Made by a program: the position numbers and the translations under genes
IMG/VR virus record: IMGVR_UViG_3300025108_000066
Location: 1 to 53,970 of that record
DNA length: 53,970 nucleotides
Source of the DNA: a virus
Lineage: Duplodnaviria; Caudoviricetes
Strand: one strand, 5' to 3'
Notes under the pieces: generated by a model
What the model was told of the DNA's origin: nothing
Seen by the model: the letters and a program-made list of their open reading frames with translations, nothing else
Databases searched by the model: none
In this document: piece after piece, positions 1 through 53,970 of the stretch
Numbering within the stretch: the first letter of the stretch is position 1
Layout of the letters: every line of letters starts with the position of its first letter

Positions 1-99
1 TTCCTGAAGATGGGTTTAAAAATTGGTCTGATGATGAGATAGCTGGTCATTTTGAAGAGCATGGTCTTGCAGTAAAAACAGACAGAGGATATTGTGGCT
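1..99. repeat. Terminal direct repeat, copy 1 (circular assembly overlap)
   Basis: 1-99 matches 53872-53970 except at positions 5 (T/C) and 18 (A/G). Confidence 0.95.
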
Positions 100-134
100 A
101 TCCCAACACACCTGATGAAATAATAGAGTGGTAG
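1..134 (+). CDS. 3' part of a ~61-aa hypothetical ORF spanning the circular junction (starts at 53820)
   Basis: Frame ...EHGLAVKTDRGYCGYPNTPDEIIEW* ends at TAG 132-134, 1 nt before the polymerase ATG. Confidence 0.75.
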   Translation, partial: PEDGFKNWSDDEIAGHFEEHGLAVKTDRGYCGYPNTPDEIIEW

Positions 135-135
135 C

Positions 136-2001
136 ATGGATATAGTAACCATAGATTTTGAAACCTATTATGATAGGGACTACTCTCTATCTAAAATGAC
201 TACTGAATCTTACATCAGAGACAAAAGGTTTGAGGTCATAGGAATTGCAGTCAAGTACAATGACATGCCAACACGTTGGTACAAGAGTGATGATGTCGGC
301 AGGTTTTTAGAGTCGGTAGATTTTTCAGATAAGTTTATACTTGCACACAACACAGCATTTGATGGTGCTATATTGTCGTGGCATTATAACATAAAGCCAA
401 AGTTTTGGCTAGACACCATGTCTATGGCTAGACCCAAGCACAGTATGACAACAGGTTGTTCTCTAAGTGCATTAGCAAAACACTATGAGCTAGGACAGAA
501 AGGGACTGAGGTTATCAGTGCATTAGGCAAAAGGTTAGAGGACTTCACTTCGGAAGAACTAAAGCAGTATGGGAAGTATTGTATTAATGATGTTGAACTT
601 ACCTATAAGCTATGGGGAAAGCTATCAAAGAAGTTTCCTATCTCAGAACTTATGGTCATCAACCAAACCCTACAGATGTATACCAATCCTACTGTGGAGC
701 TAGACAAAGAACTTCTATCTAATTACCTGGTCTCAATCAAGCTTAACAAACGACAACTACTTGACACGTTATCTACCAAAGGACTATCAAATGAGCAAGT
801 AAAGAAAGCTCTTATGTCTAATCCAATGTTTGCTAAGTTACTTATATATGTAGGGGTAACACCACCTATGAAGATATCAGCTAGGACAGGGAAAGAAACC
901 TATGCCTTTGCTAAGACAGATAAAGAATTTATAAACTTACAACAACACCCTAACCCTGTAGTACAACAACTTGTATCAGCAAGGCTAGGAGTCAAGTCTA
1001 CTATAGAAGAAACACGAACTGAAAACCTGATAGCAGTAGCAGACAGGGGAAGATTACCTATACTATTAAATTACTATGGAGCACACACAGGTAGGTTTAG
1101 TGGTGGGGATAAATTAAATTTACAGAACTTACCTCGTAGTGGTGCACTAAGGAAATCCTTAGTAGCACCTAAAGGTAAAGTCTTAATAGCATGTGATTCA
1201 TCACAGATTGAGGCACGAATGGTTGCATATATAAGTGGGCAGAAAGATTTGGTTGAGGCATTCAGACAAGGTAGAGATGTTTACAGTGAGTTTGCCAGTG
1301 ATGTATATGGCAGAAAGATTACAAAGAAAGATAAGCTAGAACGATTTGTAGGTAAGACTTGCATACTAGGACTAGGTTATGGTATGGGAGCAGAGAAGTT
1401 TAAAGACACGTTGGCTATGGGTCAAGGTGGCATGTCAGTAGACATAGATTTAAATGAGGCTAAAAGAATTGTTACCTTATATAGACAGAAAAACCACAAC
1501 ATAGTTTCTTTTTGGAGAACGTGTGGTCATGCGTTGGATACCATGATTAGTGGTGGAGTAGGGTCTATAGGTGGTGGCATATGCGACTATGATTCGGAGG
1601 GAATTATACTACCAAATGGTTTACGTATAAGATACCCTGAATTACAGAGGACATCAGATGGGTTTGAGTACATATCTAATGCTAGAACTTACAGGAAGTT
1701 AGTAACTACTGGACGTTTAGATGATAAGGAATGGACTAGAATCTATGGTGGTAAAGTAACAGAGAATGTTGTTCAAGCACTGGCTAGGATAGTAGTATCA
1801 GAACAAATGGTTGAGATAGGTAAACACTATCAAGTTTTATTTCAAGTACATGATGAGATAATCGTTTGCGTGATGCAAGAAAGAGAGTCGGACACACAAC
1901 AACACGTTGAGACAATCATGTCTACTTCACCCATCTGGGCACAGGACTTACCTGTAGCTTGTGAGAGTGGAGTGGGCTTTAATTATGGAGAGGCAAAATG
2001 A
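136..2001 (+). CDS. polA: DNA polymerase family A (3'-5' exonuclease + polymerase), Leu762 type
   Basis: ExoI DFET, ExoII HNTAFD, ExoIII YCINDV; HTGRFSG; motif A DSSQIEAR; motif B KTCILGLGYG; motif C QVHDEI. Confidence 0.95.
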   Translation: MDIVTIDFETYYDRDYSLSKMTTESYIRDKRFEVIGIAVKYNDMPTRWYKSDDVGRFLESVDFSDKFILAHNTAFDGAILSWHYNIKPKFWLDTMSMARPKHSMTTGCSLSALAKHYELGQKGTEVISALGKRLEDFTSEELKQYGKYCINDVELTYKLWGKLSKKFPISELMVINQTLQMYTNPTVELDKELLSNYLVSIKLNKRQLLDTLSTKGLSNEQVKKALMSNPMFAKLLIYVGVTPPMKISARTGKETYAFAKTDKEFINLQQHPNPVVQQLVSARLGVKSTIEETRTENLIAVADRGRLPILLNYYGAHTGRFSGGDKLNLQNLPRSGALRKSLVAPKGKVLIACDSSQIEARMVAYISGQKDLVEAFRQGRDVYSEFASDVYGRKITKKDKLERFVGKTCILGLGYGMGAEKFKDTLAMGQGGMSVDIDLNEAKRIVTLYRQKNHNIVSFWRTCGHALDTMISGGVGSIGGGICDYDSEGIILPNGLRIRYPELQRTSDGFEYISNARTYRKLVTTGRLDDKEWTRIYGGKVTENVVQALARIVVSEQMVEIGKHYQVLFQVHDEIIVCVMQERESDTQQHVETIMSTSPIWAQDLPVACESGVGFNYGEAK

Positions 2002-2255
2002 CAGACATAATAGGAACAAATGGAAAAGAAATAAAATCACAAAAGAAATCAGTCCAAGATGAGAGCTTACTTTTATTAGAGAAAGTACATAAAGATATAA
2101 AAGAACTAGAGCCAAAAGAATTTGATTCAATTACTGTACTACTAAAGATAAAAGGTAAGTACCTTAAATATTCGTTGGGTATTGCTGACGCAATACTAGA
2201 TGTAGGACAGCTTGAGGCTATCAAGTATGACATACTAAAGAAAATGCATTCATGA
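1998..2255 (+). CDS. Hypothetical protein
   Basis: ATGA overlaps with both neighbours; GGAG SD upstream. Confidence 0.7.
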   Translation: MTDIIGTNGKEIKSQKKSVQDESLLLLEKVHKDIKELEPKEFDSITVLLKIKGKYLKYSLGIADAILDVGQLEAIKYDILKKMHS

Positions 2256-2911
2256 AACTAAGTCATAGCTATTCTTCTATAAAGATGTATGAGAACTGCC
2301 CTAAAAGGTATGAGTACCAAAGGGTTACTAAAGAGGTTGTTGACACAGGCAGTGAGGCAACTAAATTTGGTGAGAGAGTACATGCTGATTTAGAAAATAG
2401 ACTACTTCATTCTACCCCGCTACCTCAAGAGTCAAGCAAACATGAACAGGTTTGTGAAACCTTACAACAACTCACTCAGCACGCAACACTTCTTGCAGAA
2501 CAACAACTATGCCTTAATGAAAATCTTACACCAACAGGTTGGTGGAGTAAGGACGCATGGCTACGCTCTATCTTAGATGTCTTAATCATTAGGGGGGATA
2601 CAGCTATAGTAATAGATTGGAAAACAGGCAAACGTAGACCCGATTTCATGCAACTACAACTGTTTGCACTGCAAGTATTCAAACACTATCCTGATATTAA
2701 AAAGGTTAAGTCTACTTTTGTATGGCTAAAAGAAAGCAAGACTGATACCGAAACCTATACATCTGATAACACAAACTTAATGTGGGCTGACTTGTTGGCT
2801 CGTATAGAAAGAATCAATCAATCGTATAAGACAGGTAACTTCCCAGCTAAACCTAGTGGCTTATGCCCATGGTGTCCAGCTAAAAATATATGTGAGTTTG
2901 CAAACATATAA
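2252..2911 (+). CDS. PD-(D/E)XK exonuclease (RecB/Cas4-like)
   Basis: N-terminal SYS..YENCP; G..VH; LD...IDWKTGK; QLQLF; C-terminal CPWC...C. Confidence 0.88.
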   Translation: MKLSHSYSSIKMYENCPKRYEYQRVTKEVVDTGSEATKFGERVHADLENRLLHSTPLPQESSKHEQVCETLQQLTQHATLLAEQQLCLNENLTPTGWWSKDAWLRSILDVLIIRGDTAIVIDWKTGKRRPDFMQLQLFALQVFKHYPDIKKVKSTFVWLKESKTDTETYTSDNTNLMWADLLARIERINQSYKTGNFPAKPSGLCPWCPAKNICEFANI

Positions 2912-2914
2912 TAC

Positions 2915-2942
2915 TTGACACTATTGTATGCTTAAGTATACT
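2915..2942 (+). promoter_or_regulatory. Sigma70-type promoter, probably giving a leaderless transcript
   Basis: TTGACA (2915-2920), 16 nt, TATACT (2937-2942); ATG at 2949 with no SD. Confidence 0.7.
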
Positions 2943-2948
2943 TATGAT

Positions 2949-3257
2949 ATGGTTACAACACCTGAAGGAAAGATTAAAGTTAAACTTGACAAGATGTTAA
3001 AGTCTTATGGTAAACAGGTATGGTACTACAACCCACAAGCTGGGGCATTTGGTAGAGCTGGTATACCTGACAAGATACTCTGTGTAAATGGACATTTCAT
3101 AGGAGTAGAGTGTAAGGCGGACAGGACTAAGAAACCCACCGCCTTGCAACTTCAGTGTATGGAACAAATAGAACTAGCTAAAGGAGTTTGTTTTGTTGTC
3201 TATGATAATGAGACGATAGAACACCTAAGGTTATATATAGAAAGATTAATTAAATGA
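2949..3257 (+). CDS. VRR-NUC domain nuclease (Holliday junction resolvase-like)
   Basis: TPEGKIK start, GIPD, IGVECKA, PTALQ motifs; start reassigned from 2928. Confidence 0.88.
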   Translation: MVTTPEGKIKVKLDKMLKSYGKQVWYYNPQAGAFGRAGIPDKILCVNGHFIGVECKADRTKKPTALQLQCMEQIELAKGVCFVVYDNETIEHLRLYIERLIK

Positions 3258-4807
3258 TAGTAATAGAGAAAGCAAAAGCAATAGCATTAAACCTAAACAA
3301 CCCTAACAGAGTGTTAGAGTCTATTCCAGAATCACGCAAGTTAATGTTCAACAACCAACAACTTGTTGTCACACCACATACCATCACGGCTTCCCGTGGC
3401 TTACGACAATTAGGATTTAAAGTACCCTCACCCATACTGCATTATTACGATTGGTGCGGAGAGTTTACACCCTACGAACATCAGAAGATGACATCAGCTT
3501 TTCTTACCATGCACAACAAGGCGTTGGTGCTTAATGAAATAGGTACTGGTAAAACACAGTCAGCTCTGTGGGCATGTGATTATCTTATGTCAGTAGGTGC
3601 TATTAAAAAGGTTTTGATAATATCTCCATTGTCTACACTTGAAAGAGTGTGGGGTGATAGTATTTTTATGGGGTTTCCACACAGACAGGCTGTTACTTTA
3701 CATGGTACAAGTAGCAGAAGGTTAAAGTTATTAAAGACTAATGCTGATTTCTTTATTATTAATCATGACGGATTCTCTATTATATCAGAAGAGATTAAAG
3801 GTATGTTTGATTTAATAATAATTGACGAGGCTGCTGTCTTACGTAACCCATCTACCAACAGGTTTAGAGTAGTAAGAAAGTATCTTAAGAAATATCCTAG
3901 CACTAGGCTATGGATGATGACTGGTACACCTACACCTAATGACCCAACAGACGCATGGGCATTGGCTCAGTTAGTAGAAAGTCCTTACGTTAATAAAACT
4001 TATACAGGATTTAGAGAGTCAGTCATGATGAAGATAGGGCAGTGGAAATGGTTGCCACGTCCTGAGTCTATAAATATTGTTAAGCATGTGCTCTATCCAG
4101 CTGTGCGATACAGCAGAGATGAGTGTCTTGACCTACCTGATACTGTTTTTCAGACTAGAAAAGTAGCTCTTACTAAAGAACAGAAAGACCACCACGATAA
4201 AATGCTTAAGAATTATGTAACAGAACTAGCAAAAGAAGGCACGATAACAGCTGTCAATGAGGCAGTTAAGCTACAAAAACTTGTACAGATTAGCTGTGGT
4301 GTTGTGTACGGAGACGACAGCCAGCATATAGAATTAGACTGCTCACCTAGAGTTAACTTAGTTAAAGAAGTTATAGAAGAAGTAGGTGGTAAAGTAATAG
4401 TATTTGTCCCACTGACAGGGACATTAAAGATGTTAGAGAGGATACTCTCAAAGCAATGGAGTGTTGGTGTAGTTAATGGTGAAGTATCAGCGACAAAAAG
4501 AAACGAGATATTCTATAACTTTCAACACACAAAAGACCCACATGTCTTAGTAGCACACCCTGCAACTATGGCTCATGGTCTGACACTAACTTCTGCTAGC
4601 ACTATCATATGGTACGGACCAGTGACAAGCAACGAGCAATACGTTCAGGCTAATGGAAGAATAGAAAGGATAGGTAAAAAGCATGTGTCAAACATTATAC
4701 ATATAGAGGCTACCGAGCTTGAACATAAAATGTTTGAACGGCTAAAGAACAAACAAAAACTACAAGGTCTACTACTAGACCTTATTAAGGAGGGAACAAA
4801 CGAATGA
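3254..4807 (+). CDS. SNF2-like superfamily 2 helicase
   Basis: EIGTGKT, IIDEAA, MTGTP, HGLTL, QANGRIERIG. Confidence 0.92.
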   Translation: MIVIEKAKAIALNLNNPNRVLESIPESRKLMFNNQQLVVTPHTITASRGLRQLGFKVPSPILHYYDWCGEFTPYEHQKMTSAFLTMHNKALVLNEIGTGKTQSALWACDYLMSVGAIKKVLIISPLSTLERVWGDSIFMGFPHRQAVTLHGTSSRRLKLLKTNADFFIINHDGFSIISEEIKGMFDLIIIDEAAVLRNPSTNRFRVVRKYLKKYPSTRLWMMTGTPTPNDPTDAWALAQLVESPYVNKTYTGFRESVMMKIGQWKWLPRPESINIVKHVLYPAVRYSRDECLDLPDTVFQTRKVALTKEQKDHHDKMLKNYVTELAKEGTITAVNEAVKLQKLVQISCGVVYGDDSQHIELDCSPRVNLVKEVIEEVGGKVIVFVPLTGTLKMLERILSKQWSVGVVNGEVSATKRNEIFYNFQHTKDPHVLVAHPATMAHGLTLTSASTIIWYGPVTSNEQYVQANGRIERIGKKHVSNIIHIEATELEHKMFERLKNKQKLQGLLLDLIKEGTNE

Positions 4808-5217
4808 CTATAAAGATAGTAACTGTGGATAAAGTTATAGCTAAATACATAGACTGTAGGAAAACTAAAGACGCTATTGAATCAGAGGCTAAGGCAAAGG
4901 TCAGTGATATCAAAGAGCAGATGGCTAAACTAGAGGCATGGTTAAAAGAAAAGGCAGACCAAGATGGTGTTGATTCTTTTAAAACATCTAATGGTACAGC
5001 ATTCCTAACAACTACTGACTTTGCAAGAGTAGAAGATTGGGACTCAACATTAGAATTTATAAAAGACAATGAGGCATATGATTTGCTTGAGAAACGTGTG
5101 AGTAAAACAGCAGTACGTGGATACATTGAGGCTAATAAATCTGTACCATCAGGTATAAACTACGGCACACGTATAGATGTGAATGTTAGAAAACCATCTG
5201 TGAGGGCAGAAGACTAA
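4804..5217 (+). CDS. Conserved phage replication-module protein (coiled coil + SFKTxxGT)
   Basis: ATGA overlap, GGAGG SD; helical N-terminus; function unknown. Confidence 0.7.
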   Translation: MTIKIVTVDKVIAKYIDCRKTKDAIESEAKAKVSDIKEQMAKLEAWLKEKADQDGVDSFKTSNGTAFLTTTDFARVEDWDSTLEFIKDNEAYDLLEKRVSKTAVRGYIEANKSVPSGINYGTRIDVNVRKPSVRAED

Positions 5218-5901
5218 ATGATTAGCTCAAGACTATCAATCAGAGATTCTAGGTTTCATGTTGTGTCTCAGGATAAAATAGAAACACTTAATGAAACAAG
5301 TTTAGATGTAATAATCGTAGGGGCTAACCCTGCATTGGCTAAACAATATTATGAGGGAGAGTTTTCTCCTGATAGAGAATCGTATACACCTGATTGCTAT
5401 TCACTAGACGGTGTAACACCTAGTGTAGAGAGTGCCTCACTTCAGTCTGATGTGTGTGCACTATGCCCACAAAATTCATGGGGCTCAAGAGTTACACCAC
5501 AAGGGCACAAAGTAAAAGCATGCTCTGATATTAAGAGACTTGCTATTATCTTTGCGGATAAACCTTACGAAGAAATTTACCTACTGCAAGTAACTCCTTC
5601 ATCACTGAAGAGTTTGAATGCATATCAAAAGACATTATCTATGAGAGGTATTGCACCTGAGATTAGTAAAACTACATTGTGTTTTGATACAGGAGTAGAC
5701 TTCCCTAAACTTGAGTTTAAGTTTGGTGGTCTTGTTCCAACAGATGTTCAAGCTCATGTCGATACGGTTATTGGAACCGAAATTGTACAGATGGTGACAG
5801 GACAACTTGCTGTGGCAAATAAACCAAAGACTATTTTAGCAGAGGATTATGGATTCACTAAAGAAATAGGCTTTACAATTAACAATAAGTCGGAGGAATA
5901 A
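5218..5901 (+). CDS. Cys-containing putative ssDNA-binding/annealing protein
   Basis: PDCYSLDG..P, CALCPQNSWGS, KACS pattern, recalled from similar phage replication modules; function inferred. Confidence 0.55.
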   Translation: MISSRLSIRDSRFHVVSQDKIETLNETSLDVIIVGANPALAKQYYEGEFSPDRESYTPDCYSLDGVTPSVESASLQSDVCALCPQNSWGSRVTPQGHKVKACSDIKRLAIIFADKPYEEIYLLQVTPSSLKSLNAYQKTLSMRGIAPEISKTTLCFDTGVDFPKLEFKFGGLVPTDVQAHVDTVIGTEIVQMVTGQLAVANKPKTILAEDYGFTKEIGFTINNKSEE

Positions 5902-5903
5902 CA

Positions 5904-6647
5904 ATGACTACAAAAGTAACAACACCGAAAGGTGTAGCTAACTATCCTCACATCAGTAAGCCTGATGAAGGTAGAGAGTATTCTGATGGTAAGTATAAAG
6001 TTAATCTAGCTTTATCCCCTGAAGACGCTAAACCTATAGTAGAGCAAATCAATGCTGTATTACTTGAGGGTATCAAAGCTGTAAAAGGTAAAGAGCCAAA
6101 CAAAAAAATCAAACAGGCACCACTACCTTATGCAAATGAGACAGTAAAAGATGATGATGGTAACTCAGTAGAGACAGGCAACGTCATTATAAAATTTAAA
6201 TCTAAGTATAAACCTCAAGTGTTTGACTGTGATAACAATGAGATATTTGAGCACAACATATGGGGTGGCTCAGTAATTAAAGTAGGTGGTGAACTTGCAT
6301 TCTATAGCTCTGCTATAGGTTGTGGTGTAACCATAAGACTTAAAGCTGTTCAACTTATCGAGTACGTACAAGGTGGAAGTGGGGCTGATAGCTTTGGCTT
6401 TGGAAAAGAAGATGGCTTTACTGCTGAATCCGATGAGACTGCAAACACACAGGAAGAGGTTGACATAAGTGTTAACGTCCCCGCTTCTGCAGCAGAAGTT
6501 GCACCTGCACCTGTTAAACCTAAAGCTAAAGCTAAACCTAAAGCTAAACCAGTTCCTGTTGAAGAGCCTGCACCAGTTGCAGTAGCTACAGAGAGCAGTA
6601 GTCTAGCAGATGAGATAGCTAATTTAATAGGAGAGACTGATGACTAA
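5904..6647 (+). CDS. ssb: ssDNA-binding protein, T7 gp2.5-like, with Pro/Ala/Lys-rich and acidic tail
   Basis: TTPKG..YP.I..PD, GKYKVNL, IWGGS.IKV, GVTIRLKAVQLIE, FGFGKEDGF; acidic C-terminus. Confidence 0.85.
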   Translation: MTTKVTTPKGVANYPHISKPDEGREYSDGKYKVNLALSPEDAKPIVEQINAVLLEGIKAVKGKEPNKKIKQAPLPYANETVKDDDGNSVETGNVIIKFKSKYKPQVFDCDNNEIFEHNIWGGSVIKVGGELAFYSSAIGCGVTIRLKAVQLIEYVQGGSGADSFGFGKEDGFTAESDETANTQEEVDISVNVPASAAEVAPAPVKPKAKAKPKAKPVPVEEPAPVAVATESSSLADEIANLIGETDD

Positions 6648-6924
6648 CAGAGCTCCACTAGACTTTAAAAAAGTTGAAGCTCTGAGACGGCACATGCTAC
6701 TTACAACAAGTAATATGTCCGAGTTATTAAGTGTATCCCGCATGACATACTACGGATGGATTAAAGGAAAACCTGTCCGTAGGAAAAATCATGATAGAGT
6801 TATTAGCACTCTAAGAATCTTACTGAAAGCTATGGAGAATGGATGGCCTCAGCCTAACATTATTGCATTGGAACAGAAGGATAGATTCAAAGAGCTCCTT
6901 GAGCTTTTAAATAAAAAGGAATAG
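6640..6924 (+). CDS. XRE-like helix-turn-helix protein
   Basis: LRR.M.LT..NMSELLSVSRMTYYGWIKG HTH pattern. Confidence 0.8.
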   Translation: MTNRAPLDFKKVEALRRHMLLTTSNMSELLSVSRMTYYGWIKGKPVRRKNHDRVISTLRILLKAMENGWPQPNIIALEQKDRFKELLELLNKKE

Positions 6925-6967
6925 TATAAATAGAGGTGGCTGGTTTGACACTCCCAATCAGTCGCCG
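6899..6967 (+). promoter_or_regulatory. Candidate promoter and 5' leader hairpin of the primase-helicase gene
   Basis: TTGAGC-17 nt-TAGTAT; hairpin GGTGGCTGGTT/AATCAGTCGCC with G-U pairs; AAGG SD before ATG 6987. Confidence 0.45.
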
Positions 6968-6986
6968 CATAAAGAAAGGTAATCAA

Positions 6987-9848
6987 ATGAATATGTTGGA
7001 ATTTTTCCAGCAAGTTTTACCGACAGAAGGATTTTACGTAACCACAGTTATTAATACTGATGGTAGGAAACAAGGATTTTTTAAATCGGTAGACGAGCTG
7101 GCGACGGTGTGTGAAAGATTGGATAAAACCAATAACAACACCTATTTTGCTATCTCTGCATTCAAGCAGAAGGGCAACAGGAAACAGGATAACGTACGAG
7201 CTACTAAAGTTATAGCTATAGACGTAGACTGTGGACCTACTAAACCATACCCATCTTGGAAAGAAGGGCTATCAGCACTAGGTAAATTTGTAGCTGAGAT
7301 GGGCTTACCTAAGCCTATGATTATACACTCAGGTAATGGACTGCATGTGTACTGGATACTAGAGAAAGAACTAGCACCTGAAGATTGGAGACCCCTAGCC
7401 GAGGCTATGAAACAAGCGGCTATAGATAAAGAATTTAAAATTGACGCAGGACTTACAGCGAATAGTGCACTAGTACTAAGACCTATAGGTACACACAATC
7501 CAAAGAACGGTAACGAAGTCAAACTACTAGTACCATCTAAACCTATTGACAACATGGTGATACAAGAACGTCTGTCTTATTACTACCGTAGAGCTGCAGA
7601 TGCAGATACTAGCTCATCACAAGACAACTCGTTGTTGTCTAATTTAGTTAGCAATCAAGAGTATCAACCAGCTGTTGGCTCTATTGTTGCTACTAAATGT
7701 AAGCAGATAGAATGGGCTATAGCTAATCAAGACCAAGTAGATGAGCCGTTATGGTACGGTATGATAGGAGTAGCCGCATTCTGTACTGACCCTGAGAACA
7801 CAGCAATACAGTGGTCTAAAGGACACAGTAGATACAATAAAGAAGCTACTATAAATAAACTTGTACAGTGGAGAGAGTCTGCTTCAGGTCCAGCTACATG
7901 CTCTAAGTTTGAAACAGATAGACCCAACGGCTGTAAGGGTTGTAAGTACAAGGGTAAGATAGGCTCACCAGCTAGACTAGGTGTGCAATATCAAGAAGCT
8001 CCTGTAGTTAAAGAAGCTCCTGATACATTGGCTAACTCAGTACCTATGCCTAAACCATTTAAAAGAACTAAAGAAGGTATAAAGCTAACTCTAGATGATA
8101 CAGATATAGATGTATGTAAGTTTGATATATACCCTGTAGCGTATGGCTTTGATGAATCATTAGGATATGAGACAGTAAGGTATCATTGGAACAGACCTCA
8201 TATGGGGTGGCAAGAACTTGTACTAAGGCAAGCTTACCTTACTGATGGTAATCGTGAATTTCCTAGTGCTATAGCAGACCAAGGCATAGTACTTTACAAT
8301 AAGAAACAAACGGAGTATTTTCAACTTATGTTAAGAACTTACATGGATGAATTGAGACAGATTCGTACAATGACTAACCTGTATTCTACTATGGGTTGGA
8401 AGGAACATAACAAATCATTTATCTTAGGCAACACTATACTCAGACGTAAAGATGATGGGGAAGTTACAGAGGAGAAGATTAATCTAGCTTCGGTTGTATC
8501 TAAGAGTAGTACAGATATGTTTAGTACCAAAGGCTCATTACAACAGTGGGTTAATCTTACATCTGTAATGGAGAAAGCTAACTTAAAATCTCATATGTTT
8601 GTACTAGGTGTAGGATTCTCAGCACCACTATATAATTTTACAGGACTAAAAGGATTAACAGTATCACTATACGGACCAACAGGTGGTGGTAAAACATTGT
8701 CTCAATACTGGGCACAGTCTATATATGGTAATCCTGATAAGCTACACTTCGCAGCCAAGTACACACAGAACAGTTTGTTCTCACGTCTTGGTACATACGC
8801 TAACCTGCCGCTAACCATAGATGAAGTAACTATGATGAACGATAAAGAAGTCGGAGACTTCTGCTACTGGGTATCACAAGGGCGTGATAAAGCTAGACTT
8901 AATAGAAACTCAGAAGAACGTGACGCTAAGACATGGGCTACACCAGTTATAGTATCCACCAACAAGTCCTTACAAAGTAAACTAATTGCTTCTGGTTTAG
9001 ATACAGACGCACAGATGGCTAGGTTGTTAGAGGTAACAGTCCCTTCATCACCTGTGTTTACTAGAGATACTAACGTAGGTAAAAAGATTTACGACGCAAT
9101 CCATTCTAACTATGGTGAAGCTGGCAAAGTATTTGTTAGGAAGTTACTTGAGATGGGAGAAGAAGGAATCCAATCTGCTATAGCAGAAGCTACAGCTAAC
9201 TTCCATAAGAAGTACAAAGCTAAGTTTAGTGGGGAAGAAAGATACTGGGAGCAATCTATTATACTTGCTGACCTATCTATGAGCCTAGCTAAAGAGTGGG
9301 GTCTAATAAACTTTGAGTATGAACAATCTACTGAATGGGTACTAGCACAGATAGGTGCGATACGCAGGTCAGTACAAGAGAATCAAGTAGACGCATTTGA
9401 TTTAGTTGCAGAGTACATGGCTGATTCAGCTGATACATCTGTTACTGTCATGCATACCATAGGTCAGAAGTCATTACCTGATTTCTCTAGAATACCAAGA
9501 GGAGATATAAGAATAAGATTAGATGTGTATCGTAAGTCTGCGATAGAATCATTTGATAAAGGTACCATGATGGTAGACCGAACTCACTTTAGGAAGTGGT
9601 TGTCTGTACGTGGTGCTGACTATAAGACATTCAAACAAGAACTTGTTGATGAGAATGTGATTGCTACTCCTAGGTCAGAGAAAGCTTCACTAGGTAAAGA
9701 TACTCCAGTCAAACTAGCACAGACATATGTCATTGGATTTAATCTTACTCACCCTAGATTTCAAAGCCTACTAGAAAATGCTGATGTAGAAGCTGATGAC
9801 CTATCATATGGACAATTACAGGTTATTGACAAAAAAGAAGACTCCTGA
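6987..9848 (+). CDS. Primase (AEP/RepB-like) fused to DUF927/Cch-like helicase
   Basis: DVD, SGNGLHVYW, VLRPIGTHN primase motifs; CxxF...CKGC Zn motif; Walker A GPTGGGKT, Walker B TIDE, STN; start reassigned from 6936. Confidence 0.85.
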   Translation: MNMLEFFQQVLPTEGFYVTTVINTDGRKQGFFKSVDELATVCERLDKTNNNTYFAISAFKQKGNRKQDNVRATKVIAIDVDCGPTKPYPSWKEGLSALGKFVAEMGLPKPMIIHSGNGLHVYWILEKELAPEDWRPLAEAMKQAAIDKEFKIDAGLTANSALVLRPIGTHNPKNGNEVKLLVPSKPIDNMVIQERLSYYYRRAADADTSSSQDNSLLSNLVSNQEYQPAVGSIVATKCKQIEWAIANQDQVDEPLWYGMIGVAAFCTDPENTAIQWSKGHSRYNKEATINKLVQWRESASGPATCSKFETDRPNGCKGCKYKGKIGSPARLGVQYQEAPVVKEAPDTLANSVPMPKPFKRTKEGIKLTLDDTDIDVCKFDIYPVAYGFDESLGYETVRYHWNRPHMGWQELVLRQAYLTDGNREFPSAIADQGIVLYNKKQTEYFQLMLRTYMDELRQIRTMTNLYSTMGWKEHNKSFILGNTILRRKDDGEVTEEKINLASVVSKSSTDMFSTKGSLQQWVNLTSVMEKANLKSHMFVLGVGFSAPLYNFTGLKGLTVSLYGPTGGGKTLSQYWAQSIYGNPDKLHFAAKYTQNSLFSRLGTYANLPLTIDEVTMMNDKEVGDFCYWVSQGRDKARLNRNSEERDAKTWATPVIVSTNKSLQSKLIASGLDTDAQMARLLEVTVPSSPVFTRDTNVGKKIYDAIHSNYGEAGKVFVRKLLEMGEEGIQSAIAEATANFHKKYKAKFSGEERYWEQSIILADLSMSLAKEWGLINFEYEQSTEWVLAQIGAIRRSVQENQVDAFDLVAEYMADSADTSVTVMHTIGQKSLPDFSRIPRGDIRIRLDVYRKSAIESFDKGTMMVDRTHFRKWLSVRGADYKTFKQELVDENVIATPRSEKASLGKDTPVKLAQTYVIGFNLTHPRFQSLLENADVEADDLSYGQLQVIDKKEDS

Positions 9849-9876
9849 GAGCCTCGTAATCGCTTTAAATAGACAC

Positions 9877-9899
9877 GGGGGGTACCCTAGGTACCCCCT
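9877..9899. terminator. GC-rich hairpin between the two convergent genome arms
   Basis: GGGGGTACC-CTA-GGTACCCCC; weak U-tracts, so bidirectional termination is inferred. Confidence 0.6.
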
Positions 9900-9905
9900 A
9901 AAACT

Positions 9906-12900
9906 TTACATATCATATGCTTGTATTAGTTTATCTATATCTGGACGAGACTTTTTAGTTGCAAACTTTTTAAACCTTTCAGCAGCTGGTAACTTCCAAG
10001 CATCATACATTCTATTAGCCGAGGCTTTCCAATCAGATAAATAAAACTCACTGTTTCTATGCGTTCTATTATGAGCTCTAACATCTTTTTCAATTCTTCT
10101 CATCTCAGCTCTGTCTCCTGAGATTCTTGCTTTAACGTATGCTTCAGAAAACTTAATCTTAATTGATTTAACATAGTCACCTGTTTGTTTAGTCATACGT
10201 ATAATATCGTTTTGGTAAGACGCACTAGCTGGATAGAAGTTTAATGCTCTAAAAAATATCTCTTTAAAGTGAACGTCTTTGTCTAGTACTTTACCCTGCT
10301 TGTTAGTAATAACACCATCATCATAATAAGTATATGCGTCTGCTATAGCCCTTATACCACCGTAAGGTTGTGACCTTAAGACATCTACAAATCTTGTTGT
10401 GTCAGCTTTTAAACCAACTTTACCTGCAGTGTAGTTTCCAAATAAAGTTACAGCAGCTACAGCTTGTTCTCCAGCTGCATACACAGGACCTAAGAAGTTT
10501 GTAACCTCTTGCTCAAAGCTAGAACCTGCTTTAGCCATACCAGTTAGTGGTATTAAATCACCAAAGCCTAGTCTTGTAGACATAGTAGCACCTGTAACCT
10601 TATCAAGAACACCTCTCATTACTAATGGTGATGTACCTGGGGCTACTTCGTCTATAAACATAGTTAATTCTTTTTCTACCGTACCTATTTTAATACCAAA
10701 CATTTGAACTAATGTGTCTATTAAATCCATAATGTCTTCTCCAAAAGGTAATCCTTTCATACCTGATAGGAAGAACAGTAACATTAAGAAATATATTCTT
10801 TCGTTTCTACCTAAGTTTTTCATAAGCTCAATACTAATCATTACGAATTGTTTATACATCATTAATGAATTAAGTAATGGACCTCTAGATATCTTAGGTC
10901 TGTTAAACATAGAGTACTCACCTTGAGATGTGTTTACTGCTACCTCAGCAAACTTTGCAGCTTCACCTTCAATTTCTTTATTTAACTCTGCTATTCTTTC
11001 TGGAGTTATATTTTTTACGTTAAACTCTTTTGCGTTTGCTGCTATAAGTTTTTCTTTTTGTAATCTATAAGCTGCTAGGAAAGTAGCCCTTCTGTTAAGT
11101 TGCTCTGTATAAGAGAACAACGACATCCATTTCTTAAGCATACCAGATGTGGTATTTGTTAAACCACCTCTTGCTGTACCTACCAAGGCATTGTACTGAG
11201 CCGCTTGAAGCACCCCATCAGATGTTGCTCTGTGTACAGCTTGTGCTTCATCAGGACTTATATTGTATTGTATTTGAAGTTGTTCGGCTAATTCTGGGTC
11301 AGCGGTATACTCACCTGTCTCAGGGTCAAAGCCAGCTACCTTATTCATCCAGTCTAGGTTTGCTAAACTTTGTTCAGCTCCTGCTTCTGTTAGACCTAAT
11401 CTTGTTCTTACACCATCACTCATCTGTCTAGCAGCCTTTTGCATGTGATAAGCTGACGCAGACATACCAAACCCACCGCCGTATCCAGTCTTAGGATTAT
11501 AAGTTGCAAGATACGGTATACTATGAGTAACCATAGACATTGAATTAATTATAGCTGTTGCAACAGAGCCACCTAATTGTGAAGACACAGCTAGTACTTT
11601 AAGGTTCTGTCCTGTTTTAGAATTTTCTAATATGTCTTCTGTTGAGTCTACAATGTTCTCACCACTAGCGTAGTAACCTAATATATCCTTAGCTTGTTGT
11701 TTGTAGTCTTCACCTCTACCTTCAGGTTTAACTTGTTTAGGTGTTCTTATATTAGCAAGTGGTCCTGTCATTTCATATATAGTAAATTCATCTGCAGTAT
11801 TTTCTGTAGTACCTGCACTGTATCTGTACATGTTAGCGTATGCGTCATAATTTGCTCTAGCTACTTGTTTTTCTTGTTCGTTACCAAATTTTTCTACTCT
11901 ATCTAAAGTTTCTTTTAATTTATTTAGTTTATTTCTATCGCCTAACCATTGGTCTTCACTAGCTAAGACAGTATTAAGTTTGTGTTCAAAATAAGTTTTA
12001 CCTGCTAGATGAGATTGTGCTCGTAAGAACATAGCTTGGTTTCTAACTACTTCTTTATTCCAACCAGCTTTACCAACACGAGGTAGCTTTTGTCTAGCTG
12101 CTGACCCTGTATCTGTAAGACCTTTAATAATCTTATCTCTATCATTAACAGAAATATTTATTTGTAAGTCATCAGCAATTCTTAGGAAGGCAGATAAGTT
12201 TTGGTCAAGCGACATTAAAGATGCTGTTCTAGCTACACTTCTTGATGCTTCTAAAGTAACTTCAATCTCTTGCCCTGATTTATCTCTAACAACAAATGGA
12301 TTTTTACCAAAAGTTTCATTAACTTGTTTTTGTATTTCTCTAGCATCTTGTTCAGTCTCAGCTTGAAAGTATGGCATAGCATTTTTATATTGTTGGTCAA
12401 GTTTTATTCTGTTTCTATCTTTATCAAAAGCTATTGTCTCTACTTGATACTTACCACGTCTTACAAACTGTACGTAACCTGTCATTAGAGTACGTTTAGA
12501 ATTAAACTCTATTTGTTTAGTAGCTTCTTCTAAAGCAAATAAACTTTTAATAGTATTAGTTATAGTATTAGCTTCAGCCTCTCCTTCTTTACCTTTTTTA
12601 AATATAGCGTTTAGTTCACTTAAACCCTGTATAATTCTTCTATATTCATTATCATTAGGGAATCTAAATATAGGTTGAGCCCCTGGTTCTGGTGTCTTAA
12701 ATTCATCATTCCAATCCTCGAACCTATAGTTTTCTTTTACACCTACACCTGCGTTACCATCTTGCCAGTCTTCTACTTTTAATGGTTGAAATAAAGCACG
12801 ATTAACTTCTCTTATAAACAACGCAGATTTACGTTTAGCTTCAGATGTGTAATTTGTTTGTTTATCACCAGTCGCATCTACTTGACGTATTTGCCTATAT

Positions 12901-15900
12901 TTTTCCATGATTAATTCAAACGTTTCTCTAGCTCCAGTTAAGTTTGAATCTTGACCTATAGCTTTTAAAAAGTTATTTATTGCATCTTGTCTTTCAAACG
13001 TAGTTGATTCAAGACTTGACTCAAATACATCTACGGCTGACTTATTAATGGCAGCACGTATCTCTGAATACATTTTGTAAACTCTAGGGCTAATAGATTC
13101 TGGTTTAAACTTTCTTGATTCAAGTTTACCTGTATCATCTTGTAGTATAGATATATCATATGGTATACCTTCTAAAAATTCTTCTATAGATACTAAGCCC
13201 ATGTCTCCTAATTCTTTTGCAGCTTCACGATTCACTGCTTGCCCGCCTCCAACTTCTTGTCTTAAGCTAGGTGCTTTTGCAACGGTTGAATCTTCACCAT
13301 TTTGTTTAGCCCTGAATAAGGCTGCGTAACTTAGTAAGTCGCTAACTTGATTAAGTTCTTCTTCAGTAGCACCTACAGTCCCTGGTTCAGTACCACTTTT
13401 TTTGCTGTCTATTAAATCGTTATAGTCTTTTGTAGTTGTAACAACTATATCATCTTCATATTTTCTGTTAAATATATTTGGTCTAGTAGAGAACTGAGTT
13501 AATGTTTCGTAAGTTCTTTCTAAGCTTTTTATTTTCTTAGCTTGCATACCAAAAATATTAAAGATATTTCTTAATCCTTCACTACGATTAGATATATTGC
13601 CTAATGTTTGTAGATATTCTAGTGCTGACCCAATAGCTTTTGGTGCATCTAATCCCAGTTTGTTTTTTACTACTTCCTTGAAGTTGTTAAATGAGCCGAA
13701 AGTACTGTTTGCAGTAATACCAAACATAGCAAAAATAGAAGCTGGTAAGCTGGTGTTCACCTGTTCTGTATAGAATCTAGTTTGTGTAGCTCTGTCGTAT
13801 TCATCTTGCATGTTACTTACAAGTTGTTTGACGTTAAAGTAACTACCACCACCTGTGCGTAAGTTCCTACGTGATTGACTTAGTATGTATCTTGATAAGT
13901 CATCATCAAATTTAATACCTATTTTATTTAAGAAGTTCTTTACAGCGAACCACATTCTTTGTATTGCTGATACATCTAAGGTAGCCGCTGCGTTAGCCAT
14001 AGCTTCTTCAATGGCTATGTATTTATCCATACCATTTTTTATATGTATATCTGCAACAGCTTTTATATGACCTTCGCTGTTATATAAATCTTCTAGTACT
14101 GCATTTAGTTTACCGTCAGGAACGAATGCTCGTAGCCCAAAGTGACCTAACGTCTCGTGAGCTACTATAAATTTTAGTTGCTCTTCAGTTTTAATGTTGT
14201 TAGCAAATACAACAATCTCATCTCCTAGTGCAAAGGCTGCAAAGTTTGTTGTATCAAAGTCTCCTTGTTGCCTGCCTGCAACTGCTCTTTCGTATAGCTC
14301 AGGAAACTTAGATTCTAGCTCTGCTTTATCTTTAACTACTGTAGCTTTAGGTTTTAGTTTAAGTTTACCAAGAGCTTTATTTACTATAGCTCTGACTCTA
14401 AGTATAGGCACTGGATTTTTAATAACAGAACCATCGAGTCTAAAGAACATTGTGTCATCTGGATTATCATCTACACCTTCTAACATATTATCTATATCTT
14501 TATTAGATAAGTCTTGTTTAGTTAGGAACTCCTGACCTTTTGGGTCTACTGGTTCCATTAGTTTTTCTAAATCTTTTAAGTATTTTCTTTTATAAGCTGT
14601 AGCTTCTTTCATATTACCAGCCATAAAAGTCTGCTCGATTGTTAACTCATCAGCCTCAGCTTTTGCTAAAGTTTTTACACTATAGCCTTCTGCATTATCA
14701 GCTTCTACTATTGCGTATTCAATTAGTTTTTTTTCTCCTTTCTTTAACTTATCTTTTGCAATAACCTCTGCTTCTTGGGCTTTTCTAAACGCAATCACGT
14801 CTGCCTGTTCTTTTCGTTCTTGTTCTGATAACTTACTATCTAACACTTCGTTGAGTTCTGCTACATTTTCGTTAGTGAATGCTAGTCCCTCCCCCTTTTT
14901 TAAGTTAGCTGCTTTATCTTTCTCTTCTGTTTCAATACGAGTTTTTCTTTGCTCTAAATTTTTCTTTGTTATAGGTTTAAATATAGCCATACCTTCAGCT
15001 GATTTAGTTTTATAAAGTATTAGTTTGCCTTTATCTGTAAAGTAATCGCTAAGTAAATCACCCTCTTTATTTATTCCATAGTTTTTATCTTCGTCTGACA
15101 GCTTTGCAAATCCGTTTTCTATTTTGTTCTTAGGAACACTTCTATTTGGTTGTGTTATTTTTGTAGTACCAAGGGCTTCTGTTATCTGATTCTTAATTAA
15201 ATTATGAACTTGAATAGCTGTGTAATCTGGCTGAGTATCAATAGTTATTTTACTAAGTGCACTTTGGTCAGTTTCTAATGGTTGAGCTGGACCAGAAAGG
15301 ACAGGTAATTTTTTCTTTTGTCTCTGGTCTATTATAGATTGGTATCTACCTCTTCTTTTAGTCCATGCAATAGCTTCTTGTATTCTAAGTTCTGAACCAC
15401 TTTGTATACCAGGTAAACCTGTAGCCTCTCCTACTTCAACTAGTTCAGTTGTAAGTCTATCGTATATTACATCGTCTAATACAGCTGCTTCGTTATCAGT
15501 ATAAAATCCAGTTGTTCCAAAATAATTATTTAAAAAGTTACGGGCTTTTGTAACTGCTCTTTCGTTAAACGTAATATCTCCATAGTCTTTACTTCGTTTA
15601 TCTAACCACCCTATATCTACTAACTCAGATAGTAAATCTTGTTTAGTGTCGTTATCTAAAATAGCTGCTTCGTACTGTGCTATACGCATGTCAGTATATA
15701 CAGCTGGAGTTACACCTACATCTTTAAAATCTTGCTCAGTCATATGTAAAAACATATTTCTAATTTCTTCTGTTTTTATTGCTGTGCTTTCTTTTACTGC
15801 TGTACTTATAGAATCACTTATTGGTTTAGGTACAGTATCAATAAGAGCAGAACCAGGTATCAACGGTTTTATATCGTCCCAAGCTTCTTGTGTATTTTTA

Positions 15901-18900
15901 TATTTTTTCTTAAAGTCTTTTGGTTTTGCTCTGGCTCTAGTTAACTTATCTACTTTTTGTTGACGTAAAAATTTATCAACCGCACTTACTTTATCTTGCC
16001 CCGTGCTATCGGCTGGTTTCTCAACAGGTTTTTCGTCAGCTTTCCGAACGGATTTTTCTTTTCCCTTAACTTGTAGTTTAGCCTTTCCTTTCTTCTTTTC
16101 TCCGACAGACTCTTTAGTCCCTTTGATGTTGGTAGTGTCAGCATCTGTTTCTTGCTTGTCTCTTGTAGTAGTTGTTCTGCTATCTCTGGTTTGTTTTCCT
16201 TCAACCACTTCAGCTGTTTCTTGCTTCGTATTGGCATCTTGTGTATCTCCTTCTATTTGAAATTGTGTCATAGCTTTTCTAGCATCATCGCCAAACGATA
16301 CTATTAAACCACCAGCATCTTGTACAAATCTTTCGTGTTGTTCTTTCGTACCTTCAAGCTGTACAAAGTTAACTCCGCCAGAAGGCATAGGTGTAAATGA
16401 TTCTCTAAGTTCTGCGTTAGCTATTTCAGCTTGAACATCTCTGTTATTAAAACTTTCACTTAATTGGTAAAGAATTTTACCGCCTACAATTTCACCGCCT
16501 ACAATTTCACTAGGTGTTGTTTCTGTCTCTTGATTGTCTTTAAATAAGTTTGTCTCTAAAGGAGAATAAAATTCATCTCCCTTTTTAGCAACTTTAAATC
16601 CTCTTCTCTTAAATGCTTTTTGTGCTCCAGCTACACTTTCAAGTACAGTATATCTTTTTCCTTGTGATTCTCTTATTTTTTCTATTTCTTTAAATATTTT
16701 TTCAACAGCTTTTGAATTTACACCACCTACCATCTCTACACTAATAGCATTATCTTCAATACTATATTGTGCTGCTGCTAGTGGAATACCTTTATCGTCT
16801 TCTATTACAATACTATCATTTGGAACAGCTCCTGTTTTAAATGCATCTAAAACAATAGGTGCCATCATACGTAAAGTAGCAGATAGTTTATCTTGTGTTT
16901 GTACATCTCCTCTTATTACAACTGACGCACTAGAAGTTTTGTTGCTTGGTTTTAAATACTCTAAAGATATAGCTCCTTCTATTGCTGATTGCATTACCCC
17001 TGATGGCATATTTTGAGCAGTTATACCTGAAAAAATATTTCCTGGTCCTTGTGCCATAGAATTTATAGTTTCATTTACATTATTTACAAACACAGAATTT
17101 AAAGATTTAGCTACAATAAATGGTCCCGCATAATCTTCTACTTTAATTTTTTTAGCTTCTTGTTCTGCTCTAGCTCTATCTAAAATTTTTTGTTGTTGAG
17201 CTCTTAATGCATTTATCTCTGTTGTATCTTCTGCTACTTCCTCACCTGCTTCTGTCCCTCGTTTTTCTACTCCTGTTCCTGTTGTTGCTACCAGTAAACT
17301 TAAGTACCTTTGTATTGCTTCGATATCAGCTACTACATTTCTATACTGTGCAGTGTTTATCTTACCGTCTTTCTCTAACTTAACTTTTGTTTGTATTTTT
17401 TTAGCTAATAATTTAGATAGTTCTTCTGTATTTGTTCTACCTGTTAAACCTTGGTCCATAGCTAGATAGCTGGCTATATTACGTCTTTTACCTTTATCTT
17501 TTGCACTAGATTTAAGTTCATATCTAGATAAAGCTGTTCTATCAAGAGTTGATATTTCTTCTAGCATAGTATTTAATTTATCTGCTGAAGTTAATTTTGC
17601 TTTACCTTTAGGTGTTGTAGTTGTAGTTGTTGCTTTTTTTAAATCTTGCTCAACATTTTTTATTTCTTTTTTAGTATTATTTTTAAGTATGTTAGCTATT
17701 GTTTCCTCTTCTTTTTTTCTATTCTGTTGTCGTATTTCTTTAATTTCAAAATACAAATCATCGCTAGTAATACCTATTTCTGTAGCGTTAGGACCACTAG
17801 GAAAAGCTGGAGAGTAAGAATTAAACTTAGCATCTGACATGGTAAGAAGTGAAGGATTCTGCAGAACAGTTTTAGTAGCATCTTCTGTTTTAGTAGTAGC
17901 TACTTCTTTATCTAATTTATTTAATAAATTAGTATTTTCTTTTTCTAAATCTTTAGTGTCTGATATAACTGCAATAGGAAAATCTCTAGTGCCTTTCTCT
18001 TTTAGTGTTTTCTTTCCCTCTTCTTCTACTATCTTAGTAGTTTCTTTTTCTAATTCTTTAGTGTCTTCACTATAAGCAGAAGCTGGTAGTTTCATTTGCT
18101 GACGTAACAGTGCATCCCTTCGTTCTTTTGCTCCAGTTATTTTTTCTTCACGACTTGGTTGTTCGTCTGTAAAATCTATTGGGTCATTAGGCTCAGTTCT
18201 AGAATTACTACGGTCTAATACATCTGAGCTAGGTTTAGAAAGTAAGTTAGCTGCAGCACCAATAGGACCACCAACAAAGAAACCTGCTGCAAACGAATTG
18301 ACTAATCTATTTTGTACTTGAGGGCTATCTAACTTTAACTGACCTGTGTTAGCTAGTATTAAACTTTCTTGTGCTACCTCTGTTGTACCTTCTAATGTAC
18401 CACCAACACCAAAACCTTTTAGAACTCTTGATGTTCGTCCACCTTGGTCAGTTCCTTCTAATAATGTTTTATTTATTTTCTTTGGCTTAACACTAAATAT
18501 TCTTGCAGCTAATAAAAACTCAGGTAGCATTTCCATTGCAGCATAAGGTATTGCAGTAAGAGCAGCAGACAGTCTATCGTCTTGACCCTCTTCTCTTTGT
18601 TCACCATATATATCACCAAGACCTATACCATAACTACTAGTTCCAATACCTAATGCTGTACCACCTTTTATAGCTTGGTCTCTAGCTGTTTGTGTAATTC
18701 GTCCTCGTACACCATCTCCTCCTAATAGTCCTTCTTTAGCTACAAGCTCATCAAGTTGAGTTTTAGTTGGTTTGCCTCTAAGTGTTTTAGCAACTCCTTT
18801 ACTATCAACAATAAATATATTAGGTGTTTTTATACTAGCAACACCAGCTAAACTTGATGCTTCACGAATTAATTTTCGCTCACCACCAGTAAGTGATTTT

Positions 18901-19718
18901 TTATCTTTTTCGTATTTCTTAGCTGCTTTTATTACAGCTTGTTTATAACGCTCTTTACCTAAAACACCAGATACTGCATAGCCTACAGCACTAAGCGGAT
19001 TTGCACCTGTTACTGCTCCTACGCCTCCACCTATCAGGGCAGCTGCTATGGATTCTAATAAGTTTGGACCTTGTTGTGCTAGGTTAGCTACGAACCAATC
19101 TATAGCATCATGCGATTCGTTTGCATCTCCGTCTTGTATGTAACCAGATTTTATCTTAGTAAATTCTCTTTGGAACGGCTCGTTCTTTTCTATCTCTCTG
19201 ATAGCTTCATCAACAAGACCTTGCCCATATTTTTCAGCTCCAAAGAATTGAGAGGCTCTACCATATAATAGTTTTAGATTACTACCACCTATGTCAAAGT
19301 TTTCTGCAGCTAGTCTTCCTGCTTGTGGATTTTTAATTCCTTTAATGTATGAACCAAATTCTTTAGGACCAACTCGTGTCCAGTCTCTTGCTATATCTAA
19401 AGAAGGTTTTAGTGGTCTGTCTCTAAGTTTTGCTACAGATTGTAATGCTGTCTTAGCGTCATCATCGTCAAACATCAAGCCGTTGACAAACATTTTTTTA
19501 GTGCTTGGGCTATAGAAAACTTGGGGAGTTTCATCAGGTGGCTCATAGCCAATAGCATCAGTTTGTGCTTGTAGACCTGCAAGAGTATTTAAATTACTTT
19601 GTGCTAACTCACCAGTGCTGGGTACATTGTCTATACTTTGAGAAACACTTTCGATACTTGGTATACTATCAGCAACACTCTCAATACTAGGGGTGTTTAA
19701 ACCTACACGTACTACCAT
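9906..19718 (-). CDS. Giant polyvalent internal virion/ejection protein (3270 aa)
   Basis: Last gene of the ejection cluster; N-terminal hydrophobic Gly/Ala helices; HETLGH...EE metallopeptidase-like motif; PLxRFG-like GYVQFVRRGKY; EQLNRRATFLAAYRL. Confidence 0.8.
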   Translation of the reverse strand: MVVRVGLNTPSIESVADSIPSIESVSQSIDNVPSTGELAQSNLNTLAGLQAQTDAIGYEPPDETPQVFYSPSTKKMFVNGLMFDDDDAKTALQSVAKLRDRPLKPSLDIARDWTRVGPKEFGSYIKGIKNPQAGRLAAENFDIGGSNLKLLYGRASQFFGAEKYGQGLVDEAIREIEKNEPFQREFTKIKSGYIQDGDANESHDAIDWFVANLAQQGPNLLESIAAALIGGGVGAVTGANPLSAVGYAVSGVLGKERYKQAVIKAAKKYEKDKKSLTGGERKLIREASSLAGVASIKTPNIFIVDSKGVAKTLRGKPTKTQLDELVAKEGLLGGDGVRGRITQTARDQAIKGGTALGIGTSSYGIGLGDIYGEQREEGQDDRLSAALTAIPYAAMEMLPEFLLAARIFSVKPKKINKTLLEGTDQGGRTSRVLKGFGVGGTLEGTTEVAQESLILANTGQLKLDSPQVQNRLVNSFAAGFFVGGPIGAAANLLSKPSSDVLDRSNSRTEPNDPIDFTDEQPSREEKITGAKERRDALLRQQMKLPASAYSEDTKELEKETTKIVEEEGKKTLKEKGTRDFPIAVISDTKDLEKENTNLLNKLDKEVATTKTEDATKTVLQNPSLLTMSDAKFNSYSPAFPSGPNATEIGITSDDLYFEIKEIRQQNRKKEEETIANILKNNTKKEIKNVEQDLKKATTTTTTPKGKAKLTSADKLNTMLEEISTLDRTALSRYELKSSAKDKGKRRNIASYLAMDQGLTGRTNTEELSKLLAKKIQTKVKLEKDGKINTAQYRNVVADIEAIQRYLSLLVATTGTGVEKRGTEAGEEVAEDTTEINALRAQQQKILDRARAEQEAKKIKVEDYAGPFIVAKSLNSVFVNNVNETINSMAQGPGNIFSGITAQNMPSGVMQSAIEGAISLEYLKPSNKTSSASVVIRGDVQTQDKLSATLRMMAPIVLDAFKTGAVPNDSIVIEDDKGIPLAAAQYSIEDNAISVEMVGGVNSKAVEKIFKEIEKIRESQGKRYTVLESVAGAQKAFKRRGFKVAKKGDEFYSPLETNLFKDNQETETTPSEIVGGEIVGGKILYQLSESFNNRDVQAEIANAELRESFTPMPSGGVNFVQLEGTKEQHERFVQDAGGLIVSFGDDARKAMTQFQIEGDTQDANTKQETAEVVEGKQTRDSRTTTTRDKQETDADTTNIKGTKESVGEKKKGKAKLQVKGKEKSVRKADEKPVEKPADSTGQDKVSAVDKFLRQQKVDKLTRARAKPKDFKKKYKNTQEAWDDIKPLIPGSALIDTVPKPISDSISTAVKESTAIKTEEIRNMFLHMTEQDFKDVGVTPAVYTDMRIAQYEAAILDNDTKQDLLSELVDIGWLDKRSKDYGDITFNERAVTKARNFLNNYFGTTGFYTDNEAAVLDDVIYDRLTTELVEVGEATGLPGIQSGSELRIQEAIAWTKRRGRYQSIIDQRQKKKLPVLSGPAQPLETDQSALSKITIDTQPDYTAIQVHNLIKNQITEALGTTKITQPNRSVPKNKIENGFAKLSDEDKNYGINKEGDLLSDYFTDKGKLILYKTKSAEGMAIFKPITKKNLEQRKTRIETEEKDKAANLKKGEGLAFTNENVAELNEVLDSKLSEQERKEQADVIAFRKAQEAEVIAKDKLKKGEKKLIEYAIVEADNAEGYSVKTLAKAEADELTIEQTFMAGNMKEATAYKRKYLKDLEKLMEPVDPKGQEFLTKQDLSNKDIDNMLEGVDDNPDDTMFFRLDGSVIKNPVPILRVRAIVNKALGKLKLKPKATVVKDKAELESKFPELYERAVAGRQQGDFDTTNFAAFALGDEIVVFANNIKTEEQLKFIVAHETLGHFGLRAFVPDGKLNAVLEDLYNSEGHIKAVADIHIKNGMDKYIAIEEAMANAAATLDVSAIQRMWFAVKNFLNKIGIKFDDDLSRYILSQSRRNLRTGGGSYFNVKQLVSNMQDEYDRATQTRFYTEQVNTSLPASIFAMFGITANSTFGSFNNFKEVVKNKLGLDAPKAIGSALEYLQTLGNISNRSEGLRNIFNIFGMQAKKIKSLERTYETLTQFSTRPNIFNRKYEDDIVVTTTKDYNDLIDSKKSGTEPGTVGATEEELNQVSDLLSYAALFRAKQNGEDSTVAKAPSLRQEVGGGQAVNREAAKELGDMGLVSIEEFLEGIPYDISILQDDTGKLESRKFKPESISPRVYKMYSEIRAAINKSAVDVFESSLESTTFERQDAINNFLKAIGQDSNLTGARETFELIMEKYRQIRQVDATGDKQTNYTSEAKRKSALFIREVNRALFQPLKVEDWQDGNAGVGVKENYRFEDWNDEFKTPEPGAQPIFRFPNDNEYRRIIQGLSELNAIFKKGKEGEAEANTITNTIKSLFALEEATKQIEFNSKRTLMTGYVQFVRRGKYQVETIAFDKDRNRIKLDQQYKNAMPYFQAETEQDAREIQKQVNETFGKNPFVVRDKSGQEIEVTLEASRSVARTASLMSLDQNLSAFLRIADDLQINISVNDRDKIIKGLTDTGSAARQKLPRVGKAGWNKEVVRNQAMFLRAQSHLAGKTYFEHKLNTVLASEDQWLGDRNKLNKLKETLDRVEKFGNEQEKQVARANYDAYANMYRYSAGTTENTADEFTIYEMTGPLANIRTPKQVKPEGRGEDYKQQAKDILGYYASGENIVDSTEDILENSKTGQNLKVLAVSSQLGGSVATAIINSMSMVTHSIPYLATYNPKTGYGGGFGMSASAYHMQKAARQMSDGVRTRLGLTEAGAEQSLANLDWMNKVAGFDPETGEYTADPELAEQLQIQYNISPDEAQAVHRATSDGVLQAAQYNALVGTARGGLTNTTSGMLKKWMSLFSYTEQLNRRATFLAAYRLQKEKLIAANAKEFNVKNITPERIAELNKEIEGEAAKFAEVAVNTSQGEYSMFNRPKISRGPLLNSLMMYKQFVMISIELMKNLGRNERIYFLMLLFFLSGMKGLPFGEDIMDLIDTLVQMFGIKIGTVEKELTMFIDEVAPGTSPLVMRGVLDKVTGATMSTRLGFGDLIPLTGMAKAGSSFEQEVTNFLGPVYAAGEQAVAAVTLFGNYTAGKVGLKADTTRFVDVLRSQPYGGIRAIADAYTYYDDGVITNKQGKVLDKDVHFKEIFFRALNFYPASASYQNDIIRMTKQTGDYVKSIKIKFSEAYVKARISGDRAEMRRIEKDVRAHNRTHRNSEFYLSDWKASANRMYDAWKLPAAERFKKFATKKSRPDIDKLIQAYDM

Positions 19719-19730
19719 TATAAACCTCTA

Positions 19731-21464
19731 CTATTGTAAACTATTCTCGTAATCTGAAACGTTTAAACCACCAATGCCTAGTCCTGACCCTAGTTCTCCT
19801 ACATTTATATCCCTTACATATGGCATTTCAACTTCTTCACCAGCTTGGTTTTCAACTATTTTTGTATCAATAATACCTATGGCTCCATCTTTTTGAACTA
19901 TAGTTCCATTCTCTGTTTTAGTAATTGTAAACCCTGCTTTTCTTAGTTCATTTATACCTTTTAGTGTTTCTACTGCTATAGCTTGATTGTAGTCTGATAT
20001 AGATTTAGATAGTTGCTCTTTAATTTTTAGCTCAGTTTCAAATATTTTGTTTCTATCTGAGATTGCTATTTCTTTTAATTTTTTCTTATACTCTTGGTCA
20101 AATACAGGTTGGAAGTCACGTTTTATTGTAGCAGCATCCATTACTGTTGTTTGATTACCTTGCCTAACGTCAAACTTATTATCGTCTCGAGGTATAATTT
20201 GTACATTAACACCTAGACTATTCGATAGCGTAGCACTTAATCTTCTTGTGTCTCCTCTGTCTATATCGTTTAATCCTTGCATACCTTGTGCTAGAACTAT
20301 ACCGCTATCAAGTGCAGACAGTTGAGCTCTATACCCTTCAAATTTTGCTCTGTTACCTTCAGACTTAGCTATGTTAGCCAGTCTTACAATATCGTTTCTT
20401 TTTTGTATAGCTGCTTGCACAGCACTTCCAGCTCCACTAAGTGTTACATTCTCAAAAGTTTTAGTTATTTTTGATGGGTCAGTAGTATTTTTTATTCCTT
20501 GTATCTCAGCTACAAGTTTAGGCATTTGCATGTAACTACCATCAGACTGTCTTACATTTATCATTTCATCAGTAACAGACATTCGTAACTCGTTTCTAAG
20601 TTTTTCCAACTCAGCTTTTTTAACTGGTCCTTCAGGCATAGCTTTAATTTTATTTAAAGTATCTCTTTGTCTTCTTACATCTATCTTATTAGCTACTGTT
20701 TTTTTAGCCTTGTCCCTTTCATCGTTGTCTGTAATTTTACTAACTCTGTCTAATTCTTCTCGCTCATCTTTGGTAAAATCTAATGTTGCAGCAAACTCTT
20801 CTTGTTGCCTCTTTCTTATTCTTGATTGCATTACATCTGCTGTGGCACCAGGTTTCATGTTAGGTAATCCAAATTCTATGTATCTATCGACATCATCTAT
20901 ACCCTCTACAAAACCTTCATCTGCCAGTTTTTCAGCTATAGCTTTTTTTGTTTGGTATTCATCAACTTCATTTTGACCTGTACTAAAACCAAGGAAACGA
21001 CCAAATGCTCCTATCCCACTTATTGGCTCACCATATTTATTAAGTAGATAATCTTTACCCTCACTGCCTAAAGAATTATCTATAGCTCTTCCTAATGATG
21101 CGTTGTTTATATTAGGTGCAAGCCCAGTAGGTCTTGCGTTTTTAAATCTTTCATCAACTTGATTTGTATAATAATTATAATTAGTTTGCATAGCACCAGC
21201 ACCTGCTTTTGGAGCCGCATTTGGGTCTATCCTTGTATTAGACTCTGCAAGTCCTGTAGGTGTGCCGTAACTACCGTCAGCATTTTTCCTAATCATCTGA
21301 CGTGTGTCTGGTTGAGCTCCTAATTTTAAACCTGTAAAGTCTGATGTTAAGTCAGGAGTAAACTCTTGAAAATCACTTCTTGCTTGATTGACACGCTGTA
21401 TATCCCTAAGTTCGTTAGCTGATTTTACAGCTTCCATATATTTTTTTGGGTCTAGTATTGGCAT
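19731..21464 (-). CDS. Internal virion/ejection protein, possibly with a degenerate lytic transglycosylase-like N-terminal region
   Basis: Position between ejection genes; helical; AES...DPNA...GAGAMQ. Confidence 0.6.
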   Translation of the reverse strand: MPILDPKKYMEAVKSANELRDIQRVNQARSDFQEFTPDLTSDFTGLKLGAQPDTRQMIRKNADGSYGTPTGLAESNTRIDPNAAPKAGAGAMQTNYNYYTNQVDERFKNARPTGLAPNINNASLGRAIDNSLGSEGKDYLLNKYGEPISGIGAFGRFLGFSTGQNEVDEYQTKKAIAEKLADEGFVEGIDDVDRYIEFGLPNMKPGATADVMQSRIRKRQQEEFAATLDFTKDEREELDRVSKITDNDERDKAKKTVANKIDVRRQRDTLNKIKAMPEGPVKKAELEKLRNELRMSVTDEMINVRQSDGSYMQMPKLVAEIQGIKNTTDPSKITKTFENVTLSGAGSAVQAAIQKRNDIVRLANIAKSEGNRAKFEGYRAQLSALDSGIVLAQGMQGLNDIDRGDTRRLSATLSNSLGVNVQIIPRDDNKFDVRQGNQTTVMDAATIKRDFQPVFDQEYKKKLKEIAISDRNKIFETELKIKEQLSKSISDYNQAIAVETLKGINELRKAGFTITKTENGTIVQKDGAIGIIDTKIVENQAGEEVEMPYVRDINVGELGSGLGIGGLNVSDYENSLQ

Positions 21465-21467
21465 TGT

Positions 21468-22745
21468 TTATCCTGCATACATTGTTCCAATTTCATTTCC
21501 ACCTGAATCATAAATTCCTTTTTTTCTTTTTTCGTCTTTTTTAGTGTTGCCTTCTTTAGTATTTAAACCAGCGAACATCATCTGGTAGCTTTCTCTTTGT
21601 TTATCAGCTGCTTCTCTTTGTCCTTTGTATGCATCTTGCAGTCCTGCTAGACCTTGAGCATAACTAGCTGTCTGACCAGCAGTAGGCATGTTGCTTTGTG
21701 CTGCTGATATAAATCTATTTTTAGTATCTAAACCTGTTGCAAACCCTGTATCATATGCAGATGCGGACAATCTGTTAGCATCTAGACCAAATCTTCTTGT
21801 ATCAGCATTAGTAAAACTCATATTGTCAAGTGCTGCTTTTTCTTCTGCTCCTCTTATTGTTCTAGCCGACCGAATCTTAGATTTGTTTTCTTCTTGTTGA
21901 GCGAAGTATGTAGGGTCAATTTGTTTTGCTTGAACCATGAATTCTTTTGAAACATCAATCGCTAGGTTATATGCGTCTAAGTCTCTGTCTTTTAACGCTA
22001 TTAATTCTGCTTTACGTTCATCAATTAATGCTTGTTCTTCTGGTGATAACTGAGCTAGTGTGCCTTCAGGAACTAGAAGTTCACCTGCTAAACTACTTGC
22101 TGCTTGCATAGTAATGTTAGCAAGGTTTTCAGGAGATTTTAATTTATTAACTACTTTTTCACTAGTTTGTCTTAATGTTTCCATTAATGATACTGGTGTT
22201 TTTGCAACAGCACTTCCAAAGTCTGCTGTTTGTGCTGCTAACATTTCACCTTGTTCCAATCCTATTCCAGTAGTCGCTTCACCAAATCCACCTGTATATG
22301 TTTGTGGACCTCCAGCTGTTGCAGTTGCTCCGCCGCCTGCTCCGCCGCCTGCTCCGCCGCCTGCTCCGCCTGCGGCTGTTTCTGCTCCTGTTCCTGACAT
22401 ATATCCACCGATACCACCAGTAATAGCACCTGTTATAGCCCCAGCTGAAAACGGTGCTCCCGCTATCGTAGCCGCAACGCCACCCAAAGCTGCACCTGTA
22501 ATCGCACTAGAAACAACGCCACCTATGGTAGTATTCATTGCCGCACTAATAGCTGCTCCAAGAACACCTGAAGCTTGAACTGCAGTTGCAATGGCTGGAG
22601 CTGCAAAAGGTACTGCTACCGCTGCTACTACTCCAATAACTCTACCTACACTTCCACCGTGCATTGTAGGGTCTACAGGTAATATAACGTCAGGGTTGTT
22701 TTCTCTAACTTGTACAACTAGTGGGTTTATAATCATAGTGTTCAT
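21468..22745 (-). CDS. Internal virion/DNA pilot (membrane-penetrating) protein
   Basis: Long Gly/Ala hydrophobic segments followed by a coiled coil; follows a gp13-like gene. Confidence 0.65.
   Translation of the reverse strand: MNTMIINPLVVQVRENNPDVILPVDPTMHGGSVGRVIGVVAAVAVPFAAPAIATAVQASGVLGAAISAAMNTTIGGVVSSAITGAALGGVAATIAGAPFSAGAITGAITGGIGGYMSGTGAETAAGGAGGGAGGGAGGGATATAGGPQTYTGGFGEATTGIGLEQGEMLAAQTADFGSAVAKTPVSLMETLRQTSEKVVNKLKSPENLANITMQAASSLAGELLVPEGTLAQLSPEEQALIDERKAELIALKDRDLDAYNLAIDVSKEFMVQAKQIDPTYFAQQEENKSKIRSARTIRGAEEKAALDNMSFTNADTRRFGLDANRLSASAYDTGFATGLDTKNRFISAAQSNMPTAGQTASYAQGLAGLQDAYKGQREAADKQRESYQMMFAGLNTKEGNTKKDEKRKKGIYDSGGNEIGTMYAG
22326..22370. repeat. 12-bp tandem repeat, 3.75 copies, encoding (GGGA)n
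   Basis: TGCTCCGCCGCC x3 + TGCTCCGCC. Confidence 0.95.
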
Positions 22746-23221
22746 AATTCTTGTCTCATTTTAATATACTGTTGCTTAAATCCTACATCACCTAAAATTC
22801 TTTCCATTGCAGGAGACACTAAGCATTCCATTTTAGTTACTCCACATATACGAGCCCACCCACAAACGTGCTCCCAGAAAGAACCAATCATATTTTTTAA
22901 ATCTCTACCACCTAATGCTACGACATTCATAGCTGTAAACCTTGGGTAGTATACTAATTCTAATACCAAAACTAACTTTACATCTGGTACCTCTGGTATG
23001 TCATCTTTGACTGCTATAATGTATACCTCACCTTTTAAAGCACGAGTGTATATATCTTCGACTTCCATTTCGCCACGCATTTGTTTATCAATACATTTTT
23101 TTAATAGTGGCACACATTGACCCCAGTATTTATCTATAAGTTCTTTCGTGGAAAGGAGTTGTGGTGTGTATGTCGAATTACTAGTATTTTTTAGCTCATG
23201 TAACATCTGGTTTATCCTCAT
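22742..23221 (-). CDS. GNAT-fold virion-associated protein (T7 gp13-like position)
   Basis: YYPR..MNVVALGG, WAR.CG...ME......MERIL...GF; located upstream of the ejection genes. Confidence 0.6.
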   Translation of the reverse strand: MRINQMLHELKNTSNSTYTPQLLSTKELIDKYWGQCVPLLKKCIDKQMRGEMEVEDIYTRALKGEVYIIAVKDDIPEVPDVKLVLVLELVYYPRFTAMNVVALGGRDLKNMIGSFWEHVCGWARICGVTKMECLVSPAMERILGDVGFKQQYIKMRQEL

Positions 23222-23939
23222 AGTTAGCTAGCATCTTATCAAAAAATTCTGTGCCTTTAGCCATAACAACTTTCTTAGGTATGACATACTCTCCACCTTC
23301 CATCTCAGCGTTATCGACACCAGCTACTTTAACTGGTATACCACCGTCGCTATGTGCTGGTCCTTTAAGCACACCGCCATCTTGCATATCCTGTACAGGT
23401 GCTGGTTGCCCTGATTGTAAAGGTGGACGGTCTGTAAATTCTATATCTGTAGCCATAGCTTTAGCCGCCAAAAGTAAAGCAATTACTATAGCTTCATCAT
23501 ATTGTACTGGCAATTCACTTTCTGTAGCTAGACCTTTTTGTATAACAAACTGTCTAACCTGTGGATACATAGCTGGATTTTGTGCAACTGTCTTAGCAAG
23601 TTCTATAGCCATGTTTAAATCTTCCATGTTTAGCTCACCTGATTTTAATCCTGCTTCTATACCTGCTCTAATTCGTGCAATCATCTCAGGGCTTTGTGCG
23701 GCAGATTGATTAATCTGCATATCTATCATCTGAGCACCCATAGGTTGTCCTTGTTGAGGTTGCATAGAAACTCCAGCTGGTGCAACCATACCTCCTTCTT
23801 GATATGATTGAACTGGAGAGTTCATAGATTGTTCTGTAGGACTCATATCTAATAGAGCCTGAATCTGGGGTGGCAAATCTAATGATGGGTCTGAAGCCAT
23901 ACCTACTGCCCCTAACTTTACATTTATGTCTTTTTCCAT
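23196..23939 (-). CDS. Putative internal capsid protein with a C-terminal GG..GP..SDGGIP...GEYVIP domain
   Basis: Gln/Met-rich; C-terminal motif recalled from virion/tape-measure proteins. Confidence 0.55.
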   Translation of the reverse strand: MEKDINVKLGAVGMASDPSLDLPPQIQALLDMSPTEQSMNSPVQSYQEGGMVAPAGVSMQPQQGQPMGAQMIDMQINQSAAQSPEMIARIRAGIEAGLKSGELNMEDLNMAIELAKTVAQNPAMYPQVRQFVIQKGLATESELPVQYDEAIVIALLLAAKAMATDIEFTDRPPLQSGQPAPVQDMQDGGVLKGPAHSDGGIPVKVAGVDNAEMEGGEYVIPKKVVMAKGTEFFDKMLANYEDKPDVT

Positions 23940-24298
23940 TATGTTGTCCCCTTTATTTGTAATATTAAAGCATTTAATGATGCTCTTGTCGATTTTAAAT
24001 CGTTAGCTAATGTTTGTACATCTAACAATAGTTTACCATAATCTTCTAAGCTGACAACATCTTGACCACTTATTGTAAACCCAACTCCTTTTGCTGACAG
24101 TTGTTGCATATTCTGAATAGGTAAACTTAAAACCGTTATTTGACCTTGTGTAACTGATTTACTAATTCTATCTGCTTCATCTCTGAGTCCTGTAAGCAAC
24201 TCAACATTTTCTTTTATATTCTCTATTAGAACAGTTAACTGCTGATTTAAATCAGTATTAGTAGGTACAGCTGGCACGGATACAAATCTATTACTCAT
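23939..24298 (-). CDS. Hypothetical tail-associated protein
   Basis: Coupled to the nozzle gene; coiled-coil ends. Confidence 0.6.
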   Translation of the reverse strand: MSNRFVSVPAVPTNTDLNQQLTVLIENIKENVELLTGLRDEADRISKSVTQGQITVLSLPIQNMQQLSAKGVGFTISGQDVVSLEDYGKLLLDVQTLANDLKSTRASLNALILQIKGTT

Positions 24299-26679
24299 AT
24301 ACTTTTCAACCCGATTGGTGTCTCACCTAAATGTATAGCTTTAACTCTAGCTGAACCTGATACAGATACTTCAAACGTGTCTGAACGATAACCAGAAGGT
24401 AATCTAAATATATCATCTGATGACACACTTCCTTGAAACATTAAATCTTTATCCACAAATAATTTAAACACAACAGGTAAGGCTCCTGATAAACCTTTTA
24501 AAGTTCGTGTCTGACTATCTCCGTTTACAGGAAAAGCGTTAAGAGTTCCTATATTCTCTACCCTGTTGCTATTACTATCTGTGTAATCTGTAGGTCCATT
24601 TAAACAACCTAGTTGTTGACTTGCTGCCCACACTGCTGCATTAAACGTAGGAACAGTATTATTAAACGCTGTTTCATTTACATTCTCGTCAGTTATAGAT
24701 GTATACTCTGCTATTACTCTAGCAGCACCTATGTTTAAATAGTCTGAAGTACGAATAGTTTTTGATTTCCACTCCATAGGAGCTAGCACTTGATTTTTAT
24801 TGTCCCACTCGAATATATCTCCAGTGGTATCTGAAGTGTAATACGTAATACCAGTTATAGAATCGCTATACGCTGCAGTAAACTTATAATTAATTTTTAC
24901 AAAAGTTCCACCTTGGTCATTATCTAACTGGAAAGTAAACGACCCTGTGCTATGTGACCCAAAATACTTATCATTAAAGTAGTGTCCTACTAAAGTAGTA
25001 GGGTCTAAATAATCTCCCCATGTATCCCAGTCATGTATTAAAATTGTATTAAGGCTTATTCCACTGCCTCCTCGCCATGCTGCTAATCCTCCATGTGTTG
25101 CCCACATTACACCTTGCTTTCCAATATTTACTATAGATTTTTTTGCTAGGCAAGGATACTCAGCGTCAATACGAGTTACTGACATAGACTCTGGACTGTT
25201 ACCTGATATGTTGTATGGATACGACTCTGTTAAAGCTAGTATATATCCACCATTTACTGCTATACCGACAATGTTAGAGTCTAAAGTTAGCCTGAATCTT
25301 TCAGGCCATGCATGTGGTTTATCAGGAAATGATATACATAGTTGGTTATCAAAAAATCCTACTAGCATATTTCTATGGTAGTTTGTTATGCCTTTCATAG
25401 TAGCTTTTGGTTTGTCATAATTCTCAGAAGGTACAATAGTGCTTAGTCCTGATACTGCAAAGTCATCAATAAAGTTATAATTACTGTCTCCCCAATATCT
25501 AGCAGTGTCTGACAATGACTCAGCAACGTCGTGACACAAAACACCGTTTGCATCTGCTGTAGTAGAGACATCACTACCACTATCAGCATAGGTAAATGAA
25601 TAGCTGTTAACAACACTAACAACAATACCATCTGTAACATTAAACCCACCACTATCTATGGTAGAACTTTTTATCTTAAACCTATTACCCACAATCATAT
25701 TATGTGGTTGAGATAGTATTACAGTAGCTACATTACTAGCTCTAGAAAAACTTACTGTAGAAGTAGGAAACCATAAAGTGTCAAGTAAAAAGAAGTCGGT
25801 AGCTGCTGCTGATGAAACACTACGATATAAATTTACACCCCGTACAAAATTATTTCCAGAAGGTTTTGCAGTAGGTAAATTTGTTATAGTAACTGTCTGC
25901 CCTTCTTTTATATAAACTTCATTTGAAACCTCAGAAGGTATTGACTCTTCACCCCATGGTGTAAGATGCGTGTATATATAAGTTCTAACTTGCGTACTAC
26001 CAGCCATATCAGCACGTCCAGTTGTGTTAGCTGTTTTTGATATTGTGTCGCCTGGATTAAAGTATTGAAAATCTGTTGCATTAACAACTGTTATTTGCAC
26101 ATTTGTAGAGTTAAATGATTTAGCTTCATCTGAAGTTCCAAAATCACGAACTGTTACTATATTGCCTGTGCGTAAATTGTGATTACCAGACCCATAAAAA
26201 GTAGCTGTGTTACCAGAATCTCGTTCGTAGTGCGTAGAACTTACTACAGAAAAAGATGTTGCTGTAGCTGTAACTGTGGTTGCTGGTAAATCTAATCCTA
26301 AATCATAGTAGCCATTTGATGCTGGATATGGTTCTGAACCTGTTGTGGCTAAATCATAATTAGAAACTTTTGGTACCCCATCTCCTGTAAAATAAAATCG
26401 TTGTTCATCATCAGATGAATCTGAAGCTGTAACTATATCAACATCTGAAGTCCAACTAAGCCATACTAATGCATCAGTACTCGGGTCTTTTAGGGCATAT
26501 ATAGTTTCTGCAGCTACTGCTCTTTCAGTATTATCTACCACAACAGGTTGTCTATAAGGTATAAGGTCTCCAGAATATAGTTTTACATTAACTGCATCTT
26601 GTGCAAAACCATCTGGCAACAAGTCTGAGGATGTCTTAGGGGATGCCCCTTTAAAATTTTGTATCTTAATTGATGCCAT
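24295..26679 (-). CDS. Tail tubular/nozzle protein (gp12/gp10 stabilisation-like)
   Basis: 794-aa beta-rich protein; TPWGEESIPS, PHAWP, EWKSK motifs; position in the tail cluster. Confidence 0.75.
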   Translation of the reverse strand: MASIKIQNFKGASPKTSSDLLPDGFAQDAVNVKLYSGDLIPYRQPVVVDNTERAVAAETIYALKDPSTDALVWLSWTSDVDIVTASDSSDDEQRFYFTGDGVPKVSNYDLATTGSEPYPASNGYYDLGLDLPATTVTATATSFSVVSSTHYERDSGNTATFYGSGNHNLRTGNIVTVRDFGTSDEAKSFNSTNVQITVVNATDFQYFNPGDTISKTANTTGRADMAGSTQVRTYIYTHLTPWGEESIPSEVSNEVYIKEGQTVTITNLPTAKPSGNNFVRGVNLYRSVSSAAATDFFLLDTLWFPTSTVSFSRASNVATVILSQPHNMIVGNRFKIKSSTIDSGGFNVTDGIVVSVVNSYSFTYADSGSDVSTTADANGVLCHDVAESLSDTARYWGDSNYNFIDDFAVSGLSTIVPSENYDKPKATMKGITNYHRNMLVGFFDNQLCISFPDKPHAWPERFRLTLDSNIVGIAVNGGYILALTESYPYNISGNSPESMSVTRIDAEYPCLAKKSIVNIGKQGVMWATHGGLAAWRGGSGISLNTILIHDWDTWGDYLDPTTLVGHYFNDKYFGSHSTGSFTFQLDNDQGGTFVKINYKFTAAYSDSITGITYYTSDTTGDIFEWDNKNQVLAPMEWKSKTIRTSDYLNIGAARVIAEYTSITDENVNETAFNNTVPTFNAAVWAASQQLGCLNGPTDYTDSNSNRVENIGTLNAFPVNGDSQTRTLKGLSGALPVVFKLFVDKDLMFQGSVSSDDIFRLPSGYRSDTFEVSVSGSARVKAIHLGETPIGLKSI

Positions 26680-26680
26680 T

Positions 26681-27118
26681 TTATTTTCTTGTTAGTGAGC
26701 CTCCAAAATATAATCCAATGATAGAAAATATAGTGTGTGATTGTAGGTTTGTTATGTAAACTGTATTGCCTGCTTCAAAGTATGATGTCTCATATACCTC
26801 ACCAAATATCCACCAACCACTATCTGCTTCAGTCATTATCTGATAAGCAACATTAACATCAGTAAAGATTGGTGCAACGATTGGCACTACGATAATACTA
26901 AATACGCACATTAATGCTATCCAACGTCTAGTGTGCTTGGTGTGTGGGTCAGATACTTCTCTTGCTTTATCTGTTTGTTGAGCTGCAAATTCTGCACGCT
27001 GCATTAACATTTTCTCACGCTCTGCTTGAGCTTGACCTTTCTGTGCTTGAATAGACATAATTCCGCCAAGCACCGTACTTGCGAGCATACTTAATAATTC
27101 CATTGGTATTCCAAACAT
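26681..27118 (-). CDS. Membrane protein, holin candidate
   Basis: N-terminal amphipathic segment, TRRWIAL TM helix, C-terminal IIGLYFG TM. Confidence 0.6.
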   Translation of the reverse strand: MFGIPMELLSMLASTVLGGIMSIQAQKGQAQAEREKMLMQRAEFAAQQTDKAREVSDPHTKHTRRWIALMCVFSIIVVPIVAPIFTDVNVAYQIMTEADSGWWIFGEVYETSYFEAGNTVYITNLQSHTIFSIIGLYFGGSLTRK

Positions 27119-27122
27119 ATCG

Positions 27123-27347
27123 TTACCTCAACGGGTTATCTGAACGAGCTTTTATCTCATCTACTTTTGCTTTGAGTACAGCTATTTCAGCTTTGTTAAT
27201 TGCTATGTCTTGTTCTAGTGGTTTAATGTTTACTGCCTTTTGAGCTTCAAGTACATCAACTCTTGTAATTAATTGCCCTTGATAAACAAAAAGTCCTGCT
27301 ATTGTTATGACTAGTCCTATGCCAGTCGCTATGGTTTTAATATCCAC
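27123..27347 (-). CDS. Small N-terminal TM + coiled-coil protein
   Basis: IATGIGLVITIAGLFVY TM, then heptad repeats ending in DNPL. Confidence 0.65.
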   Translation of the reverse strand: MDIKTIATGIGLVITIAGLFVYQGQLITRVDVLEAQKAVNIKPLEQDIAINKAEIAVLKAKVDEIKARSDNPLR

Positions 27348-28962
27348 GAATCCTCCTTAAGTGTTCTTCTGCTCTAATTCTTTGGTCTACTTTATCCTGA
27401 ACATTCTTTTGATACTGTGCAACAGGGTCACCATAAACATTCTGATTTTCAGCATATAAATTTCTAACATCAATATATTGTCTTGCTTCAAAGTAATCAC
27501 CTCCATCTATATTCGGTTGGTTAAGTATATCTTTGTTTACTTTACCATAATTGTCCATAGAAAAAGAACTTTGCATAGCTTTTGCTACTATAACAGACGT
27601 AGCTACAAGTTGCTTATCTACTTCCTTTATAACTTCTGCTACCTTCTGTTGTATATTTTCTACTGTAATAGTTTGATTATCTCTTGGAGAAACTCCTTCA
27701 TCCCTGCTTTCTTCCACCTCTTGATTTCCGCTTTCGATATCTTCTTCTGCTCCAGCAGTAGTTTCATCTCCATCATTTCCATTTCCACTTGTGCTTGTTT
27801 CTCCTTCTCCGTTAACCTCATTTTCCTCACTAGCTCCTCTAGGTTCATTATTTACTTCTTCACTAGCGACAAGAGTTTCTTCTTCAGTAGGCTCAGGACT
27901 TGTTTCACTTTCGTTAGTAATTTGTTCAGTAGGCTCTGGTTCCATTTCCCCGCCTGCTGTTTGAGGAACTGCTCCCTCATTTTCTGTGCTTGTAAATTCA
28001 TTTTCTTCGAGAAACTCTTCTCCTGAGATTTCTCCTTGACTTTGGATTTCTTCAGCTTCAATGTTTTGGTTTTGACTGACTTCAATGATTTCTTCAAAAC
28101 TTTCGATTTCTGTTGGGATTTCTTGGAAGTTCTCTTGACTACCATAACTTACCTCCGTTATTTCTTGAGAGAATATATTTACTACTCCTGTATTTATTTC
28201 CTCCATTGCTACTTCTTCTATGTATATTTCACTAAACATTTCAGTTAATATCTCTGGTTCTTCAAAAGGTATAAACTCCTCTACTATAAATTCTTCATAT
28301 ATAAATAATTCTTGTGGCTCTACTGTAGTAGTTAAAACTTCTTCTATTTCTTCAAATGCTGTATTCAATATTGTTGTTTGTGCAGCTGTTAAGACAGTAT
28401 CATCATAGGTCATAGTAACTGATACGTTATCTACATTAGGACCACCAAGATTAGCAGGAGCAGCAGAATCGGCACCACTAATATTAATATTTCCAATGTT
28501 ACTACCAGTCCCTGTATACGAGACACTATCTGTAAAATTTTCGCCATTAATTCCCGTAACATTTGTTCTCTCCTGTGTAGTTACTGACAACACGTTATTA
28601 TCTGAATCTTTAATTTGTAATCTAATACTGAAGCTATCAGCTGGTCCTGAACCTCCCCAACATCCTGCTACCCCACACTCACCGTTCTGCACTTGAACAC
28701 TAGAGTTTAAAGTAATTCCATTATTAAGCATTTGTTGTGTAATTACGTCATCAATGAGGGAAAATGACTGCTCAATACTGCCACTATCTCCAAACTCTAG
28801 GTCATGTCCTCCTGGACAACAATCACTTATTCGTTGTGCATCACCTGATAATGTCCAACCTGTAGTACCATTATCGAATGTACCATTAGTAATTAAATTA
28901 TCTGTTGTTAAATCTTGTGCTAGTAAGGTAATCGGAAACAACAAAGGTATTATGTATTTCAT
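27337..28962 (-). CDS. Exported protein: signal peptide, CBM-like beta domain, very acidic linker
   Basis: MKYIIPLLFPITLLA-Q signal; NLITNGTFDNG..GW motif; Cys pairs; long Glu-rich region. Confidence 0.7.
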   Translation of the reverse strand: MKYIIPLLFPITLLAQDLTTDNLITNGTFDNGTTGWTLSGDAQRISDCCPGGHDLEFGDSGSIEQSFSLIDDVITQQMLNNGITLNSSVQVQNGECGVAGCWGGSGPADSFSIRLQIKDSDNNVLSVTTQERTNVTGINGENFTDSVSYTGTGSNIGNINISGADSAAPANLGGPNVDNVSVTMTYDDTVLTAAQTTILNTAFEEIEEVLTTTVEPQELFIYEEFIVEEFIPFEEPEILTEMFSEIYIEEVAMEEINTGVVNIFSQEITEVSYGSQENFQEIPTEIESFEEIIEVSQNQNIEAEEIQSQGEISGEEFLEENEFTSTENEGAVPQTAGGEMEPEPTEQITNESETSPEPTEEETLVASEEVNNEPRGASEENEVNGEGETSTSGNGNDGDETTAGAEEDIESGNQEVEESRDEGVSPRDNQTITVENIQQKVAEVIKEVDKQLVATSVIVAKAMQSSFSMDNYGKVNKDILNQPNIDGGDYFEARQYIDVRNLYAENQNVYGDPVAQYQKNVQDKVDQRIRAEEHLRRIRGY

Positions 28963-29135
28963 AACTTCAATACTCCTACAGTTGTCTTGCGTTTGCTAAT
29001 ATATCTGTCTTTATACCATTGCTCAAATTCAGGTTCAAGATTCATATACTCTACTATTTGTTCAGGCTCTACTTGACCATTTCTAATACAAATAGCAACT
29101 TCTATAAATTTATTTTCTAATTCTTTAGATATCAT
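28959..29135 (-). CDS. Hypothetical protein, 58 aa (not in ORF track)
   Basis: MISKELENKF...VGVLKL*; ATGA overlaps on both sides. Confidence 0.7.
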   Translation of the reverse strand: MISKELENKFIEVAICIRNGQVEPEQIVEYMNLEPEFEQWYKDRYISKRKTTVGVLKL

Positions 29136-29257
29136 CGTCTTTCAGGTGCTGGTATTTCTTGTTCATTACTTCCGTAAATTGTCATTTCTCCTAGAGTAAC
29201 ACTATGAGTTGAACAGCTTACTAACAGTAAACTACTTAGTAGTATTAGTATCTTCAT
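29132..29257 (-). CDS. Small lipoprotein, 41 aa (not in ORF track)
   Basis: MKILILLSSLLLVS-C lipobox; starts inside the 3' end of the 210-aa gene. Confidence 0.75.
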   Translation of the reverse strand: MKILILLSSLLLVSCSTHSVTLGEMTIYGSNEQEIPAPERR

Positions 29258-29864
29258 CAATCATTCCTGATGGTATAGGTTTGCCATTCCATTCGTTTGT
29301 TTCAGGCTGATAGAATCCTCCTATCTCTATCCATCTAGCTTTAGCTTTGGCACCAATTAAGCCTTCTATTGGGCATGGTGTACCTGCATCCATCATGGCT
29401 TGCCACACGTCAACGTCTTGACACATAAGTGATATCGCTGCGACTTTCATACCAAGTTTAGCTAATACGGCAGATGCTTTACGTCTTTCACATTCTTTAT
29501 CTATCATATAGCTTCCAAATGAGCCTGAGAAGCCGATTACGGTCACTCCTGCTGCAAGTGGTATAACACAGCTGTCTTGTCCATAAACGCTCATTCCAGG
29601 GGCTGAGGAGCTGTTTACAGCAGTTTCCTGATTTGTTGAATTATTAGTTGTATTAGATGTAGTAGAGTTTGAGCTACTACCTGATTGATATGTAGTGCTA
29701 GATTCATAGCCACCCGTAATAGCGGTGTTTGAGCCAGCATTATTGGATTGGGTATTTGTAGTGCTTCCTGAGCTAGTAACGTCAGACAACGCAGAATCTA
29801 TACTTAGTAATAATATAAATATTACAATTAAAAGTATTGCACCTTTTATTTTCGACACTTCCAT
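29232..29864 (-). CDS. Exported Ser/Thr/Asn-rich, Cys-containing protein
   Basis: N-terminal hydrophobic signal; DSC, ECER, GMKVAAISLMCQ, GTPCP. Confidence 0.7.
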   Translation of the reverse strand: MEVSKIKGAILLIVIFILLLSIDSALSDVTSSGSTTNTQSNNAGSNTAITGGYESSTTYQSGSSSNSTTSNTTNNSTNQETAVNSSSAPGMSVYGQDSCVIPLAAGVTVIGFSGSFGSYMIDKECERRKASAVLAKLGMKVAAISLMCQDVDVWQAMMDAGTPCPIEGLIGAKAKARWIEIGGFYQPETNEWNGKPIPSGMIDEDTNTTK

Positions 29865-30094
29865 TTTCTTAACGCCAACGCTTTTCTTGTTGGCCTCCCT
29901 TTGCTGTCCTTCATCGGTCCTTTAACACCAGACATTCTTGCACAAAAACTTTTTCTTCTTGCTGCTGCTTTAGAACCTTTAGGTGCTTTACCAGTTACAG
30001 GTGGTTTAAGATTAGAACCATCTTTTCGTTTAAAATGAGCTCTACCTGCTGCGTTAAGACCCCCAGTTTTACTTTGGTATTTCTTAAGAACCAT
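29846..30094 (-). CDS. Small basic protein (DUF6321-like)
   Basis: GGLNAAGR, RRKSFCARM, LRKWKC. Confidence 0.7.
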   Translation of the reverse strand: MVLKKYQSKTGGLNAAGRAHFKRKDGSNLKPPVTGKAPKGSKAAARRKSFCARMSGVKGPMKDSKGRPTRKALALRKWKCRK

Positions 30095-30264
30095 TAGCCT
30101 CTAGCCACCTTCTTTGCCTTTGCTGACAAATCTTTAAAGTGAACAACAGGTTTGGAACTTGCAGTATGCGTTTTGCCTGTGTGTATTTTACCACCTGGCA
30201 TTTTATGAACAGCACCTTTAAATTCCTTACCTGTTTTAAAATAATGTTTGGTTCCTGCAGCCAT
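30094..30264 (-). CDS. Small basic His/Lys-rich protein, 56 aa (not in ORF track)
   Basis: MAAGTKHYFK...HKMPGGKIHTGKTHTASSK...; TAATG coupling on both sides. Confidence 0.75.
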   Translation of the reverse strand: MAAGTKHYFKTGKEFKGAVHKMPGGKIHTGKTHTASSKPVVHFKDLSAKAKKVARG

Positions 30265-30416
30265 TATTTTTTCATGCCTTTGCAGCCGCCTTTAACCATG
30301 CCGCCTTTACCATACATCATCTTATTATTTTTCTTAACCTTTCCGCCCATAGCATATTTCATGATAAGTTTGCTTCCTGGCTTAGTTTTCATTCCAACTT
30401 TGTTTCCACCTGGCAT
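30264..30416 (-). CDS. Small Lys/Met/Gly-rich protein, 50 aa (not in ORF track)
   Basis: AGGAG SD; contains YAMGGKV and YGKGGMV. Confidence 0.7.
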   Translation of the reverse strand: MPGGNKVGMKTKPGSKLIMKYAMGGKVKKNNKMMYGKGGMVKGGCKGMKK

Positions 30417-30426
30417 AACATTTCTC

Positions 30427-30642
30427 CTATAATAATTTTAATATGTCTGTAAATTTATCTGTAGTTAAAACAAAAATAACAATAATTGTCCAGATTATAT
30501 ATTTAAATTTAAAGACTTCTCGTTTTACATCGCTCAAATCTGCTTCAATATGAGTTAGATGATTATGCTTAATATCGTGCACATCTTTTTTAATAAGCTC
30601 AACCTCAAGCGTTAATTCATTATTGTCTTTCATACCTTTCAT
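30427..30642 (-). CDS. Coiled coil + C-terminal TM protein (XhlA/holin-like)
   Basis: IKHNHLTHIE coiled coil, then YIIWTIIVIFVL TM. Confidence 0.6.
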   Translation of the reverse strand: MKGMKDNNELTLEVELIKKDVHDIKHNHLTHIEADLSDVKREVFKFKYIIWTIIVIFVLTTDKFTDILKLL

Positions 30643-30797
30643 TTGCCTTCTGCTTTTCTAACAGCCTCAGTTTGGTCTACCACTTTAGCTGTCTCTTCTT
30701 CTAGCTCAGGCTCTTCTACTACTACACATCCTTCAACCATAGTGTTACTTCTAGCAAAGGTTCCGTTGGGGTACATAAGTAGTGGTGTTCTTTTCAT
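30639..30797 (-). CDS. Hypothetical protein, 52 aa (not in ORF track)
   Basis: MKRTPLLMYPNG...KAEGK*; fills the gap, ATGA overlap with the next gene. Confidence 0.6.
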   Translation of the reverse strand: MKRTPLLMYPNGTFARSNTMVEGCVVVEEPELEEETAKVVDQTEAVRKAEGK

Positions 30798-30800
30798 GTG

Positions 30801-31721
30801 TTATCCCTCTAATGTTGTTACTCTAGATTGTAAGTCTTCTATTACTGCTTGTTGTTCTTGTATTGTTTTGACCAATAAAGGTACAAGTTTGCTTTGGTCG
30901 ATTCCTTGCATTTGTTCAGCATCTTTAGTTCCTATTATAGCTTCAGGTACTATGCTTGATACTTCGTGTGCAATAAATCCATCTAATTCTGTGTTTGTAT
31001 CATCTGCTATCCAATTAAATCTGCATGGTTTGAGTTGCTTTAATCTTGCTGTTGCATCAAATGTATAATCTACATTTTCTTTTAGTCTATAATCAGATGA
31101 AGTGCTATATGTGGTTGATGAGCCACTTACTGTAACTGCTCCTGCACTTGTCGAATCACTTGAATAAAATCTTATAGCATCATTATTTGCATAACATCTT
31201 ATTTCCATACCATTTTGATTTGTAGCATCTGATTTTATACATACAAAAGAATTATTTCTTTCAACAGTTGTGCCAATATAAACCTGTCCAACACCATTAA
31301 CTTTCATTCTATCAGAGCCACCTGTTTTGAAATCTATTTCATCATCTGTGTCAGCAGTAATACTAGTATCACCATCAGCATCTAATACTAACTCAGCACC
31401 ATTGAGGTCTCGAGCCTCTGCTTGTATATCTTCAAAAAGTTTAGCTACAGGTCTAAGCTCAAACCTATCACCTGTACTAAATGCTCTAGCTGAAGTATTA
31501 TCTTGTGCTCTGACTACAGTTAAAGAGTCAGTAGACCTAGCTGTAACCTTAACAATCTCAAGATTGTTTGAAGTATCTATAAGGGTTCCATAAAAATAGT
31601 TACCAGTAGTTAGAGTAGGAAATCTAGCTCCTTCACCAGAAGCTAATGCAACAGTTGTAGCAGAGTCATTTATACCTGATGCTAATGTACTAAATCCGTT
31701 ATTTGTAATTTTAACTGTCAT
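30801..31721 (-). CDS. Tail fibre/spike with C-terminal peptidase S74 intramolecular chaperone
   Basis: TSSDYRLKEN, GFIAHEV...PEA, DQSKLVPLLVKTIQE. Confidence 0.85.
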   Translation of the reverse strand: MTVKITNNGFSTLASGINDSATTVALASGEGARFPTLTTGNYFYGTLIDTSNNLEIVKVTARSTDSLTVVRAQDNTSARAFSTGDRFELRPVAKLFEDIQAEARDLNGAELVLDADGDTSITADTDDEIDFKTGGSDRMKVNGVGQVYIGTTVERNNSFVCIKSDATNQNGMEIRCYANNDAIRFYSSDSTSAGAVTVSGSSTTYSTSSDYRLKENVDYTFDATARLKQLKPCRFNWIADDTNTELDGFIAHEVSSIVPEAIIGTKDAEQMQGIDQSKLVPLLVKTIQEQQAVIEDLQSRVTTLEG

Positions 31722-31732
31722 AATCTATTAAT

Positions 31733-33139
31733 TTATCCTTCTAGTGCTGTAATTCTTGCTTCTAATTCTTGTATTGTTTTAACTAATAGTGGAACAAGTT
31801 TTGCTTGGTCTATTTGTTGCATAACAGGTATATCACTCATACTTGCAGACCATGTAGTATCATTTGCATAATTTCCATCTGCTTTATCTTTTGTCCATTC
31901 TGCTTCTGTTACACCCTCTGAATTGAAAGTTCCATCGGCATTTTTAACAACATTGGTTGCTGTTCTTGTAGCATCTTTAGTTCCTATTATAGCTTCAGGT
32001 ACTATGCTTGATACTTCATGTGCAATAAATCCATCTACTGTTTTATCTGCATCTACAATAAAATTAAATCTTGCAGGTTTTAATTGTTTTAATCTTGTTG
32101 TTGCATCAAATGTATAATCTACATTTTCTTTTAATCTATAATCTGATGATGTTGCATAAGTTGTGCTTGATGCTGATGTCGATATACTACCACCACTAGC
32201 CCCATCTTTATGAAAGACAACGACAATACCATCACTTGATAATCTATTTATAACTATAGGTTCCATACCATCTGCAATAAATTCAGCAGCACCTGCTTTT
32301 GTGCCTAAATCGTTAAAACAAATACCTGCAGTTCCAAAGTTATTAGTATTTTTATTAAATAATATTTCACCTGAACTATTAATTCTCATTCTTTCTGTAT
32401 TGCTTGATGTTGTAGCACTACTGCCTTTAGTGAATATAAGAGCATTATCTGAGTTTATGTAAGTATGCTCAAATGTGCTTGTATCGTTGGTTACTCTAGG
32501 AACACCTCTTATCCATAAACCTGCTTGTGTACCTGATGAGCCAGAGCCATGCATTTTTACATTCACTCCACTAGCAGTTGTTATATCGGTTGTAGTGATA
32601 GACATTCTATCTGTGCCACCTGTTTTAAAATCTATTTGGTCATCGGTATCTGCCGTAATTGAAGTGTCTGCATCAGCATCGAGTATCAATTCTGCTCCGT
32701 TTAAATCTAAAGCTCCCCCAAAAGAGGGTGCTGTAATATTTCCTGAAGATTGAATAGTACCTGTAATATTAATATTACCTGTACCTGTAATATCATTTGA
32801 GTTTAATCCTAGGTCTGACCCTAGTGCAGATATTTGAGTTGAAACATCTAATAAAGATTGTGCAGTAATTCTAAGTTCTATTCTATCACCAACAGCAAAT
32901 GCTCTAGCTGAAGTGCTTTCTTGTGCACGAGTAACAGTTAATACATCAGATGACCGTGCAGTACATTTAGCAATCTCTAAATTATTTGATGCGTCTATAA
33001 GAGTTACAAAAAAATACTCACTGCCTGTTAAAGATGGGAATAAAGCTCCGTCCCCAGATGCTACAGTTATACTAGTAACAGAGTCATTTATACCTGAAGC
33101 TAGTGTAGATACTGCGTTATTCGCAAATTTTACTGGCAT
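31733..33139 (-). CDS. Tail fibre/spike with C-terminal peptidase S74 chaperone (paralog of 30801-31721)
   Basis: Shared N-terminal anchor (NN..STLASGINDS, NNLEI.K.TAR) and S74 motifs. Confidence 0.85.
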   Translation of the reverse strand: MPVKFANNAVSTLASGINDSVTSITVASGDGALFPSLTGSEYFFVTLIDASNNLEIAKCTARSSDVLTVTRAQESTSARAFAVGDRIELRITAQSLLDVSTQISALGSDLGLNSNDITGTGNINITGTIQSSGNITAPSFGGALDLNGAELILDADADTSITADTDDQIDFKTGGTDRMSITTTDITTASGVNVKMHGSGSSGTQAGLWIRGVPRVTNDTSTFEHTYINSDNALIFTKGSSATTSSNTERMRINSSGEILFNKNTNNFGTAGICFNDLGTKAGAAEFIADGMEPIVINRLSSDGIVVVFHKDGASGGSISTSASSTTYATSSDYRLKENVDYTFDATTRLKQLKPARFNFIVDADKTVDGFIAHEVSSIVPEAIIGTKDATRTATNVVKNADGTFNSEGVTEAEWTKDKADGNYANDTTWSASMSDIPVMQQIDQAKLVPLLVKTIQELEARITALEG

Positions 33140-33151
33140 TTATATCTCCTC

Positions 33152-33589
33152 TTAACTTATAGTTACAGTCCATGTAATACCTAATGTATCGCTTGCACCT
33201 TTGTTTATAACAGAGAATACAGTTCTACATAAGAGGGTACCGCTTGAACTAGCATTTAAAAGTCCAGCTTCTGTAATTGCACCTGTGCCTGTGCCAGCAC
33301 CAAATGATGCTACATACGCTACAGAGTTAGTTGATACAGTACTAGATGTTAGAGCTACACGTCCAGCTTCACTGCCTAATGCAGTATTGCCAGCTGCAGC
33401 CGCAGTGCTTCCAGTTCCTATTGCCATGTGAGACATAACAGTAGTGTTGTTTTTTAGTCGGTCAGCAATAAAATTTTTACCTGCTGTTACAACTAAATTA
33501 GGTACGATAACCTCATGTTTTACATTTCCTTGTGGACTAGTAAGGGTAAGTTTTAATTCACCTTTTACTTTAATTAAATCGTTAATCAT
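33152..33589 (-). CDS. Tail/virion structural protein
   Basis: NLVVTAG, HMAIGTG, ITEAGL, VINK...TWTVT motifs. Confidence 0.7.
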   Translation of the reverse strand: MINDLIKVKGELKLTLTSPQGNVKHEVIVPNLVVTAGKNFIADRLKNNTTVMSHMAIGTGSTAAAAGNTALGSEAGRVALTSSTVSTNSVAYVASFGAGTGTGAITEAGLLNASSSGTLLCRTVFSVINKGASDTLGITWTVTIS

Positions 33590-33602
33590 TTATCCATCTC
33601 CT

Positions 33603-34667
33603 TTAAGTCTTAGCTCCAGCTGATAGCGGAGTAGCGTTACACATGTGTCCACCCAACGAACTGTCATCAACTTCAGTATATATGTAATTAATAACAAGTC
33701 CAGCGTTCGATGAATCACCCTCAGTTATTCTATCATCATTCATTACAAGTTGACCTACAAATCCTGGGCCACCAATGACACCTGTAGTCGACTCATTTCT
33801 AGTAAATATAAAACCAACTGTACCGTCAGAAACATTAACAAGCTCTGGGTACATAGTTGTAAGAGTTCCTAATGTAAGTGTTGTATTTATACTTTCAGAA
33901 GCACTAGCACTATCACTAGGTGCTATGCTTACAGTTATTGAATTTACAGCATCTGATGGTGTAGAACTATCAGCCTTAACTATACTTGGCTGTAAAACTT
34001 GTGCATCAGATGTTGATATAGAATCTGTTTTCCCTTGTGGGGTAATTGTTTTAGCGTCAGACTCAGAAGCAGACGCAGAATCCGTTTTAACTATACTAGC
34101 ACTCTTAACATCTGCCTCGGATACAGATGCTGAATCGCTAGGATTAGTACCTATGGCTTTTGTGTTGACCGATTCAGACGGCGTTACACTATCGCTTTGA
34201 GGTATATCTGGTTGTAATGACGGTAAATCAGAGGCTGATGCAGAATCTGTCTTACTTGTAGTAAATGTTTTAGCATCAGATTCAGACACATTTATAGGGT
34301 CTGGGTCTATATCATCATCACTTAAATCAAAATCAACTGTAGAATTTATTATTTTATTTGGTGTATCAGTTGCTGATACTGAATCAGACTTAGCTAGTTG
34401 AGCAACAAATATTGGGTCACTATCAGAAGTTGTAACAGAATCCCCTGCTATTATACCTACTTCAAAAACCTGAGTATCACTTACTGTTATTGAATCTACA
34501 TGCCTGCGAGTAGGTATTAATTCAAATGCTTTTATACCTAACTGAGACGTATTTACTGTAGCCGATATCTTATTGCTATCACTAACTACAGAACTAACAC
34601 TATTAACACTAACGCTAAAAGATATAGCCGTTGCGGCAATAGCAGATACAAGTCTGATGTTAGCCAT
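33603..34667 (-). CDS. Ser/Asp-rich repetitive virion protein
   Basis: About 10 imperfect xDSxSxS[DE] repeats spaced ~19-20 aa apart. Confidence 0.65.
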   Translation of the reverse strand: MANIRLVSAIAATAISFSVSVNSVSSVVSDSNKISATVNTSQLGIKAFELIPTRRHVDSITVSDTQVFEVGIIAGDSVTTSDSDPIFVAQLAKSDSVSATDTPNKIINSTVDFDLSDDDIDPDPINVSESDAKTFTTSKTDSASASDLPSLQPDIPQSDSVTPSESVNTKAIGTNPSDSASVSEADVKSASIVKTDSASASESDAKTITPQGKTDSISTSDAQVLQPSIVKADSSTPSDAVNSITVSIAPSDSASASESINTTLTLGTLTTMYPELVNVSDGTVGFIFTRNESTTGVIGGPGFVGQLVMNDDRITEGDSSNAGLVINYIYTEVDDSSLGGHMCNATPLSAGAKT

Positions 34668-34999
34668 TAGAAATTACTTCTTACTCTAAATTTTAATAAA
34701 TCATAGACAGTGTGAAGACTGCCATCAAAACTAACTACTATCTCACCTTCATATGAGCCTTCATCAACATCTAAGACACCACTAGAAAAATTAAACTGTA
34801 TCTTACCGTCTGACCCTGTATTAGTTTTAGCACAACTAATAGTTGATAAAACTGTTGTAGTGCCTGTAGCTCTAAACTTTACAGATACTGAAGTAGTAGA
34901 CGCTGATAAGTCTAATGCAGTATTAGCTACGTCGTCATTTAATGTTATTTGAATGAGTGGTAACTCATCTCCTTTTACTAATCTAATTACATCTGCCAT
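34667..34999 (-). CDS. BppU N-terminal-like tail protein
   Basis: LVKGD.LP.I..TL.D...LDL; G.YEGEI....G...TV. Confidence 0.6.
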   Translation of the reverse strand: MADVIRLVKGDELPLIQITLNDDVANTALDLSASTTSVSVKFRATGTTTVLSTISCAKTNTGSDGKIQFNFSSGVLDVDEGSYEGEIVVSFDGSLHTVYDLLKFRVRSNF

Positions 35000-35004
35000 A
35001 TCTA

Positions 35005-35661
35005 TTACCCAAATGGTTGACCTTGAACTCTCATAGATGCTCTTCCCGCACCTAAGTTAGCTCTAGCTCTACGTTCTTGCAATTTAAATATAAACTGCTT
35101 TGCATGATACGAAGCTAATTCTCTATCACTCCAACTTCTATCTGGTAGCACTAATAAATGTTGAAGTGCTCCATGCATGATAACATTTTCTAATTCATCC
35201 AAAACTGTTTTATCCATCTCTGTTGACGTTCTTAGTGGCTTTAAACACACAATCATCCTGACATCATAGCTCTCAGTACTATCTGGTACAGGTGCTACAG
35301 AAAAATGGTCTGCATCTAAGTGTGTTATATACTTAGGTTTAGCTCTTGATGTAGTAGGTTGATTTGGCCATTTAGGATATAGATGGTACATCTTATCTAA
35401 AGTAACGGGCGTAAGCATTTCATCATTTACAGTAGCTGTAATAAAAGCATGAACCTCGGATTGAGTTGGACATTCATATGCATAGTCATGAACTCCTGTA
35501 ACTAAACGTATTCTTGGTTGTTCATACCTCCACGCAAGAGTTCGTTCACACGTTTCAATCGCTGCATCACGAACGTACTGCTCTATGATTGGCGTAGGAC
35601 ACCCAGGCACGCTAGGAGATAATCTATTTGAAATATCAACAAATGTTCTAATTCCAGCCAT
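35005..35661 (-). CDS. Head-tail adaptor (tubular protein A-like)
   Basis: VPGCP, AAIETCERT, PVPD, HGAL..L...P...WS. Confidence 0.7.
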   Translation of the reverse strand: MAGIRTFVDISNRLSPSVPGCPTPIIEQYVRDAAIETCERTLAWRYEQPRIRLVTGVHDYAYECPTQSEVHAFITATVNDEMLTPVTLDKMYHLYPKWPNQPTTSRAKPKYITHLDADHFSVAPVPDSTESYDVRMIVCLKPLRTSTEMDKTVLDELENVIMHGALQHLLVLPDRSWSDRELASYHAKQFIFKLQERRARANLGAGRASMRVQGQPFG

Positions 35662-36332
35662 TATGTTAAGTCCTCTGTAATACTAGTTTTTGTTGTATTA
35701 ACTGTTATCATACCACCTTCTTCTGTGTCTGTTGCTACTTTACTTTGTGCATTAACAGCAAGAGACTTAGTGAAAGAATTATAAAATATATCAGCTCGTT
35801 TTGAATTAACATGTTCATTATCTACTGATTCAGCTAAAAATATTGTAGCATCAACTACTACTGGAAAGTATGCGTCTGATAATAAATCAACCGTTGTAGT
35901 CCCGTCGTAAGTTGGAGGGCTTTGTGAATATTCAATATCTAACACTTGACCAGCTGGAGCTTTTGGGTATATAAAAAATTTATTAGCGTTCCTTGTGTGC
36001 CTCATCCAGTTCACTGCAGCTGATGCAGTATCATTCATCCATTGTGGATAAGATTGGTCTAGTGATTCTCTATTAACTTCTATACATCCATTACCACCGC
36101 TTACTGAAAAAACTTCCATAATACGTAATGAATCGGTAGGTGCTGATTGTATAGCTTCGTTTTCTGTGCAAGTCATTGTAGTTATTTTAGCAAATAAATC
36201 AGGTCTAAGTACTGCAATACGCCTTAAAGCTTGGTTTGAAAAACTTAAAAGCACCGCATCAGAGTATCTTTGCGGAGTATTCTCATCCTGTATCATTCTT
36301 CTAACTTCAGTAATAACGTCATTTAAAATCAT
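35661..36332 (-). CDS. Head-tail adaptor (DUF6682-like), second copy
   Basis: VRRMIQD...RYSD..LL, IAVLRPD, FFIYPKA. Confidence 0.7.
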   Translation of the reverse strand: MILNDVITEVRRMIQDENTPQRYSDAVLLSFSNQALRRIAVLRPDLFAKITTMTCTENEAIQSAPTDSLRIMEVFSVSGGNGCIEVNRESLDQSYPQWMNDTASAAVNWMRHTRNANKFFIYPKAPAGQVLDIEYSQSPPTYDGTTTVDLLSDAYFPVVVDATIFLAESVDNEHVNSKRADIFYNSFTKSLAVNAQSKVATDTEEGGMITVNTTKTSITEDLT

Positions 36333-36607
36333 TTTTTACTCTTTTTAGTCCTAGCTTTTTCTACACTTCGTGTAACTTCTTCTGCTAATTCTACCTTATC
36401 AGATTTCTTTTTCTTAGGTATAGCTTTAGTTTCTAAATTAACTTTTGGTTTACGACCCTTTTGTTCTTTAGTCATAAATTTTTCTGGGAATGCTTGCTCT
36501 TCAGTTACTTCTTCTGTCCTAGGATTTTCTGCAAGTATTTCATCCCACTCATAGATTTCACCATCTACTATATTTCTTAGCCATCTTCGTGCCATTTTTC
36601 TCTCCAT
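36329..36607 (-). CDS. Hypothetical protein
   Basis: In the structural operon; ATGA overlap with the next gene. Confidence 0.65.
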   Translation of the reverse strand: MERKMARRWLRNIVDGEIYEWDEILAENPRTEEVTEEQAFPEKFMTKEQKGRKPKVNLETKAIPKKKKSDKVELAEEVTRSVEKARTKKSKK

Positions 36608-36615
36608 TTAAATAA

Positions 36616-36640
36616 TCGGGGGGTTAAAGTTACCCCCCGA
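36616..36640 (-). terminator. Hairpin (terminator/stabiliser) after the capsid genes
   Basis: TCGGGGGGT...ACCCCCCGA followed by TTATTT on the - strand. Confidence 0.7.
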
Positions 36641-36654
36641 CCATATGTTTTACG

Positions 36655-37122
36655 TTATGAACAATCAGCGATAACTGCCCAAACTTTAATTACAGCAGCA
36701 TCTGTTACAGCACCTGATACACCAATAAGCATATCAATAGTGTCTGCAGTTGCAAAATAATGACTTTGATTGTCACCATTTAAAAGTGCACCGTTTGATG
36801 ATGTTGTTCCTGCTGAGTTGGCATCGCCGCCGTCAACAAAACCATCTACATCACCACCAGTAAGACCGAGGTCAAACGTTGATGCTGCACCTTCTGCAGT
36901 TGTAGTAGTTGCTCCAACAGCCATCACTAATGTGTTAGCTGGTATAGAAAGTACTTGGAGAGAATCACCAGCAGCTAATGCCGTAGCACCTGCTGTAACC
37001 CTATCCGCTGTTATTGTAGCGAAATTTAATTCCACTTCGATATAGCCGACTCTATTAACGCCTTTGGCAGGGTGTGCCGCAGAACCTTTATTAAAGCCGT
37101 GCGTATCTGTATATGCAGCCAT
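36655..37122 (-). CDS. Capsid decoration/cement protein
   Basis: Directly follows the MCP gene; GD...LSIPANT.V, DLG..GGDVDGF, ADTID. Confidence 0.65.
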   Translation of the reverse strand: MAAYTDTHGFNKGSAAHPAKGVNRVGYIEVELNFATITADRVTAGATALAAGDSLQVLSIPANTLVMAVGATTTTAEGAASTFDLGLTGGDVDGFVDGGDANSAGTTSSNGALLNGDNQSHYFATADTIDMLIGVSGAVTDAAVIKVWAVIADCS

Positions 37123-37137
37123 GTTAGTCCTCCTAGG

Positions 37138-38043
37138 TTACACAGTAACAATCATTGTAGCTAATGCTTCAGGTTTAACAACTTTATAGCCGTAAACTTG
37201 AAGACCACGAATGATGTTCCCGAATGTTGTTTCTGAACGGATTGTTTCCATGTTGGTCATTTGTGACGCAAATGTAAACCCCATTGTGTGCCCACCGATT
37301 ACGCTGAACTCACTTCCGCTCTTCTTAAGATTGTGACTTACATAAACTGTAAATCTATCAATCATACCTAGACGACCATTTCTTAATGGTGTGCTTCCGT
37401 CACCAGTAATAGATGCATCTTTTAAGTCTGATTGCTTGATTAGACCAGCCATTTTAGCAGGTATTACAAGAAAACGCCCTGTTTCAGGACAGTTAGCCTC
37501 ATCAAGAACTGTTCCCATATCTACAATCTTACCAATTACATTTGAAGTAGTAAGTGCTTCTGGGGTACCTGCTACACCAAGGTCGATGTCACCAGAGATT
37601 GCTCCAGCAGTTGTTCCTTTGTTTGATGCAGATACATCAGTTAACAAATCAGTTAATACTCTTTGGTCAATTTTAATCTTCATACGCTCTGAAGCGTCTT
37701 TAGACCACATGTCCATAAGAGCTATGTCTGTTTGTACTTGGTCAACATCATCTTCAACACAAGCAAAGTATTCACCTTTGTCGATAATGAGTTGTAGTTT
37801 ATTTTTGTCAGGGTTTTCAACTGCAAGAGTTTGTCCCTTGACGTATGTTTGAATAGTGATTTCAGGGGTTGTACGAATATTAACCGTATCACCCATACTA
37901 CGAATCTCACCTTCATAGTCAGTGTTTGAGATTGCTGCCAATACCGTAGCATCGTAGAAATTCTCAATCAACTTACCAGACCAAATTTCAGGTATAAAGT
38001 TTCCTGTATACGCTGGATTGCCTGGTGATGTTGCAAAAGCCAT
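37138..38043 (-). CDS. Major capsid protein (HK97 fold, P22 gp5-like)
   Basis: FIPEIWS, NTDYEGEI..GDTV.I, IRGLQVYG.KVV.PEAL; follows the scaffold gene. Confidence 0.9.
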   Translation of the reverse strand: MAFATSPGNPAYTGNFIPEIWSGKLIENFYDATVLAAISNTDYEGEIRSMGDTVNIRTTPEITIQTYVKGQTLAVENPDKNKLQLIIDKGEYFACVEDDVDQVQTDIALMDMWSKDASERMKIKIDQRVLTDLLTDVSASNKGTTAGAISGDIDLGVAGTPEALTTSNVIGKIVDMGTVLDEANCPETGRFLVIPAKMAGLIKQSDLKDASITGDGSTPLRNGRLGMIDRFTVYVSHNLKKSGSEFSVIGGHTMGFTFASQMTNMETIRSETTFGNIIRGLQVYGYKVVKPEALATMIVTV

Positions 38044-38061
38044 AATAGCCTCCTGTTTTAA

Positions 38062-39099
38062 TTACGCATTAGTTATGCGACCTTCTTGCTGTGCAGCAAA
38101 AATGTCACGTTCTATCTTGCCACGTTCTTCCTCTCGGCTTTTATATTTACCCATCCTGACATCTTCAAAAAACTTTTTGATATCAGCTGTTGTATATGTT
38201 TTGCCTTCACTAGCAATAGGTTTTGCAGAGCGTCCTCGCCCTGGTGCAACCTGTTTTTCTAGTTCTGGGTTAGAACTGCGGGTCTCACGAGCACTATTAA
38301 CATTACCAGTAGCCTGTTCATAAGTAGAAAAGAATGAGATTACTCTTTTAATATCTAATCTCTTTTGGGCATCCTCTAAATATATTTGTCTAGACATACC
38401 TGTTAGGGGGTCAATCTCAAGCAACCACGATTGAAAATCAGGATTACTATTAATTTCATTCCAGTTAGGTACCTCTGTATTTAAAGTATTCCAAAACTGC
38501 TGTTCAGAGTTAGATTTTTGTTGCTGTTGAACTTGTTGCACTTGTGGCACAACTCCTTTCAACTTCTCTATCTCTGCTTCCAACTCTTTAACACGACCCA
38601 GTTGTCCTGCTACTTCTTCTTTTGCTGCTCTACGCATAACATCTATAGAATCCCCGTACTCTTTTACATCATCGTCAGTTATTAACTTTTCGATAGGTGC
38701 TTCCTGCACTGGTGCTTCTTGTTTGTTAAGGTCTCCTAGCAAAGATTCAAGTTGTGATACACGGTCATTTAAATTTTTGTTCGTTGCATTTAAGCGTGGA
38801 ACATCAGTATTATACATGCCTTGTAGCGTTTTGTACTTTTGTTGCCATGATTCTTTTTTTACTTGCGTGTCTGATTCACTGTGCTCTTCAGTCTCAGACT
38901 TGGGTGCCTGCTCTTCTACACTGTCGGAAGGTGTCGATGTTGTTACTTCAGCGGGTACTTCAGTCTCAGTCTCAGCTTTAGTTTCGGTAGATACGTCTTC
39001 TACAGTCTCTTCAGCATTCTTCTCTGTTTCGCCATTGAGTTCCTTGTACAACGCTTGTACATCCTCAGATTGTTTTTGAACTTGCTTTGGTATTGCCAT
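38062..39099 (-). CDS. Capsid scaffolding protein
   Basis: Acidic coiled coil, YKTLQGMYN, C-terminal AQQEGRI; between portal and MCP. Confidence 0.8.
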   Translation of the reverse strand: MAIPKQVQKQSEDVQALYKELNGETEKNAEETVEDVSTETKAETETEVPAEVTTSTPSDSVEEQAPKSETEEHSESDTQVKKESWQQKYKTLQGMYNTDVPRLNATNKNLNDRVSQLESLLGDLNKQEAPVQEAPIEKLITDDDVKEYGDSIDVMRRAAKEEVAGQLGRVKELEAEIEKLKGVVPQVQQVQQQQKSNSEQQFWNTLNTEVPNWNEINSNPDFQSWLLEIDPLTGMSRQIYLEDAQKRLDIKRVISFFSTYEQATGNVNSARETRSSNPELEKQVAPGRGRSAKPIASEGKTYTTADIKKFFEDVRMGKYKSREEERGKIERDIFAAQQEGRITNA

Positions 39100-39140
39100 A
39101 ATGTTTCGCTCCTATTGGTGTGCGTTATTAAACAGCTGTC

Positions 39141-39356
39141 TCATGACTTTGCTGTATATTCTGGGGACTTTTTAATGAGTTCCAATAACTCTCCTAAAAT
39201 CTGACACCGTCCCTGTGCGTGTGCCACATTCTGTGTAACATTTGGTAGCTGCTCTAGTTCATGTTTACGCCACGCTTCTAACCATTTTACAATGTCAGTA
39301 TGCTGGCGTTCAACAGCCGCTAAAGATTTAACAACTTCAAGGTCTGGTCTTATCAT
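39141..39356 (-). CDS. Small portal-adjacent protein
   Basis: Overlaps the portal stop; AQGR motif. Confidence 0.65.
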   Translation of the reverse strand: MIRPDLEVVKSLAAVERQHTDIVKWLEAWRKHELEQLPNVTQNVAHAQGRCQILGELLELIKKSPEYTAKS

Positions 39357-41410
39357 GACTTACTCCCCGTGCTACGGTTGTTAACTGTGTTTGCATCCAT
39401 TCCACCTTTTGGGCTACCGTCTGGTTGAGTTGGAGTACCACTTTTTACAGGAGGTTGCTGGGCTTGTTCAGCCGCAATCTGCTGCCTTGCGGTCAACTCT
39501 TGCAGATAAGTATTTTTCTCCCTAGACGGAACGATTTCATCCACAGGCATTTGCAAACTCTTAGCCACTTCACGAAGTATCGCTGCACGGCCTTCTTTAC
39601 CAACAATGCCCATATCGACTTCGTTGGCGGTTGCGTTAAGAAATTCTATTCTACGGACGTTAACAGTTTCTTTAACTGCAAGATTGATTGCACCTTTCGG
39701 TAGTATCTCTACGTCACCTTTAATTGATTCGTCTTCATCATATCTCATGTTATATACAAACTGTCTATGTACAACAGGCTTTATAACATCAGAATCTATA
39801 TGCATAACTACTTGGCGTATACCTTTCCCTGCAGACCCCATTAACATTGAAAGACCTGACGCTGTGCGTCCAGCTCCTTTAACATTTATGTCGCCTTGCA
39901 AATAAGACGGTATGCCTGAATGGTCATCAGCTAGTTTACTAAATCTTTCATATACACTCATTAATGTATTAGCATTATCATTTGGTTGGTTAAACCTAAC
40001 AGCAGGAGCACTAGACCCTAGAGGGTCATTAGTTACTTGCCATATTTTCCATGGGTGCATTTGTGTAATGTCTTCGTTAGGTGGAATCCTTTCTAGGTTA
40101 ACTTCAACCTGTGGTCCACTTGATATGCCCATGTTATTAACTAATGCACGAGCTGCGGCGTTACATATGCCCTGTAAATCTTCTATAATTTCTGGTATGC
40201 CTTTACCCCAAAATGCTCCTGGGTGTTTAATAAATGATGTTTTAGCATAAGGTTTCTCACCTAGTGGGTCATAATTAAGAACTGCTTTGATAACATAGTT
40301 ACCTACAATCCATACATTTGTATCATACTCACGAGCTTCATCTATTTCTTCAGCTTCTTCTTCCAAACCCCATTCTTTTAACATCTTACCACTAACTTTA
40401 CCCCAGAACTCTAAGGCATCAAATACTTCAGTAGGTCTATTAAAAGCATGAAACTTTCTTTCTTCTTCATCTTTAGATAATTCTACATCTTCGTTAATCC
40501 AAGATTGCCCATTACCTACATCTAATACTTTTCTAATCGCATCATCGTCATAGCCAGGGACACCTATTAAATCTGATAAGTCTATACGGCTTAACGGATG
40601 ATGTTCAAACATATACCCATCATTAATGTTAGTAACACCAGGTTCTGGGTACATTCTAAATGGGTCTACTCTTTCAAACTCTGGAGCTATTATTTCATCT
40701 GCTTGAACAGATGTTTTACCTTCTTCGTCTTTAACATAAGATAGCTTTCTTTGTCTACGAACAATAGGGCCTTTAATAAAAGCACATGGATAAGTTACTA
40801 AATCTGTAATAAAATCATTAAACGATTCGCCCCAACCACCTTGTGCAAACTGGTCAGTAATTTTTATTTTCATCTTACCAGCTCTAGTATCAGCAGCTTG
40901 TAATAATTTAAATCTATAGTCCTGAGCTATCATCTCTTTTATCTCAGCCATTCTGTCTGGGCTTAGTGCTTGACCTTGTGCCTCAACAAGCCTAACAACT
41001 TCTTGTGCAAAGTTATTATCTATCTCTTGTAAATGCTCAGGTGATAATTCGGGTATTGGTGTAGGGTGTATATCCCACGGGGGTGTTCCTGTATCTAATA
41101 AGATATCACGAAGCCAGCTTTCTGCTGCTCTACACTTGACTTCAGTAATCATCATGTAAACATCAGAGCCGCCTTGTGCTTGTATCTGTGCTAGTTTATC
41201 TGCTTCATATTCTCCGTTTCTTTGTCGGAGACCTTTAAGCATAATATTCTCTATAGGTTTTTTTGCTTGACGTGCTGCATCCCAGCATTCACGCATATGA
41301 GAAGCAAGTCCTAAGATAACATCTTCAGACTGTCTTTCCTCCATAGCTTTTTCAGCAGCTTCTTTTTCCTGTTTAACAAGTTCTTCGTTGCTTATTACTT
41401 GTAATACCAT
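39353..41410 (-). CDS. Portal protein
   Basis: 685 aa; PGAFWGKGI, NAAARALVNN..ISSGPQ, RTASGLSML; synteny with terL and scaffold. Confidence 0.88.
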   Translation of the reverse strand: MVLQVISNEELVKQEKEAAEKAMEERQSEDVILGLASHMRECWDAARQAKKPIENIMLKGLRQRNGEYEADKLAQIQAQGGSDVYMMITEVKCRAAESWLRDILLDTGTPPWDIHPTPIPELSPEHLQEIDNNFAQEVVRLVEAQGQALSPDRMAEIKEMIAQDYRFKLLQAADTRAGKMKIKITDQFAQGGWGESFNDFITDLVTYPCAFIKGPIVRRQRKLSYVKDEEGKTSVQADEIIAPEFERVDPFRMYPEPGVTNINDGYMFEHHPLSRIDLSDLIGVPGYDDDAIRKVLDVGNGQSWINEDVELSKDEEERKFHAFNRPTEVFDALEFWGKVSGKMLKEWGLEEEAEEIDEAREYDTNVWIVGNYVIKAVLNYDPLGEKPYAKTSFIKHPGAFWGKGIPEIIEDLQGICNAAARALVNNMGISSGPQVEVNLERIPPNEDITQMHPWKIWQVTNDPLGSSAPAVRFNQPNDNANTLMSVYERFSKLADDHSGIPSYLQGDINVKGAGRTASGLSMLMGSAGKGIRQVVMHIDSDVIKPVVHRQFVYNMRYDEDESIKGDVEILPKGAINLAVKETVNVRRIEFLNATANEVDMGIVGKEGRAAILREVAKSLQMPVDEIVPSREKNTYLQELTARQQIAAEQAQQPPVKSGTPTQPDGSPKGGMDANTVNNRSTGSKS

Positions 41411-41413
41411 AAT

Positions 41414-41716
41414 CTATTTTGGTTCTGGTTTAACTCTAGTGGGGTCTTTTAGCCCTAAATGTGGGCCAACGTCTTTTAATTTTTTATAGTCCATACCTAA
41501 AACTCTTTTAAGAACATTCGTAGTCCCACCAAGTTTTATCGAAGCAAGTGGGTCATCAACTGTAGTCCTATTACCAGCCATAAAAGTTTGACCATAAGAC
41601 TCTTCATCCTGCTCAACTTTACCACCATCTTTATACGCTGTAACTTTTACAAGACCACCTTTCTCGTAATTTTTAATCATATAGTTCTTAGAACCATTTT
41701 TCATTTTATATGTCAT
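41414..41716 (-). CDS. Small protein with two YxxGGxV motifs
   Basis: YEKGGLV, YKDGGKV. Confidence 0.65.
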   Translation of the reverse strand: MTYKMKNGSKNYMIKNYEKGGLVKVTAYKDGGKVEQDEESYGQTFMAGNRTTVDDPLASIKLGGTTNVLKRVLGMDYKKLKDVGPHLGLKDPTRVKPEPK

Positions 41717-41750
41717 ACTAATTCACCCGTAGTTAATTTCAAGAGTAGTA

Positions 41751-41788
41751 TAAAAAGATTCCCCTGTCTAACAATAAATACAGGGGAA
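41751..41788 (-). terminator. Intrinsic terminator after terL, overlapping a candidate portal-operon promoter
   Basis: TTCCCCTGT/ACAGGGGAA stem followed by TCTTTTT; also TAGACA-17-TACTCT. Confidence 0.6.
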
Positions 41789-41868
41789 CCAAGAAAGGTA
41801 GTAACTATGAAAACTATAAACTAGCTACTAAGCCACACAAATGAGTAAAGCGACTTTATCTGAACGTA

Positions 41869-43245
41869 TCATGTCCAGCCACCTGACGCAATAGATTTAA
41901 CATCACGTCGTTGTATCATAAAGCCATCTGCTGTTGTGTTAATGTGTAACATTAAATACTGTAAAGCTTCAGCTACGTGTGAGTGTTTGTTCTTATCTAT
42001 GCTTCCGTTCTTCTTATGGAATCTATATCCGCCCATCATTGCTGCTTTAAGCCTAGAACATCTAGGGTCTACTAGGAACGCAGAGTCTCCATCTACTTGA
42101 CGCATAAGGAAATCATCTACCGCTGAAAGCCTAGCTGATATGTTATTAGTCTTAGCCGACATAACTTTTAATCCTTCAGCCTTTATTATATCTACAGCTG
42201 AACGCTCATCAGTCTGAGCCCTTTGTATACCTGCAGGGTCTGTAATAATTATCACAGGATTACTTGAATACTTTTCTATAATCATAGGTTTTAAAACTGT
42301 ACGTATGAATCTTTGTATACCCATATCAAAGCTTACAGCTTCGTCTAGTATAAGAACTCTACCTCTTGGGTCTTGTTGAGCTATAACAGCTGCAGGTGTT
42401 AACCCTAAGTCCATTCCAATAACAATAGGTCTGACTCCGTTTGCTATGGGTTGTAAAGTTTGGTTTGCCATATGGTAATCTGGTCTGAAGTACTTGTACA
42501 CTGGCTGCCCAGCTGTGCTTAGTCCATACTCACCATCAATGTACACACGGACGTATTCATCTGACCTACCTTGTGTATCGTAATATCCTTCAGGTAAGTT
42601 CTCTACATTCTCAGCATAAGGACTTCTACCTGATGGCTGTTTGAATACATCCCACCCATTATCATTAAATGAAACACCATCTGCGGGGTCGAGTTGCTCC
42701 ATCTGATAATACCACCATGTATCCATAGTGGGAGGGTTGGTGTCCCCCCACATCCCGAACCATGTAGGTCCTCCATCTTTAGCTGACGGAAAACGACCAA
42801 TCCTTTTTGACATAGCATCTACAATGTCTGGATTTATATCCCGACACTCATTGAACCATGCGAATGTTAATTCTAGTGAGTTCAAGTTAGCTACATCATC
42901 TGAATCATCTAACGCCCTGAACATAATCTCACACTCAACATCGCCTACTTTAAAGAAGTAAGTCTTTGTTGTTCTCATGTACGTACCACATATCCCTGGT
43001 GGGAACCAGTCGTGGAATGTTTTAATTGTTGTATCTTGTAGTTGTCTAGCAGTCTCACGAACAATAGCTGCTCTGGATTTTCGTATGCCTTGCTTGTTAG
43101 GCTCTTGCATAGTTGCTCGTCTGATAACTTCAAAAGTAGAAGCTACTGATTTACCTGACCCTACAGGTCCCATTAATGTCCGCATCTTTGCGTTGGACAT
43201 CATAAATTCTTTGCATATCTTAGACGGTGTGTAATCTATATCCAT
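41869..43245 (-). CDS. terL: Terminase large subunit
   Basis: Walker A GPVGSGKS, Walker B WFNE, coupling DTNPP, nuclease IGMDLG and SHVAEALQY. Confidence 0.95.
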   Translation of the reverse strand: MDIDYTPSKICKEFMMSNAKMRTLMGPVGSGKSVASTFEVIRRATMQEPNKQGIRKSRAAIVRETARQLQDTTIKTFHDWFPPGICGTYMRTTKTYFFKVGDVECEIMFRALDDSDDVANLNSLELTFAWFNECRDINPDIVDAMSKRIGRFPSAKDGGPTWFGMWGDTNPPTMDTWWYYQMEQLDPADGVSFNDNGWDVFKQPSGRSPYAENVENLPEGYYDTQGRSDEYVRVYIDGEYGLSTAGQPVYKYFRPDYHMANQTLQPIANGVRPIVIGMDLGLTPAAVIAQQDPRGRVLILDEAVSFDMGIQRFIRTVLKPMIIEKYSSNPVIIITDPAGIQRAQTDERSAVDIIKAEGLKVMSAKTNNISARLSAVDDFLMRQVDGDSAFLVDPRCSRLKAAMMGGYRFHKKNGSIDKNKHSHVAEALQYLMLHINTTADGFMIQRRDVKSIASGGWT

Positions 43246-43487
43246 TACGTTTTAGCGTATCCAGGTTTGCCTTTAGATGAATTGTCTTTAGATTGTTTGC
43301 GTTTAACCGCCGCACGTTTCTTACCAGCAGACATACTTCTTGCTTTAGCAGATGGTACACACTTAGGATACTTACTCCTTTTCTCTCCTTTACTCCTACC
43401 GCATGGTGGGAATGAACCGTCAGAACGGGGGTTAGCTATATCTACCCACTTCTCACCTACCCACTTTTTTAGCCCTTTTTGTGCCAC
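43245..43487 (-). CDS. Small basic protein (DUF5872-like)
   Basis: LKKWV.EKWVDI, CGR, YPKCVP; GTG start with GGAGG SD. Confidence 0.7.
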   Translation of the reverse strand: MAQKGLKKWVGEKWVDIANPRSDGSFPPCGRSKGEKRSKYPKCVPSAKARSMSAGKKRAAVKRKQSKDNSSKGKPGYAKT

Positions 43488-43614
43488 TTTTTTTACCTCC
43501 AGGTTTTATCCTGCCTGAGCATACGCCTGATGCGTACATGTTTGCATAAGCTGATGGATATTTTTTAAACTTTCTTTTAGCTGCTGCTTTACCTTTTGCA
43601 CATAGTTTTGCCAT
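43453..43614 (-). CDS. Small basic protein, 53 aa (not in ORF track)
   Basis: MAKLCAKGKAAAKRKFKKYPSAYAN...; GGAGG SD; TAATG coupling. Confidence 0.75.
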   Translation of the reverse strand: MAKLCAKGKAAAKRKFKKYPSAYANMYASGVCSGRIKPGGKKSGTKRAKKVGR

Positions 43615-43904
43615 TATATTTCCTCCAATAGAATTACATAATACTGTGTAGGCTTTTTCTTATGCCTAATAATCCTTGTCATGTAAGACATACTATTTTC
43701 TCGTAGGACATTAACAATGTTGTCATACTCAGCAAGTGTGTCAACCCTTGCCTCGTTTGTCTCATCAAATTTATTTAGCGTTCTTAATAGCAGCTGGTCT
43801 GTCTTCGGTATAGTCCTCTGCGTCAATAACGGTTGTTGGGTGTTCTTGCCCCCCGAGATTAATCGTAATTTTAACTCCTCCACTAGCATCCTCCGTGTTT
43901 GCAT
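43614..43904 (-). CDS. Hypothetical protein (start uncertain, probably about 55 aa)
   Basis: Fills the gap between terS and the basic-protein genes; the track start overlaps terS heavily. Confidence 0.5.
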   Translation of the reverse strand: MQTRRMLVEELKLRLISGGKNTQQPLLTQRTIPKTDQLLLRTLNKFDETNEARVDTLAEYDNIVNVLRENSMSYMTRIIRHKKKPTQYYVILLEEI

Positions 43905-44253
43905 TACTGGTCTCTAGCCCACCCCATTTGACAGTGGACTTAATTAAATCTGCTTTAACTGCTGAAGATGTTTCAGGGCTATGTATCATAGTCCAACTTG
44001 TAGTGAGTAGTTCTTCTGCTTGTGCTCGAGCCTTGAGTTTAAACGTCATACCCTTTTCTACAATCTCAGCTCTGTAAGATTCTACTTTCTTTAGGTATAC
44101 GCTGTCTTTGTTGAATTTAGTTAAGTCATCAATACTGATGTGGTGTCTAACTCTAAGCTCATCTAGGGTTTCACCTGAGCCTTCTAGCAACAATGCCATA
44201 TCGAAAGCTAGACGGTCAGACCACTTGGTGTGTCTTAATGGTAGTGTATCCAT
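43771..44253 (-). CDS. terS: Probable terminase small subunit
   Basis: First gene of the late arm, upstream of terL; helical with C-terminal GVKITINLG strand; start reassigned to MDTLP at 44253. Confidence 0.65.
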   Translation of the reverse strand: MDTLPLRHTKWSDRLAFDMALLLEGSGETLDELRVRHHISIDDLTKFNKDSVYLKKVESYRAEIVEKGMTFKLKARAQAEELLTTSWTMIHSPETSSAVKADLIKSTVKWGGLETSNANTEDASGGVKITINLGGQEHPTTVIDAEDYTEDRPAAIKNAK

Positions 44254-44260
44254 GAGTTCA

Positions 44261-44289
44261 AACCTATTGTATTTCAACGGATATGTCAA
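44261..44289 (-). promoter_or_regulatory. Sigma70-type late-arm promoter, probably leaderless
   Basis: TTGACA (44289-44284), 17 nt, TAGGTT; ATG follows after 7 nt. Confidence 0.6.
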
Positions 44290-44449
44290 GATGGGTGCCC
44301 AAACTTTACATCTTTGTTTTTTGGCTCTTGTTATGAGAGGTTTACTTATATGGGGGGCAGGTGTCGGCACGCAGTCCGACTACCCTCCCTGTGCCACTTA
44401 ATAAATTTACTATCTTATTTCTAATAGGCTACAGCCCTTTAAAATCAAG

Positions 44450-44477
44450 CGAGCAGAAATTATTTTTAGATGTGTCA
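44450..44477 (+). promoter_or_regulatory. Early-region bipartite motif, copy 1
   Basis: CGAGCAGAAATTATTTTTAGATGTGTCA; 86 nt upstream of ATG 44536. Confidence 0.7.
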
Positions 44478-44535
44478 GGGTTTAATCATGGAAAGCACAA
44501 GCTGACCAAGAACGAAAATCATAGGAGTAAAAACT

Positions 44536-44949
44536 ATGGAAGAAAATAAAAAAGACAACATAGTCTTATCTGAAAACAGAGTAAGGTTATACGTTGGCTT
44601 AAAAGGTGGAGCTCAACATGTTTTGAGAGTTACCGACAGCGAACAGTACGAGGACAGGTATAATTGGTACCTACCTACTGAAGCTAAAAAACTATTAGCC
44701 CATGTTATGAAAATAACAGCTAAAGGCTCAAAAGTAATGGTTGGCTACAAAGGCAAACCAATATCAGCCGAAGGCATGGTATTCGATAGCATCTACACAG
44801 ATGAAGTCGAGAAAAACAAAGGTGAGCTATATATTGGCTACTTCATGATAGGGACTCGAAAACGAGGTCTTCAAATCAGAAGAGCTTCTAATGGAACTGA
44901 AGGGGAGTTTAACCCTAGAGGGTCTACTAGAGATATAGACATAGTATAA
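44536..44949 (+). CDS. Hypothetical early protein
   Basis: AGGAG SD; first gene of the + arm. Confidence 0.8.
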   Translation: MEENKKDNIVLSENRVRLYVGLKGGAQHVLRVTDSEQYEDRYNWYLPTEAKKLLAHVMKITAKGSKVMVGYKGKPISAEGMVFDSIYTDEVEKNKGELYIGYFMIGTRKRGLQIRRASNGTEGEFNPRGSTRDIDIV

Positions 44950-44991
44950 CAACCAAGTCCTCCTCCCGAAAGGGAGGGGGCAGGAGTAAAA

Positions 44992-45141
44992 ATGAGTGTA
45001 TATAAACATATTAAAGTACATTACTTTGATAGAAACCAACCTAAAGTGAGAACATTTGATAATGCATTAGAAGCTAACTTGTTTATCAAGTTCCCACCAC
45101 AAGACATAAGAATAGTTAGCTGGATTCCACTATCTAACTAA
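44992..45141 (+). CDS. Hypothetical protein, 49 aa (not in ORF track)
   Basis: AGGAG SD at 44982; MSVYKHIKVHYFD...WIPLSN*; followed by a terminator. Confidence 0.7.
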   Translation: MSVYKHIKVHYFDRNQPKVRTFDNALEANLFIKFPPQDIRIVSWIPLSN

Positions 45142-45160
45142 CTAGCCTACCTACCTACCT

Positions 45161-45192
45161 ACCCTCACTCAATCGAGTGGGGGTTTCTTTTT
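45161..45192 (+). terminator. Intrinsic terminator
   Basis: ACCCTCACTC-AATC-GAGTGGGGGT followed by TTCTTTTT; preceded by (CCTA)4. Confidence 0.8.
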
Positions 45193-45196
45193 GTCT

Positions 45197-45696
45197 ATCA
45201 AATCGTTTACGATTTGATTATATCATAACTTTACATAGATATCACTAACTTTACATACACATAGATATATAATCAATAGGTTCTAGTAATCAATAGGTTC
45301 TAGAATGTCGGAAGGTTAAAGTAGTATATATATATAAACCATTGGTCGGTAGGTTATGGCACGTATAATGCAACTATATAGACTATCTAGTTGTAACTTT
45401 ACGCAACTTTACATGTTCTAGATAGTAAAACCTTACACATGTAACCTTACATTCCCTTAGTTTACGCCATATATAGGGCATTATGCTATCCATAACTATC
45501 TAAACTATCTAGACTATCTAGTTATTTTAATATAATGCGTCACTAAGCGTTTACATCTAGCAATATACTAAATTTCGCAGCGATACATTACCCATAAAAA
45601 ACTAGATAAACTAGATAGTTAATGCCAACTTGTTGATATATATAAAGTTTTACTATCTAGTTACACACCCATTAAGATAACTTTACATAGATAGTT
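45197..45696. repeat. AT-rich non-coding iteron-like repeat field (candidate origin or packaging region)
   Basis: Multiple ACTATCTAG (both orientations) and AACYTTAC copies, a 17-bp tandem repeat, a 22-bp palindrome. Confidence 0.75.
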
Positions 45697-45709
45697 ATAT
45701 ACACAATGC

Positions 45710-45737
45710 CGAGCAGAAAAAAATTTTCGATGTGTCA
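45710..45737 (+). promoter_or_regulatory. Early-region bipartite motif, copy 2
   Basis: CGAGCAGAAAAAAATTTTCGATGTGTCA; 104 nt upstream of ATG 45814. Confidence 0.7.
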
Positions 45738-45813
45738 AGGTTTTGGCATGGCGAGGGATTTCCCCTTGTTATATATAATATTAACTATCGCCCTATGGGG
45801 CAGGATATAAACT

Positions 45814-46191
45814 ATGAACGACAATGTAAAAGAGTATGTAAGGTGGAAACCTATAATCAAAAAAGGGAATGCTACTAAAGGCATTAATGCTGGCGACTTG
45901 CACATTAAAGTTGTTGAGTGTGATAAAAAACACCCTAAAGCAATGTGTACTGACAATGTTATGGCTATTGTAACTAAAGGTCTTAACGCTATTGGTAAAC
46001 TTGTTGGTGGCAAAGAGATACTAGCTATGGACTTCTCTGACAGAGAGAAAGAGAGACACATTGAGGATAAGCATAAAGTGTGGTCTATCCAACGCTCTGG
46101 AAAGTGGGGTAAAGAGTTGTATTTATCCTTTACTGTACCATCAAGTAACAGTAATGCACTTGATGATGAGTTTGATATAGATAATCTATAA
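45814..46191 (+). CDS. Hypothetical early protein with acidic C-terminal tail
   Basis: AGGA SD; ends LDDEFDIDNL. Confidence 0.75.
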   Translation: MNDNVKEYVRWKPIIKKGNATKGINAGDLHIKVVECDKKHPKAMCTDNVMAIVTKGLNAIGKLVGGKEILAMDFSDREKERHIEDKHKVWSIQRSGKWGKELYLSFTVPSSNSNALDDEFDIDNL

Positions 46192-46258
46192 TCATCTTAC
46201 AACAACTTGTGGTATCCCTAGTGATGTACTAGGGATATCCTTTATGAGAGGTATAAAT

Positions 46259-46459
46259 ATGGCTAGATGTAGAGACTGTAATGTTATTATACAACAAGGT
46301 AGAGTATCACTAGGCTACGATACATGCCTAGTTTGTGGTGAGGTTGAGGCACGTAAGGTTAAGCATACTGTGGTGCCATTGCATAAGTCTAACTACATAG
46401 TAGTGAGCAATAAAGAGGACTTGAAAGGAATTAATAACAAAGGTGGTAAACATGACTGA
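46259..46459 (+). CDS. C4 zinc-finger protein (DksA/TraR-finger-like)
   Basis: CRDC..I...R...G..TCLVC; GAGG SD supports start at 46259. Confidence 0.65.
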   Translation: MARCRDCNVIIQQGRVSLGYDTCLVCGEVEARKVKHTVVPLHKSNYIVVSNKEDLKGINNKGGKHD

Positions 46460-46667
46460 TGATATACAAGAGGTTACTGTACACATAGCAGTAATACAAA
46501 ATGGTACTGTGCATATGTATTGGAACACTAGATTCTATGTACATGATAGTGAGGGCGTATTAGATAAGGCATTAGAGTTTGTCAAAAGGCAAGGACACAA
46601 TCAAGAACAATGCAGTTGGGCAATAGTAGGTAGCCTTATTGAAAGGCATAATGAATATATGGGTTAA
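46452..46667 (+). CDS. Hypothetical protein
   Basis: AGGTGG SD before ATG 46452; overlaps the upstream stop. Confidence 0.6.
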   Translation: MTDDIQEVTVHIAVIQNGTVHMYWNTRFYVHDSEGVLDKALEFVKRQGHNQEQCSWAIVGSLIERHNEYMG

Positions 46668-47030
46668 CTTGTGATTATGAGACACAAGTGTGGGGTAGGT
46701 AGTGGCAAAGTAGGGTATAATAAATATACGGATTTAATTCCAAAATCCCACGCCTACCTACCTCTAATGAATATTTCTCAATGAGTAATTAGTACTCAAG
46801 CTTATTGGGAGCATAGATGTAAGCTAGCGTATACATCTATGTAGGGTAGATAGCTAGATGGTTGGTGATTCTTAGTCCATGAAAGCCAACATAAAGACTA
46901 CCAAGATGACTATGTATGGAGCAAAACTAGTCTATCTATCCTTAATGAATTACTAGAACGAAATCACCTAGCAATAGGTTGGAGATAGGTAACGCTGTAT
47001 CGTTCCAGCATGTAGGTTACTTATCTCTAA
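46667..47030 (+). ncRNA. Candidate structured RNA (seven consecutive stem-loops)
   Basis: Back-to-back stems with G-U pairs valid only on the + strand, a GCAA tetraloop, and no ORF in the track. Confidence 0.6.
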
Positions 47031-47039
47031 GGACTATGC

Positions 47040-47067
47040 CGAGCAGAAATTTTTTTCGGTTGTGTCA
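47040..47067 (+). promoter_or_regulatory. Early-region bipartite motif, copy 3
   Basis: CGAGCAGAAATTTTTTTCGGTTGTGTCA; 87 nt upstream of ATG 47127. Confidence 0.7.
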
Positions 47068-47126
47068 AAATCAAACAAGAATTTCCCACAATGTCGTGGG
47101 GATATAACAACACATAGGAGAAAACT

Positions 47127-48116
47127 ATGAGAGCGAAACTACTTATGCAAACCCTAAAGGACTTGTTTAAGATAAAGAGGACAGTAGCTATCGAGGGTAG
47201 CCCTGGGGGTGGTAAGACTACCATATGCCAACAGGTTGCCAAAGAGCTAGGTGTCGGATACGAAGAAGTGCATATGCCAACCATGTTGGTAGAGGACTTC
47301 GGTATTCCTATACCTCAGCCTGATGGCTCACTTAAATATTCCATACCACATTGGATACCCGTAGTGGGTAGCGACCACCCTGATACAGGTATATTGGTAC
47401 TTGATGACATGAATCAAGCTAGTGCTGACTTACAGAAAGTGGTAGCTAACATGTGTCAAGCAAGGAATGTACATGGCTATCAAATCAAAGAGGGGTGGCA
47501 GATTGTATCAACAGGTAACAAGGTGTCGGACAGAGCTGGTGCTAATCGTGTATTGTCTCACTTACGTAACAGGCATACTGTGTATGACTTAGAGACACAC
47601 GTTGATGATTGGTATGCATGGGCTATTGAACACAATGTAAAGCCTGAAGTCATCTCATTCATCAAGTTCAGAACGGACTTGTTGCATGACTTTGACCCAC
47701 AAAGAGAGTCTAACCCTACACCACGTTCATGGGTAGAGGGTGTGTCTAATGCAATAGGTGTCGTATCACCTGAGGCAGAGTATGAGACATTCAAAGGTGC
47801 TGTCGGTGAGGGTGCTAGTGCAGAGTTCACAGGGTTTGTGAAGATATATCGTAACCTACCTGATATGGAACAGGTCATTAAGAAACCACTTGAGGCTACT
47901 GTGCCTACTGACCCAGCTACATTGTATGCAATGTCTGGCAGTCTAGCTACGTACTCAACAGTGGATAACTTCAAGAATGTACTGACATATCTAGACAGGA
48001 TACCCCCTGAGTTTTCAGTACTGTCGGTATCGTATGCAGTCAAGAAGAATGTCGAGCTGATGAACACACCTGAGTTCACTAAGTGGGCAGTCGATAAGCA
48101 GAATGTAATTATATAA
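47127..48116 (+). CDS. MoxR/AAA_5-like AAA+ ATPase
   Basis: Walker A GSPGGGKT, Walker B LVLDDMN, sensor STGN, arginine finger LRNR, TPRSW. Confidence 0.9.
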   Translation: MRAKLLMQTLKDLFKIKRTVAIEGSPGGGKTTICQQVAKELGVGYEEVHMPTMLVEDFGIPIPQPDGSLKYSIPHWIPVVGSDHPDTGILVLDDMNQASADLQKVVANMCQARNVHGYQIKEGWQIVSTGNKVSDRAGANRVLSHLRNRHTVYDLETHVDDWYAWAIEHNVKPEVISFIKFRTDLLHDFDPQRESNPTPRSWVEGVSNAIGVVSPEAEYETFKGAVGEGASAEFTGFVKIYRNLPDMEQVIKKPLEATVPTDPATLYAMSGSLATYSTVDNFKNVLTYLDRIPPEFSVLSVSYAVKKNVELMNTPEFTKWAVDKQNVII

Positions 48117-48132
48117 CAACGAGGTAAACACA

Positions 48133-48987
48133 ATGAGTAAACTAAACAATGAGGCATTGTTGGTACAGCTTACTGTACGACAAGCTACCATGCGTAAGAG
48201 GGACAAGAAAGCCACACAAGATGTAGCTATGTCCAACAACGCAGAGGTATCTAGTGGTAACTACAACAAAGCTCTACTACCAATGGCTGAGTCATTGAGT
48301 AACATACACAAGATGACAACACAGATAAGGCAGATGTACTATGACAACACGTTGCCATGGGGCATTGAGGGTACCATGATACTACCCTCTAAAAACTATC
48401 TGTCGTTCATGGAAATGTACAGGAAAGCTAAGTCCCAATGGGTGGTGCTAGTGGATAAGTTCATAGATGACTATCCAAGACTGATACAAAATGCACAGGT
48501 ATCACTAGGTAAGTTATACAATGCTAGTGATTACCCTGACATAGAGGACTTGAAGAGTAAGTTCGACATGGACATTAGGGTAATGCCTGTACCAGCTGAT
48601 GACTTCAGAGTATCAATACCTGACAGCGAGTTGGCACAAGTCAGAGCTGATGTCGGTGCACAAGTTGAGAGTGCAACAACCAAAGCTATGGGCGAGGCAT
48701 GGCAGAGACTATACGATAGAGTGAAACACATATCGGATAAGTTGCATGACCCTAAGTCTATCTTCAGAGATACTCTGATAGATAACACTAAGGATATATG
48801 TGATGTGCTTAAGAGATTGAACATCAATGATGATGAGAATCTAGAGAGGCTACGTGCTGAAGTTGAGCAATCATTTACTAAACTACACCCTGAATCATTA
48901 CGTAATGACCCACATCTTAGGACTCAAAAGAGTAATGAGGCTAGTGATATTATGAAGAGAATGGGTGCATACATGGGAAATATATAA
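48133..48987 (+). CDS. Helical protein of the AAA-vWA module (DUF3150-like)
   Basis: TLPW...G..ILP, YNASDYP; sits between the ATPase and vWA genes. Confidence 0.6.
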   Translation: MSKLNNEALLVQLTVRQATMRKRDKKATQDVAMSNNAEVSSGNYNKALLPMAESLSNIHKMTTQIRQMYYDNTLPWGIEGTMILPSKNYLSFMEMYRKAKSQWVVLVDKFIDDYPRLIQNAQVSLGKLYNASDYPDIEDLKSKFDMDIRVMPVPADDFRVSIPDSELAQVRADVGAQVESATTKAMGEAWQRLYDRVKHISDKLHDPKSIFRDTLIDNTKDICDVLKRLNINDDENLERLRAEVEQSFTKLHPESLRNDPHLRTQKSNEASDIMKRMGAYMGNI

Positions 48988-50114
48988 TGGATATAAACAC
49001 ACGTATAAGTAAAGCTAAGACACGACTGATACTTGAACACCCTTTCATTGGCACAATAGCTATGAACATGGTGTTCAGAGTTAGTGATGAGTGTCCAACA
49101 GCTATGACTAATGGCAAAGAGGTTGTACTAAACCCTGACTTCTGTGCCATGTTGAATGATGATGAGCTATTGTTTCTAGTAGCTCATGAATGCTTTCACC
49201 CTATGCTAGAGCATTGTGTACGTAGAGGCGACAAAGACCCAAGGGGTTGGAACGTAGCTACTGACTATGTAATCAATCAGTTACTTACTGATGAGAAGAT
49301 AGGCACTATGCCAAAGCAAGGTCTATTAGACAAGGAAATCTATGACAAGGGCGAGGGTATATCAGATAAGATATACCACTTGTTACCCCAAGATGATGAT
49401 GACACACCCAATGGTGGTAACGACCAAGGTCAAGCACTAGATGAGTGTGGGGATAGTGGTCAATCACCAGCTGAGATTGAACAGCAGAAAGCAGAATGGA
49501 AAGTTAAGGTAGCACAAGCAAGTCAATCAGCCAAGATGATGGGTAAGCTGAGTGCCAACATGCAGAGACTTGTTGGTGTGTTACTGAAACCCAAAGTAAA
49601 CTGGCGAGATGTCTTACAGAGGTTTGTTGTCAAGCAAAGGAATGATGACAGGTCTTATGCAAGACTGAACAGAAGATTCGCTAGTCAAGGACTAGTAATA
49701 CCTAGTATTACAGGTGAGGGACTAGGCGAGATAGCATTTGCAATAGATACATCTGGCTCTATTGGTGAGACTGAATTGAATCAGTTTGCAAGTGAGGTAA
49801 GAGAAGTATGGGAAACCCACAAGCCTGAGAAGATACATGTTATCTACTTCGATAGTGAGGTCTGCCATGCTGATGAGTTTGATAGGTATACTGAGCCTAC
49901 CTTTGCACCACATGGTGGTGGAGGTACAGCATTCAGCCCTGTCTTCAAGTACATGCAAGACAAGGACATACAACCTGTCGCATGTATATTTCTAACAGAC
50001 TTATATTGCAACGACTATGGCGATACACCTGACTATCCAGTCTTATGGGTATCAACACATGAACATGAGACCCTACCACCATTTGGTGAGGTAACTCTAA
50101 TGCAAGATGAGTAA
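48987..50114 (+). CDS. DUF2201-like metallopeptidase + vWA domain protein
   Basis: PTAMTNG, VAHECFH (HExxH), WNVATDYVIN; MIDAS IDTSGS, GGGGT.F, FLTD. Confidence 0.88.
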   Translation: MDINTRISKAKTRLILEHPFIGTIAMNMVFRVSDECPTAMTNGKEVVLNPDFCAMLNDDELLFLVAHECFHPMLEHCVRRGDKDPRGWNVATDYVINQLLTDEKIGTMPKQGLLDKEIYDKGEGISDKIYHLLPQDDDDTPNGGNDQGQALDECGDSGQSPAEIEQQKAEWKVKVAQASQSAKMMGKLSANMQRLVGVLLKPKVNWRDVLQRFVVKQRNDDRSYARLNRRFASQGLVIPSITGEGLGEIAFAIDTSGSIGETELNQFASEVREVWETHKPEKIHVIYFDSEVCHADEFDRYTEPTFAPHGGGGTAFSPVFKYMQDKDIQPVACIFLTDLYCNDYGDTPDYPVLWVSTHEHETLPPFGEVTLMQDE

Positions 50115-50136
50115 TTAACAAACGAGGTAAATAAAA

Positions 50137-50820
50137 ATGGCAACAGTAAGAATAAGTCAGACACTAAGAGATGACATTATAAATAATGCTAGGACTCTTT
50201 TTAAAGACAGAAAGAGACAGGCTAAAGAAAACTACAACAAGGACTGGGGCAAACAGATACTTAGTAAGATGTACCCCCATGATGTAATCCAAAAGATAAA
50301 CGCTTTGGATAAGGCGTGGTTTAAAGAGGGGGACACTATAACTTTGCAAGGGTTTATGAATACACCTGATGAAGTTATACAGAAGAAGTACAATCGTGAT
50401 GTCAAATTTAATGTAGGTAAATTCCCTTACCCAAGACAGTATAATATATTTAAAGACTATGGGTACACAGGTACAGGCGACTATGAGGGTGTAACTCTTA
50501 CGTTAGATTCTACAGACCCCAAGTGGGAAGAGATACAGAAAGAGTACAAGGTATACAGACAAGCCATGTACGACATAGAACAAGAAGAAGAGAAGATTGT
50601 AGGTACTGTTAAAACAGTATTGGATAACTACAGTACTCTATCACCATGCTTAAAGGCACTACCTAAACTCTATGAGTTATTGCCCCAGCATACCAAGGAG
50701 AGACACAATCAAATCATTAAGAAAGCAGACAAGATTAAACCTGAAGAGCTAGAGATAGACACATCAAGTCTAGATGTAGCTATGGTAAAAGATAAGATAA
50801 CTAAAGGAGGTAACAAATGA
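50137..50820 (+). CDS. Hypothetical protein
   Basis: GAGG SD; in the operon with the AAA-vWA module. Confidence 0.75.
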   Translation: MATVRISQTLRDDIINNARTLFKDRKRQAKENYNKDWGKQILSKMYPHDVIQKINALDKAWFKEGDTITLQGFMNTPDEVIQKKYNRDVKFNVGKFPYPRQYNIFKDYGYTGTGDYEGVTLTLDSTDPKWEEIQKEYKVYRQAMYDIEQEEEKIVGTVKTVLDNYSTLSPCLKALPKLYELLPQHTKERHNQIIKKADKIKPEELEIDTSSLDVAMVKDKITKGGNK

Positions 50821-51998
50821 CAATGAAAGTACCAAGCTGGCAAGACATAACTCTAAATGTTTGGAACAAAGATGACTTGATGAAGTTAAATACAAACAAC
50901 TGGCAACCTGTTGGTGATACACATACCATACCTGACCATGGTCTGGGTAAGTTTGACTATGACAGTCTATGGAAACTTGCCCTTAAATCTAGAGCCCCAA
51001 GAGGTAAAGGTAAGTTTATTAACACATGGCTAAGACTAAAGCTAGACAATGAAGAGCCATGCCTAATGATTTATGGCAAGGAGTTTATGCGTGTTAGTCA
51101 AGATAACATAGCTACTGTTCAAATAGATACCAAAGATGTGTGGCATTCACCAAGTGTTTATGTATCAGCACTAGAGAAATGGATACCCTTTATGATAATG
51201 AGACATAGGACTGGTATCTATAGGATAATGCACAAGCTTAAAGTGTTAGAACACGTAAAGGAATTTGTTGGAACTGAGATATATTCATGGACTATGTATC
51301 AGAAAATTCTAAGGCAAGGGCAAGTAGTTTGTAAGGGACTTAGGTTTGACTTGAACACAGGCAAACTACTAAATCCTAACACAGACCACGAGCCTACAAA
51401 ATGTGTAGAGCATAAAGACAAGAGGAAAGAATGGCGAAAGAATATAACAGCATTTAAGAAACAGTTACGAACAAGACTAAGACTAGGTGTAGTCGAGACA
51501 ATGCTAGATAAGATACAAAATGCAAATACTACTAGATGTCTTAATGTTATAGAGACTCATGCCAAACTGTTGGGGAAGTGGGATAGTGATGAGTATGGCA
51601 GTCTTGGATATCAAGTAGGTAGAATAAGAGAAGAACAAAAGGATAATAAAAATACATCTCTACAGGTTGCTATAAATTGGAATGAGTCTATAGAATTTAT
51701 AGCCTCACACATAGCAAACAACACAATGCCTAACGAGATATTCATACCATTGTGTATAACAATACAGACCATACAAGAGAATGCATGGAGGAGTGAGCCT
51801 ACCTTAGACCAATGTATTACTACATTCTTTAACAAACTGAGCCTACCTCTACGAAGACATTTCGGAGTGATAGAAAAGGAGGCTACTATATCATCTGACA
51901 ACAACTTGTACTATATATGTAGACCACGCAGAAGATTTTATAGTGTCGAGCTACCTATAGACCAAATATACAATACATATAAAGGAGAAATAAAATGA
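50817..51998 (+). CDS. Hypothetical protein (393 aa)
   Basis: AGGAGG SD, ATGA overlap; no motif recognised. Confidence 0.75.
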   Translation: MTMKVPSWQDITLNVWNKDDLMKLNTNNWQPVGDTHTIPDHGLGKFDYDSLWKLALKSRAPRGKGKFINTWLRLKLDNEEPCLMIYGKEFMRVSQDNIATVQIDTKDVWHSPSVYVSALEKWIPFMIMRHRTGIYRIMHKLKVLEHVKEFVGTEIYSWTMYQKILRQGQVVCKGLRFDLNTGKLLNPNTDHEPTKCVEHKDKRKEWRKNITAFKKQLRTRLRLGVVETMLDKIQNANTTRCLNVIETHAKLLGKWDSDEYGSLGYQVGRIREEQKDNKNTSLQVAINWNESIEFIASHIANNTMPNEIFIPLCITIQTIQENAWRSEPTLDQCITTFFNKLSLPLRRHFGVIEKEATISSDNNLYYICRPRRRFYSVELPIDQIYNTYKGEIK

Positions 51999-52180
51999 CA
52001 AACAACAGCATGATAGCAGAAGAGGATATGTGCAAATCGAACATAATTCAAATTGCTATCAGAAGAAGAGTACTGATTGATAAGGTTAAGCTAATACTAA
52101 AAGATAGTATGTCAAAAGGTGAAAGCATAGAGCCTAATCGTTTGTATGAAACAATAATAAAAATGGAGAAGAAAGTATGA
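51995..52180 (+). CDS. Hypothetical protein
   Basis: AAGGAG SD, ATGA overlaps. Confidence 0.65.
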   Translation: MTNNSMIAEEDMCKSNIIQIAIRRRVLIDKVKLILKDSMSKGESIEPNRLYETIIKMEKKV

Positions 52181-52311
52181 GTGATGTAGAAAAACTACAA
52201 GAGTTTTTAAAGTGGGTTAAGACAAGTCCATTTAAGTTTGATGTTACAGGAATGCAAGGTGGATTTGTTCGTGTAAAATTTTATGTAGAAGAGGAGAAAG
52301 ATAATGAGTAG
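52177..52311 (+). CDS. Small protein, 44 aa (not in ORF track)
   Basis: GGAG SD; MSDVEKLQEFLKWVKTSP...EEEKDNE*. Confidence 0.7.
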   Translation: MSDVEKLQEFLKWVKTSPFKFDVTGMQGGFVRVKFYVEEEKDNE

Positions 52312-52525
52312 TAGTACAGGCGAGTGGTGTTGCACAGAGTGTGGCTCATACAATGCCTATCAAGAAACATTTAGTGATGATGAGGTAGGACACATTATGG
52401 GCTGTAATGATTGTGGTTACTATGATGTATACAGAGAGAATGCAGAAACAGGACAAGTAATAGAAGAGTATCAAGGCAAAGAACACTACTATGCCAAAGA
52501 AGATAAGGAGAAAGACAATGACTAG
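52304..52525 (+). CDS. Small Zn-ribbon protein
   Basis: CTECGS ... CNDCGY. Confidence 0.7.
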   Translation: MSSSTGEWCCTECGSYNAYQETFSDDEVGHIMGCNDCGYYDVYRENAETGQVIEEYQGKEHYYAKEDKEKDND

Positions 52526-52646
52526 AGAAGAACTTTATGAGTGGTTGAACACTTGCCCAAGCCACAAATGGGAGACGCCCCATGAGAGTGAGGAGTATGT
52601 AAGTGTTGATTTTAAAATAGATGAAGAGGAGGAAGATGATGAGTAA
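52518..52646 (+). CDS. Small acidic protein, 42 aa (not in ORF track)
   Basis: AAGGAG SD; MTREELYEWLNTCP...EEEEDDE*. Confidence 0.7.
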   Translation: MTREELYEWLNTCPSHKWETPHESEEYVSVDFKIDEEEEDDE

Positions 52647-52890
52647 TAAAGACGGTTGGGTAGATGATTACACAATAAGTATTGGATGGTGTACTGATGA
52701 TGTTTTGGAACTTGTACGCATGAGAAATATGAACAGGTTGTCAGATGATATACCAAAAGAAAAACTAACTTTAGATGAATGTAAAGAGGTGTTAGCTAGA
52801 TGTTTAAGAGGACATGACGCTAATCATGGTATTACATGGGACACATTAGATTTTCACATTGACGACATTATAAAGGAGAAAGACAAATGA
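52636..52890 (+). CDS. Hypothetical protein
   Basis: GAGGAGG SD; W..DDV, LT..EC.EVL, HDA..GITW; start at 52636 or 52639. Confidence 0.7.
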   Translation: MMSNKDGWVDDYTISIGWCTDDVLELVRMRNMNRLSDDIPKEKLTLDECKEVLARCLRGHDANHGITWDTLDFHIDDIIKEKDK

Positions 52891-53369
52891 CAGTAGTAGT
52901 ATGGGACGGCGAAACTCTAGCTACAGATAGACAGGCTAGTGATGGCTCAGTTAAATGGGAGACAGACAAAGCGTGGTACGTAATGAGAGATGACAAACCT
53001 TACATAGTATCGGGAGTAGGTTATCTTAAATACATTGTAGCTTTGAGAGAGTGGTTTACTGAGGGTGCTAACCCTGATAAGTACCCTTTCGGAATAAGTG
53101 ATACAGGGGCATACAAGATTACCAAGTCTCAACTCATTGTCGTAAGTAAAGACAAAGGTCTAATGGTTTATGAAGACACACCATTCCCTGTGATACGTGG
53201 GTTTACACAATGTGCATTCGGAGATGGCAAAGAGTTTTCATATGGGGCATTGAGTATGGGAGCTACATCAAGTGAGGCAGTAGGTGTTACCAATGAACAT
53301 TCTTTACATTGTGGGAAAGGAGTGGCACTATACAGTTTATATAACTTACACAGTAGTAAAGTAACATAA
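52887..53369 (+). CDS. Ntn-hydrolase (HslV/proteasome beta-like) protein
   Basis: M-T start, LATDRQ, conserved-position K, AFGDG....GAL.MGA...EAV. Confidence 0.65.
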   Translation: MTVVVWDGETLATDRQASDGSVKWETDKAWYVMRDDKPYIVSGVGYLKYIVALREWFTEGANPDKYPFGISDTGAYKITKSQLIVVSKDKGLMVYEDTPFPVIRGFTQCAFGDGKEFSYGALSMGATSSEAVGVTNEHSLHCGKGVALYSLYNLHSSKVT

Positions 53370-53385
53370 AGGAGTTTACACGAGT

Positions 53386-53613
53386 ATGATAAAGAGTAAT
53401 GACAAGGTAGAGAAACCTGAACACTATGCAAGGTATAAGATAGAGCCAATAACATTTATTGTTGAGAACGATATACCTTATTGTGAATCAAACGTAATCA
53501 AGTATGTCTGTAGGTGGCAGTACAAACACCCAACTAAACAAGGACAGATAGATGACTTGAAGAAAGCAAGACAGTATATAGATATATTAATTAAAAAAGT
53601 AGAGAGAGGTTAG
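53386..53613 (+). CDS. DUF3310 protein (T7 gp1.7 nucleotide kinase-like)
   Basis: V..P.HY, IEPI, NVIKYVCR, DLKKARQY. Confidence 0.85.
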   Translation: MIKSNDKVEKPEHYARYKIEPITFIVENDIPYCESNVIKYVCRWQYKHPTKQGQIDDLKKARQYIDILIKKVERG

Positions 53614-53614
53614 T

Positions 53615-53809
53615 ATGAAGATAGATGTATGGGAAAAAGTAAAGACAACAAGTATTGATGAGATAGACACTAATAAACATATTCTAGCTGAGCTTGATGA
53701 AGACCAGTCTCAGTACAGAATAATTAAAGTACTTAAAAATGGGACAGCAATAGATGTTTCATCAGAGGGTAATTGGGTATTTCATAAATATTTAGACAGT
53801 AAAATTTAG
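53615..53809 (+). CDS. Hypothetical protein
   Basis: GAGG SD; tight operon packing. Confidence 0.65.
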   Translation: MKIDVWEKVKTTSIDEIDTNKHILAELDEDQSQYRIIKVLKNGTAIDVSSEGNWVFHKYLDSKI

Positions 53810-53819
53810 GAGGATAAAG

Positions 53820-53970
53820 ATGTTAATACAAGTAAATAGATACATAAAAACCACTTACGAATTAAATAAAATTCCCGAAGATGGGTTTGAAAATTGGTCT
53901 GATGATGAGATAGCTGGTCATTTTGAAGAGCATGGTCTTGCAGTAAAAACAGACAGAGGATATTGTGGCT
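53820..53970 (+). CDS. 5' part of the junction-spanning ORF (continues at 100-134)
   Basis: AGGAGG SD, ATG 53820, frame open to the window end. Confidence 0.75.
   Translation, partial: MLIQVNRYIKTTYELNKIPEDGFENWSDDEIAGHFEEHGLAVKTDRGYCG
53872..53970. repeat. Terminal direct repeat, copy 2
   Basis: 97 of 99 nt identical to 1-99. Confidence 0.95.

What the first reader, a model, noticed from the sequence alone, without database searches (positions are those of the whole stretch)
26681..29864. Translationally coupled envelope-targeted operon with no recognisable endolysin
Seen: six tightly packed genes encoding an exported Cys-rich 210-aa protein, a 41-aa lipoprotein, a 58-aa soluble protein, an exported 541-aa protein (CBM-like domain plus a long Glu-rich stalk), a TM/coiled-coil 74-aa protein and a holin-like 145-aa protein. 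A second holin-like gene lies at 30427-30642. I recognised no lysozyme, amidase or endopeptidase in this complete genome. Inference: either a non-canonical lysis/exit apparatus or a periplasmic/surface complex, for example superinfection exclusion or receptor masking.
Basis: partly seen in the sequence, partly recalled or inferred. Interest (0 to 1): 0.7.

Follow-up and report, generated by a model that had tools for sequence, protein, structure and literature searches.

The report
Mobile envelope-targeted lysis cassette, marine phage
A tightly packed set of membrane, lipoprotein and exported protein genes in a marine phage is most likely its cell-bursting (lysis) cassette, built from uncharacterised parts and shared among very abundant ocean phages that show no recognisable cell-wall-cutting enzyme.

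Summary
All six ORFs, and the 71-aa membrane ORF, lie on the minus strand, overlapping or 1-4 nt apart. The cassette stays beside the 145-aa gene in 77 of 80 IMG/VR loci, in two genome types and in permuted order.

It is an insertion between tail fibres and the tail nozzle gene of a Bcep22-like structural operon. It holds 5 of the genome's 9 hydrophobic-segment proteins.

No peptidoglycan hydrolase was found. PHROGs covered 59 of 67 gene models and Pfam 29. Seven Pfam families were searched in six frames. Six of these were also absent from 14 relatives, with working positive controls.

Best reading (0.55): a late lysis cassette. It comprises a holin-like 145-aa protein, a spanin-like pair (74-aa anchor and 41-aa lipoprotein), and two exported proteins: a 210-aa protein whose domain matched no solved structure, and a sugar-binding/acidic 541-aa protein.

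The 210/541/74 triad recurs next to true endolysins in other marine phages. It is therefore probably an accessory envelope-disruption module, not simply the missing endolysin. Function is inferred, not shown.

The parts
30427..30642 (-). g71: 71-aa protein with a charged N-terminal half and one C-terminal hydrophobic segment. Second holin/antiholin-like candidate.
   Evidence: ORF. Hydrophobic 19-mer at residues 43-61. Kept in 7 of the 80 IMG/VR loci; all seven also keep g52, g306 or g794, as in the window. Its relative HTVC033P gp51 lies directly upstream of the Amidase_2 gene. PHROG holin hit at E 0.076 only, not significant.
29846..30094 (-). g82: very basic 82-aa DUF6321 protein that travels with the cassette
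   Evidence: Pfam DUF6321, E 3.7e-28. K+R 26, D+E 2. Present in 55 of 80 IMG/VR loci, next to g210.
29232..29864 (-). g210: exported protein with an N-terminal signal or anchor, an S/T/N-rich linker and a ~100-aa 4-Cys C-terminal domain that matched no solved structure
29132..29260 (-). g42: 41/42-aa lipoprotein; the mature peptide is about 26 aa. o-spanin-like anchor candidate.
   Evidence: Lipobox in 29 of 29 unique homologue variants. Only credible lipoprotein ORF on the coding strand. Seen in 45 of 80 IMG/VR loci. PHROG Rz-like spanin hits at E 0.038-0.058 only.
28959..29135 (-). g58: 58-aa soluble acidic ORF; an accessory, not a conserved cassette member
   Evidence: ORF. No hydrophobic segment. 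Found in only 2 of 80 IMG/VR loci. No family.
27337..28962 (-). g541: exported protein made of a sugar-binding-like beta-sandwich, an acidic disordered stalk and a conserved helical C-terminal domain
   Evidence: AF2: beta-sandwich in about residues 17-186 (pLDDT about 80-90 in most 10-residue blocks, two dips to 57-63), residues 214-432 disordered, helices 434-539 of low confidence. Foldseek: Fbs1 sugar-binding domain (E 2.6e-9), CBM16/22/35/61 and tailspike domains. 108 D+E of 541. Alignment of 45 homologues shows two N-domain types and a conserved C-terminal end. No Pfam or PHROG family.
27123..27347 (-). g74: N-terminal transmembrane segment plus a helical/coiled-coil tail ending in an invariant N-P-L motif. 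i-spanin-like candidate.
   Evidence: Hydrophobic segment at residues 3-21. Alignment of 18 homologues has invariant C-terminal N71, P72, L73. Distant relatives are HTVC023P gp48 and HTVC033P gp44 (BLAST E about 1e-7 and 4e-7). Not DUF2730: 0 of 18 members and no hit in the genome.
26681..27118 (-). g145: holin-like membrane protein with a weakly hydrophobic N-terminal segment, a charged helix, a strong TMD at 67-85 and a conserved Gly-rich C-terminal hydrophobic segment
   Evidence: 24 phage records and 299 database relatives. Directly downstream of the Hydrolase_2 gene in CRP-603 and the SLT gene in CRP-5. In the holin slot before the terminase in HTVC031P and S28-C10. ESM Atlas neighbour cluster carries GTA_holin_3TM in 14% of members, a lead only. 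PF11351 does not match. 0 of 14 family members match any M15 Pfam.
24295..26679 (-). Flank: g794, a tail (nozzle-type) virion protein that marks the downstream edge of the insertion
   Evidence: phrog_511, E 1.2e-101. PDB 8jov_A 'virion-associated phage protein', E 1.9e-56. Relative of Bcep22 gp67, which directly follows the tail fibre genes there. 'Nozzle' is my recalled reading of that structure.
30801..33139 (-). Flank: two tail fibre genes (468 aa and 306 aa) with a Peptidase_S74 chaperone domain; the upstream edge

Best explanation
The cluster is the phage's late-expressed lysis (host-envelope disruption) cassette. It is a mobile module inserted between the tail fibre and tail nozzle genes.

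Proposed roles, all inferred:
- g145, possibly with g71, is the inner-membrane holin or timing component.
- g74 is anchored in the inner membrane by its N-terminal segment, with a helical tail ending in the invariant N-P-L motif.
- g42 is a tiny outer-membrane lipoprotein.
- g74 and g42 act like a spanin pair, together with two Sec-exported periplasmic proteins.
- g210 carries a disulphide-type domain that matched no solved structure.
- g541 has a sugar-binding beta-sandwich, a roughly 220-residue acidic stalk and a helical C-terminal domain.

Together these would bridge or destabilise the wall and outer membrane at the end of infection.

The 210/541/74 triad is a conserved unit of lysis cassettes in many marine phages. 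In this lineage no canonical endolysin accompanies it. The wall-cutting activity is therefore either unrecognised (inside the cassette or elsewhere) or dispensable.

Shown: gene anatomy, export and membrane signals, conservation, linkage, genomic position, absence of known hydrolase families.
Inferred: every functional role and all topology.
For: 1. Position.
- In T7-like relatives the cassette fills the slot between tail genes and the small/large terminase, where T7 keeps its holin. The T7 layout is recalled; the relatives are.
- In Bcep22 the tail fibres are followed directly by the g794 homologue, so the cassette is an insertion.

2. Linkage to wall hydrolases. g145 relatives lie:
- immediately after a Hydrolase_2 gene in CRP-603
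- immediately after an SLT gene in CRP-5
- two genes after a Phage_lysozyme domain in HTVC103P

3. The triad g210-like / g541-like / g74-like recurs in order.
- HTVC023P: followed at once by a true Peptidase_M15_3 of 55 bits.
- HTVC033P: four genes downstream of an Amidase_2 gene.
- Myophage Mosig.
- At least 10 of 38 genome-contig loci.

4. Five of the 9 gene models (of 67) with a hydrophobic 19-mer lie in this cluster. The others are 2 likely ejection proteins and 2 marginal cases. No other lysis-type locus exists in the genome.

5. The genes overlap or are 1-4 nt apart, with no terminator on the coding strand. They therefore belong to the late structural transcription unit.

6. Conservation. 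The cassette lies beside g145 in 77 of 80 IMG/VR loci, in two architectures. The lipobox is kept in 29 of 29 variants. N-P-L is invariant in 18 of 18.

7. No spanin, holin or endolysin family was found elsewhere in the genome.
Against: - No member has a significant match to any holin, spanin or endolysin family. PHROG spanin and holin hits are at E 0.035-0.1. GTA_holin_3TM and DUF2730 do not match.
- Gene order is unlike known two-component spanins. The lipoprotein gene lies upstream of the anchor gene, separated by g58 and g541. g42 was detected in only 45 of 80 loci and no lipoprotein ORF was found in the fetched HTVC033P, HTVC023P or Mosig loci.
- The 74-aa anchor is short for an i-spanin. 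Its topology is ambiguous by charge (my reading).
- The N-terminal domain of g541 is swapped between near-identical cassettes. That pattern is more typical of proteins recognising variable host surface structures.
- The cassette sits in the middle of structural genes, an unusual place for lysis genes.
- The triad co-occurs with canonical endolysins elsewhere, so the model leaves the missing endolysin unexplained.
- Nothing was tested experimentally.
Confidence: 0.55

Rival explanations
1. Superinfection exclusion or receptor masking. The exported sugar-binding g541, the periplasmic g210 and the lipoprotein g42 modify or occupy envelope structures. This would stop other phages, or progeny, from adsorbing or injecting. 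Their proximity to lysis genes would be incidental, as with moron genes beside lysis cassettes.
For: - The g541 N-terminal beta-sandwich resembles lectin, CBM and tailspike domains.
- That domain exists in at least two swapped types within cassettes whose neighbours are 98-100% identical. In L004, g74 is 100%, g145 98%, g541 43% and g42 44% identical.
- The cassette is mobile between unrelated phage backbones.
- There is a weak PHROG 'superinfection exclusion' hit for g210 at E 0.031.
- Small lipoproteins that block receptors are known in other phages (recalled: T5 Llp, Cor).
Against: - The PHROG hit is not significant.
- The genes lie inside the late structural operon with no promoter space, whereas exclusion is usually needed early.
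- The triad is repeatedly adjacent to endolysin or holin-like genes in five different phage backbones.
- It includes an inner-membrane coiled-coil protein with variable length and an invariant C-terminal motif. That is a spanin-like design with no obvious role in masking.
Confidence: 0.2
2. The cassette contains the phage's endolysin in a non-canonical form. The g210 Cys-rich domain, or less likely g541, would be a new Sec-exported peptidoglycan-degrading enzyme.
For: - The window has no hit to seven hydrolase Pfam families.
- 14 cassette-bearing relatives (10 at >=90% completeness) have no hit over cut-off to six of those families.
- In CRP-603 and CRP-5 the gene immediately upstream of the g145 relative is a canonical hydrolase. 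In the window that position holds the cassette.
- The g210 domain has an invariant Asp and nearly invariant Asp/Gln positions beside conserved cysteines, so an active site is possible.
- g541 carries a glycan-binding-like module.
Against: - g210-like genes co-occur with a true M15 peptidase (HTVC023P) and an Amidase_2 (HTVC033P) in the same cassettes. An accessory role is therefore more parsimonious.
- A constitutively Sec-exported wall hydrolase would need an unknown restraint to avoid premature lysis.
Confidence: 0.15
3. A conventional muralytic enzyme exists elsewhere in the genome but is too divergent to recognise. It could be a domain of the 3270-aa giant protein or one of the family-less proteins (577, 425, 393, 354, 284, 247, 199 aa). 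The cassette would then supply only holin- and spanin-type functions.
For: - Only the C-terminal ~530 residues of the 3270-aa protein match any family.
- In HTVC103P the only lysozyme domain found sits at the C-terminus of a 1673-aa open frame (the annotated 1671-aa gp52) just upstream of the g145 relative.
- Many window proteins have no family at all.
- The six-frame family tool relies on a loose first look that returned no candidates.
Against: - PHROGs on 59 of 67 gene models found nothing; the 8 unscanned models are all <=73 aa. Pfam on 29 proteins also found nothing.
- PDB sequence searches of the 3270, 577 and 794-aa proteins gave no hydrolase.
- BLAST with the hydrolases and giant proteins of relatives found nothing in the window.
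- The same blank holds in 14 relatives across two backbones.
Confidence: 0.3
4. The six proteins are ordinary virion (tail or decoration) components, as their location among structural genes might suggest.
For: - The cluster lies between tail fibre genes and the nozzle-type gene g794.
- The g541 beta-sandwich also matches domains of phage tailspikes and baseplate proteins.
Against: - Conserved signal peptides, a lipobox in 29 of 29 variants and membrane anchors direct the products out of the cytoplasm, where tailed-phage virions assemble.
- The cassette moves as a unit between unrelated structural modules and is absent at the same junction in Bcep22.
Confidence: 0.03

Closest known systems
Two-component spanins (lambda Rz/Rz1 type)
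   Same: - g74 is an inner-membrane protein with an N-terminal anchor and a helical periplasm-length tail. Tail length varies between relatives, 74 to about 190 aa.
- g42 is a very small lipoprotein.
- Both lie in a lysis-type cassette of a phage of a Gram-negative host.
   Different: - There is no significant similarity to any spanin PHROG (E 0.035-0.1).
- The lipoprotein gene is upstream and separated by two genes. It is not embedded in, overlapping, or just after the anchor gene.
- The lipoprotein is not detected in many cassettes (45 of 80 loci).
- Two large exported proteins, g210 and g541, are constant partners. Known spanins have no equivalent.
- The invariant C-terminal N-P-L motif is not a described spanin feature, as far as I recall.
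Holins; nearest lead GTA_holin_3TM (PF11351)
   Same: - g145 is a small membrane protein with a conserved, very hydrophobic central segment, charged flanks and two further hydrophobic segments.
- It sits next to wall hydrolases in relatives and in the pre-terminase holin slot of T7-like phages.
- An ESM Atlas neighbour cluster carries PF11351 in 14% of its members.
   Different: - PF11351 matches neither the window nor 8 relatives' records.
- Profile comparison with the analogous proteins of Mosig and HTVC033P is not significant.
- Membrane permeabilisation is untested.
Mu gp25 releasin (DUF2730, PF10805)
   Same: - Short protein with an N-terminal transmembrane segment preceded by about 4 residues, followed by a helical soluble domain.
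- It is encoded in a lysis region (PMC9239132, passages read).
- The g74 homologue of phage S28-C10 is annotated DUF2730 by its depositors.
   Different: - 0 of 18 g74-family members match PF10805 at E<=1, and there is no hit in the genome.
- Releasins lie within 5 genes downstream of an endolysin. No endolysin exists here.
- Mu gp25 is N-out/C-in with a cytoplasmic domain. The g74 topology is unknown.
Peptidase M15 endolysins (the label that GenBank records of HTVC010P-type pelagiphages give to g145 relatives)
   Same: Only the label and the presumed role in lysis. HTVC203P gp31 and HTVC024P carry the product name 'peptidase M15' on the g145 homologue. In the Skadi records the g145 match lies under two features, 'peptidase M15' and 'myosin_tail_1 domain-containing protein', and I did not resolve which is the g145 relative. 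The Skadi paper assigns lysis to it (PMC10504331, passage read).
   Different: - 0 of 14 family members match any M15 Pfam even at E<=10.
- PF08291 and PF13539 do not hit the window, and PF08291 does not hit HTVC203P.
- No His or Asp is invariant in the family alignment; the invariant residues are Gly, Ser, Thr, Arg and hydrophobics.
- A genuine M15_3 enzyme (HTVC023P gp49) is a different protein.
Carbohydrate-binding beta-sandwich modules (Fbs1 sugar-binding domain; CBM16/22/35/61)
   Same: The N-terminal ~170 residues of g541 fold as a beta-sandwich. It has Foldseek probability 1.0 matches, E 2.6e-9 to 1e-5, to these sugar-binding domains.
   Different: - No Pfam CBM family matches by sequence.
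- The ligand is unknown.
- The domain is fused to a ~220-residue acidic disordered region and a conserved helical C-terminal domain.

Membership tests
Canonical endolysin (Phage_lysozyme, Amidase_2, SLT, Peptidase_M15_3, Peptidase_M15_4, Hydrolase_2, Peptidase_M23) | A significant match to one of these catalytic-domain families anywhere in the genome | tested here: not met
   - Six-frame searches of the whole genome gave 0 matches at E<=10 for each of the 7 families.
- PHROGs on 59 of 67 gene models and Pfam on 29 proteins gave no hydrolase.
- Positive controls worked in phage records for 5 of the 7 families.
- PF13539 and PF01551 had no positive control among phage records; they were hit only in the tool's control genomes.
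Peptidase M15 (label carried by g145 relatives in GenBank) | Pfam M15 match and a conserved His/Asp/His zinc-ligand set | tested here: not met
   0 of 14 family members match an M15 Pfam at E<=10. No invariant His or Asp in alignment A1. The zinc-ligand set is recalled.
Holin (functional class) | Small protein with at least one transmembrane segment, encoded beside lysis genes | tested here: met
   g145 has a hydrophobic 19-mer at residues 67-85 (KD 2.77). It is adjacent to Hydrolase_2 or SLT genes in relatives and sits in the pre-terminase slot in T7-like phages.
Holin (functional class) | Forms lethal membrane lesions that release or activate the endolysin | not testable with these tools
   Needs expression and membrane-permeabilisation assays.
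GTA_holin_3TM (PF11351) | Profile match to PF11351 | tested here: not met
   No match in the window or in 8 relatives' records. The only link is an ESM Atlas neighbour cluster with 14% PF11351.
Two-component spanin | i-spanin: N-terminal transmembrane anchor plus a periplasmic coiled-coil domain | tested here: inconclusive
   The g74 anchor is present. The helical tail is inferred from sequence and from weak bZIP and DivIC-type hits. Periplasmic orientation is not established.
Two-component spanin | o-spanin: small outer-membrane lipoprotein with a lipobox | tested here: met
   g42 has a lipobox in 29 of 29 variants and is the sole lipoprotein ORF on the coding strand. Outer-membrane sorting is not testable here.
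Two-component spanin | o-spanin gene embedded in, overlapping, or immediately downstream of the i-spanin gene | tested here: not met
   g42 lies upstream of g74, separated by g58 and g541. No embedded ORF of at least 30 aa lies on the minus strand within g74.
Two-component spanin | Sequence similarity to a known spanin family | tested here: not met
   PHROG Rz-like hits are at E 0.038-0.099 for g42, g74 and g145.
Mu releasin / DUF2730 | Profile match to PF10805 | tested here: not met
   0 of 18 g74-family members at E<=1. No hit in the genome.
Mu releasin / DUF2730 | [quoted passage not shown] | tested here: not met
   No endolysin was detected in the window. The criterion is taken from passages read.
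Carbohydrate-binding beta-sandwich | Beta-sandwich fold similar to solved sugar-binding modules | tested here: met
   Foldseek E 2.6e-9 to Fbs1; CBM16/22/35/61 at about 1e-6 to 1e-5. The model was pLDDT about 80-90 in most 10-residue blocks of that domain, with two dips to 57-63.
Carbohydrate-binding beta-sandwich | Demonstrated glycan binding or a conserved binding site | not tested
   No ligand analysis was done.

The most novel reading that the evidence does not exclude
The g210 / g541 / g74 triad, with the g42 lipoprotein in this lineage, is a previously undescribed multi-component, periplasm-spanning envelope-disruption machine. It would be used by many of the ocean's most abundant phages in place of classical spanins. 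In the window's lineage, which shows no detectable endolysin in 11 near-complete genomes, it would also carry out or bypass peptidoglycan degradation. That would make it a new route of Gram-negative phage lysis.
Probability: 0.3. Interest if true: 0.85.

Novelty: new variant of a known kind. Interest (0 to 1): 0.65.

Why it matters
How phages of SAR11-like, genome-streamlined marine bacteria burst their hosts is essentially unstudied.
- Papers on pelagiphages assign lysis to a 'peptidase M15'. In the GenBank records of HTVC203P and HTVC024P that label sits on the g145 relative, which shows no M15 features in my tests.
- Other papers speculate about curli pores (PMC9004378).

This cassette's components are very widespread: 3041 relatives of the 210-aa protein and 2508 of the 541-aa protein at E<=1e-3, and 912 representative clusters for the g210 domain.

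If the cassette is the lysis machinery, it defines several new things:
- a new holin-like family
- a new exported domain with no structural match in the PDB
- a spanin-like system with extra components
- a group of abundant phages without a known endolysin

That bears on carbon release by viral lysis in the ocean and on the general rules of Gram-negative phage lysis. It also gives concrete, cloneable targets for testing.

Tried and rejected
g145 as a peptidase M15. Rejected.

g145 as GTA_holin_3TM. No HMM match. Kept only as a lead.

g74 as DUF2730/releasin. No HMM match.

Homology of g145 to the analogous small membrane proteins of Mosig and HTVC033P. hhalign was not significant, at E 0.15 and 0.26. 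Only the architecture is alike.

Fold assignment of the g210 domain.
- PDB by sequence: nothing.
- Foldseek against the PDB: nothing at E<=0.001.
- BFVD: only uncharacterised viral proteins.
- Pfam over 150 family members: only low-complexity or stray hits.

PDB sequence search of g541: nothing.

Looking for the relatives' hydrolases or giant proteins in the window by BLAST.
- Nothing was found.
- The S28-C10 Amidase_2-like ORF as a query in the window plus 14 relatives gave no match. That call had no positive control of its own.
- tblastn of five reference hydrolases against CRP-7, CRP-4, CRP-207 and HTVC031P loci gave only self hits. Adjacency of g145 relatives to a recognisable hydrolase is therefore shown for 3 phage types, not all.

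Co-variation of g42 type with g541 N-domain type across loci. My crude motif classes showed no clean association; many loci fell in 'other'. This gives no evidence of co-evolution.

Complex prediction of g541 residues 425-541 with g74. The verdict was 'no answer' (score 0.01, mark 0.32, controls not run). It is neither evidence for nor against binding.

Literature.
- 'DUF2730': 2 papers.
- 'pelagiphage' + 'spanin': 12 papers hold both terms and 10 were listed. I judged them by title and abstract; only PMC9004378 was opened. None treats a pelagiphage spanin.
- 'DUF6321': 0 papers.
- HMO-2011-type paper PMC9038755: only a generic mention of lysis genes.
- 'phage' / 'no endolysin' / 'spanin' / 'SAR11'.
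- I found no description of this triad in those searches.
- The PF08291 assignment in Chen et al. 2019 (PMC6811365, passages read) rests on a figshare supplement I could not see. Reference [27] of the Skadi paper was not read.

Not attempted: RNA-run look-ups (look-up of sequencing runs, read laying).

Full report
**What the window is**

The window is a near-complete podophage genome.
- The first and last 99 nt are 97 of 99 identical.
- The record is an IMG/VR virus with CheckV completeness 99%.
- Genes run on the plus strand to about 9.8 kb, on the minus strand from 9.9 to 44.4 kb (packaging, head, tail, giant protein), then on the plus strand again.

The structural module is Bcep22/GP4-like.
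- The 794-aa protein (24295-26679) matches phrog_511 at E 1.2e-101.
- It matches Bcep22 gp67 and its relatives in 365 phage records.
- It matches PDB 8jov_A 'virion-associated phage protein' at E 1.9e-56.
- It is followed by small proteins and a 3270-aa giant ORF, as in Bcep22.

A roughly 160-185 nt piece of the tail fibre gene is 84-91% identical to Pelagibacter phages. Most protein relatives of the cluster come from pelagiphages and roseophages. The host is therefore probably SAR11-like. That is an inference.

**Check of the observation**

- All six ORFs and the 71-aa ORF are present on the minus strand at the stated coordinates.
- They overlap by 4-29 nt or are separated by 1-4 nt.
- There is no coding-strand terminator and no excess of promoter-like sites.
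- The stated features hold: hydrophobic N-termini, 4 Cys in g210, 108 acidic residues in g541, and single hydrophobic segments in g74 and g71.
- The small lipoprotein is real. All 29 unique variants found in related loci keep a lipobox, and it is the only credible lipoprotein ORF on the coding strand.
- g58 is poorly conserved, appearing in 2 of 80 loci, so it is an accessory.

**Linkage and mobility**

A scan of IMG/VR with g145 found 197 encoding stretches, of which 80 loci were kept.
- In 77 of the 80, cassette genes lie beside g145. The other 3 loci end right after g145.
- The full g210+g541+g74 set is seen in 52 of 80; the rest are cut by contig ends.

Two architectures occur.
- 13 loci resemble the window: tail fibre, g52, g71, small basic genes, g82, g210, g42, g541, g74, g145, g794 and onward.
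- 64 loci read g145, g82, g210, g42, g541, g74. Where I read the context (L020; phage S28-C10) a terminase gene follows. L058 differs.

g145 is thus permuted from the end to the start of the unit.

In Bcep22 the tail fibre genes abut the g794 homologue with nothing between them. The cassette is therefore an insertion.

Identities are mosaic. In L004, g74 is 100%, g145 98%, g541 43% and g42 44% identical.

**Is there an endolysin?**

In the window:
- PHROGs was run on 59 of the 67 gene models. The 8 not scanned are all 73 aa or shorter. Pfam was run on 29 proteins. Neither gave a lysozyme, amidase, transglycosylase or peptidase of the wall-hydrolase kind.
- Six-frame searches of the genome found nothing at E<=10 for Phage_lysozyme, Amidase_2, SLT, Peptidase_M15_4, Peptidase_M15_3, Hydrolase_2 and Peptidase_M23.

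The search method does find such genes in relatives:
- Amidase_2 in HTVC033P and S28-C10
- Phage_lysozyme at the end of a 1673-aa open frame (the annotated 1671-aa gp52) in HTVC103P
- SLT in CRP-5
- Hydrolase_2 in CRP-603
- Peptidase_M15_3 in HTVC023P

In relatives:
- 14 IMG/VR genomes carry the cassette, 10 of them at 90% completeness or more, across both architectures.
- Six of these families gave no match over cut-off. There was one sub-threshold Phage_lysozyme match of 11.8 bits.

A divergent enzyme cannot be excluded. Most of the giant protein and a dozen mid-sized proteins have no family.

**The 145-aa protein**

- It has 299 relatives in the protein collection and relatives in 24 phage records.
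- GenBank calls the HTVC203P and HTVC024P homologues 'peptidase M15'. In the Skadi records that label is one of two features under the match. The Skadi paper gives that enzyme as the lysis gene.
- I could not support this label. 0 of 14 family members match any M15 Pfam at E<=10. PF08291 misses HTVC203P. The alignment has no invariant His or Asp.
- The invariant positions form a Ser/Thr/Gly-rich N-terminal segment, a Thr-Arg-Arg motif before the strong hydrophobic segment, and a Gly-rich C-terminal hydrophobic segment.
- This is the pattern of a small multi-segment membrane protein.
- It lies immediately after the Hydrolase_2 gene of CRP-603, immediately after the SLT gene of CRP-5, and two genes after the lysozyme domain in HTVC103P.
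- In T7-like phages it lies after the tail genes and before the terminase.
- The cobavirus paper places lysis genes next to internal virion protein genes in that group and notes small TM proteins there as candidate holins (PMC6775973, passages read).
- An ESM Atlas neighbour cluster carries GTA_holin_3TM in 14% of members, but the HMM itself does not match.
- I read g145 as a holin-like protein of an undescribed family.

**The 210-aa protein**

- The C-terminal ~100 residues form a widespread domain: 912 representative clusters at E<=1e-3. It has four conserved cysteines and an invariant Asp.
- The domain is usually preceded by a signal sequence and a low-complexity linker.
- It has no Pfam family.
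- A confident model (pLDDT 80.3) shows a hairpin plus four helices.
- The model matches no solved structure and only unnamed or uncharacterised viral proteins.

**The 541-aa protein**

- The model gives an N-terminal beta-sandwich, a disordered acidic stretch (residues 214-432) and C-terminal helices of low confidence.
- The sandwich matches the Fbs1 sugar-binding domain, several CBM families and tailspike domains, confirming 'CBM-like'.
- Among 45 homologues the N-domain comes in at least two unrelated-looking types. The C-terminal ~110 residues, up to the last residue, are strongly conserved.

**The 74-aa protein**

- It has an N-terminal anchor and a helical tail. The three C-terminal residues N-P-L are invariant in 18 of 18 homologues.
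- It is not DUF2730 by HMM, despite that label on the S28-C10 homologue.

**A conserved triad**

The order g210-like, large exported acidic g541-like, g74-like recurs widely.
- HTVC023P: gp45, gp46, gp48.
- HTVC033P: gp46, gp45, gp44.
- Mosig: 00202, 00201, 00200.
- BLAST supports g210 and g541 in all three, and g74 in the first two. Mosig 00200 shares only the anchor-plus-N-P-L design.
- CRP-810: a g210-like gene is followed two genes later by a 140-aa protein of the same design. That protein is labelled 'lysozyme'.
- MAG/SAG contigs: at least 10 of 38 loci that hold a g210-like gene show a 560-850-aa ORF directly followed by an anchor-plus-N-P-L or g74-like ORF.

In HTVC023P the next gene is a true Peptidase_M15_3. 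In HTVC033P an Amidase_2 gene, preceded by a g71-like gene, lies four genes upstream of the triad.

The triad is therefore a regular companion of endolysins and holin-like genes, not a simple substitute for them.

**Mechanism I consider most likely (0.55)**

This is a late lysis cassette.
- g145, perhaps modulated by g71, opens the inner membrane.
- g74 (inner-membrane anchor) and g42 (outer-membrane lipoprotein), with periplasmic g210 and g541, form a spanin-like system. The g541 sandwich may hold wall or outer-membrane glycans, and its helical end may dock on a partner. The system would complete envelope disruption.
- Every role is inferred from anatomy and context.

Weak points:
- There is no family-level match to holins or spanins.
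- The gene order is not spanin-like.
- The lipoprotein was detected in only 45 of 80 IMG/VR loci and no lipoprotein ORF was found in the fetched HTVC033P, HTVC023P and Mosig loci.
- The swapped g541 N-domains would suit a surface-recognition or exclusion role.
- The missing endolysin remains unexplained.

Rivals:
- exclusion or masking (0.2)
- a new endolysin inside the cassette (0.15)
- a cryptic conventional endolysin elsewhere (0.3; compatible with the main reading)
- virion proteins (0.03)

**Novelty**

In the searches I ran I found no description of this triad, of spanins in pelagiphages, or of DUF6321. Published annotations call the parts 'hypothetical', 'carbohydrate binding domain containing', 'DUF2730', 'OmpA family', 'peptidase M15' or 'lysozyme'.

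I rate it a new variant of a known kind: a lysis cassette with non-canonical, uncharacterised components. There is a 0.3 chance that it is a new envelope-disruption system.

Noticed in passing
window 26681-27118; L084:4001-4432 (HTVC203P gp31): Relatives of the 145-aa membrane protein carry the GenBank product name 'peptidase M15' in HTVC203P and HTVC024P; in the Skadi records that label is one of two features under the match. The Skadi paper names it as the lysis enzyme. No family member matches an M15 Pfam, and no His or Asp is invariant. The label looks like a misannotation.
   Followed up: yes
L091:4668-5090 and L091:3064-3324 (Roseobacter phage CRP-810): The gene annotated 'lysozyme' (gp51, 140 aa) has an N-terminal hydrophobic segment, a long helical region and the C-terminal N-P-L motif. 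This is the g74-type design, not a lysozyme-like sequence. An unannotated 86-aa lipoprotein ORF between gp54 and gp53 carries a motif resembling the g210 Cys-rich domain.
   Followed up: partly
window 29846-30416 and 43245-43614: There are five small, extremely basic proteins: 50 aa; 56 aa; 82 aa (DUF6321, E 3.7e-28); 53 aa; and 80 aa (weak DUF5872). In relatives they move around with the cassette: between g145 and g210 in L058, and between g145 and g794 in L004. Their function is unknown.
   Followed up: partly
window 9906-19718: This 3270-aa ORF sits in the position of Bcep22 gp75, annotated 'DarB-like antirestriction'. Only its last ~530 residues match any family (phrog_11358, E 4.2e-42). 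There is a weak LPD29 hit, no PDB sequence match and no wall-hydrolase domain.
   Followed up: partly
window 31972-32155 (tail fibre gene 31733-33139): This stretch of about 160-185 nt is 84-91% identical at DNA level to six Pelagibacter podophages that otherwise share no DNA similarity with the 24-kb query (window 20000-44000). It suggests recent exchange of a fibre segment and hints at a SAR11 host.
   Followed up: no
window 27337-28962; L004, L022, L069, L075, L083: The N-terminal beta-sandwich domain of the 541-aa protein comes in at least two sequence types among cassettes whose flanking genes are nearly identical. This indicates domain swapping. My attempt to link the type to the lipoprotein variant showed no clean association.
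   Followed up: partly
window 1-99 and 53872-53970: The terminal 99-nt direct repeat has 2 mismatches. IMG/VR classes the record as 'linear, no end repeats', probably because of the mismatches.
   Followed up: yes
window 50137-50820, 52887-53369, 47127-50114: The early/middle region encodes an Nmad5 (nucleotide-modification-associated) domain protein (E 6.2e-7) and an HslV-family peptidase-like protein (phrog_1040). It also encodes an ATPase (phrog_1297), then a family-less 284-aa ORF, then a phrog_1314 protein. This hints at DNA modification or host takeover functions.
   Followed up: no
L094-L131 (genome contigs): All 38 'cellular' contigs carrying the g210 domain belong to uncultured-organism assemblies (MAGs, bins or SAGs) labelled with very different taxa, including archaea, Flavobacteriales, Marinimicrobia and cyanobacteria. 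Their gene content looks phage-like. They are probably viral contigs binned into MAGs. One is a Pelagibacteraceae single-cell assembly, L107.
   Followed up: no

What the first reader, a model, noticed from the sequence alone, without database searches (positions are those of the whole stretch)
46667..47030. ~365-nt candidate novel structured RNA tiled by seven stem-loops
Seen: H1 46667-46689 (7 bp); H2 46692-46764 (11-bp closing stem enclosing two inner hairpins, a multibranch junction); H3 46775-46811 (12 bp); H4 46812-46841 (perfect 10 bp); H5 46843-46942 (15 bp, one bulge); H6 46966-46979 (GCAA tetraloop); H7 46980-47029 (14 bp plus an inner stem). Non-Watson-Crick pairs in the stems are G-U on the + strand, which points to selection at the RNA level. 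TAATGAAT directly follows both large domains H2 and H5 (46765, 46943) and also occurs at 46649. It is not a tRNA, CRISPR array or simple terminator. Inference: a phage ncRNA or a processed small-RNA array (decoy, antitoxin mimic, anti-defence or regulatory RNA) just upstream of the AAA-vWA operon.
Basis: partly seen in the sequence, partly recalled or inferred. Interest (0 to 1): 0.85.

Follow-up and report, generated by a model that had tools for sequence, protein, structure and literature searches.

The report
Hairpin repeat cassettes in phage early region
The seven stem-loops are real, but they are not one large RNA: they are a row of separate hairpin cassettes from a repeat family shared by many uncultured marine phages, probably marking and stabilising early messenger RNA and helping these phages swap small genes.

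Summary
Observation confirmed. All seven hairpins fold better than shuffles (z -2.2 to -4.8; whole region z -5.6). TAATGAAT follows H2 and H5. There is no Rfam, tRNA or tandem-repeat match.

Interpretation partly supported. The region is not one 365-nt RNA. It is three tandem units of a small hairpin plus a 'G-hairpin' (H1+H2, H4+H5, H6+H7), with H3 extra. G-hairpins have conserved arms (GGGATAGATAGG / CCTATCTATCCT), variable interiors and the linker TTAATGAATT. I found 61 distinct copies across about 45 marine viral or metagenome loci, and only 2 chance-level hits in 185,579 bacterial species genomes.

The closest relative carries a different hairpin where the window has H2-H5. One site is filled in one relative and empty in another. 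A tRNA-Asn sits inside the array in two relatives.

Stem mismatches are G-U on the sense strand, about 21 against 1 A-C. H6-H7 pairs in 154 of 154 cells, with four compensatory pairs.

Best reading (0.5): cis-acting RNA punctuation and stability cassettes that also act as recombination sites, akin to REP elements and T4 PeSLs. No transcript data were obtained.

The parts
46667..46689 (+). H1, a small variable hairpin (7 bp, 9-nt loop) that precedes G-hairpin copy 1
   Evidence: z -2.85. Conserved in the closest relative L049.
46692..46764 (+). H2, G-hairpin copy 1. An 11-bp closing stem with one G-U encloses a nested interior.
   Evidence: About 94% identical copies occur in L009, L050, L052 and L055. 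Shorter versions with the same outer interior occur in L012, L031 and L034.
46765..46774 (+). Linker copy 1 (TAATGAATAT), a single-stranded AU-rich segment after H2
   Evidence: (D8)
46775..46811 (+). H3, an extra hairpin (11 bp, 3 G-U) not found in any fetched relative
   Evidence: z -3.86. No BLAST match in the loci.
46812..46841 (+). H4, a small hairpin (perfect 10 bp) that precedes G-hairpin copy 2
   Evidence: I3; z -4.47
46843..46942 (+). H5, G-hairpin copy 2 (15 bp with one bulge). Its interior is not conserved elsewhere.
   Evidence: Only its last ~40 nt plus the arm and linker match other loci.
46942..46951 (+). Linker copy 2 (TTAATGAATT, the family consensus)
   Evidence: It matches the RNase E core motif RN|WUU as GA|AUU (PMC5222698).
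46956..46971 (+). Remnant of the 3' end of a 140-150-aa gene that relatives carry here. Its stop codon TAG lies in H6.
   Evidence: L013 ORF 9499-9921 ends in the H6 stem and loop
46966..46979 (+). H6, a small hairpin with a GNRA-type loop (GCAA), invariant in 7 of 7 distinct orthologues
   Evidence: Related small hairpins ahead of other G-hairpins have GCGA or GTGA loops.
46980..47029 (+). H7, G-hairpin copy 3 and the only positionally conserved one. It has a 13-bp outer stem, a 4-bp inner stem, an invariant 8-nt loop and a 3'-side internal loop.
   Evidence: 154 of 154 cells paired, 4 pairs changed on both sides, 4 pairs GC<->GU. z -4.78.
47040..47067 (+). Third copy of the 28-bp bipartite motif that heads the AAA-vWA unit. 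It is not part of the hairpin family but marks the downstream boundary of the array.
   Evidence: Variants in L049 and L008.

Best explanation
The region is a tandem array of three cassettes. Each is a small variable hairpin directly followed by a 'G-hairpin', and two of the three end in the linker TTAATGAATT. G-hairpins form a repeat family specific to a group of uncultured marine phages.

Family features:
- Arms GGGATAGATAGG / CCTATCTATCCT, conserved in sequence.
- An interior that varies from about 16 to 110 nt.
- Location between small early genes, always on the sense strand.

Shown:
- The family exists.
- It is modular and is gained, lost and swapped between close relatives.
- Pairing is selected on the sense strand.
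- A tRNA gene sits inside such an array in two relatives, flanked by the same linker.

Inferred mechanism: the array is transcribed as part of the early polycistronic RNA. The hairpins act in cis as punctuation. They block 3' exonucleases and define stable ends. The AU-rich linker is cut by a single-strand endonuclease of the RNase E type, as tRNA trailers are, and it leads into the next ribosome-binding site. Because the same roughly 30 nt recur at many intergenic sites, the cassettes also serve as short homologies for recombination that shuffles early ORFs, tRNA and hairpins.

In this window the array lies in the 3' untranslated part of the unit ending at 46667. It is a remnant left when the gene that relatives carry before H6 was lost.
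For: Family and spread:
- The pattern scan of viral contigs gave 36 stretches.
- A strand-symmetric, arms-only definition gave 93 elements, 61 of them distinct with both flanks available. Of those 61, 46 have the linker on exactly one side, 0 on both and 15 on neither.
- The same pattern gave only 2 hits in 185,579 bacterial and archaeal species genomes, both in gut Bacteroidales MAGs.
- No cultured phage matched.

Modularity:
- L049 has a different hairpin in place of H2-H5.
- The H2 orthologue fills a site in L009 that is empty in L013.
- H2 has long and short versions that differ by a nested ~40-nt insert.

Sense-strand pairing:
- In arm positions 1-10, G-U 26 cells against A-C 6 (binomial p 0.0005).
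- 5 of the 6 A-C cells, and 4-5 of the G-U cells, are register artefacts. That leaves about 21 to 1.
- H6-H7: 154 of 154 cells paired. Four pairs changed on both sides. Covariation score 0.238 against 0.145 for shuffles (0 of 500 reach it). Slid controls pair in 34-47% of cells.
- The stem extends beyond the conserved core more often than shuffled partners do: position 11, 30 of 41 against 24.2; position 13, 12 of 18 against 7.0.
- Small hairpins ahead of G-hairpins have GCAA, GCGA or GTGA loops.

RNA context:
- tRNA-Asn lies inside the array in L010 and L028, with the linker on both sides.
- 15 of 46 distinct-flank elements are followed within 60 nt by a Shine-Dalgarno sequence, a start and an ORF of at least 30 aa on the same strand. 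The count is 0 of 46 on the other strand.
- 14 of 58 elements lie 23-28 nt before the next ORF.
- Linker positions +6 to +10 read G/A, A, A, T, T. This fits the RN|WUU core of RNase E sites, which also occur near tRNA 3' ends (PMC5222698, passages read).
Against: - No transcript evidence. The four metatranscriptome runs laid gave no contig over 46613-47014.
- The RN|WUU match carries little information, and the elements in the logo were chosen by their linker, so that step is partly circular.
- The host is unknown, so an RNase E of this specificity is assumed.
- Punctuation does not explain why the arm sequence itself, and not only the pairing, is kept across phages whose shared proteins are 38-56% identical. 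This calls for a sequence-specific reader that I did not find. The conserved Zn-ribbon early protein is present in only 17 of 48 loci.
- 12 of 47 elements have a 5' flank that repeats 5-6 nt of the linker, which hints at insertion at the DNA level.
- Arrays without any gene between the hairpins, as in this window, have no obvious use as punctuation.
Confidence: 0.5

Rival explanations
1. Selfish DNA. The G-hairpins are miniature mobile elements of the MITE, REP or attC type that insert at the DNA or single-stranded DNA level into the linker motif. Their RNA folding is a by-product.
For: - Inverted-repeat arms of 11-13 bp.
- A filled site against an empty site.
- 12 of 47 elements have a 5-6-nt flank duplication.
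- Nested insertion in a loop.
- Multiple copies with variable length, as with attC or REP.
- HUH enzymes and integron integrases read one DNA strand as a hairpin, which could also give a strand bias.
Against: - Only 2 chance-level hits in the bacterial species genomes, so no host pool or parent element is seen.
- The own genome has no Y1 (IS200/RAYT) transposase and no tyrosine recombinase. The control genomes rang for both families.
- Interiors are not conserved as they are in MITE families.
- 35 of 47 elements lack a clear flank duplication.
- Short-homology recombination between linkers explains the filled and empty sites equally well.
- GNRA-type loops and the fixed spacing to ribosome-binding sites point to RNA.
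Confidence: 0.2
2. Terminator-promoter cassette, like a T4 PeSL. The 3' arm plus linker (about 22 conserved nt) is a promoter for a host or phage RNA polymerase. The hairpin attenuates read-through from upstream.
For: - A conserved block of about 22 nt, always co-oriented with genes.
- It ends 23-28 nt before many start codons and directly before the tRNA 5' end.
- It is conserved across phages that share a tail-fibre-like protein and so perhaps a host.
- PeSLs combine a promoter and a stem-loop and drive module shuffling (PMC2839356, passages read).
Against: - No sigma-70-like hexamers. The scan of 44000-48000 found 6 promoter-like sites against 13.3 expected, none at the cassettes.
- No T7-like polymerase was found in the genome, but the control for that search was silent.
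- There is no U-run after the stems, and the terminator scan did not pick them.
- The linker also follows the tRNA on its 3' side, where a processing signal is expected and a promoter is not needed.
Confidence: 0.12
3. Trans-acting small RNAs. Hairpins released from the array act as decoys, sponges or anti-defence RNAs against a host protein that reads the conserved stem.
For: - The arm sequence, not only the pairing, is conserved across divergent phages.
- Arrays without genes exist.
- The array has early expression context.
- The linker could release units.
Against: - No target or partner is known.
- There is no resemblance to any Rfam family in the window or in 15 relatives' loci.
- There is no ToxI-like or CRISPR-like periodic repeat.
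- Many copies sit singly, just ahead of a start codon, as cis elements do.
Confidence: 0.1
4. One large structured non-coding RNA or ribozyme of about 365 nt.
For: The region is densely tiled by hairpins and has a strong z-score.
Against: - The composition differs between near-identical relatives.
- Only H6-H7 is positionally conserved.
- No long-range pairs appear in the fold apart from one weak outer stem.
- No Rfam hit.
Confidence: 0.02

Closest known systems
REP / BIME elements of bacteria (GTAG-tagged palindromic repeats; PMC3733652, passages read)
   Same: - Short intergenic palindromes, mostly downstream of ORFs and co-oriented.
- Sub-families with compensating stem changes.
- Frequent G-T pairs, which that paper takes as a sign of function as RNA.
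- They occur in clusters.
   Different: - This family is in phage genomes. That paper's main text holds no word beginning 'phage'.
- Only 1-4 copies per contig, not hundreds.
- Stems are 11-16 bp and interiors reach ~110 nt.
- A conserved 10-nt 3' linker follows.
- There is no terminal GTAG tag outside the stem.
- There is no RAYT gene in the phage.
PeSL cassettes (promoter-early stem-loops) of T4-type phages (PMC2839356, passages read)
   Same: - Conserved intergenic cassettes with a stem-loop in the plastic early regions, next to ORFans.
- Insertions, deletions and replacements between close relatives map to the cassettes.
- Recombination between cassettes is the proposed vehicle.
   Different: - No sigma-70-like promoter is recognisable here.
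- The stem sequence itself is the conserved part.
- Cassettes also stand in gene-free tandem arrays and beside a tRNA.
Bacterial MITEs that fold as RNA hairpins (Correia, ERIC and similar; recalled, not read here) and MITEs reported in viral genomes (PMC11602168, passages read)
   Same: - Inverted-repeat ends.
- Presence/absence polymorphism.
- Partial flank duplication.
- Co-transcription with neighbouring genes.
   Different: - The interior is not conserved.
- No matching copies in bacterial genomes.
- No parent transposon.
- That paper's supplementary lists of viral MITEs could not be opened and might include these contigs.
Intercistronic RNase III sites of the phage T7 early region (recalled)
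   Same: A family of related hairpins between early cistrons of a polycistronic RNA. They leave protective 3' hairpins.
   Different: - The conserved helix here is only 11-13 bp.
- The conserved feature after it is a single-stranded AU-rich linker, which suggests an RNase E-type cut rather than RNase III.
Hairpin promoters of N4-like phages (PMC4496689 and PMC9163698, passages read)
   Same: Hairpins in the early region of a phage that carries the AAA/vWA module also found in N4-like phages.
   Different: - N4 and LUZ7 promoter hairpins have stems of 4-7 bp and a conserved 3-4-nt loop on the template strand.
- Here the stems are 11-16 bp, the loops are variable, and pairing is kept on the non-template strand.

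Membership tests
Any Rfam family | Covariance-model score at or above the gathering score | tested here: not met
   0 hits in the window. The best hit at E<=10 was 18.6 bits against a gathering score of 56.1. 15 relatives' loci gave only 2 tRNAs.
tRNA / tmRNA | Cloverleaf detected by ARAGORN | tested here: not met
   0 genes in the window.
CRISPR array or type III (ToxI-like) antitoxin array | Near-identical direct repeats at regular spacing | tested here: not met
   No tandem repeat in 46600-47100. Hairpin units are 23-100 nt and are unlike one another apart from the arms.
Type III toxin-antitoxin | Adjacent endoribonuclease toxin gene | tested here: inconclusive
   The neighbouring ORFs have no significant Pfam or PHROG family. 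No toxin-specific model was run.
MITE | Terminal inverted repeats | tested here: met
   10-13-nt arms are conserved in 61 distinct copies.
MITE | Target-site duplication at every copy | tested here: inconclusive
   12 of 47 share at least 5 nt, 8 share 3 nt and 27 share 2 nt or fewer.
MITE | Parent element or copies in host genomes | tested here: not met
   2 chance-level hits in the genome-contig scan. Uncultured hosts may be missing from that collection.
MITE | Conserved internal sequence within a family | tested here: not met
   Interiors differ in length (16-110 nt) and sequence. Only small sub-families share them.
REP / REPtron | Associated RAYT (Y1 HUH) transposase | tested here: not met
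   No PF01797 match in the own genome. Controls rang in 7 of 14 genomes. The host was not testable.
REP / REPtron | GTAG tag at one end outside the palindrome | tested here: inconclusive
   The arms contain ATAG/GTAG inside the stem. No separate terminal tag is seen in the logo.
PeSL | Stem-loop cassette in plastic early regions, with indels between relatives at the cassettes | tested here: met
PeSL | Strong sigma-70-like early promoter in the cassette | tested here: not met
   There is no promoter-like site at the cassettes. The scan found 6 sites against 13.3 expected in 44000-48000.
N4-type hairpin promoter | Short stem (4-7 bp), conserved 3-4-nt loop, hairpin on the template strand | tested here: not met
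   Stems are 11-16 bp and loops are variable. The G-U bias is on the non-template strand. Features taken from PMC4496689 and PMC9163698.
Intrinsic terminator | G+C-rich stem followed by a U-run | tested here: not met
   The scan finds 45161-45184 but none of H1-H7. In some relatives H7 is followed by a T-rich stretch, so this may hold there.
Integron attC site | Integron integrase (tyrosine recombinase) nearby | tested here: not met
   No PF00589 match in the own genome. Controls rang in 14 of 14 genomes.
RNase E processing site | Single-stranded AU-rich segment with the RN|WUU core | tested here: met
   Linker positions +6 to +10 read G42/A5, A46, A46, T47, T47 of 47 (the elements were chosen by linker). 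Motif from PMC5222698.
RNase E processing site | Cleavage in vivo that depends on RNase E | not testable with these tools
   Needs end-mapping in an rne mutant.

The most novel reading that the evidence does not exclude
The G-hairpin plus linker is the joint of a phage-borne cassette-exchange system. It would be a sequence-specific hairpin site, read by a still unidentified phage or host enzyme at the RNA or single-stranded DNA level. Through it, co-infecting marine phages would trade early ORFans, tRNA genes and further hairpins, including insertion into the loops of existing hairpins. This would be a phage counterpart of integron attC sites or REPtrons. The released hairpin RNAs might in addition titrate a host nuclease.
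Probability: 0.15. Interest if true: 0.75.

Novelty: new variant of a known kind. Interest (0 to 1): 0.45.

Why it matters
- It replaces a tempting reading, a large novel ncRNA, with a testable one: a widespread family of sense-strand hairpin cassettes in the early regions of uncultured marine phages.
- The family gives a sequence handle (arms plus linker) for finding early regions and module boundaries in viral contigs.
- It is a natural case for studying how phages punctuate and stabilise early polycistronic RNA.
- It is a second example, after the T4 PeSLs, of conserved intergenic cassettes that appear to drive the shuffling of small early genes.
- The strict conservation of the arm sequence across distantly related phages points to an unknown sequence-specific reader worth looking for.

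Tried and rejected
**Known RNA classes.** Rfam at gathering and at E<=10, ARAGORN and Tandem Repeats Finder found nothing in the region.

**Cultured phages.** blastn of the region and of a relative's array against 50,697 phage records gave no match in one case and two 27-nt chance matches in the other.

**Transcription.**
- 24 runs hold parts of 45700-48200, 6 of them RNA.
- Contigs of four metatranscriptome runs, laid on 44000-50000, covered the AAA operon from 47077, 47103 and 47116 onwards.
- They covered nothing in 46613-47014.
- These are contigs of 95-99% relatives whose upstream sequence differs (loose end at 47077), so the gap is no evidence for or against transcription.

**Partner protein.** The very conserved 71-aa Zn-ribbon early protein (46244-46459) looked like a candidate reader of the arms. 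A profile search found it in only 17 of 48 loci. It has no Pfam family.

**N4-like frame.**
- I first took the 3270-aa ORF for a virion RNA polymerase.
- It has no Pfam hit, no PDB sequence hit, and only a C-terminal match to a PHROG of unknown function.
- N4-likeness therefore rests on the AAA/vWA module alone, at under 30% identity.
- The PF00940 search of the genome was empty, but its control was silent too, so absence of a phage polymerase is not shown.

**Host MITE.** Rejected for lack of bacterial copies.

**My first G-U / A-C count.** It contained register-shift artefacts caused by the 4-nt periodicity of the arms. It was redone with a strand-symmetric definition and the artefacts were listed.

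**Literature.**
- Searches for a published description of such a phage hairpin family were.
- None of the papers listed describes this family by title or abstract.

**Not used.** Structure prediction, complex prediction and protein database searches were not used, because no protein claim depends on them.
Full report
**1.

The region lies between the stop of a 74-aa ORF (46443-46667) and the AAA ATPase gene (47127), in a 53,970-bp viral record that CheckV rates 99% complete.

- Each of the seven hairpins forms when folded alone, with z-scores from -2.17 (H5) to -4.78 (H7).
- The whole stretch folds at -142 kcal/mol against -109.6 +/- 5.8 for shuffles (z -5.64). The opposite strand folds less well, at -123 kcal/mol.
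- TAATGAAT is at 46649, 46765 and 46943.
- No tRNA, Rfam family or tandem repeat is present.

**2. It is not one RNA**

- Five related viral contigs were found through the AAA protein at 86-90% identity. In the four that include upstream sequence, only H6-H7 and the leader of the AAA gene are conserved.
- In two of these, the sequence up to H6 is a protein gene whose stop codon TAG lies in the H6 stem and loop. The window keeps a 16-nt remnant of that gene's end (46956-46971).
- The closest relative, metagenome locus L049, has the same upstream gene end and the same H1, H6 and H7. Between them it has an unrelated hairpin of about 75 nt where the window has H2-H5, 251 nt.

**3. What the hairpins are**

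- The 3' arms of H2, H5 and H7 are related.
- Scanning the viral collection with an arm-gap-arm pattern gave 36 stretches.
- A strand-symmetric definition by arms alone counted 93 elements in the fetched loci. Of these, 61 were distinct with both flanks available.
- The consensus is 5' (T)AATG-GGATAGATAG(G) ... (C)CTATCTATCC-TTAATGAATT (the flank part is partly circular because that set was chosen by linker).
- Total length runs from about 38 to 132 nt, and the interiors vary.
- 46 of the 61 have the linker on exactly one side, none on both and 15 on neither. Four of those 15 are H7 orthologues.
- Most copies are preceded within 0-9 nt by a small hairpin of variable sequence.
- The same pattern occurs only twice in one genome each of 185,579 bacterial and archaeal species, both in gut Bacteroidales MAGs, which is chance level. 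It is absent from cultured phages.
- The contigs that carry the family range from close relatives to phages that share only a terminase at 38-40% identity or a tail-fibre-like protein.

**4. Modularity**

- Besides the L049 swap, the H2 orthologue (94% identical) sits in L009 at a site that is uninterrupted in L013. The difference is exactly the hairpin plus four or five linker letters.
- H2 has short versions in L012, L031 and L034 that lack about 40 nt nested in an inner loop.
- Arrays upstream of the AAA gene differ in number and kind of modules in every lineage examined.
- In L010 and L028 one module is a tRNA-Asn (GTT) gene, with the linker directly before its 5' end and directly after its discriminator base.

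**5. Strand and level of selection**

- In the 46 linker-oriented distinct elements, mismatches in the ten core arm pairs are G-U in 26 cells and A-C in 6.
- Five of the six A-C cells, and four or five of the G-U cells, come from register slips. That leaves about 21 to 1.
- Both kinds arise from single transitions and were equally detectable. Pairing is therefore kept on the sense strand.
- Seven distinct H6-H7 orthologues pair in 154 of 154 cells.
  - Four pairs change on both sides, three in the outer stem and one in the inner stem.
  - Four pairs toggle between G-C and G-U.
  - The covariation score is 0.238 against 0.145 +/- 0.021 for shuffles (0 of 500 reach it).
  - Slid controls pair in 34-47% of cells.
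  - With seven related sequences this is supportive, not conclusive.
- Among paralogues the helix continues beyond the conserved core more often than with shuffled partners.
- The small hairpins of the H6 type carry GCAA, GCGA or GTGA loops.

**6. Context**

- Elements are intergenic and co-oriented with genes.
- 15 of 46 distinct-flank elements are followed within 60 nt by a Shine-Dalgarno sequence, a start codon and an ORF of at least 30 aa on the same strand. None of the 46 has this on the other strand.
- 14 of 58 lie 23-28 nt before the next ORF, and 6 of 58 lie 51-55 nt before it (ORF calls are approximate).
- The linker reads R-A-A-U-U at +6 to +10. This fits the RN|WUU core reported for RNase E, an enzyme that also cuts near tRNA 3' ends (PMC5222698, passages read).

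**7. Mechanism**

My best reading is that these are cis-acting RNA cassettes in the early polycistronic transcript.

- The hairpin gives a stable 3' end and a barrier.
- The linker is an endonuclease site and the lead-in to the next ribosome-binding site.
- The repeated arms and linker act as short homologies for recombination.

The first two steps are inferred. Modularity and sense-strand pairing are shown. In this window the array sits downstream of the unit that ends at 46667 and upstream of the third copy of a 28-bp motif (47040) that heads the AAA unit. It looks like a remnant array left after gene loss.

**8. Rivals**

- A DNA-level mobile element fits the arms, the filled and empty sites, the partial flank duplication (12 of 47) and the nested insert. 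It lacks a host pool and a phage-encoded Y1 transposase or tyrosine recombinase.
- A terminator-promoter cassette fits the fixed spacing and the roughly 22-nt conserved block. It lacks recognisable promoter hexamers and U-runs.
- Trans-acting RNAs cannot be excluded.
- One large RNA is contradicted.

**9. Comparison with known systems**

- The nearest known kinds are bacterial REP elements, where G-T pairs were likewise read as a sign of RNA function (PMC3733652), and the PeSL cassettes of T4-type phages (PMC2839356).
- The family fails defining features of each. It has no RAYT and no GTAG tag (REP). It has no sigma-70-like promoter (PeSL). It has no parent element and no conserved interior (MITE). 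It does not have a short stem with a conserved loop on the template strand (N4 hairpin promoters).
- I therefore class it as a new variant of a known kind.
- I found no paper that describes it (searches; listings and abstracts only, except for the passages cited above). Supplements were closed.

**10. Limits**

- There are no transcript data.
- The host is unknown.
- The polymerase that reads the early region is unknown.
- The factor that would explain conservation of the arm sequence has not been identified.

Noticed in passing
window 44450-44477, 45710-45737, 47040-47067: Three copies of a 28-bp motif head the three early gene units. In relatives (L049, L008) the outer letters of the third copy change in a complementary way, which suggests a hairpin around an A/T tract. 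Other relatives carry a quite different ~90-nt module at that place.
   Followed up: partly
window 45197-45696: A 500-bp non-coding field of 9-, 17- and 20-nt repeats in direct and inverted copies, origin-like. The 9-mer resembles the G-hairpin arm.
   Followed up: partly
window 45130-45184: A (CTAC)x8 tract that looks like a lone, expanded G-hairpin 3' arm. It runs straight into the only clear intrinsic terminator of the early region, 45161-45184.
   Followed up: no
L010 881-954; L028 5585-5656: A tRNA-Asn (GTT) without an encoded CCA is embedded in the hairpin array of two relatives. The window has no tRNA.
   Followed up: yes
window 46244-46459: A 71-aa protein with two CxxC pairs stays 73-92% identical in relatives whose AAA ATPase is only 49-56% identical. 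It has no Pfam or PHROG family.
   Followed up: partly
window 46956-46961 and 47000-47005: The invariant H7 loop contains six letters complementary to GAACGA, which lies about 40 nt upstream. Both are invariant in all orthologues, so a pseudoknot is possible but has no covariation to test it.
   Followed up: no
window 9906-19718 (-): The 3270-aa ORF has no Pfam or PDB sequence match. It matches a PHROG of unknown function only at its C-terminus. Calling this phage N4-like is not justified by that gene.
   Followed up: partly
L010 733-798; L023; L031; L032: A second hairpin family has a different 10-bp stem with compensating changes between contigs. It is followed by the same type of linker (TTAAAGAATT).
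   Followed up: partly
window 47077: One metatranscriptome contig (run X19) matches from 47077 onwards but carries 50 unrelated letters upstream. Strains therefore differ just before the AAA leader.
   Followed up: no
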